From: Vicinamibacterales bacterium | GTDB lineage: Bacteria > Acidobacteriota > Vicinamibacteria > Vicinamibacterales > CAVVIG01 | DNA: 30,388 nt | Reading direction: 5' to 3' | Assembly (NCBI GenBank): GCA_050250175.1 | Contig: JBFWPD010000001.1 | Coordinates: forward strand, 1-30,388 | Shown: positions 1 to 30,388 of the stretch, in pieces | Position numbering within the stretch: the first letter of the stretch is position 1 | Layout of the letters: each line of letters opens with the position of its first letter | Notes under the pieces: model-generated | Told to the model about the DNA's origin: nothing | The model's input: only the letters and a program-made list of their open reading frames with translations | The model's database searches: none | Position numbers and translations under genes: made by a program

Positions 1-171
1 GAGGTCGAACGCCGCGCCACGCCATGTCACCGGCCGCGCAAGCGAATCACGCGTCGTCCCGGCAACTGGCGCGACGATGGCGCGCCGCGAGCCGGTCATC
101 CGGTTGAACAACGTGGACTTTCCGACGTTGGGGCGGCCGACGAGAACGACTGACGGGGTCCGTCTTGACAT
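1..171 (-). CDS. der: Ribosome biogenesis GTPase Der/EngA, N-terminal part (runs off the left edge)
   Basis: Not in the ORF track. Manual translation from ATG at 171: [42 protein letters not shown], with the G1 motif GRPNVGKS and G2 motif TRD typical of the first Der G domain. Confidence 0.88.
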
Positions 172-196
172 GCGAAAAGTGAACTTAGCCTCTGCC

Positions 197-225
197 TTGA
201 CAGTGTAAGTTCAAGTATTTATAGT
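197..225 (+). promoter_or_regulatory. Sigma70-type promoter for the HU/IHF gene
   Basis: TTGACA (197-202), 17-nt spacer, TATAGT (220-225) in an AT-rich gap; CAGGAG Shine-Dalgarno at 239-244 before ATG 254. Confidence 0.75.
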
Positions 226-253
226 GTTTACCAGCTTCCAGGAGCCCATAAGC

Positions 254-523
254 ATGATCAAGGTGGACATCGTCAACGAAGTGTCGCGCATTGCCGACAT
301 CACCAAGGTTAAGGCCGAGGTGGCCGTTGACGCCGTCTTCGATGCGATGCGCACGTCCATGCAGCGTGGCGAACGGATCGAATTGCGCGGGTTCGGTGTC
401 TTCCAGGTCAAACCACGGAAGCGCGGCATCGGCCGCAACCCACGGACTGGAAAGGAAGTTCGCATCCCGCCCGGCCGCACGATCCGGTTCAAGCCCGGCA
501 AGGATCTGCAGAATATCGGGTAG
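254..523 (+). CDS. HU/IHF-family nucleoid-associated DNA-binding protein (89 aa)
   Basis: IELRGFGVF and GRNPRTGKEVRIP...IRFKPGK signatures. Start moved from 224 to ATG 254 because of the SD sequence and family-typical N-terminus (MIKVDIV). Confidence 0.93.
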   Translation: MIKVDIVNEVSRIADITKVKAEVAVDAVFDAMRTSMQRGERIELRGFGVFQVKPRKRGIGRNPRTGKEVRIPPGRTIRFKPGKDLQNIG

Positions 524-580
524 CCGTTCGACGCCTTTCGGGCCGAACCACCCATCCCGGGCCGCAGTAATCTCTTTCCC

Positions 581-1540
581 TTGGAACCCGCACGCGATTT
601 CCCGACACCGCTCGCGCCGTTCGAGTACCTCCACCTGGCCCCCAGGCGGAAGTTCCAGGATCGCGTCTGGCAGCACGTGCTCCTGCTGGCTTTGACAATA
701 GTCACGACCACCCTGACGGGCGCAAACCACTACGCCTCGTTCCTGAGCGACCTCGGCGCGCGCGACGTCGACCTGACGACCGCGGAGTACATCCTCAACG
801 GCTTCTGGTACAGCGGAACAATCCTGGCGATTCTTGGCTGTCACGAGCTTGGGCACTATTTTGCCTGCCGCTATTATGACGTCGACTCGTCACTCCCCTT
901 CTTCATTCCCGCTCCACTGCCACTGACCGGCACCCTCGGAGCCTTCATCAAGATCAGGGAACCGATTCCGACCAAGCGCATGCTCTTCGACATCGGGATT
1001 GCCGGACCTATCGCCGGGTTCGTCATCGCGGTTCCAGCGCTCTTCGTCGGCCTGGCCCTGTCGAACGTCGTCGAGCTCGAGCCGTCGCCGAGCCTGCTGT
1101 CGCTCGGGGAGCCTCTGCTCTTCCAGGGCGTGGCGCAGCTCCTCTTCGGCACGCAGCCCGATCACCTCTCGATCAACCTGCATCCCGTGGCGTTCGCGGC
1201 CTGGTTCGGCCTGCTGGCGACGGCGCTCAACCTGTTTCCGATCGGCCAGCTCGACGGCGGACACATCTCGTACGCCGTACTGGGAAGAAAATCGTCGTGG
1301 GTCACGCTGGCAATGGTCATGGTCGCCATCGTGCTGACCTACTTCTCGAGCAGCTGGATTGTCTGGACGACGCTGATGATCGTCATGCTGCTGGTATTCG
1401 GACGCCACCATCCGAGTACCTCTGACGAAGACGAACCACTCGATCGGACTCGGATGATCCTCGCGGTTTTCGCCCTCGTGATGTTCGTCCTCTGCTTCAC
1501 GCCTGCCCCAATCGGGCCTTCGGATCTGTTGGGCGATTGA
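581..1540 (+). CDS. Site-2 protease family (M50) membrane zinc metalloprotease
   Basis: HELGH (HExxH) and NLFPIGQLDGG (NxxPxxxLDG) motifs within multiple hydrophobic segments. Confidence 0.9.
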   Translation: MEPARDFPTPLAPFEYLHLAPRRKFQDRVWQHVLLLALTIVTTTLTGANHYASFLSDLGARDVDLTTAEYILNGFWYSGTILAILGCHELGHYFACRYYDVDSSLPFFIPAPLPLTGTLGAFIKIREPIPTKRMLFDIGIAGPIAGFVIAVPALFVGLALSNVVELEPSPSLLSLGEPLLFQGVAQLLFGTQPDHLSINLHPVAFAAWFGLLATALNLFPIGQLDGGHISYAVLGRKSSWVTLAMVMVAIVLTYFSSSWIVWTTLMIVMLLVFGRHHPSTSDEDEPLDRTRMILAVFALVMFVLCFTPAPIGPSDLLGD

Positions 1541-1545
1541 CCTTT

Positions 1546-1711
1546 CGAGACACGAAGGCACGAAGACACGAAGACGCGAAGAATCCAGTCGTGGTGTCTC
1601 TCTGCTCTGAGGTTGTGGTTTCGTAGCTGGGCGTTTCCCGGCCTTGCCTGCTTTCGTTGTCTTCGTGTCTCCGTGCCTTCGTGTCTCGTGTTCGTTCTTT
1701 TTCGTGCCTCG
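1546..1711. repeat. Inverted-arm element built from GACACGAA-type octamer tandem repeats
   Basis: 1546-1575 (cgagacacgaaggcacgaagacacgaagac) is the reverse complement of 1659-1688 with one mismatch in 30; further TTCGT(G) units run to 1711. Lies between the convergent stops at 1540 and 1712. Confidence 0.92.
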
Positions 1712-3967
1712 TCAGCTCACTGACAACGGATCGACATCCACGATCGTGCGTCGAGCAAGATCGGCCCGCGCTCCGAGCACGGTCATGATCGCTTCGCGAA
1801 GCCGCCTGCGGTTGCTCCCCTTCAGCAGCAGCTGCGCCCGGTACTCACCCCGCAGCTTTCCAAGCGGTGCCGGCGCGGGGCCCAGCACGACGAACCCATC
1901 GGCCGTGCGGCGCAGGGTGTCGGCAATGACGGACGCATCCTCCATGGCCGCGCCGAACGTCCGCGCGCGGACGACAGCATTCACGAGCGCCACGGCAGGC
2001 GGATACCGCATGGACTTCCGGAAATGCAGCTCCCGCTCGTAAAAGGCGCGATAGTCCTGCCGGCACGCCAGCTCGATGCTGTAGTGATCCGGGTAGATCG
2101 TCTGCACGATTGCCTCGCCCGGACGTTCGCCGCGGCCCGCCCGTCCCGCCACCTGGGCGATCAACTGAAACGTCCTCTCTGACGCGCGAAAGTCCGCCAG
2201 GCCAAGGCCGACGTCCGCCGACACGACGCCGACGAGCGTCACCTTCGGAAAGTCATGTCCCTTGGCGATCATCTGCGTGCCTACCAGCACGTCGAGTTCG
2301 CCGTTCCAGAACTTCGTGAGCAGCGCGCCAGCGGCGCCCTTCCGGCGAACGGCATCGCGATCCAGTCGGGCAACCCTCGCGTTCGCCCAGAGACGCCGAA
2401 CCTCGGCCTCGACGCGCTCAGTACCAAACCCGGCCTGCTCCATGTACGGAGCGGCGCATACGGGACATCTGGCCGGGACACGCGTCGAGTAGTTGCAGTA
2501 GTGACACCGTGCGCGACGCGCGGCGCCCTCGCCATGAACGACGAGCGACACACTGCAGTTCGGGCAGTCCACGGTCCCGGCGCACTGGCGGCAGAAGACC
2601 GAGGTCGCGAAGCCGCGACGATTGAGCAGGATGAGCGCCTGCTCGCCGAGCGACAGCCGGATGTCGATCGCCTCTCTCAGTGGCCGGCTCAATACCACGT
2701 CCGGCCCCTCGCCGGCGTACTGGGTCCGCATGTCCACGACGGTCACGGTGGCCAGTGGACGATCAAGCACCCGTTTGGAGAGGACGACCCGTTCGTACCG
2801 GCCGCGATCGGCGTTGTGATACGTCTCCATCGACGGCGTCGCCGATCCGAGAACGACGAGGGCACCCGACCGGCTGGCCCGGACGATCGCGATGTCCCTC
2901 CCGTTGTAGCGCGGACTCTCCTCCTGCTTGTACGAGCCGTCATGCTCCTCATCGACGACGACCAGCCCCAGTCCATCGAGAGGCGCGAACACGGCGGATC
3001 GCGTCCCGACGACGACGTCCACGGCGCCGTTGCGGATTCGCTGCCACTGATCGTGCCGCTCTCCGTCAGACAGCCCGCTGTGCTGCACGGCGACGCGATC
3101 GCCGAAAGCCTGGCGGAAGAGCGATGCGATCGCCGACGTCAGGGCGATCTCGGGCACCAGCATCAGCACGGTCCGTCCTGACGCCCGCACGGCGTCGGCG
3201 AGACGCAGATACAGCTCCGTCTTGCCGCTGCCCGTCACACCGTGCAGCAGTGCCACGCGAAACTCACGCGCCGCCGCCAGCGTCTTCAAACGCTCGAACG
3301 CCTCCGCCTGCTCCAGCGTCAGCCGGCGTGCGGCGTCAAGCCGGCCGAGATCCACGCTGTCGACCGCGAAGGGATCTCTGTCCAGGCGTTCACGCTCGAT
3401 GCGGACGAAACCCTGCTTCGACAGGCGCGTCACAACGTCAGCGCTGATGCCCTCGCTCGCAAGAGCCGCGACAGGCACAGGCGCCGGCGAGGAGGCCAGC
3501 CACGCGAGCGTCTCACGCTGCCTCGCGGTCAGAGGTTTGCCAGCGGCCGCCGCAGCCGGTCGCGGGGGATCCCCGCCGGCGGCCAGCAGGCGACGGCCTT
3601 CGTCCGTTGCGAATGCGACCTGCCGTGTCTTGTGAGCGTCTGCGCGGACGCCGCGCGCCATCGGCGGCAGGACTGCCGTGAGCGTGTCGCCGATACCAGC
3701 CGCGTAGTAGTCGGCGGTCCAGCGTGCGAGCTCGACCACATCCGACGGCACGAAGGGCACGTCGTCGAGTATCTGCGTGACCGACTTCAGGACGGCCCCC
3801 TCCATGCCCTCCGCGCCAACTCCGGTCTCGACGACGATGCCGGTGACGGTACGGGAGCCAAGAGGCACGACCACCCGAGCGCCTACTGACGGCGGCGGTG
3901 CGGAATCGGGGACGAGGTAGGTGAGAAGATCGAGTGCGGGAACGGGAACAGCAACGCGGATCAGCAC
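1712..3967 (-). CDS. priA: Primosomal protein N' (replication-restart helicase)
   Basis: Walker A GVTGSGKT, DEEH box, four Cys pairs (CRQC, CPNC, CHYC, CPVC), GTQMIAKGHDF and QVAGRAGR motifs. Confidence 0.96.
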   Translation of the reverse strand: MLIRVAVPVPALDLLTYLVPDSAPPPSVGARVVVPLGSRTVTGIVVETGVGAEGMEGAVLKSVTQILDDVPFVPSDVVELARWTADYYAAGIGDTLTAVLPPMARGVRADAHKTRQVAFATDEGRRLLAAGGDPPRPAAAAAGKPLTARQRETLAWLASSPAPVPVAALASEGISADVVTRLSKQGFVRIERERLDRDPFAVDSVDLGRLDAARRLTLEQAEAFERLKTLAAAREFRVALLHGVTGSGKTELYLRLADAVRASGRTVLMLVPEIALTSAIASLFRQAFGDRVAVQHSGLSDGERHDQWQRIRNGAVDVVVGTRSAVFAPLDGLGLVVVDEEHDGSYKQEESPRYNGRDIAIVRASRSGALVVLGSATPSMETYHNADRGRYERVVLSKRVLDRPLATVTVVDMRTQYAGEGPDVVLSRPLREAIDIRLSLGEQALILLNRRGFATSVFCRQCAGTVDCPNCSVSLVVHGEGAARRARCHYCNYSTRVPARCPVCAAPYMEQAGFGTERVEAEVRRLWANARVARLDRDAVRRKGAAGALLTKFWNGELDVLVGTQMIAKGHDFPKVTLVGVVSADVGLGLADFRASERTFQLIAQVAGRAGRGERPGEAIVQTIYPDHYSIELACRQDYRAFYERELHFRKSMRYPPAVALVNAVVRARTFGAAMEDASVIADTLRRTADGFVVLGPAPAPLGKLRGEYRAQLLLKGSNRRRLREAIMTVLGARADLARRTIVDVDPLSVS

Positions 3968-3986
3968 GAGCCCCGGCGACCTCTGG

Positions 3987-4724
3987 TCAGCCGCCAGCGA
4001 GGAGCCGCTTCACGAGCTTCATGTCTTCCCAGACCTCCCGCTTCGACGCCGGGTTGCGGAGCAGGTACGCGGGATGGAACGTGGGGATCAGCTTTGCTCC
4101 GCGATAGTCGAAGATGCGTCCCCGCAACCGGGAGATCGGCTCCTCGGTCCGCAGCAGCGTCTGGGCGCCGAACTTTCCCAGCGCCACGATCACCTTGGGC
4201 TGGATGATGTCCACCTGCCGGAACAGGAAGGGCTCGCACGACGCCACTTCGTCGAACTCCGGATTCCTGTTCTGGGGTGGCCGGCATTTGATGACGTTGG
4301 CGATGTAGACGTCGGCCCTCGTCATCTCGATCGCCTCGATGATCTTCGTCAGCAGCTGCCCTGCGCGGCCGACGAAGGGCTCGCCCTGCAAGTCTTCGTC
4401 GGCGCCCGGCGCTTCGCCGACGAACATCAGGTCGGCGCTCGGGTTGCCGACACCGAACACCACCTGCGTTCGCCCGAGCGTGTGGAGCTTGCAGCGGGCG
4501 CAGTCAGGGCCGATCTCGCTCTTCAACGCAGCGAGCGCATCCACTTGCGAGACCGAGAAGGAGACCGGAACCGCGGCCGGCTCCGCAGCAGGAAGGGCAA
4601 CTGAGGCCGCTTCGGGGATCGCATCGTCGCCCTCGCGGCGCCGCCACGCCGGATCGCGACTCACGCCCTGTACCCCAAGTTCAGCGGCGAACCGGAGATG
4701 TTCCCGGAGCTGTTGGGGATCCAT
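3987..4724 (-). CDS. Uracil-DNA glycosylase, family 4 type (Fe-S)
   Basis: [16 protein letters not shown] and HPAYLLR motifs, with Cys ligands CARC, KCRPP and SCEP. Start placed at ATG 4724 ([10 protein letters not shown]); the longer track ORF extends into coaBC. Confidence 0.9.
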
Positions 4725-5940
4725 GCGACGCTGCGGCTGAGGCCTGGTGACGGGCGAGGAGCGCCTCGACGCGGTCGAGCACTTCGGCGGCCACCCTCGC
4801 CTTGGACTGTAAGGGAAGAGTCTCGTTGACGGCCTCTCCGACAATCGTGACGGCGTTGGTCTCGACGTCGAATCCGGCATCGGCCCGCGACACGTCGTTG
4901 GCCACGACCAGATCCACCTGCTTCGCCTGGCGCTTGGCAACCGCGCGCGCTACCAGGTCCTCGGTCTCGGCGGCAAACCCGATCAGGACAGCGGCGCCGC
5001 CCCTTGCGGCGCGTCTCGCGCCCACCTCGGCGAGGATGTCGCGCGTTCGCTCGAGCTCGAGCGTGCTGCCGGTTTCGTCCTTCGACACCTTCTGCGGTGA
5101 GTGCGTGGCCGGCGTGTAGTCGGCGACCGCGGCGGCCATCACGACGACATCGGCCGCGTCTGCCGATTCCATGACGGCGGCGTGCATCTCCGCAGCACTC
5201 CTGATGCGAACGATGCGGTCGACCGCCGGCGGCGTGACTGCCGTCGGCCCGGCCACGAGCGTGACCTGTGCGCCGCGGCGCGCCGCTTCTGCGGCAATCG
5301 CGAATCCCATCCGGCCGCTCGACCGGTTGCCGATGAACCGCACGGGGTCGAGATCTTCGAACGTCGGGCCCGCGGTGACGAGCACACGGCGGCCGCTCAG
5401 CGGACCACTGGGCCGGAGCATGGTGTGAGCCGCCGAGACGATCTCGTCGGGTTCGGCGAGCCGGCCCTTGCCGATCCATCCGCACGCCAGATAGCCCTCA
5501 CCAGGCTCGACAAACATCACGCCGCGCGCCGTCAGCGTATCGAGGTTCTTCCTCACCGCTTCGTGCGCGAACATCTGAGTGTTCATCGCAGGCGCCACGA
5601 GGACCGGCGCACGTGTCGCCGTGTACAGCGTGGAGAGGAAGTCGTCGGCGATCCCATTCGCCATCTTGCCGATGATGTTGGCGGTGGCGGGGGCGATGAG
5701 CAGCAGGTCGATCGACGATGCCAGGGCGATATGTTCGATGTCCGCGTTCGCACCCGACTCGAACTGGTCGGTAATGACGCGCCGTCTGGTGATCGCTTCG
5801 AATGTCAGCGGACCGACGAAGCGCGTGGCCGAGTGGGTCATGATGGCCACGACCTCGTGCCCGAGCTTCTGCAGGCCTCGGGCGACTTCCACCGCCTTGT
5901 AGGCGCCAACGCCGCCGGTGACGCCGAGAGCGATCAACAT
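4681..5940 (-). CDS. coaBC: Bifunctional phosphopantothenoylcysteine decarboxylase / phosphopantothenate-cysteine ligase
   Basis: N-terminal flavoprotein domain (APATAN, APAMN) and CoaB motifs [27 protein letters not shown]. Confidence 0.96.
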
Positions 5941-5978
5941 CTGGTAATCGGGGGATTTGGTGATCTGGTAACTGTGTG
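5939..5978. repeat. Short degenerate octamer array (ATCTGGTA-like)
   Basis: 8-nt period: atctggta atcggggg atttggtg atctggta actgtgtg, filling almost the whole rpoZ-coaBC gap. Confidence 0.55.
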
Positions 5979-5983
5979 AACTG

Positions 5984-6193
5984 CTACTCCTCGGGCACCA
6001 CAGCTTCGGGCGCAGGAATCACGATCGGAAGCCGCTCGACAGCTCCGGTCTGCACTTCCCTTTTTGCAATCGTCACCTTCTTGTGGTTGCCGACGTCCAC
6101 GCGGGGCGTGGATCCGGCGAGCAGCTGGCGGGCGCGTGCGCCTGCGGTGACGACAAACTCGAATCGACTGGGGGGCTGGCTTGGGTTGCTCAC
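5984..6193 (-). CDS. rpoZ: RNA polymerase omega subunit
   Basis: SRFEFVVTAGARARQL resembles the omega helix; position between gmk and coaBC; GTG 6193 preceded by AGGAG. Confidence 0.85.
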   Translation of the reverse strand: MSNPSQPPSRFEFVVTAGARARQLLAGSTPRVDVGNHKKVTIAKREVQTGAVERLPIVIPAPEAVVPEE

Positions 6194-6212
6194 GTTCTCC
6201 TCTTTCCTTCCT

Positions 6213-6875
6213 TCATCGCGCATCTTCGTTCACCGGGCGGCGGGCAAAGGTGTGGACCACGCTCTGCGCCACCGGCCGCATCCGTTCCATTCTGGCACGC
6301 TCGGCGAGGACGATGCCACGAAGCCGATCCACGGCGGCGGTCAGCTCGTCGTTGAGGACCACGTAGTCGTAGTCTGCGAACGAGGCGACCTCGTCGCGCG
6401 CCACCTGCAGCCGGCGCTGAATCGCTCCGTCGCTGTCCTTGCTCCGGCCCCGCAGACGCTGCTCGAGGACTGCGAATGACGGGGGCATGACGAACACCGT
6501 GATGAGCGGAATGCCGCTCCGGCGGACCTGGCGCGCCCCCTGGACGTCGATCACGAGGACCACGTCGTCGCCGGTCGCGAGCAGTGTCTCGGTGTCCGCG
6601 CGCGAAGTGCCATACAAGTTGCCGAAGACGTCGGCCCACTCGAGGAACTCGCCGCGATCGCGCCTGATCTCGAACTCGCTGCGGGACACAAAATTATAGT
6701 CGACCCCGTCGGTCTCGCCCTGGCGCGCGTCGCGTGAGGTGTAGGAGCGCGAGAGCCTGAGATGGGGCATCTGCTCGACGAGACGCTCGACGATGGTCGT
6801 CTTCCCGGCGCCGGACGGCGCGGAGACGATGAAGAGCAGTCCGCGTCCGCCCCTCCCCGACGCCTCACTCGACAT
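6213..6875 (-). CDS. gmk: Guanylate kinase
   Basis: P-loop SAPSGAGKTT, SYTSR..R.GE.DGVDYNFVS and GNLYGT motifs. Confidence 0.96.
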   Translation of the reverse strand: MSSEASGRGGRGLLFIVSAPSGAGKTTIVERLVEQMPHLRLSRSYTSRDARQGETDGVDYNFVSRSEFEIRRDRGEFLEWADVFGNLYGTSRADTETLLATGDDVVLVIDVQGARQVRRSGIPLITVFVMPPSFAVLEQRLRGRSKDSDGAIQRRLQVARDEVASFADYDYVVLNDELTAAVDRLRGIVLAERARMERMRPVAQSVVHTFARRPVNEDAR

Positions 6876-7758
6876 TCTGCACCTGCTCGCGCATCTTCTC
6901 GAGCTCCGCCTTCGCCGCGATGATCAATTCCGAGACCCGCAGGCCGTCCGCCTTCGAGCCCATCGTGTTCACTTCGCGATTCATCTCCTGCAGCAGAAAG
7001 TCGAGCTTGCGTCCGCACGGCTCCGGGCTGTCAGCCAGCGCCACCCAGTGCGACACGTGCCCTCGAAATCGTGCGGTTTCCTCGGAGATGTCCGACCGTG
7101 CCGCCACGCGCACGATCTCCTGCGCGACCATGGTCTCGTCGGCCTGAGAATCAGCACGCAACTCGCGCACGCGCGCTGCGAGACGCTCTTCGACGCCGGC
7201 GCGGCCCGCATCGGCAGCAACCGCGATCTGCTCGACGAGCGACGCGGCGGTGGTCCGCCGCTCGTCGAGATCCGCGCGAAGATGCTCGCCCTCCCGCAAT
7301 CGCATGACGTCGAGCTCGACGAGCGCGGCATGGAGCGCACGGCGGGCCTGCGTGGCCAGCTCCTCCGCGAGCGACTCGTCGGCATCGGCGGGGCGTTCGC
7401 GAATTGTCAGGGCCTGCGGCATCCGCACGAGGTCTCCGGGGGTCAGCACGCCGGCGACGAGTCCGCGGCCTCGTGCACGCTGCAGCGCAGCCTCGAGCGC
7501 CTGCGCGAACTCCTCGTTGAGCTCGACCTCCACGCCGGGCGGCTGACGCAGCTGGAGCGAGATGGCGACTTCTACCCTGCCGCGCGCGACTCGCTTGGCG
7601 ACAAGCGCCCGGACGTCGCTCTCAATGGCCGCCAGCATCGACGGCAGCCGCAGCTGGAGATCGAGATGACGATGATTCAGGGATCTCACGGTTACGCCGA
7701 CGGTCGCGCGGTCCGCTTCGTCGGTCACTGCGGCAAATCCGGTCATGGACTTGATCAT
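6865..7758 (-). CDS. yicC: YicC/YloC family endoribonuclease
   Basis: N-terminal MIKSMTGFA and C-terminal GRKLDFLLQEMNREVNTMGSK; conserved position upstream of gmk. Confidence 0.92.
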   Translation of the reverse strand: MIKSMTGFAAVTDEADRATVGVTVRSLNHRHLDLQLRLPSMLAAIESDVRALVAKRVARGRVEVAISLQLRQPPGVEVELNEEFAQALEAALQRARGRGLVAGVLTPGDLVRMPQALTIRERPADADESLAEELATQARRALHAALVELDVMRLREGEHLRADLDERRTTAASLVEQIAVAADAGRAGVEERLAARVRELRADSQADETMVAQEIVRVAARSDISEETARFRGHVSHWVALADSPEPCGRKLDFLLQEMNREVNTMGSKADGLRVSELIIAAKAELEKMREQVQNVE

Positions 7759-7762
7759 GGAC

Positions 7763-7886
7763 GGCTTCAGGCTCCGGGCTACTTCGGGCTTCGGGCTTCG
7801 GGCTACAGGCTTCGGGCTTCGGGCTTCGGGCTTCGGGCTTCGGGCTTCAGGCTTCAGGCTTCAGGCTTCAGGCTACAGGCTTCAGG
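7763..7886. repeat. Heptamer tandem array (GGCTTCG / GGCTTCA / GGCTACA), 17 units
   Basis: Counted directly: 17 consecutive units from 7763 to 7884, one of them 10 nt (7777-7786). GGCTTCG-dominated block first, GGCTTCA-dominated block second. Confidence 0.97.
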
Positions 7887-7894
7887 ACGGCACG

Positions 7895-9670
7895 CTACTG
7901 GGTGCTCGCAACTGGCTTCAGGCGCTCCGATGCCTTCCGGTTTTCGAGCAGCTGCATCTGATACAGGAGCGCATAGGTCCCGGACGGCCGCGCCAACAGC
8001 TCGTCGTGACGGCCAATCTCCACGACACGGCCCCGTTCGAGAACGATGATGGCGTCGGCGCGGCGAATCGTCGACAGCCTGTGCGCGATCACGAAGGACG
8101 TGCGATTGAGCAGCAGGTTGGCGAGGGCGTTCTGCACCAGCAGTTCCGATTCAGCGTCGAGCGCCGACGTTGCTTCATCCAGAACGAGAATCGGCGCGTT
8201 CTTGAGCAACGCACGCGCGATCGCAATCCGCTGACGCTGACCGCCTGACAATCGCTGCCCCCGCTCGCCGATCAACGTCCCATACCCCTCGGGCAGATGC
8301 TGGATGAACTCGTGCGCATGCGCAGCACGTGCGGCCGCTTCGACCTCCTGCGGCGTCGCTCCATCCGCGCCGTACGCGATGTTCGCCGCGACGGTGTCGT
8401 CGAAGAGCACCGTCTCCTGCGTGACCATGCCGATCTGCTTCCGCAGCGACGCGAGCGTGACGTCACGCAGGTCCACTCCGTCGATCAGGATGCTGCCGGC
8501 GCTGACGTCGAAGAACCTGGGCAACAGATTGACGAGCGTCGTCTTGCCGGCACCGCTGCGTCCGACGATCGCGATCATCTGTCCGGCCCCGACCCTGAAC
8601 GACACGCCACGGAGAATCCGCGCGTGCGACTCGTCGTACCCGAAGGCCACCTCACGGAACTCGATGGCGCGCGTGAACGGCGCAAGAGCCTGTGCGCCAG
8701 ACCGCTCCCCCACCTCGGTGTGTGTATCGAGCATCTCGAAAATACGCTCGGCCGACGCGATGGCTTGCTGCAGGTTCGCGTTCACGCGACTGAGCTTCTT
8801 CGCCGGGCCGTACATCAGGAAGAGCGCCGCGATGAACGACGTGAACTCACCGGTCGTGAGCTGGCCCGCCGCGATCTCGCGCGTCCCGTACCAGAGGGCG
8901 CCGGCCATGCCGAACCCTCCGAGGAGCTCCATGAGCGGCGGCAACGTCGAGAGCGTTGCCGTCACTTTCATGTTCGTGCGGTACAGGTGCGCGCCCGCCT
9001 GACTGAACTTGGCGGTTTCCTTCTGCTCCGTGCCGAAGGCCTTGACGATGCGATGTCCCGCCAGCGTTTCCGCGCTGATGTGTGAGAGTCGCTCCCGGGC
9101 TTCCTGGCTGCGCCTCGTCGTCCTGCGCACTCGCTGCCCGAGCCGCACGAGCGGATAGACGACGAGAGGGGCGCTGATCAGACAGAACACGGCGAGCCGC
9201 GCGTCGTAGTAGAAGAGGAGCGCCGCAAAGCCGACAATAGCGAGCGATTCCCGCGCCAGATCGCCTGCGGTCTCCGACACGACCTGCTGAATCTGGCTCA
9301 CGTCGTCGTTGATCCGCGACATGAGCTGGCCTGTCGTCCGCGTCGCGAAGAAGCCGGCGGACTGTCCGAGCACATGGCGATACAGAGCGTTCCGGAGGTC
9401 GAGGACGACGCGCTGTCCGACGTCGGCCATCAGGTAGGACGAGACATACGAGCCGGCGCCCTTCAGCACGTAGGTGCCGACGATGAGCCAGGCGACGAGG
9501 CTGAGCTCCTGCTGGTTGGGAAGGACGCTGTCGAAGATTGGCTGGATCAGCGCCGCCAGACCGGCCGATCCGGCGGCATACATGAGCATCCCCAGGACGG
9601 CGAGGGCCAGGCGACCTCGATACGGTCGCGCATAGCCGAACAGCCGACGGAGCGGTGAGGGCTCATGCAC
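7895..9670 (-). CDS. MsbA-like ABC exporter (TMD-NBD half transporter)
   Basis: Six-TM N-terminal domain, Walker A GRSGAGKT, signature LSGGQRQR, Walker B LVLDEATSALD, IAHRLST. Substrate not determinable from sequence. Confidence 0.9.
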   Translation of the reverse strand: MHEPSPLRRLFGYARPYRGRLALAVLGMLMYAAGSAGLAALIQPIFDSVLPNQQELSLVAWLIVGTYVLKGAGSYVSSYLMADVGQRVVLDLRNALYRHVLGQSAGFFATRTTGQLMSRINDDVSQIQQVVSETAGDLARESLAIVGFAALLFYYDARLAVFCLISAPLVVYPLVRLGQRVRRTTRRSQEARERLSHISAETLAGHRIVKAFGTEQKETAKFSQAGAHLYRTNMKVTATLSTLPPLMELLGGFGMAGALWYGTREIAAGQLTTGEFTSFIAALFLMYGPAKKLSRVNANLQQAIASAERIFEMLDTHTEVGERSGAQALAPFTRAIEFREVAFGYDESHARILRGVSFRVGAGQMIAIVGRSGAGKTTLVNLLPRFFDVSAGSILIDGVDLRDVTLASLRKQIGMVTQETVLFDDTVAANIAYGADGATPQEVEAAARAAHAHEFIQHLPEGYGTLIGERGQRLSGGQRQRIAIARALLKNAPILVLDEATSALDAESELLVQNALANLLLNRTSFVIAHRLSTIRRADAIIVLERGRVVEIGRHDELLARPSGTYALLYQMQLLENRKASERLKPVASTQ

Positions 9671-10676
9671 GAGACGTCGCGGCTCCGTACCCTCCAGGAT
9701 GCGACTGCTGCCAGTCCCAGGCCGTGCGGACGATCGCCTCGAGATCCGTGAAGCGCGGCTGCCACCGGAGTTCGGTGTTCGCCTTGTGGGGCGCGGCGTA
9801 GAGGACGGCGGGGTCGCCCGGACGCCGCGGCGCCAGACTCGCGTGGATGGGACGTCCGCTCACCTGCTCGACCGCGCGAATCACTTCGCGAACCGAGTGC
9901 GGCTGGCCGGTGCCCAGGTTGTAGGCCGCCGATCGCTCCGTTTCGACGAGCGCCGCGAGCGCCTTCACGTGGGCGTCGGCCAGATCCGTCACGTGAACGT
10001 AGTCGCGCAGGCAGGTCCCGTCGGGCGTCGGATAGTCGTCGCCGAAGATCGACACCCCCGGTCCTCCCATGGCGGCCTCAATGGTACGGGGAATCACGTG
10101 GATCTCGGGCGAATGATCTTCGCCGAGCTCGCCCTCGGGATCGGCCCCCGCGGCGTTGAAGTACCGCAGGATCGTCGAGTGGATCCCGTAGGCCCGCTCG
10201 AAGTGAGGCAGCGCCCGCTCCACTGCCAGCTTGGTCTCGCCGTAGGCGTTGATGGGCCGCTGCGGATGGGTCTCGGCGATCGGCGTCTCGACAGGCTCGC
10301 CGAAGGTCGCGCACGTGGACGAGAAAACGAAGTGGCGCACCTTTTCGGCGGCCATCGCCGCCAGCACCCCGAGCGTTCCCAGGACGTTGTTGTTGTAGTA
10401 GCGCGCCGGTTCCCGCACCGACTCGGCCACGTCGAGCAGCGCGGCAAAATGCATGACGGCGGAGATCCGGTGCTTCCGCAGGGCGTCGCGCACCTGGTTC
10501 ACGTCGGCGATGTCGCCTTCGACGAGCTCTCCATACCGGACGGCAGGGCGATGTCCGGACGAGAGGTTGTCGAAGACGACTACACGATAGCCGCCGCGAC
10601 TGAGCGCCTTGCAGGCGTGGCTGCCGATGTAGCCGGCGCCGCCCGTCACAAGAACGACAGCCGGCTCAGCGTCCAA
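9663..10676 (-). CDS. galE: UDP-glucose 4-epimerase
   Basis: [14 protein letters not shown] (YxxxK), LRYFNAAGA and TCLRDYVHV motifs. Confidence 0.93.
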
Positions 10677-11961
10677 TGGAGAAGTACGTGAAGCCCAGCG
10701 CTTGCATGTGCTCGGGCGAATAGATGTTTCGACCGTCGAACACGACCGGCGCGCGCATCAACTGACGCATCCTGCCGTAGTCCGGCTCCCGGAACTCGTT
10801 CCACTCGGTGACAACGGCGAGCGCGTCGGCGCCTGACAGGGCTTCGTAGCTCCGCTCGGCAAGCTTGATGCGATCGCCGAAGATCCGGCGCGCGGTTTCC
10901 GTGGCTTCAGGGTCGTACGCGTTGACGCTTGCGCCCAGCTCCAGCAGCCTCTCGATGATCGAGATCGCGGGCGCCTCGCGCATGTCATCGGTGCGCGGCT
11001 TGAACGCGAGTCCCCACAGGGCGATCGTCTTTCCTCCCAGATCCGGGAAGTGCTGCTGCATCTTCTCGACGAGCCGCAGCTTCTGCCGGACGTTCACTTC
11101 CTCGACGGCCTTCAGGATCCGGAAGTCGTAGCCCTCGTCGCTCGACGACTTGACGAGTGCCTTGACGTCCTTCGGGAAGCAGCTGCCGCCGTACCCGACG
11201 CCTGGGAAGAGGAATGAGGTGCCAATCCGCCGATCGGACCCGATGGCCTTGCGCACCTGATCGACGTCCGCACCGACCCGCTCGCACACATTCGCGATCT
11301 CGTTCATGAAGGAAATGCGCGTCGCGAGAATCGAATTCGCCGCGTACTTGCTCAACTCGGCGCTGGCCGTGTCCATCATCATGATCGGCGCGCCGGTTCG
11401 CGTGAAGGGTCCGTAGAGCTCCCGCATGATCTCGGCCGAGCGCTGGTCGTCGCAGCCGATCACCACGCGATCCGGCTTCATGAAGTCGTCGATTGCGGCC
11501 CCCTGCTTCAGGAACTCGGGGTTGCTCACCACGCTGAAGGGGTGCGTCGTCTCGGACGCGATGGCCGCACGGACCTTCCTGGCGGTACCGACCGGGACGG
11601 TGCTCTTGTCGACGATCACGGTGTATTTCTCGAGGGCCTTGCCCACCGCGTGCGCCACGGCCAGGACGTGTCCGAGATCGGCTGACCCGTCTTCTCCCTG
11701 TGGCGTCCCGACGGCGATGAACACGATGTCGGAGGCCCGGACGGCGCCAGGCAAGTCGGTCGTAAAGCTCAGGCGCTCCTCGTCGAAGTTCCGCTTCACC
11801 ATTTCCTCGAGGCCAGGCTCGTAAATCGGCATCCGTCCGGCCTCGAGCATGGTGATCTTGGACTCGTCCTTGTCGACGCAAATCACTTCATTGCCGTTCT
11901 CGGCGAGGCAGGCGCCCAGCACGAGACCGACGTATCCGGTCCCCACGACGGCGATTTTCAT
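10666..11961 (-). CDS. ugd: UDP-glucose/GDP-mannose dehydrogenase family protein
   Basis: GTGYVG Rossmann motif, SNPEFLKQG, catalytic [21 protein letters not shown]. Confidence 0.92.
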
Positions 11962-11969
11962 AGCCCAAC

Positions 11970-12019
11970 AAGGTACTGATTTGGAAGGACTTACGCAAGA
12001 GCGACCCCTGTGGTAACGT
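11970..12019. promoter_or_regulatory. Back-to-back sigma70-like promoters (ugd and GT4 operons)
   Basis: Minus strand: TTGCGT (11998-11993), N17, TACCTT (11975-11970), N8, ATG. Plus strand: TTACGC (11991-11996), N17, TAACGT (12014-12019, with TGn extension), N6, GTG. Confidence 0.55.
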
Positions 12020-12025
12020 CCCTCC

Positions 12026-13186
12026 GTGCGTGTACTGATCGACTACAGAGCCGCTCTGAAGAGTCGGAGCGGCGTGGGCGAGTACACACACGGACTCGTC
12101 TCCGCGCTGGCGAGTCGCTTCCCCTCGAACGAAGGCCACCAACTCGACCTGACTATTTTTTCGAGCTCCTGGAAGGACCGGCTGGCAGTCGCTCCGGAGC
12201 TCCAGGGCGTGAGCGCGGTGGACCGGCGGATCCCTGTCGCAAGTCTCAACCTGGCATGGCATCGCCTCGGCTGGCCTCCAGCAGAAGTCGTGGCCGGCGC
12301 GCGCTTCGACGTCACGCATTCCCTGCACCCACTCGTTCTGCCCGCGCGGGCGGCCGCGCACGTGGTGACCGTCCACGATCTCAACTTTCTCGCTCATCCC
12401 GAACGGACCCGCGCCGAGATCCGGCGCGACTACCCGGCGCTCGCACGCGCGCACGCACATCGCGCCGATCGGGTCATCGTGGTCTCGCGTTTCACCGCGA
12501 GCGAAGTGGCAGGCCGGCTCGAGGTCCCGGCTGGGCGAATCTCGGTCTGCTCGCCGGGGGCTCCCGCGTGGAGTCCGCGACCGGACGCACCTGTGAACGG
12601 CTATGTCCTCTTTCTTGGTACGCTCGAGCCTCGCAAGAATCTCGGGACGCTGCTCGACGCCTGGGCCCGTCTCGTCGCGGCGGCGAACGGCACCCGGACA
12701 ATGCCCGAGCTGGTCCTGGCCGGCCAGGCACCTCCCGAAGCCGGTCCGCTGCTCGACCGATTGAACCGGCAGCCCCTCGCGGGTCGCGTGAGACACATCG
12801 GGTATGTGCCACCGGATGAGCGGCGCGCCCTGTACGACGGGGCGCGTCTGCTGGTGCAACCGAGCTTCGAGGAGGGCTTTGGCCTTCCGGTACTCGAGGC
12901 CATGACTCTTGGCGTCCCGGTCGTGGCGGCAAACCGCGGAGCGCTGCCCGAGGTCCTCGGCGATGCGGGACTCCTCGTCAATCCTGTCGATGACAAGGAG
13001 ATGGCAGCGGCCATCAGCAGGCTCCTGAGCGACGACAGTCTGGCGACGTCGTGCCGGACGCGCGGGTTCGCACAGGCCGCGCGATACCGGTGGAGTGACA
13101 CGGCCGATCGTGTCTATGAAGCCTACCGGATCGCCATCGAGGAGCGCGCGCGGCGGCTCGGCCAGGATCGATGCGCATCGGCATAG
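12026..13186 (+). CDS. Glycosyltransferase family 4 (GT-B)
   Basis: LGTLEPRKN and [14 protein letters not shown] (Ex7E) motifs. Confidence 0.92.
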
Positions 13187-14256
13187 ACGCCCGGGAGATC
13201 TGCGGGCAGTCGACGGGCGTCGGACGCTGGCTGGGGATGCTGCTTCGCGAGTGGCTCTCCGCCGTGCCGCCCCTGTCACATGAACTGATCCTGTATGCCC
13301 CGGAAGCGGTGTCTCTACCCACGTCGGCTTCACCCGTCACGCAGCGGATCGTGCCTGGCGGACGAGGAACGGTCTGGGAGCAGATGGCTCTCCCGCGTGC
13401 GGCAGCAAAGGACGCGCTCGACGTGTTCTTCGCGCCCGCCTACACCGCGCCTCTCCAGCTGAAGGCACCGGCCGTCGCACTCATCCACGACGTCTCGTTC
13501 ACGGCCCACCCTGAATGGTTCACTCCACGCGAGGGCGTGCGCCGGCGGCTGCTGACCGAGCGCACGGCGCACATGGCCTGCGCGGTCGTCACCGTCTCGG
13601 AATTTTCGCGTCGCGAGATCGTCGACTTGCTCGGAGTGGACGCCGGGAAGGTGCACGTCGTGCTGCCCGGGATCGAGCCATTGCCGTTACCGGCGAGCGC
13701 TCGGGAGGCGAGGGAGCCTCGAGTGCTCTATGTCGGGTCGATCTTCAATCGCCGCCGCATTCCGGCGCTGATCCGGGCCTTTGGCGGCGTGGCGCTGCGG
13801 CACCGCCGCGCGTCGCTCGACATTGTCGGCGACAATCGCACGTATCCCTTCCAGGACGTGCGCCAGTGCATCGCCCACGAAGAGCTCGACGATCGCGTAC
13901 GCTGGCATCAGTACGTCACTGACGATCAGCTCGCGGGCTTGTACCACTCGGCGAGGGCCTTCGCGTTCCTCTCTGAATATGAAGGGCTCGGCATGACGCC
14001 ACTCGAGGCACTGGCGTCCGGCGTGCCACCGCTGCTCCTGGACACCGCTGTCGCGAGGGAGAGCTGCGGCGATGCCGCGCTCTACGTCCCACCCGACGAC
14101 ACACGCGCGGCCGGCGACTGCCTGGACCGCCTCCTCTTCGACGAGGCGACCCGGGGACAGGTGCTCTCGGCAGCGCCGGGCACACTGGGACGCTACAGCT
14201 GGCCGCGCGCCGCGCGTGAGGTGATGTCGCTCCTCGAGGGCTGCGCAACACGATGA
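13171..14256 (+). CDS. Glycosyltransferase family 4 (GT-B)
   Basis: MRIGIDA start, VVTVSEFS, LSEYEGLGMTPLEA (Ex7E) motif. Confidence 0.9.
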   Translation: MRIGIDAREICGQSTGVGRWLGMLLREWLSAVPPLSHELILYAPEAVSLPTSASPVTQRIVPGGRGTVWEQMALPRAAAKDALDVFFAPAYTAPLQLKAPAVALIHDVSFTAHPEWFTPREGVRRRLLTERTAHMACAVVTVSEFSRREIVDLLGVDAGKVHVVLPGIEPLPLPASAREAREPRVLYVGSIFNRRRIPALIRAFGGVALRHRRASLDIVGDNRTYPFQDVRQCIAHEELDDRVRWHQYVTDDQLAGLYHSARAFAFLSEYEGLGMTPLEALASGVPPLLLDTAVARESCGDAALYVPPDDTRAAGDCLDRLLFDEATRGQVLSAAPGTLGRYSWPRAAREVMSLLEGCATR

Positions 14257-15059
14257 CGACACCAGCGTTGTCGATCGTCATCGTGAGCTACAACGCACGG
14301 CAGGTGCTCGAGGGCTGCCTCCAGTCGCTCTCTGATGCGCCGCCGTCGATCAGTCACGAGATCGTCGTCGTGGACAACGCCTCGAGCGACGGCAGCCCGG
14401 AGGCCGCAGGGCGATGGTCCTCAGTACGAGTAATCCCGGCAGGGAGCAACCTCGGGTTCTCCGCAGCCAGCAACCTCGGGATTCGCGCGACGACCGGCGA
14501 CCTCCTGCTTCTCCTGAACAGCGACACCGTCGTCCCCCCGGGCGCCATCGACGCGCTCGTTGCGACTCTGCGGCAGCATCCCGATGTTGCCGTGGTCGGT
14601 CCGCGCCTCCTGAACGGCGACCGGCAGCCCGAGCTGTCGTTTGGCCGGATGATCAGCCCGTTGAGCGAGTTCCAGCAGCGACGGCTGATGAAAGCCGTCG
14701 AACGCGGAGACGCGCTCACGCTCAGCCGTATCGACACCATGACGCGCGAAGAACAACGTCCCGACTGGGTGAGCGGCGCGTGCCTGCTCGTCCGGCGCGC
14801 CGACGCGGAAGCCGTCGGCCTGCTCGACGAGCGCTATTTCATGTATACGGAAGACGTCGACTTCTGCGCGGCCATCCGGGCGCGCGGGCGGCACATTCTC
14901 TTCTCGCCGGAGATCGAAGTCGTCCATCTCAAGGGTCGATCGGTGGCCAGCGCTCCTGAAGCGACGCGGGCTGCCTACGAACGCAGTCACCTGGCGTTCT
15001 ACGAGAAGCACCATCCCCGCCTGGTCCCCTTCCTCCGCCTGTTCCGCCGTCTGACGTAG
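14253..15059 (+). CDS. Glycosyltransferase family 2 (rhamnosyltransferase-like, GT-A)
   Basis: IVIVSYN, VVDNASSDGS, LLLLNSD, WVSGACLLVRR and YFMYTEDVD motifs. Confidence 0.9.
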   Translation: MTTPALSIVIVSYNARQVLEGCLQSLSDAPPSISHEIVVVDNASSDGSPEAAGRWSSVRVIPAGSNLGFSAASNLGIRATTGDLLLLLNSDTVVPPGAIDALVATLRQHPDVAVVGPRLLNGDRQPELSFGRMISPLSEFQQRRLMKAVERGDALTLSRIDTMTREEQRPDWVSGACLLVRRADAEAVGLLDERYFMYTEDVDFCAAIRARGRHILFSPEIEVVHLKGRSVASAPEATRAAYERSHLAFYEKHHPRLVPFLRLFRRLT

Positions 15060-15282
15060 CGCTACCCGGCCTCACAGGCGACACGAATCTCGGGGCAGGC
15101 TAAACTCATCAGTAGCACCGAGCTCACGACGTTGGTGCCGTCTATCTGATGGGCGCGGAATAGAATCAGCCCCTCTTACTTCGCGCCTCGACGCAGTCTG
15201 GTTGTGCTAAACGCCTGCTGGCATGGTGCGCTCGCGGCTGAATCGCCGCGCACAGTGCGCCATACCGTAGGGAAAGGGATCG

Positions 15283-16353
15283 ATGTCACGCTGGTTGAAG
15301 TGGGCCGCGCTTGTAGTCGTTGCACTCGTCGTGCTGTTGGGAATTGCCGCGGTTGCTGTCGTCGGCATTCGTCCGTTCATCGGGCCGCGGGCGAGGCCGC
15401 TCACTGACCGCACCTTCGAAGTCACTGCGGCCCGCCTGGCGAGAGGCGAGTACCTGGCCAACTCCGTCGCCGGCTGTCTCGCGTGTCATTCGGAACTCGA
15501 CTGGGACGCTCCGGGATTCCCCGTCAGAACCGGCACTGAGGGTGGCGGGCACAACTGGGCCGACGAGGACCTCCCATGGATCACGGCCGCCAACCTGACG
15601 CCTGACACCAACACCGGTATCGGCGCGTTGAGCGACGATCAGGTCGCGCGCGCGATCCGCGAAGGCATTCACCGATCGGGCCGCGCGCTCTTTCCCATCA
15701 TGCCCTACGGGCAATACAAGTACATGTCCGACGAGGATCTCGCATCCATCGTCGTTTATCTCCGCACGCTCGAGCCACTGGCGACGAATCTGCCCCCGAC
15801 CGAGATCCCCTTTCCTCTCAGCCGGTTGATCAACAACGTGCCTGAGCCGATCACGGAGCCGATTCCCGAACCCGATCGCGGTAATCGCGTCGAGTACGGT
15901 GACTATCTCGTGCGGCTCGGCGTCTGCCGCGACTGCCATACGCCGATGGACGCTCAGGGCAACTCGCTGACCGAGCTCGATCTGGCTGGGGGCAACGTCT
16001 TCACCGGCCCCTTCGGCAGAGTCTCGAGCGTGAACATCACGCCTGATCCGAGCGGGATTCCGTACTACGACGAGCAGATCTTCATCACGATGATGCGGAC
16101 GGGCATGGTCGGCGCCCGCAAGATCCACGACCGGATGCCCTGGAAGATCTTCGGCACGCAGACGGACGAAGACCTGTCGGCCATCTTTGCGTATCTGCAG
16201 ACGATTCCCGCGGTGGACCACCGCATCGACAACACGCAGCCGCCCACGCTCTGTCCCCGCTGCGGACTCGAACACGGCGCGGGCGATCAGAACGAGCCGC
16301 TCGAGACGGCTGTGGCGCACGACGACGCGCCGCTGCTTGCGCAGGGTCAGTGA
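15283..16353 (+). CDS. Membrane-anchored or exported dihaem c-type cytochrome
   Basis: N-terminal hydrophobic segment, two CxxCH motifs (CLACH, CRDCH), paired NLTPD/NITPD and IMPY/RMPW half-repeats. Confidence 0.85.
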   Translation: MSRWLKWAALVVVALVVLLGIAAVAVVGIRPFIGPRARPLTDRTFEVTAARLARGEYLANSVAGCLACHSELDWDAPGFPVRTGTEGGGHNWADEDLPWITAANLTPDTNTGIGALSDDQVARAIREGIHRSGRALFPIMPYGQYKYMSDEDLASIVVYLRTLEPLATNLPPTEIPFPLSRLINNVPEPITEPIPEPDRGNRVEYGDYLVRLGVCRDCHTPMDAQGNSLTELDLAGGNVFTGPFGRVSSVNITPDPSGIPYYDEQIFITMMRTGMVGARKIHDRMPWKIFGTQTDEDLSAIFAYLQTIPAVDHRIDNTQPPTLCPRCGLEHGAGDQNEPLETAVAHDDAPLLAQGQ

Positions 16354-16724
16354 ACCGTGCTGGATGCCGCTGGAGCCGGTGACGCCAGCACGCGGCGGAT
16401 CATCTGCTCGAGCGCGCTCTGCTCCATGTCAATCGGACCGGCCACTGCGGCCCCCATCGTGATCTCGATCGCGATGACCACGCCGCCTCCCTCGTACGGG
16501 TTGACGATCCAGCTGAGACCGCGAAGCGCGATGTGACGCTCGGCGTCCCCGGGATGTTTCATGCGGTGCATGGCATGCAGCATCCCCTCGAGCACGGTCC
16601 GGACGTCATCGTCCGTCCAGGCGCGGGGCTCTCGTTGCAGGCCGCCAATCGATTCGGTGGTGGCGTGATGATCGCCGCGGAGCCAGACGTCAACAGGCAA
16701 TGTCATGGGAGGGACTGTAATCAT
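16347..16724 (-). CDS. Hypothetical protein (~120 aa); start may be 16706
   Basis: Protein-like composition with a plausible beta-alpha-beta pattern (VDVWLRG, WTDDDVRTVLEGML, LSWIVNPY, VVIAIEI); fills the gap between cytochrome c and the repeat. No family recognised. Confidence 0.65.
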   Translation of the reverse strand: MITVPPMTLPVDVWLRGDHHATTESIGGLQREPRAWTDDDVRTVLEGMLHAMHRMKHPGDAERHIALRGLSWIVNPYEGGGVVIAIEITMGAAVAGPIDMEQSALEQMIRRVLASPAPAASSTVH

Positions 16725-16868
16725 GAATTAGGTATTGGGAATTGGGAATTCAAGAGGAGCTTCACGCCCGGGGCTCGACGATCTCATTTCAACGTTCAGC
16801 CCAATATCCATTTTCAGCATTCATTCCAACATTCCATTCTCAATTCCCAAGTGCCTAACTCCTAATCT
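16725..16868. repeat. Degenerate heptamer arrays (GGGAATT / AATTCCC type) in inverted orientation
   Basis: Left: gaattag gtattgg gaattgg gaatt (16725-16750). Right: ccattct caattcc caagtgc ctaactc ctaatct (16834-16868), with more degenerate TTCAGCA/ATTCC units from about 16810. Arms are imperfectly complementary. Confidence 0.8.
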
Positions 16869-18988
16869 CCGAGCGCCGTCATGAGTGCGTCCGGCGCCGA
16901 GATTGGTGCGCCGCACGTGAAGTCGCGGCACACATAGGCCGTCGCCCTGCCGTCGATTGGCCGCATCGCCGCAACAAAGGGCATGAGCGCACCGAGTCCT
17001 GCCTGCTGCGCGCGAGAGAGGCGAAGCACGGTGGTTGACGGAAGGTAGCGTACGGCAAGCGCCCAATCGAGCTCGTCCGCTCCAGCGTCGCCGACGATCA
17101 CGACCTGCCTGAGTCCGGCGAGATGGATGGACAGGGCCGCTGCCATCATCGGGACGGCTCGCCCCGTCTGCTCCAATCTCTTCCCGAACAATCGGAGCGA
17201 GCGGCTGATTCGATCGGCCCAGTCCGCATCCTCGGCAAGATGCGACAGCACGAGCAGATTCTGAACGGAGACGGACGTTGCCGTCGGCTCCGCACCGTCG
17301 TAATCCTCTTTCAGGCGAAGCAGCACGCTTGGATCCCGGCCGGTCGTGCTGAACCATCCGCCGTCGACCTGGTCCCAGAACAGCTCGTCCTGCCTGCGCT
17401 GCAGTGCGAGCACCCACTCGAGCCATCGCGGATCGGGATCTGCCTGAAACAGTTCGAGCACACCCGCGATCAGAAACGCGAAGTCCTCGGCGTAGGCGTC
17501 GATCTCGGCATGTCCCTGACGGTAGCGCCGCAGCAGCGTCTTCGAGTCCCGATCCCACATGCGCTGCTCGATGAAGGACGCGGCGCGCCGTGCGGCATCG
17601 ACGAGGCCCGCACCGGATTCGGCGTCACGGCCCCCCGCGGCCTTCAGCAGGCGTCCTGCGCGGGCAAAGGCGCCGATCATGAGTCCGTTCCAGGCCGTCA
17701 GGACCTTGTCGTCGAGATGAGGCCGTGGCCGCGCCAGCCGAGCCTCGAACATCGCACACCGCACGCGTGCGAGCACGGCTCGCACATCGGACTCCGGCGT
17801 GCCTGACTCTGATGCGACGTCCTCGATCGCTTTCGCAATGTAGAGGATGTTCTTGCCGACAAACTCCTGCTGCGGATCAGCCGGCGCGTTGCCCGCAGGC
17901 TCGACGCCGAAGTGGCGCTTCACGAGGGCGGTGTCGGATCCGGCAAGCTCGTCGATCTCACCCGCAGTCCACAGATAGAAGGCCCCTTCCATCTTGCGTG
18001 CGCCAGGATCGCCTGCGTGCTCCGGAGGGATGCTGTCGGCATCCTCGGCGGAGAAGAAGCCGCCCGCTTCGTCCGTCATCTCGCGCATGACGTAGCGCAA
18101 CGTGTCTTCGGCGACGTCCATGAAGAAGCGGTCGCCGGATACCTGAGCGGCATCCAGATACGCCTGAACCAGCTGCGCCTGGTCGTAGAGCATCTTCTCG
18201 AAATGAGGCACGCGCCATTCGGCATCGACGGAGTAACGATGAAATCCTCCTCCGACGAGATCGCGCATACCGCTGAGCGCCATCGCCTGCAGCGTCGCCA
18301 GCGCCATGTCGCGCGCGTACGTGTCGCCGGTTCGCGCGTGCTCGCGAAACAGGAACAGCAACTCGCTGGGCCGCGGAAACTTTGGCGCCGAGCCGAAGCC
18401 GCCGTGCCGGTGGTCGAACGAGTCTGCAAACTGACGGACCGTCCGCGCCAGCGCGTCGGCTGACGGCTCGCTCCCTGCCGCCTCCGTCGCTATGGACGAA
18501 CGCAGGTCGGAGGTCACCCCCTCGGCGGAGGCTTCGATCTTGTCGCGGTTCTCGTGCCAGACGCGTGCGATCTCCTGAAGGATCTCGATGAAGCCGGGGC
18601 GGCCCCAGCGTGCGGACGGCGGAAAGTAGGTACCGCCGTAGAACGGCTTGAGATCCGGCGTCAGCCAGACGCTCATCGGCCATCCACCGGATCCGGTGGT
18701 CGCCTGCACGAAGGTCATGTACACGCGGTCGACGTCGGGGCGCTCTTCCCGATCGACTTTAATCGACACGAAGTGCTCGTTCAGCACCGCCGCCACCGCG
18801 GCGTTCTCGAATGACTCGTGCTCCATGACGTGACACCAGTGGCACGTCGAGTAGCCAATCGACAGAAAGATGGGCCGGCCCTCGCGGCGCGCCTTCTCGA
18901 ACGCTTCGTCGCCCCACGGATACCAGTCCACAGGGTTGGCCGCGTGCTGAAGGAGGTACGGACTGCGCGTTCCGGCGAGGCGATTCAT
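16862..18988 (-). CDS. Thioredoxin-domain protein, YyaL/SSP411 family
   Basis: [61 protein letters not shown] and [18 protein letters not shown] are characteristic of this family. Confidence 0.92.
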
Positions 18989-18994
18989 TCCGCG

Positions 18995-19070
18995 ATTATG
19001 ACACTCGCGTGCGGCACGCTCACCTGGACCCGCCCGCTGGTTCGCCGCAAACGATCAGGTGCAGTAAGAT
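18995..19070. promoter_or_regulatory. Divergent -10 elements for the yyaL-like gene and pfpI
   Basis: Minus: TGT-CATAAT (19000-18995), N6, ATG 18988. Plus: TAAGAT (19065-19070), N7, ATG 19078. No good -35 matches. Confidence 0.5.
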
Positions 19071-19077
19071 TTCCCGC

Positions 19078-19626
19078 ATGGCTGATGCGGCTTCGCTGAC
19101 GGGAAAGCGGGTGGCAATGCTCGTCGAGGACGAGTTCGAGGATCGGGAACTGACGGGTCCACTCGAAACGCTGCGTGCGGCAGGAGCCACGGTCGTCCTC
19201 GTGGGCGCCACGGCGGGCGGCAGCTATCGCGGGAAGCGTGGCGAGGCAGTCGTCACCGCCGACATCGCCGCGGGTGCCGCGAAGATCAAGGATTTCGACG
19301 CCGTGGTGATCCCCGGCGGGCACGCGCCCGACAAGATGCGGATGCGGCACGCCATGGTCGACCTCGCGCGCGACGCCATGCAGGCCGGCAAGCCCGTGGC
19401 GGCCATCTGCCACGGCCCGCAGGTGCTCATTTCGGCCAACGCCCTGCGCGGACGCACACTCACCTGCTGGCCCTCGATTGCGATCGACGTCAAGAACGCC
19501 GGCGGCCTCTACGTCGACAAGCCCGTCGTCGAGGACGGAAATCTGATCACGTCACGCAAGCCCGACGACGTGCCGATGTTCAGCGAGGCGATCATCCGCG
19601 CGCTCGCGCGTGTGCAGGTGCCGTAA
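19078..19626 (+). CDS. DJ-1/PfpI family protein (type 1 glutamine amidotransferase-like; glyoxalase III/protease I-like)
   Basis: FEDREL, VIPGGHAPD, nucleophile AICHGP, GNLITSRKPDD. Start moved to ATG 19078. Confidence 0.92.
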   Translation: MADAASLTGKRVAMLVEDEFEDRELTGPLETLRAAGATVVLVGATAGGSYRGKRGEAVVTADIAAGAAKIKDFDAVVIPGGHAPDKMRMRHAMVDLARDAMQAGKPVAAICHGPQVLISANALRGRTLTCWPSIAIDVKNAGGLYVDKPVVEDGNLITSRKPDDVPMFSEAIIRALARVQVP

Positions 19627-20045
19627 CACGAGACACACGAAAACGGACAGAGACTCGGCACGAAGGCACGAAGAGAAACACGAAACACACGAAAAAGACA
19701 CGAAACACACGAAAATACGAAACACACCAAAGGTGGGACACACACAGACCTGCCAACGACTACAGCGCCGCCAAAGACGCGATCAGACTGATCTTCAGGA
19801 ACCGCTGCCGCCTTCTCCCATTCCGGCCCTTCTGTAAGCGCTGGTTCCTTGCCTTCGCGGCGCTCGTCGCCTTCTCACAGGAGGAGCGGCACCTGGAACA
19901 GGTGACAGGAAGCGCGTGGTGCCAGGGCCTCTGGATCTGCGACCAAGCTCGCAGGCTTCGTGAGTTTCGTACTTCGTGGAGTTTCGTGTCTTCGTGCTTC
20001 GTGAGTTTCGTGTTTCCGTGTTTCGTGTGTTTCGTGTCTTCGTGA
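19627..20045. repeat. Large inverted-arm element: (CACGAA)n left arm, ~225-nt core, (TTCGTG)n right arm
   Basis: Seven exact CACGAA in 19627-19730 and nine exact TTCGTG in 19957-20044; perfect 20-bp inverted repeat 19695-19714 / 20021-20040. Spans exactly from the pfpI stop to the yihY stop. Confidence 0.93.
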
Positions 20046-20951
20046 TCAGAAAGCATCGATGCGCGGCGTCGGCGCCGCCGCCATCGTGTCGGGCCGTCCA
20101 CGACGCAGGCGCGCGTAGGCGGCCGTGAGCTCTGCGCCGTACAGCAGGATCACGGCCTGCGTGTACACCCAGATCAGGAACACGACAACCGCCGCAATGG
20201 ACCCATGGATCGCGGACAGCCGTCCGAGGTCGCGGAACATCCAGGTGAAGGCGTCGAGCACGCCGGACCACAGCAGTCCGGTCACGGCCGCGCCAACCCA
20301 GACATCGCGGAAACGCACGTCGGCATTCGGCACGAAGTAGTAGATCAGGCCGACCACGCCGATGAACAGCGCGGTCGTCGCGTAACGAATCAGGAGACTG
20401 CGGAACACCTCGAGCGCCGGGAACCGCGCCAGCACCTGAGCGAACCATGTCGCGTCCACGACGTGGGAGGCCGTCACCACCAGCAGGGTCGCAAGGAGGA
20501 TCAGACCCGCGCAGAGCATCATCACGAAGGCGACCAGCTTGTGCTGCCAGAAGCTCCGCGCCTTCTCCACACCCCACGCATGGTTGACCGCGCTCGTCAC
20601 CGCGCCGAATACGCCGAACGAGCCCCAGACGAGGAAGAGGGCGCTTGCGACCGACAGGCCGACGACACTCGCGGACAACGCGTCGAACTGATTCGCGATG
20701 AACTCGAACTGCTGCGGAAAATAGCGGAGGATGAATCGCAGGACCTCGGTCCGGCTCTCCTCGTCGCTCGTCGCATTCGCGAGGATCGCCAGGCCGAGCA
20801 TCGAGAACGGAAAGAGCGACAGCAGCGCGTAGTACGCGATCGACGCCGCGTAGGTGAGGTTATCGCTGCGATAGAACCCCACCAGCCCGTGCCACGCTGC
20901 CAGGGCCGTCAGCCGCCCGACCCCGCGGATACGATGGCCCGCGAGGGCCAA
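20046..20951 (-). CDS. YihY/virulence factor BrkB family membrane protein
   Basis: AASIAYYALLSLFP, AVNHAW, LIYYFVPN and LIWVY...ILLYGAE motifs. Start inferred at TTG 20951 (GAGG upstream) to avoid overlap with the upstream gene. Confidence 0.85.
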   Translation of the reverse strand: MALAGHRIRGVGRLTALAAWHGLVGFYRSDNLTYAASIAYYALLSLFPFSMLGLAILANATSDEESRTEVLRFILRYFPQQFEFIANQFDALSASVVGLSVASALFLVWGSFGVFGAVTSAVNHAWGVEKARSFWQHKLVAFVMMLCAGLILLATLLVVTASHVVDATWFAQVLARFPALEVFRSLLIRYATTALFIGVVGLIYYFVPNADVRFRDVWVGAAVTGLLWSGVLDAFTWMFRDLGRLSAIHGSIAAVVVFLIWVYTQAVILLYGAELTAAYARLRRGRPDTMAAAPTPRIDAF

Positions 20952-20973
20952 CCGCCTCGACCAGCCGCGACGA

Positions 20974-21246
20974 TCAGAACGGGCTGGTCTGGTTTGAGTG
21001 CGGGTACCGATGGGTGTCGATGCGGTCGATGGCATCCCGAACGATCTTCCAGCCTTCGCGGGCAGCTCCCGCCGCCCCGAACATGGTGCCCGTCACCCGG
21101 CTCAAATCGCGAGCCGCTTCTTCCAGACCGGGCTCGAGCTCGCGGCGCAGTGCACGGCCGCGCTCGGTAAAGAACAGATAGCCGGCCAGGGCGCCGACGA
21201 CGGCGCCGATGACCGACGCTGCGACCACTTGTGATTGCTCTGACAT
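20974..21246 (-). CDS. Small membrane-anchored YtxH-like protein
   Basis: GGAGG SD; N-terminal Gly/Ala hydrophobic stretch (IGAVVGALAGYLFF) followed by a helical region; adjacent to yihY-like gene. Confidence 0.6.
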   Translation of the reverse strand: MSEQSQVVAASVIGAVVGALAGYLFFTERGRALRRELEPGLEEAARDLSRVTGTMFGAAGAAREGWKIVRDAIDRIDTHRYPHSNQTSPF

Positions 21247-21302
21247 GCGTCCTACCTCCCGCGGGCCGCTCGGGCCCCGCTTCGGGATTTCAAGAGGCGT
21301 GC

Positions 21303-22766
21303 CTAGGCCGTTTCGGCCGGCTCCGGCTCCTCTTCGTCGGCTTCCGGCTCCTCGTCCGCCGCGGCCGAGGCCGAGGCGGCCGCCATACGCGCCGACTTGC
21401 CGCCGTCCTGAATGTCGTGCTTCTTCATCTTGCTATAGAGCGTCGGCCGGTAGAGCCCGAGAATCTGCGCCGCCTCCTGCTTGTTCCAGTTCGTCCGCTG
21501 GAGTGTCTGCAGGATCGCCATCTTCTCGATCTCGGCGAGCGTGCGGTGCGGCGGGATCACGAAGTCGGCGCCGCTCGTGGACTCCTCACGAATCGATTCC
21601 GGAAGGTCGCCGACCGTGATCTCCGACCCCTTGGCGACGAGGACCGCACGCTCTATGGCGTTCTCGAGCTCCCGGACGTTCCCCGGCCACCGGCTGCGAA
21701 TCAGGATGTGATACACGGCCGGCGCCAGCGTCTTCACGCTCTTCTCGTAGCGGCGCCTGAACTTGTCGAGGAAGTAGTCGCACAGCAGCGGGATGTCCTC
21801 GGTGCGCTCGCGCAGCGGCGGCACGCGCAGGCCGATGGTGTTGATGCGGAAATACAGGTCCTCGCGCAGCCGGCCGTCACGGAGCGCCGCTTCGAGATCC
21901 ACGTTGGTCGCGCAGATCAAGCGGAAGTCCACGTGGACGATCCGATCGCTGCCGATCGGCCGGTACTCGCGCTCCTGCAGCACGCGCAGCAACTTCGTCT
22001 GCAGGTAGGCCGGCATCTCGCCAATCTCGTCGAGCAGCAGCGAGCCGCCCTCCGCCATCTCGAGCAGGCCTTCCTTGTCGGCCATCGCGCCGGTGAACGC
22101 GCCCTTCTTGTAGCCGAAGAGCTCCGACTCGATCAGATCCTTCGGGATGGCCGCGCAGTTGATCTTGATGAACGGACCCTTGGCGCGCTTGCTGTTGAAG
22201 TGGATCGCGTTCGCGATGAGCTCTTTGCCCGTGCCGTTCTCACCCTGAATCAGGATGTTGGCTTCGCTCGCCGCGACGCTCTCAATCAGCTCGAAGAGCT
22301 CCTCCATCTTCCGGCTCTTGCCGACGACGTTGCGGAAGCGATACCGATCCTGAAGCCGCTGCCGCAATTCCTCGTTCTCGTCAGCGAGCGTCCGGTGCTT
22401 GATCGCCTTTTCCAGCTTGTCGAGGAGCAGATCGGCATCGACCGGCTTCTCGAGGAAGTCGTAGGCGCCCGCCTTCACGGCCTCCACCGAGCGGGGAATG
22501 TTTCCCTGGCCGGTGATCATGATCACCTCGACGTCCGGCTCCTTCTCCTTGAACCGCCGGACGAGATCGATCCCGTCGATGTCCGGCAGCAGCATGTCGG
22601 TCACGACGGCGTCAGGCTTCCAGGTGCGAAACAGCTCTTCACCCCGGGTCCCAATGAGCGCCGTCTTGACCTCGTAGTCCGAGTGCTCGAGCAGAATCGT
22701 CAGCCACTCGGTCATCGCCGGTTCGTCGTCAATCGCCAGGACTCGCTTCTTTCGTTTCACGCTCAT
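21303..22766 (-). CDS. Sigma54-dependent response regulator (NtrC family: REC, AAA+, Fis HTH)
   Basis: REC (IDDE, VVTDMLLPD, FLEKP), GENGTGKE, ESELFGYKKGAFTGA, LLLDEIGE, WPGNVRELEN, C-terminal AAQILGLYRPTLYSKM. Start at ATG 22766 supported by promoter spacing. Confidence 0.93.
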   Translation of the reverse strand: MSVKRKKRVLAIDDEPAMTEWLTILLEHSDYEVKTALIGTRGEELFRTWKPDAVVTDMLLPDIDGIDLVRRFKEKEPDVEVIMITGQGNIPRSVEAVKAGAYDFLEKPVDADLLLDKLEKAIKHRTLADENEELRQRLQDRYRFRNVVGKSRKMEELFELIESVAASEANILIQGENGTGKELIANAIHFNSKRAKGPFIKINCAAIPKDLIESELFGYKKGAFTGAMADKEGLLEMAEGGSLLLDEIGEMPAYLQTKLLRVLQEREYRPIGSDRIVHVDFRLICATNVDLEAALRDGRLREDLYFRINTIGLRVPPLRERTEDIPLLCDYFLDKFRRRYEKSVKTLAPAVYHILIRSRWPGNVRELENAIERAVLVAKGSEITVGDLPESIREESTSGADFVIPPHRTLAEIEKMAILQTLQRTNWNKQEAAQILGLYRPTLYSKMKKHDIQDGGKSARMAAASASAAADEEPEADEEEPEPAETA

Positions 22767-22773
22767 GGGCCCT

Positions 22774-22802
22774 AGACTGAGCCAATCTACGCATATAGTC
22801 AA
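22774..22802 (-). promoter_or_regulatory. Sigma70-like promoter of the regulator gene
   Basis: TTGACT (22802-22797), N17, CAGTCT (22779-22774), N7, ATG 22766. The -10 is non-consensus. Confidence 0.5.
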
Positions 22803-22896
22803 TACACAATCACGAAAAGCGTTCTATATTCTTACATATTGCTGGGTTGTGACAGCTTCGCGAACCTCGAAAATGCGATAATTCGCCCTAATCTCC

Positions 22897-24504
22897 GTGA
22901 GAGTTCTCGAGACCCGCATCGACCCTGCCGCCCCGATGTTCCGGGCCAACCAGGCGGAAATCGCCCGGCAGGTCGCCGAGTTACGGGACACACTCACCCG
23001 GATCCGCCAGGGGGGCGATGAGCGGTCAGTCGCCCGGCACCGCGCCCAGAACAAGCTCCCCGTCCGGGAACGGATCGATCGCCTGATCGATCGCGGTTCT
23101 CCGTTCCTCGAGCTCTCACCTCTCGCCGCCTTTGGTCTGTATGACGACGAGGCGCCGTCGGCGGGCGTTGTCACTGGCGTCGGACGCGTGTCAGGCCGCG
23201 AGGTGCTCATCGTCGGCAACGACGCGACGGTGAAGGGAGGCACGTACTTCCCGTTGACCGTGAGCAAGCACCTGCGCGCGCAGCAGGTTGCGCTCGAGAA
23301 CCGGCTGCCGTGCGTGTATCTGGTGGACTCCGGGGGCGCCTTCCTGCCGAAACAGGACGAGGTCTTCCCTGGACGCGAGCATTTCGGCCGGATCTTTTTC
23401 AACCAGGCCCGCATGTCCGCCCTGCGGATTCCGCAGATCGCGGTCGTCATGGGATCGTGCACGGCGGGCGGCGCGTACGTGCCGGCGATGTCCGACGAGA
23501 CAATCATCGTGCGCGGCACGGGGACGATTTTTCTCGGCGGCCCGCCGCTCGTGAAAGCGGCGACAGGCGAAGAGGTCACGGCCGAGGAGCTGGGCGGAGC
23601 CGACGTGCATACGCGCGCGTCAGGAGTCGCCGACTACCTTACCGAGAGCGACGATGACGCGCTCGAGCAATGCCGCACCATCGTCTCCACGCTGCACGTG
23701 GTCAAGTCGCTCCCGCGGGACATGACCACGCCCGAAGCGCCGCGGTACGACCCCGCGGAGATTTACGGCATTCTCAACGCCGATCGCCGGCGTCCGTACG
23801 ACGTGCGGGAGATCATCGCGCGCATCGTCGATGGCTCCCGGTTCGACGAATTCCGTGAGCGGTACGGCACGACGCTCGTCACGGGATTTGCGCGGCTGCA
23901 GGGCTTCCTCGTCGGAATCGTCGCGAACAACGGCGTCCTGTTCTCGGAGTCGGCGCTCAAGGCGACACACTTCATCGAGCTGTGCAACCAGCGTGGCGTG
24001 CCCCTCGTGTTCCTCCAGAACATCACCGGCTTCATCGTCGGACGGCAGTACGAGCGAGCAGGCATCGCGAAGGATGGCGCAAAGATGGTGCACGCCGTCG
24101 CCAACTCGGTGGTGCCGAAGTTCACGATCATCACGGGCGGATCGTTTGGCGCAGGCAACTATGCGATGTGCGGCCGTGCGTACGACCCCCGATTCCTCTG
24201 GACCTGGCCGAGCGCGCGCATCTCGGTGATGGGGGGCGAGCAGGCCGCCGCGGTGCTCGCGACGGTCAAGCGCGATCAGATGGCGCGCAAAGGTCAGCCC
24301 TGGACCGACGCCGACGACCAGGCGCTGCGCGCGCCGATTCTCGAGAAGTACGATCGCGAGGGCTCGCCCTACTACGCCACCGCCCGCCTGTGGGACGACG
24401 GGATCATCGATCCTGTCGAAACCCGGCAGACACTGGCGCTCGGACTGTCGGCTGCCTGCAACGCGCCGGTGCCACCGCCTGCCTTCGGCGTCTTCCGCAT
24501 GTAG
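22897..24504 (+). CDS. liuB: Methylcrotonyl-CoA carboxylase carboxyltransferase (beta) subunit
   Basis: [63 protein letters not shown]; clustered with hydratase, biotin carboxylase and HMG-CoA lyase. Confidence 0.88.
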
Positions 24505-24506
24505 TC

Positions 24507-25295
24507 ATGTCGTACCGCTTTCTCCTGACGCGTCGCGACGGACCAATCGCCTATGTGACGCTCAACCGGCCCGAGGTTCGCAACGCGCTCAACACCGACG
24601 TCATCAGCGAGCTCGGCGCGTGGGCGGCCGCGGTGGAGCGTCAGACGGATATCCGTGTCGCCGTGCTTTCCGGAGCGGGACCCGTGTTCTGCGCCGGCGC
24701 GGATATCGGGTGGATGGCGAAGTCGCTGTCATTCACCGTCGACGAGAATACGGCCGATGCCGAACGGCTCGCAGCAATGCTGGCCGCGCTCAATCGCCTG
24801 CGCGTGCCGCTCATCGGCCGCATCCACGGTGCCGCGCTTGGAGGCGGATCAGGACTCGCGGCCATCTGCGACATCGTCGTCGCCGCAGAAGATGCGGTGT
24901 TCGGATTCACCGAAGTGAAGCTCGGCATCGTGCCGGCAGTCATTTCCCCGTTCGTGCTCGCGAAGATCGGCCGATCGGCGGCGCGCGAGCTCTTCCTGAC
25001 CGGGGCAAGGTTCGACGCCACGCGCGCGCGCGAGATCGGCGTGGTGCATGCAGTCGTGCCTTCCAGCGGTCTGGATGATGCGGTCCTGGAGCGTGCCCGC
25101 GAGGTCTTGTCCGGTGGACCCGACGCCATCGCGACCACGAAGGCGCTCATCAGCCAGGTCTGGGACATGACACCGAAGGACGCGGCACGGCTCACCGCGC
25201 GCACAATCGCCATGCGGCGTGTTTCGCCAGAGGGCCAGGAGGGATTGCGCGCCTTTCTGGAAAAGCGCCGGGCGAGCTGGCGAGGCGATGAATGA
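24507..25295 (+). CDS. liuC: Enoyl-CoA hydratase family, probable methylglutaconyl-CoA hydratase
   Basis: LNRPEVRNAL, FCAGADI, GAALGGG, TEVKLGIVPAVISP; start ATG 24507 just after the liuB stop. Confidence 0.82.
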   Translation: MSYRFLLTRRDGPIAYVTLNRPEVRNALNTDVISELGAWAAAVERQTDIRVAVLSGAGPVFCAGADIGWMAKSLSFTVDENTADAERLAAMLAALNRLRVPLIGRIHGAALGGGSGLAAICDIVVAAEDAVFGFTEVKLGIVPAVISPFVLAKIGRSAARELFLTGARFDATRAREIGVVHAVVPSSGLDDAVLERAREVLSGGPDAIATTKALISQVWDMTPKDAARLTARTIAMRRVSPEGQEGLRAFLEKRRASWRGDE

Positions 25296-25322
25296 GAGGG
25301 CTTTGAGGACCTACAGGACCTG

Positions 25323-26837
25323 ATGAGCCGTACAACGACCTTCGAACGCGTCCTGATCGCGAACCGCGGCGAGATTGCCGTTCGAATCGCCCGGGCCTGT
25401 CGCGAGGCAGGGATCGAGAGCGTTGCCGTCTATTCCGACGCCGACGCCGGTTCACCACATGTGCTCGCGTCAGACCGCGCGATTCGTATCGGACCCGCCC
25501 CCGCAACCGAGAGCTATCTGTCGATTCCGGCAATTCTCGCCGCGGCCGCATCGACGGGCGCAGAGGCGATTCATCCAGGCTATGGATTTCTCTCGCAGAA
25601 CGCCGCATTCGCCCGGGCATGCGAGCAGGCGGGCGTGACCTTCATCGGACCACCCGCCAGCGTCCTCGACAGGATGGGTTCGAAGATCGAAGCGCGTCGC
25701 CTCATGACGTCGTCCGGCGTGCCGGTCGTGCCGGGCGAGATTCCGGAGGATCAGTCAGACGCTGGAGTCGCCGGCGCCCTCGAACGTGTGGGTCTTCCTG
25801 CCTTCGTCAAGGCGTCAGCAGGCGGCGGAGGCAAAGGGCTGCGCATCGTGAGAACGATGGACGCCGCCGCGGAAGAAATCCGTGCGGCCCGCCGGGAGGC
25901 GCTCGCGGCGTTCGCCGACGGCTCGCTGTTCGTCGAGCGGCTGATCGATCGTCCGAAGCACATCGAAGTCCAGGTGATGGCCGACGCACACGGCAACGTC
26001 GTCCATCTCTTCGAACGCGAGTGCTCGATTCAGCGGCGCCATCAGAAGGTCATCGAAGAGAGCCCATCCCCCTCTATCGGACCCGGCCTGCGCGCCCGCC
26101 TCGCCGCGGCGGCGGTGGCTGCAGCACGCGCGGCGGGTTACCGGAATGCCGGCACCGTGGAATTCCTGGTGGACCAAGCAAGTGACGGGTCGGACGACGC
26201 GCCGCTCTACTTCCTGGAGATGAATACCCGGCTCCAGGTCGAACACGGCGTGACCGAACTTGTGTGCGGCGTGGATCTCGTGCGTGCACAGCTCGCGGTG
26301 GCCGCTGGGCAGCCGCTGCCGTGGGGTCAGGACGACATCGCTCAGCGCGGCCATGCGATCCAGGCGCGTCTCTACGCCGAGGACCCCGCGAAAGGATTCC
26401 TTCCGCAAGCCGGTCCCGTACTGCTCTGCCGGGAACCCCACGCACCCGGTATCCGAATCGACTCGGGAATCGCCGAGGGGCAGGTCATCACGCCGCACTA
26501 CGATCCGCTGCTCGCCAAGGTCATGGCCTGGGCCGAGAACCGGACCGCGGCGATCGCGCGGCTCTCACAGGCGCTCCGTCAGTATCCGGTGCTCGGGCTC
26601 ACCACCAACGGACCCTTTCTTCTTCGCGTCCTCGAAGACGGGGACTTCACGACGGGGAACGTGCACACCGGCTGGCTCGACGCGCGCCAGGACCTGCTCC
26701 GCGACACCAATCCGCCAGAACTTCCGTCTTCAGTGCTGGCCGCGGTCGGAGCGCTCGAAGAAGACACCGGGACGTCACCTCGAGGCACTGACTCTCCGGC
26801 CGACCCATGGGCGACGTTGAGGAGCTGGCGTGGCTGA
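25323..26837 (+). CDS. Biotin carboxylase subunit of acyl-CoA carboxylase (MCC alpha, BC domain only)
   Basis: ANRGEIA, KASAGGGGKG, ERECSIQRRHQK, FLEMNTRLQVEH, HYDPLLAK; no biotinyl domain in this ORF. Confidence 0.9.
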   Translation: MSRTTTFERVLIANRGEIAVRIARACREAGIESVAVYSDADAGSPHVLASDRAIRIGPAPATESYLSIPAILAAAASTGAEAIHPGYGFLSQNAAFARACEQAGVTFIGPPASVLDRMGSKIEARRLMTSSGVPVVPGEIPEDQSDAGVAGALERVGLPAFVKASAGGGGKGLRIVRTMDAAAEEIRAARREALAAFADGSLFVERLIDRPKHIEVQVMADAHGNVVHLFERECSIQRRHQKVIEESPSPSIGPGLRARLAAAAVAAARAAGYRNAGTVEFLVDQASDGSDDAPLYFLEMNTRLQVEHGVTELVCGVDLVRAQLAVAAGQPLPWGQDDIAQRGHAIQARLYAEDPAKGFLPQAGPVLLCREPHAPGIRIDSGIAEGQVITPHYDPLLAKVMAWAENRTAAIARLSQALRQYPVLGLTTNGPFLLRVLEDGDFTTGNVHTGWLDARQDLLRDTNPPELPSSVLAAVGALEEDTGTSPRGTDSPADPWATLRSWRG

Positions 26838-27222
26838 CGGCGTCACGCGTGTCGGCAACGGCGTGTACCGTGTTCAGTCCGATGGCCTGGCCGTCCTGGT
26901 CTACGTCGCAGGCACTGCCGGGAACTGGTGGGCGTTCTCTGACGGCCGTGTGTTCCGCTCTGCTCCGCCATTGGATCGCACTCCGCAGAAGCGCGCCGGC
27001 AGCGCAGCGGCTACGAGCCTCACTGCGCCGATGCCTGCCACCGTCGTCGCTGTGAATGCCACGGTGAACGGCCGCGTTCGCAAGGGCGATGTCCTCGTGG
27101 TCCTCGACGCGATGAAGATGGAGATGCCGGTGCGTGCTGATGCGGACGGCATCGTGAAGGCCGTGCACTGCAAGCCGGGAGAGTTGGTGCAGGCGGACGC
27201 GGTCCTCGTCGAGCTCGAGTAA
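26830..27222 (+). CDS. Biotin carboxyl carrier protein
   Basis: LTAPMPATV, biotinylation motif DAMKM, C-terminal GELVQADAVLVELE. Confidence 0.88.
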   Translation: MADGVTRVGNGVYRVQSDGLAVLVYVAGTAGNWWAFSDGRVFRSAPPLDRTPQKRAGSAAATSLTAPMPATVVAVNATVNGRVRKGDVLVVLDAMKMEMPVRADADGIVKAVHCKPGELVQADAVLVELE

Positions 27223-27239
27223 AGCGAGCTCGAGGCACT

Positions 27240-28751
27240 TTACTTCAGCTGCTGGAGCAGCAGGAGCGCTCGGTCCGCGAATCGCTCATCACCCGTCACC
27301 CGCGCTGCATGGAGGCGGGCCGTTTCCACGTCGCCCAGATTGACCGCTGCGACAGCCAGATTGAACGACGACTGCGCCCGCAATCGACCGTTGATCAGGA
27401 GCTGCTGCTCTCGATGCGCAGCGACAAGCCCCCGGCCGCTCATCGCCAGAAGCCGCGCGATGGCAGCGCGCAGATCTTCGTCATGTCGGTCGAGACAGCC
27501 AAGGGCATCCGTCAGCACCGAAGCGGCATCACTCCAGCTTCGCAGATCCAGGTGGACGCCACCGAGCAGCACCGCAGTTTCGCAATCGTCCGGATTGCGC
27601 GTCCGCGCCAGGATGAACTCCTCATGCGCTCGACCGTAGTCGCCGCGGCGGGTCGCCAGCATGCCGGTCAGCTTCGGAACCTCGGCGTTGAAGATCAGGG
27701 TCGCGGCCTTCTCGATGTCCGCCCATGCCTCTTCGTTCTGATTCAGTTGTGCCGCATTCCACGCGCGCCAGTAGTACGCGTTGCCGGTGTGCCAGTTGCC
27801 AGCGAGCAGCCGGTCCGCACCGTCGAGTGCCGCCACGTACTTGCCCCCGTAACTCAAAGCGCGTACACGTCCAAGCTCGGCGTCCGGGTTGCCGGGGACC
27901 AGCGTCAGCGTTTCTTCATAGAACGCGGCTGCGCGGTCGAAATCCTCCGCGGTCATTGCCACATTCGCCACGGCAAACATTGCAGCGGGCCAGTCGCGAC
28001 GCCAGGCGAGCGCGCGCTGAAGATTGCGGTCCGCCGCCTCCAGGTCGCCGTTCAGTGTCGCAGCAACCCCCAGGAAGTACTCGATCTCAGCGAAGCGAGG
28101 ATCTGCCTCGAGGAGTGCCGAGAGCGCACGGTCGTCTATCGGTGGACACGTCGCTGTCGTGAACAGGACCAGAGGAGTGTCGTCGAACCTCGTCACCCGA
28201 TCGGTCGGCCGATCCGGGCCAACTCGCGGCACAGGATACGTGCAGGCGAACACGAGAGCCGTCACTGCCGCCAACGCGTGCTGGTCTCGTTCCTCGGCCA
28301 GCTGCGCTGTCCAGGTCTCCTGATTCTCCTTCGCAGTCCTCATCGCTTCCAGATCCGCCTCGCTGCCGAGACGTCGCACGCCGACCGATCGGCGTGGAAG
28401 CGTGGCGATGGCGTCCCAGAGAAGCGAGTCGCCTGCATTTGCTCCGTCCAGGGCCGCCGCCAGATGCCCCTGCTCGACCAACCCAAGCTCCCGTTCGCGG
28501 ATCGCCAGCAGGCCGGCCGTCCGACGCGCACCGGCCTCTGCAGCTGCACTCTCGTGCGCAACGGCGAGTCGCCGATATTCCGCGAGCGCCTCGGTCAGGC
28601 AGTCGTAGCATCCATCTCGAACGAGTGCGTCCGCAGCCGCCATCTCCCGCGCAATAGCAGGAACGAGCGCTGATGGCATCTGAACTGGCTGCCGACGGAC
28701 GGAGCAGCCGGCCGATACGATCAGCAGGGCAAGGGTCGCGATCGCTCTCAT
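27240..28751 (-). CDS. TPR-repeat protein, probable lipoprotein
   Basis: ATG 28751 with GAGG upstream gives MRAIATLALLIVSAGC (lipobox-like SAG-C). Repeated Ala-rich helical motifs (EYFLGVAATLNGDLEAADRNLQRAL; AYYWRAWNAAQLNQNEEAWADIEKA). Start uncertain (track gives 28832). Confidence 0.7.
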   Translation of the reverse strand: MRAIATLALLIVSAGCSVRRQPVQMPSALVPAIAREMAAADALVRDGCYDCLTEALAEYRRLAVAHESAAAEAGARRTAGLLAIRERELGLVEQGHLAAALDGANAGDSLLWDAIATLPRRSVGVRRLGSEADLEAMRTAKENQETWTAQLAEERDQHALAAVTALVFACTYPVPRVGPDRPTDRVTRFDDTPLVLFTTATCPPIDDRALSALLEADPRFAEIEYFLGVAATLNGDLEAADRNLQRALAWRRDWPAAMFAVANVAMTAEDFDRAAAFYEETLTLVPGNPDAELGRVRALSYGGKYVAALDGADRLLAGNWHTGNAYYWRAWNAAQLNQNEEAWADIEKAATLIFNAEVPKLTGMLATRRGDYGRAHEEFILARTRNPDDCETAVLLGGVHLDLRSWSDAASVLTDALGCLDRHDEDLRAAIARLLAMSGRGLVAAHREQQLLINGRLRAQSSFNLAVAAVNLGDVETARLHAARVTGDERFADRALLLLQQLK

Positions 28752-28871
28752 CCACGCCTCAACAACGCATCCCGGGGGACCTACGCCGTACAGAGAGGCC
28801 GCCAGCAGGTGCATGCTGACGAGCCTTCTCACAGGATGTCAAGGATCAACAGGTATCAGACAAAGCCGGGC

Positions 28872-28877
28872 TAAAGT
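28872..28877 (+). promoter_or_regulatory. -10 element immediately upstream of the HMG-CoA lyase start
   Basis: TAAAGT, N6, ATG 28884; no SD. Confidence 0.45.
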
Positions 28878-28883
28878 GATCGC

Positions 28884-29807
28884 ATGAGGCTGCACGAGCT
28901 CCGAGGGCGGGCGGTTACGGTGGTCGAAGTTGGTCCGCGCGACGGGCTCCAGAACGAGGCGGTCCAGGTCTCGACCGCCGACAAGATCGCCTTCGTCAAT
29001 CACCTGAGCGCCGCCGGCTTCCAGGTCATCGAAGTCTCCGCCTTCGTCAGTCCGCGATGGGTGCCTCAGATGGCGGACGCCGCGGAAGTGTTTGTGGGCA
29101 TTACGCGGCGGCCCGGCACTCGCTACTCGGCGCTCGTGCCCAATGTCGCCGGACTGCAGCGCGCGATCGAGGCGGGAGCCACAGAGGTCGCGATCTTCGC
29201 GGCCGCAAGCGATACCTTCAGCCGGAAGAACATCAACCAGGACGTTGACGCCTCGCTCGTCACGTACCGCGACGTCTGTGCCAACGCTCTGGCTGCCGGA
29301 CTCCGTGTGCGTGGATATCTGTCGACGGCCTTTGGCTGCCCGTACGAAGGTCACGTCGCGCCGTCCCGCGTCGTCAGCCTGACGTCGCGCCTGCTCGAGA
29401 TGGGCGTTTTCGAGGTCGCCATCAGCGACACGATCGGGATTGCCCATCCCGGTCAGGTTCAGGAAGTCGTCGGCGCGGTGCTGGCGGCAACCGATCCCGG
29501 CCGGATCGCCTTGCACTTCCACGACACGCGCGGAACCGCACTCGCGAACGTGCTCGCGGGGCTCTCCCTCGGAATCAGCACATTCGACTCTTCGACGGGG
29601 GGCCTGGGCGGCTGTCCGTACGCACCAGGAGCGTCAGGCAACCTGGCCACTGACGACCTGATCTATATGCTGGACGGGCTTGGTGTGGTGACGGGAGTGT
29701 CGTTGCCCGAGGTGACGAAGGCGTCGGCATTCATTGCCGGACGCCTCGACCATGGCCTGCGGTCCCGGTACGCGCAGGCCATCCTGGCCGGACAGAAGAC
29801 TAGCTGA
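28884..29807 (+). CDS. liuE: Hydroxymethylglutaryl-CoA lyase
   Basis: EVGPRDGLQNE, HFHDTRG and GLGGCPYAPGASGN motifs. Confidence 0.93.
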   Translation: MRLHELRGRAVTVVEVGPRDGLQNEAVQVSTADKIAFVNHLSAAGFQVIEVSAFVSPRWVPQMADAAEVFVGITRRPGTRYSALVPNVAGLQRAIEAGATEVAIFAAASDTFSRKNINQDVDASLVTYRDVCANALAAGLRVRGYLSTAFGCPYEGHVAPSRVVSLTSRLLEMGVFEVAISDTIGIAHPGQVQEVVGAVLAATDPGRIALHFHDTRGTALANVLAGLSLGISTFDSSTGGLGGCPYAPGASGNLATDDLIYMLDGLGVVTGVSLPEVTKASAFIAGRLDHGLRSRYAQAILAGQKTS

Positions 29808-30165
29808 CGGGAGTTGCTGCTGGCGCGACCGGCTCGACTTCGCCGGACTCGATGAGGCGCTTCACGACCTCTTCGAACGGCACCATGTTGATGGCATCGT
29901 AATCCTGCGGGCAGCCGAACTCACGCTGCTGCGGAGCCGTCGGATTTCCCATCGTCACGCAAAGGCCGCAGCCGATGCAGAGATCGGCGCGCACCGCACA
30001 CACCATCCGGCCGTCGAGATCCGGCACTTCGACGATGCAACCGGCTACTGGGCAGGCTGCCTGGCAAATCGAGCACGCAAACGCACCGAAGCAGCGATCG
30101 GGATCGATGACGGCGATCGTCTTCGGCGCCTTCTTGCGAGGCCCGGACATCATCTTGGTCCACAT
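29800..30165 (-). CDS. Ferredoxin-like 2x[4Fe-4S] protein with atypical Cys spacing
   Basis: CFGAFACSICQAACP and CIGCGLC...GCP, preceded by AVIDPDRC. Confidence 0.8.
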   Translation of the reverse strand: MWTKMMSGPRKKAPKTIAVIDPDRCFGAFACSICQAACPVAGCIVEVPDLDGRMVCAVRADLCIGCGLCVTMGNPTAPQQREFGCPQDYDAINMVPFEEVVKRLIESGEVEPVAPAATPVS

Positions 30166-30172
30166 GCCGGGA

Positions 30173-30178
30173 ATTATA
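30173..30178 (-). promoter_or_regulatory. Consensus -10 box upstream of the ferredoxin
   Basis: Perfect TATAAT, N7, ATG 30165; no SD. Confidence 0.6.
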
Positions 30179-30194
30179 GCGCAGAGCCCGGGCG

Positions 30195-30388
30195 CTACTG
30201 CAGGATGTGGCCTGCGGCGGGGACGCCGGCTTCGGGCATGCCGGCATAGAGCGATGCCGTATCTTCGTAGATCTGGCCGTTTGCGTTGGTCGCGAAGAAA
30301 CGTGTGACGGTCGGCTCGACGGGGTCCGCGCCCGCCTTGAACGCCCGTCCCGCTTCACCCAGTGCGAGGCCGTTGCAGCTTGGCGGTG
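30195..30388 (-). CDS. C-terminal end of an unidentified protein (truncated by the right edge)
   Basis: Not in the track. Open frame PPSCNGLALGEAGRAFKAGADPVEPTVTRFFATNANGQIYEDTASLYAGMPEAGVPAAGHILQ*, stop at 30195-30197; protein-like composition. Confidence 0.55.
   Translation of the reverse strand, partial: PPSCNGLALGEAGRAFKAGADPVEPTVTRFFATNANGQIYEDTASLYAGMPEAGVPAAGHILQ

Follow-up and report, generated by a model that had tools for sequence, protein, structure and literature searches.

What is a long hairpin made of tandem octamers doing between two genes that face each other stop to stop? We analysed this locus, which separates the convergent genes for a site-2 protease (Peptidase_M50) and the primosomal helicase PriA, in a window of 30,388 nucleotides (the whole stretch of DNA considered here). 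The sequence comes from a 4.15-Mb MAG of 594 contigs (G000; 65% GC, 95% complete), in which the window is contig C1, and the relatives of its priA belong to Vicinamibacterales, phylum Acidobacteriota. The answer that we favour, with reasonable though not strong confidence, is that the element is a gene-less copy of the GRCACGAA palindromic family, the complete form of which encloses a gene for a GxxExxY protein of the PD-(D/E)XK type. It looks like a selfish element, similar to REPs or to rRNA intervening sequences (IVS), and not like a purpose-built terminator.

An inverted-repeat search and direct reading confirmed the arms reported in the initial annotation: 30 nt each (1546-1575 and 1659-1688), 29/30 positions paired (97%) and 83 nt between them. 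The location between the convergent site-2 protease and priA genes was confirmed as well. TRF delimited the 8-nt tandem arrays at 1548-1582 and 1653-1691 (features in Table 1). The first 12 nt of the left arm (1546-1557) are CGAGACACGAAG, a terminal motif shared with the gene-bearing cassette described below, and the terminal motif of the right arm is CTTCGTGTCTCG (1677-1688). Beyond it, degenerate units (1689-1706) make up a T-rich tail on the + strand. The spacer (1583-1652) had no match elsewhere in the genome or in the fetched loci, no ORF and no Rfam match; Rfam gave no match at the gathering threshold in the window and none at E ≤ 1 on 1450-1800. RNA folding predicted a long stem from either strand (-79.8 and -74.2 kcal/mol, z = -8.4 and -8.3), and the sole arm mismatch, A.C on the + strand, becomes G.U in the priA-sense RNA. 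The element was spanned with 0 differences by two independent Logan assemblies from landfill metagenomes (X1 and X2). An exact 222-nt Logan contig (1590-1811) came from an RNA-labelled run, which shows only the presence of the sequence in that library and gives no read ends.

Table 1. Positions of the window element, its neighbours and the related loci (window coordinates unless a contig is named).
Feature	Position	Strand	Description
Site-2 protease (Peptidase_M50) gene	581..1540	+	Stop codon 1538-1540, 5 nt ahead of the element
Left arm	1546..1582		4.4 tandem GRCACGAA octamers
Spacer/loop	1583..1652		Unique sequence
Right arm	1653..1706		TTCGTGYC array; core stem partner 1659-1688
priA (primosomal helicase) gene	1712..3967	-	Stop codon 1712-1714
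Second family member in the window	19627..20045		Between pfpI-like and yihY-like genes; CACGAA and TTCGTG arms around a unique spacer of 235 nt
PF05635 genes	G000:C27:6500-6775, C229:2957-3247, C381:1047-1337, C41:228-530, C480:3045-3332		Loci L135-L139

The 16-mer at 1551-1566 has an identical copy at 19659-19674, as already noted in the initial annotation. With up to 2 mismatches, 7 matches were present in the window versus 0.05 expected from shuffles, and the whole genome holds 17 copies at approximately 15 loci, not two sites only. At least 3 ACGAA-type units were found at about 26 loci, and the gene-less copies number about 25. The family was 2-3 fold enriched in convergent gaps and beside stop codons, and hairpins were present in tandem and divergent gaps too. 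Family membership of the window element, together with the 19.6-kb element, is directly supported by these matches, as the initial annotation had inferred for the two. The two elements had also been described as having the same polarity; this is true but automatic for a palindrome, which shows one arm order whichever strand is read. What carries information is the fixed order itself, with the CACGAA array first and the TTCGTG array second at about 15 two-armed loci versus 2 weak opposite cases.

Arms of the family copies have 2-9 units, while the spacers range from 11 to approximately 520 nt and are mutually unrelated, indicating that the copies did not arise, in the manner of MITEs or REPINs, by duplication of entire elements. 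The unique spacers rule out a MITE or a REPIN built on a conserved core. No target-site duplication was recognisable: the flanks show at most a 1-nt repeat, which is uninformative. Mean complementarity between the arms of one locus was 0.53, compared to 0.60 with the arms of other loci (permutation p = 0.97), and no arm-arm covariation was found among the family copies of this genome. Arms are no better matched within than between loci, so the 29/30 pairing reflects the shared octamer and not selection on this stem; the earlier proposal that near-perfect complementarity implies selection on pairing, or recent conversion, was not supported. Inside the left arm of the 19.6-kb element, the X1 and X2 contigs carry a 2-bp AG insertion variant (19694), which is a small-scale length polymorphism of an arm.

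One CACGAA locus, G000:C25:5665-6363 in the mazG/comEC gap, has a 523-nt spacer that holds a 131-aa ORF. This ORF is the sole PF13366/TIGR04256 ('GxxExxY') PD-(D/E)XK gene of the genome, and hmmsearch --max detected no PF13366-like frame in G000 outside C25. The motif CGAGACACGAAG is located at both outer ends of this cassette and at both ends of the window element (1546 and 1688). The link to a gene-bearing cassette was missed in the initial annotation. Like the octamer-armed cassettes, the window element consists of two inverted arrays of 8-nt units with the purine-rich array first, and its unit and terminal motif match those of the gene-bearing copy in the same genome. Its loop harbours neither a GxxExxY gene nor a remnant of one, and we classify it as non-autonomous. 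No trace of the nuclease gene was detected in the gene-less copies or near priA in 90 loci.

The gene and the inverted arms are associated in relatives as well. In 41 related genomes, 22 of the 30 PF13366 loci had 330-nt flanks sharing at least 7 inverted 9-mers. When the same test was applied to the genes of G000 with 200-nt flanks, 14 of 2263 (0.6%) passed, and those checked by Pfam were housekeeping genes lying between arrays by chance. Reading through the loci revealed that the matching flank stretches are mostly purine-rich octamer arrays (CACGAAG, ACCCGAAG, CACGGAGG, CACAGAGR, CGCAGAGA and CGCGGAGA). In 7 genera from two families, cassettes with CACGAAG-type arms occupy one and the same convergent gap, that between mazG and comEC (series from loci L095, L103, L110, L113, L115, L121-L123 and L130-L134). 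This gap contains a decayed gene and one arm in G007, arms and no recognisable gene in G002, and it is empty (10-60 nt) in G004, G006, G016 and G024. Some genomes thus carry the cassette as an insertion at this orthologous site and others lack it. Since the CACGAAG-armed cassettes share one such site, the clustering of CACGAA-armed proteins in the tree reflects orthology. The mazG-locus cassette is vertically inherited across genera, and the gene-bearing form is not visibly mobile. Its octamer was kept across genera while MazG is 49-62% identical to the G000 MazG; consequently, it behaves unlike neutral spacer DNA.

Next, we compared the distribution of the gene with that of the dispersed arrays. 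The CACGAA dimer and PF13366 were both present in 20 of 41 relatives and neither was found in 17, while 3 had the dimer only (1-5 hits) and 1 had PF13366 only. A reversed-pattern control for the dimer gave 0 in each of the 41 genomes. Taking one genome per other family, 3 had both, 13 had neither and 0 were discordant (1 chance in 560 if independent, calculated by hand). Across 200 sampled genomes of the phylum, the gene was present in 16 of the 22 dimer-holders compared to 72/200 overall, and in 9/10 genomes with at least 3 dimer hits. The G003 genome, which is 64% complete, had 130 CACGAA dimers but PF13366 fragments only. The link between the gene and the gene-less arrays is a strong correlation and not proof, as kin are non-independent and several of the MAGs are incomplete. 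The mazG-locus cassette of G011, whose arm unit is ACCCGAAG, served as a test of prediction. Among the 41 genomes the dimer of this unit was found only in G011, with 11 hits, 9 of them outside the cassette. The arm unit of a genome's cassette matches, and predicts, its dispersed gene-less arrays. The CRCRGAG arm type was abundant in G011, G019, G017, G032 and G008, with zero hits in G000.

Residues D75, E85 and K87 are invariant in 22 GxxExxY sequences, and the AlphaFold (AF2) model has a pLDDT of 93.8. Searching the PDB by sequence revealed no relative, and searching it by fold revealed weak PD-(D/E)XK matches only (such as AddAB, Cas4 SSO0001 and R2 endonuclease, E ≥ 0.014), so that no specific activity can be assigned to the protein. 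The PADLOC defence models did not match the nuclease. PF13366 carries the label 'Unknown' in the literature, and multiple transfers across divisions have been noted for it (PMC3424549). The correlations described above suggest that the GxxExxY protein may act on, or recognise, the arms.

The gap between priA and the site-2 protease gene (S2P) was then followed in relatives. We examined 80 Vicinamibacterales priA loci (L011-L090), and the gap was measurable in 49. In 22/49 it was shorter than 40 nt and had no hairpin. Many other gaps carry hairpins with tandem-repeat arms of GCAGAATT, TTCAGAT, GGTCCGAAA, GGTTCC, CCGTTCGGA, CAGAGAA or GACACAAA; overall, at least 8 different repeat units make up the hairpins of this gap in Vicinamibacterales, and many gaps have none. 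CACGAA hairpins with unrelated spacers were found in two of the gaps (L035 and L043). As the gaps are either empty or filled with other units, the site can do without a hairpin and its hairpins turn over rapidly, and any host function of the window element must be dispensable too, given the 22 gaps without one. None of the 80 relatives had an orthologous copy of the window element in the gap.

The alternative that survives best, which we nevertheless consider unlikely, is a structure that the host evolved to terminate transcription in both directions or to stabilise mRNA 3' ends, lacking a U-tract, locally assembled from slippage-prone units and unrelated to the nuclease. The stop-to-stop position between convergent genes and the strong stems on both strands favour it, and so does the general distribution of arrays in the genome. 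TRF detected 517 arrays of period 6-10 in G000, and the period-7 and period-8 arrays were mostly intergenic, though 81% of the genome is coding (rough gene calls). Arrays were densest in convergent gaps (0.81 per kb), less dense in tandem gaps (0.44) and sparsest in divergent ones (0.23), and their median distance was 21 nt to a stop codon versus 63 nt to a start. An inverted partner was present within 700 nt for 195/336 intergenic arrays, with the left arm usually G-rich and the right arm C-rich; given this purine-first order, the pyrimidine-rich arm is the 3' arm in both transcripts. Consensus intrinsic-terminator patterns were not enriched in window positions 1-20000 (7 vs. 9.6 in shuffles), and this lineage may rely little on hairpin-plus-U-tract terminators. 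Moreover, both termination and stabilisation have been reported as activities of E. coli REPs (bioRxiv 10.64898/2026.03.23.713779). However, 22/49 orthologous gaps are too short for any hairpin, and hairpins also stand in tandem and divergent gaps. The exact octamer and terminal motif are common to about 25 loci and recur across genera, which is not expected of a local origin, and the family tracks PF13366.

The window element resembles Rho-independent terminators, bidirectional ones included, in its stable stem right after convergent stop codons and in the T-rich tail that follows on one strand. Its stem measures 30 bp and has an interior of 70-83 nt, in contrast to the short GC-rich stem and 3-8 nt loop of the canonical form, and the sequence is a dispersed repeat. 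The initial annotation had stated that no U-tract adjoins the stem. This holds for the priA strand but not for the + strand, where 10 T occur in 1689-1702 with T5 at 1698-1702; this tract starts 3-10 nt away from the stem (canonical 0-2 nt). Its conclusion that the hairpin is not a classical intrinsic terminator was supported, both by the long interior and by the terminator scan, which did not call the 1546-1688 site.

A neutral microsatellite, arising through replication slippage and now and then an inverted duplication where non-coding DNA permits it, and having neither a function nor dedicated machinery, is improbable in our judgement. It would account for the differing unit numbers in the arms of one locus (8 vs. 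3 on C114), the lack of locus-specific covariation, the rapid turnover at orthologous sites and the 2-bp indel polymorphism of the 19.6-kb copy. If slippage acted independently at every locus, the units should differ from locus to locus, yet a handful of units make up most of the arrays, the arm order is fixed and the terminal motif is conserved. Nor would it explain the persistence of the octamer at the mazG locus despite the divergence of MazG, or the match between the exclusive family of one genome and its cassette arms (G011).

Even less probable, to the point that we give it little weight, is a site acting at the DNA level, namely a cruciform or a protein-binding array (nucleoid protein or gyrase, along the lines proposed for REP/BIME) relieving supercoiling between convergent genes. 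The palindrome could extrude a cruciform, positive supercoils build up in convergent gaps, and the REP/BIME elements of E. coli bind gyrase and IHF. By contrast, a period of 8 bp is out of step with the helical repeat, the analysis yielded no candidate for a binding protein, and copies are equally common after single genes. An accidental palindrome formed by each convergent gene's own 3' array was rejected, as complete hairpins occur in tandem gaps and cassettes in tandem context have both arms.

The reading as a gene-less copy of a cassette family raises the question of the other repeat families of the genome, whose dominant units are AAGCCTG, AAGATTG, ACCAGATG, GRCACGAA and AAGGGCGGG. G000 has five genes for PF05635 ('23S rRNA IVS protein', a four-helix bundle), all of them with flanking STR arrays. 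Four of the five are bracketed by inverted arrays, each of another unit (CAGGCTT/AAGCCTG, TGAAGAT, ATTTGGTC/ATCTGGTC and GGAAGGGCGGG); next to the fifth, on C480, one flank carries a GGTCCTNNG array and the other is cut off by the contig end. The flanking units are those of the other major families (AAGCCTG, AAGATTG, ACCAGATG/ATTTGGTC, AAGGGCGGG and GGTCCTNNG). With the PF05635 and PF13366 genes lying inside arrays of the main units, every major family of the genome has one gene-bearing copy. The AAGCCTG dimer occurs 62 times in G000; this heptamer family does not track PF13366 in relatives, and in G000 it brackets a PF05635 gene instead. Each STR hairpin family might be propagated or kept uniform by the protein of its gene-bearing copy (GxxExxY for CACGAAG, the IVS protein for the heptamer and nonamer families), a generalisation that we put forward tentatively and would not yet bet on.

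Further arrays were observed along the way. A GGCTTCR heptamer array lies beside the yicC start (window 7763-7886), and its unit is that of the arms of the C27 PF05635 cassette. At 16725-16868 of the window there is a GGGAATT/AATTCCC heptamer hairpin, close to the GGGAATC inverted arrays of Xanthomonas (PMC4692102). At G000:C190:2300-2731, a 143-aa ORF with no Pfam match has a complete AAGATTG-family hairpin on each side.

Among known systems, the Xanthomonas GGGAATC arrays are the closest in form, with the cyanobacterial STRR similar, while REP/RAYT and the ORF-bearing rRNA IVS are the closest in logic. Xanthomonas genomes have 70-75 inverted pairs of GGGAATC heptamer arrays each, with the G-rich array first, located approximately 28 nt from the upstream ORF and differing in length between species (PMC4692102). 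Both these arrays and the STRR are intergenic tandem units of 7-9 nt with variable copy number, often in inverted pairs. Unlike them, the window unit is an octamer without G-tracts, so that no quadruplex is possible, and a gene-bearing master copy has not been reported for them. REP/REPIN-RAYT systems likewise consist of multicopy extragenic palindromes near gene 3' ends, enriched between convergent genes, with one gene-bearing copy flanked by its own repeats and with genome-specific repeat families. However, the partner of the CACGAA family is a PD-(D/E)XK protein, its arms are tandem arrays of variable length instead of a fixed 20-40 nt palindrome, and its spacers are not conserved. The RAYT/Y1 transposase (Y1_Tnp, PF01797) had 0 matches in G000 (95% complete).

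The IVS of 23S rRNA (Coxiella and Leptospira; S23p/PF05635 cargo) share with the window element terminal inverted repeats and a stem of approximately 28-30 bp with one mismatch, and with its family the possibility of a small gene in the loop, the sporadic distribution and the gene-less forms. In Coxiella, the terminal stem of the IVS measures 28 bp, contains one mismatch and is cut mid-stem by RNase III (PMC4990558). The differences are that the window element stands between the Peptidase_M50 and priA genes and not in rRNA helix 25 or 45, and that the CACGAA family has tandem-octamer arms, a PD-(D/E)XK cargo and dozens of gene-less copies per genome. None of the papers searched describes a cassette combining a gene with octamer arms.

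These comparisons suggest how a gene-less copy might arise and persist. A sequence-specific process coupled to the cassette would generate the arms, disperse them or keep them alike, with a logic like that of REP/RAYT. The unique spacers would fit either local slippage starting from a short palindromic seed or loops that serve as landing pads. Transcripts of both convergent genes probably fold into an RNase III-type stem at the window element, as judged from folding and from the Coxiella precedent, and the RNase III gene (rnc) is encoded in G000. Transcribed from either gene, the 30-bp stem would act like the stem of a 23S rRNA IVS, both as a double-stranded substrate of RNase III and as a roadblock. 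Both mRNAs could then be terminated or shortened by cleavage or by the roadblock, and antisense transcription would be kept from reading through. If both mRNAs are trimmed in this way, gene-less copies right after stop codons would be tolerated, and perhaps mildly beneficial, as has been reported for the REPs of E. coli. The high array density in convergent gaps and the short median distance to stop codons speak for this reading as well.

To our knowledge, intergenic tandem repeats of 7-9 nt, such as the STRR and the GGGAATC arrays of Xanthomonas, have gone for decades without an assigned origin or function. If each hairpin family is indeed served by the protein of its gene-bearing copy, these families would be a new class of mobile palindromic element, and both orphan protein families would have a substrate. 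The STRR-type repeats, the Xanthomonas-type heptamer repeats and the rRNA intervening sequences could then be one phenomenon. A real partnership between protein and arms would amount to a REP/RAYT-like system running on different enzymes. It would also explain the hairpin-filled intergenic regions of Vicinamibacterales, which are ignored by annotation pipelines and at which short-read assemblies often break. In practice, these hairpins should not be taken for gene-specific regulators.

Follow-up and report, generated by a model that had tools for sequence, protein, structure and literature searches.

A palindromic element spanning stop codon to stop codon between convergent pfpI and yihY genes of a Vicinamibacteria genome, probably a gene-less member of a selfish family with inverted tandem-repeat arms

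Small inserts with inverted ends are found in the 23S rRNA of Leptospira and Coxiella, where these intervening sequences (IVSs) sit in helix 25 or 45, and those bearing an open reading frame encode proteins of the S23p type (PF05635). RNase III removes the stem duplex of an IVS from the rRNA. Arrays of short units are found in intergenic DNA as well; cyanobacterial STRRs, which are arrays of directly repeated heptamers, have been known since 1990. For REPs, transcription termination and mRNA stabilisation have been proposed as side effects, and REP/BIME elements partly end transcription units in enterobacteria. The classes of REPs have been described (PMC3733652), and intergenic repeats of the heptamer TAACTGA have been reported in Beggiatoaceae, Cyanobacteria and Bacteroidetes, with 169 direct sets and 1 inverted set and with translational regulation as the proposed role (MacGregor, 2015, PMC4679880). 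A full-text literature search returned no description of small genes boxed by inverted tandem arrays.

The element analyzed here lies in a window of 30,388 nucleotides, the whole stretch of DNA under analysis, which belongs to a metagenome-assembled genome of Vicinamibacteria, Acidobacteriota (4.15 Mb, 594 contigs, 65% GC, 95% complete). It fills 419 nt from stop codon to stop codon between two converging genes. pfpI (DJ-1/PfpI family; PF01965, E = 9e-52) occupies 19009–19626 on the + strand and ends in TAA at 19624–19626, and a gene for a yihY/BrkB-family membrane protein (PF03631, E = 4.5e-49) occupies 20046–21035 on the − strand, with its stop codon read as TCA on the + strand at 20046–20048. 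An earlier reading of the DNA, made from the sequence only, had placed the two ends of the element exactly at the stop codons, and this was borne out; the left arm begins directly after the TAA of pfpI, at 19627, and the right arm ends at 20045, directly before the yihY stop. The left arm (19627–19732, + strand, 106 nt) is a degenerate tandem array of CACGAA(A/G)-type units of 8–9 nt, purine- and A-rich and, as had been noticed, nearly free of T (54 A, 28 C, 22 G, 2 T). The right arm (19955–20045, + strand, 91 nt) consists of TTCGTG-type tandem units, that is, the reverse complement of the left-arm unit, and is likewise A-poor as described before (5 A, 17 C, 27 G, 42 T). Between them lies an orphan core, or loop, of 222 nt and 63% GC (19733–19954), to which no strand is assigned and which is without an intact ORF. 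The earlier repeat counts also held; seven exact CACGAA are found on the + strand of the left arm (19636–19713) and nine exact TTCGTG, or CACGAA on the − strand, in the right arm (19957–20044). The same is true of a higher-order duplication (19678–19695 = 19698–19715), seen by TRF as a period of 20 with 1.9 copies and 100% match, and of a perfect 20-bp inverted repeat (19695–19714 / 20021–20040), which is part of a 31-nt, 87% inverted pair. Over the whole window and both strands, CACGAA is found 39 times, vs 17.0 ± 4.6 in shuffles, and none of 100 shuffles reaches 39. The spacing of units within the arms is irregular, being 8, 9 and 11 nt in addition to the 20-nt period.

Folding of both strands, which had been proposed as a check, predicts that the arms pair as one long, imperfect and bulged stem (MFE −183 and −192 kcal/mol; z = −5.5 on each strand, with 0 of 100 shuffles folding as well). 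Like an IVS, the element is thus a small insert whose inverted ends are predicted to pair into a long stem and whose loop, in this type of element, may carry a small gene. Unlike an IVS, it lies between the protein genes pfpI and yihY, no rRNA being found in the window with Rfam, and its arms are tandem arrays of 7–9-nt units instead of unique inverted sequence. An assembly artefact was ruled out, since independently assembled contigs from two landfill-metagenome runs read through the complete element, beginning in pfpI and ending within yihY, without a single difference (19393–20123 and 19393–20468). No arm-length variants between the two landfill samples were seen at the level of contigs. 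An apparent joint of 19674 to 19983 with 15 letters between them was also considered as a variant of the locus and rejected; it is the loop of another copy of the family on contig C54. The C-terminus of pfpI is native (...IRALARVQVP*, vs ...IRALSRVHVP* and the like in relatives). yihY ends in ...PTPRIDAF*, three residues (DAF) past the usual ...PR[VT]* of relatives (20046–20057), and its new stop adjoins the right arm; from this comparison of ends, insertion of the element or later lengthening of it may have altered the yihY C-terminus.

The sequence-only reading had treated the element as if it were a singular structure, which it is not. When arrays were defined by at least three copies of 7–9-nt units, 401 were found genome-wide in about 8 unit families (GGCTTCA, GAAGATT, GGGCGGGAA, CACGAAG, ATCTGGTC, CTTCGGG, ATTTGGTC and GGGAATT), and about 41 CACGAA clusters, each with at least three CACGAA, were found as well. 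A second, compact CACGAAG/CTTCGTG hairpin with a 70–89-nt loop lies in the window itself (1548–1706). The arms, which were to be searched against the genome, therefore have many other copies. Inverted pairing was detected for at least 47 arrays, the gap being 15–110 nt in most cases and 200–570 nt in a second class. Their polarity is nearly invariant; 44 pairs are '+-', or unit followed by its reverse complement, vs 2 '-+' (p = 3e-11), and both '-+' pairs are neighbouring hairpins. All six CACGAAG pairs are '+-', with CACGAAG units 5′ and CTTCGTG units 3′ on either strand. The window element conforms to this family in having (CACGAAGR)n on the left and (YCTTCGTG)n on the right in the fixed polarity. 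Two further arrays are present in the window. One at 7763–7883, between two genes, is unpaired and has about 17 GGCTTCR heptamers in a GGCTTCG block and a GGCTTCA block; its unit family is the largest in the genome with 84 arrays. The other, at 16725–16868 (array part 16725–16843), is an AT-rich GGGAATT / AATTCCC heptamer hairpin between co-directional genes, and belongs to a small family of 9 arrays in the genome.

The interiors of the paired copies behave quite differently from the arms. Loops of roughly 10 paired CACGAAG copies are unrelated to one another and to the interior of the gene-bearing cassette described below, so only the arms are shared between copies. Derivation of the gene-less loops by deletion from that cassette was considered and rejected, as no loop sequence is common to a loop and the cassette interior or to different loops. 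We know of no mechanism that copies the arms alone. Arms can also enclose a host RNA gene, since a tRNA-Leu(CAA) gene (979–1067) lies between inverted CTTCGGG / GAAGCCC heptamer arrays on contig C48 (868–1187). Five other tRNA genes in the genome have an array within 60 nt.

The family shares features with several known kinds of repeat. Like REPs and the REPIN-RAYT system, it consists of high-copy extragenic palindromes with a bias to 3′ ends and convergent junctions, and like REPIN-RAYT it has many gene-less copies and a single gene-bearing copy flanked by inverted copies of the repeat, at about one gene per family. Membership in REP-RAYT was nevertheless rejected, since no Y1/RAYT transposase was found in this 95% complete genome (PF01797, 0 matches). 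The arms are variable tandem octamer arrays of 91–106 nt, unlike the 20–40-bp palindrome with a GTAG or CGTC head of REPs, and the loops, unlike those of REPINs, are unrelated between copies. The likeness to heptamer direct repeats (STRR; PMC4679880) lies in short-unit tandem arrays that are nearly all intergenic and adjoin start or stop codons, in many sets per genome and in a patchy phylogenetic distribution. The present repeats differ from those of PMC4679880 in inverted pairing, fixed polarity, units of 8–9 nt and enclosed small genes. With MITEs they share short length, lack of coding capacity, intergenic position, inverted termini, occurrence in multiple copies and a presumed need for a protein acting in trans; unlike MITEs, they are without target-site duplication, conserved internal sequence or an associated transposase family, and have variable-length tandem arrays as termini. 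CRISPRs, with 23–50-nt direct repeats and unique spacers of similar length, differ from these contiguous 8–9-nt units in inverted arrays.

A gene is enclosed in one CACGAAG copy of this genome. On contig C25, CACGAAG and CTTCGTG arrays surround the sole GxxExxY gene of the genome (PF13366, E = 3.8e-35), whose product has intact GLREVSY and D...EVK motifs; GxxExxY proteins are presumably nuclease-like, with the PD-(D/E)xK nuclease fold. It is the only gene-bearing CACGAAG copy, while about 25 others and the window copy lack the gene. Among homologues of the C25 protein in other Vicinamibacteria, at least 26 of 30 loci have a CACGAAG-like array on the left and a CTTCGTG-like array on the right, in an orientation independent of the strand of the gene. 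More distant GxxExxY homologues are found with variant units, among them CACGGAG, CACAGAG, CACCGAG and CACGACG, and the unit type tracks the protein tree (9 changes, vs 11–17 in 300 label shuffles). Such sequence comparison shows that gene and arms are co-inherited, which does not in itself prove that the protein recognises the unit. (CACGAAGN)3 is patchily distributed; among 301 genomes sampled from the class, it was found in 29 and not in the other 272. A GxxExxY homologue is encoded in 23 of the 29 and in 46 of the 272 (odds ratio 19, with related genomes not being independent).

The other unit families have enclosed genes of a different type. Five PF05635 genes of the genome, of the S23p or '23S rRNA intervening-sequence protein' family of four-helix bundles (4HB), are boxed by GGCTTCA (C27), ATTTGGTC (C381), AGTGAAG/CAATCTT (C229) and CCCGTCCTG (C41), the fifth gene lying at a contig end. 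In the order as a whole, 33 PF05635 genes were inspected. Inverted arrays lie on both sides of 25 of them, on one side of 7 (of which several are at contig ends) and on neither side of 1, and the units around them are of many different kinds. The presence of 4HB genes in the loops of sister families, both in this genome and in the order, is a further likeness to IVSs. The window's own family departs from ORF-bearing IVSs in that its gene is GxxExxY and not PF05635, and that the window copy is gene-less.

The family-wide data bear on one of the regulatory readings proposed earlier, in which the array offers sites to a multimeric protein that binds RNA or DNA. Such a protein, which could be TRAP-, CsrA- or Csp-like, would co-regulate the mRNAs that have CACGAA repeats directly after their stop codons. 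One short motif is indeed present in many close copies on both transcripts, its unit sequence is conserved across genera, and for the directly repeated heptamers of Beggiatoaceae a role as binding sites of post-transcriptional regulators has been put forward (PMC4679880). But the periods in the arms are irregular, and arrays that come as inverted pairs in one polarity would lock each other up in a duplex. The architecture recurs in about 8 unit families that are unrelated, no common function links the genes alongside, and the motif was not found in most of the class genomes searched, as given above. The comparison with TRAP in particular finds no support in this irregular spacing, in the common architecture of the eight unit families or in the unrelated loci at which they lie. 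A TRAP array has about 11 (G/U)AG triplets at a regular 2–3-nt spacing in leader RNA, whereas the cores here are of 6 nt at a spacing of 8–11 nt, and the element lies 3′ of genes and is paired with a complementary array. We consider a binding array of this type highly improbable.

The history of the junction was examined in relatives. Of 80 Vicinamibacteria loci, 63 have pfpI and yihY in convergent orientation, mostly directly so, with a median spacer of 61 nt. By this check, which had been proposed, the relatives do not have in place of the insert an unrelated spacer of similar length; together with the other copies of the arms, this goes against the first two of the outcomes that were to refute the earlier reading. 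In 22 of the 63 the genes overlap or have a spacer of less than 25 nt without a hairpin, 6 have small CACGAA/TTCGTG hairpins of 58–164 nt, 14 have arrays of other units (GGGATTC, AATGCAC, GGCTTAC, GGCTTCA and others), 13 have plain spacers, and in 8 a further gene separates pfpI from yihY. The window core is found in none of these junctions. Relatives whose pfpI is 86–88% identical differ in the filling of the junction, which therefore has a fast turnover. In the closest relatives of the set searched, identity is about 88% for pfpI and about 63% for yihY. Two relatives have long fillings of their own; one (L111:2044–2306, approximately) has CACGGAGA/GAGTCTCT arms and a core of about 190 nt in the pfpI-yihY spacer, and the other (L024), with a spacer of 572 nt, has GCATTCT-type arms and a core of about 400 nt. 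Both long cores are unrelated to that of the window.

The distribution of arrays over the genome and at this junction also bears on a selected bidirectional 3′-end element, namely a terminator and/or an mRNA-stabilising stem shared by the convergent pfpI and yihY transcripts. Repeat hairpins would then be the normal end of transcription units in a lineage without canonical stem-plus-U-tract terminators. The long stem predicted on both strands is in accordance with this. Arrays are intergenic, and 150 of the 401 array edges are within 10 nt of a stop codon; with genes called by a crude ORF caller written for the analysis, the proportion of intergenic regions occupied by arrays is 12.7% for convergent, 7.4% for tandem and 6.0% for divergent ones, so that arrays are about twice as frequent in the first as in the other two, and their density per kb is about three times as high in convergent as in divergent regions. 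Canonical terminators are not in excess (7 vs 9.6 expected in 20 kb of the window, none at 3′ ends), and some array is present at the pfpI-yihY junction in about 20 of the 63 relatives. On the other hand, the 22 relatives with overlapping or nearly touching genes have no hairpin and the 13 with plain spacers have no array, and the unit family at the junction varies among close relatives, which is turnover and not conservation. The stem is without a U-tract, and no intrinsic terminator-like site was found in 19600–20100, where the right arm is followed by ATCAGAAAGC. The same type of arm encloses protein genes and a tRNA gene, and purifying selection that removes inserts from promoters would account equally well for the scarcity of arrays in divergent regions. 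A selected 3′-end element of this kind is therefore, in our judgement, unlikely. A further suggestion of the sequence-only reading, a long dsRNA stem controlling the convergent transcripts, fared in part; the stem is predicted on both strands, but dedicated control of pfpI and yihY is unlikely because the junction is empty or filled by other repeat families in close relatives, and because the same hairpins adjoin unrelated genes throughout the genome.

The core is the part of the element for which no relative is available. At 222 nt it is much longer than the usual loops of 15–110 nt, and it has coding-like 3-base periodicity (GC by codon phase 0.80/0.58/0.51, p = 9e-4) in the + frame from 19734. 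The matching + frame is open and has the best codon log-likelihood of the six frames (0.11 per codon, a low but gene-like score next to the 0.25 ± 0.12 of real genes). An ATG, GTG or TTG is, however, lacking before 19902, and the peptide is atypical in being rich in Cys, Trp and Arg. A search of the core against the genome and relatives, which had been suggested, gave neither a copy nor a homologue: no second genomic copy was found, no match to Pfam at E ≤ 10 or to Rfam families, no match by tblastx among 139 related loci, and only chance matches of 20–30 nt in 300 genomes of the class. The core has no excess of secondary structure either (fold z = +0.28 on both strands). For want of an Rfam match, a second copy, a homologue and excess structure, we rejected the possibility of a conserved element or sRNA. 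A minus-strand peptide, '...QRFLKISLIASLAAL*', suggested a decayed 4HB or GxxExxY gene; this candidate was also rejected, since Pfam was negative and HMMs built from the 4HB proteins of the genome and from 30 GxxExxY homologues gave negative bit scores. Because the core has no trace of GxxExxY or 4HB, descent of the element from a complete cassette by decay is unsupported. When the + peptide was searched with HMMER against 1.84 billion representative proteins, three matches were obtained (P0001, P0002 and P0003, the last with E 1.5e-4). Homology to a real protein was rejected, as in the two matches inspected, P0001 and P0002, weak similarity is added up over repeats within proteins that are unrelated.

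These properties of the core are those on which a variant of our main reading would depend, in which the element is the relic of a larger, once autonomous and now dead cassette and the core is a decayed cargo gene of a family not yet known. The length of the core, its periodicity and its open frame argue for such a relic. The absence of a homologue in Pfam, custom HMMs, representative proteins and class genomes, the lack of an in-frame start codon before 19902 and the composition of the peptide argue against it; moreover, since arms can box in host DNA, as with the tRNA gene, the core could be trapped host sequence. We regard a dead autonomous cassette as decidedly unlikely. The core itself may go back either to an ORF of unknown type that has decayed or to host DNA that became trapped.

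Taken together, the results make a selfish insert the most likely identity of the element, rather than a device that evolved to regulate pfpI and yihY. It is probably a non-autonomous member of a family of selfish, IVS- or REPIN-like cassettes, any role as terminator or stabiliser being a by-product. Among the proposals made before, the best fit is that of a mobile or relic element bounded by repeats, given the copies of its arms, the near-empty junctions in relatives and the gene-bearing copy elsewhere in the genome. The family consists of dispersed palindromic cassettes in Vicinamibacteria, each arm being a tandem array of the octamer CACGAAGR, which in the arms of the present element has drifted partly to CACGAAAC(A). 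Its complete form encloses a GxxExxY gene, absent from the present element, and sister families with other 7–9-nt units enclose four-helix-bundle genes. The ancestral spacer between the convergent stop codons of pfpI and yihY was presumably close to zero; the element would have inserted or arisen exactly between both stops, and its arms would have grown by slippage until halted by coding constraint, with the core as unique DNA, possibly a decayed cargo ORF of unknown type. The stop-to-stop appearance would follow from this near-zero ancestral spacer and from selection that keeps the repeats out of coding DNA; arrays in general share this appearance, so many of their edges lying near stop codons. 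A transcript reading through the element would contain a much-bulged stem of about 90 bp. Such a stem might stop 3′ exonucleases, make RNA polymerase stall or become a substrate of RNase III, as in the IVSs of rRNA. We take any such effect on RNA as a by-product and not as the reason for which the element exists.

How the family spreads is less easily answered. We infer that the elements move or are generated de novo. A target-site duplication was sought at the flanks of the window element, ...GCCGTAA / TCAGAA... (TCAGAAAG...), and none was found, which counts against mobility. By analogy with REPIN-RAYT, the GxxExxY protein would act in trans on the arrays. More specifically, each cassette protein might recognise its own unit (CACGAAG-type units by GxxExxY, heptamers by 4HB proteins) and create or spread inverted arrays in trans, a proposal we make tentatively and consider somewhat unlikely as it stands. 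One possible route would be nicking or the healing of a break with templated addition of units to both 3′ ends, which would account for the fixed polarity, for loops that differ from copy to copy and for the boxing of host DNA such as the tRNA gene, or of the orphan core.

The locus by itself is an ordinary member of its repeat family, with an effect on pfpI and yihY that is likely incidental, and the family is a little-described variant of selfish palindromes of the IVS/REP type. What makes the family worth experimental study is that the intergenic DNA of a soil Acidobacteriota genome is filled with about 400 arrays, roughly 20 kb in all, which follow a strict architecture, and that they stand in a one-family-one-gene relation to two small protein families without known function, PF05635 and PF13366. 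If the cassette proteins act on the arrays, these two families would gain a function; if this is true, the origin of rRNA intervening sequences and of intergenic heptamer and octamer repeats would also be explained. Action in trans would further define a selfish system of protein plus repeat comparable to REPIN-RAYT with unrelated enzymology, and would unite rRNA IVSs with the short tandem intergenic repeats of several phyla.

The arrays also have practical consequences, since they break metagenome assemblies and mislead ORF callers, which read arrays as coding. Several contigs of the genome begin or end in arrays (C41:1–30, C19:1–47, C239:1–46, C27:16771–16866); the repeats are likely a cause of its fragmentation into 594 contigs, and array counts are lower bounds because contigs end inside arrays. 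In two soil metatranscriptome runs from other studies (X5, X11), no contig lay over the element, which contigs cannot show to be absent from the RNA, and 151-nt contigs were identical to parts of pfpI and yihY (region 18900–20900). The organism or a very close strain thus appears in soil RNA libraries as well as in landfill samples.
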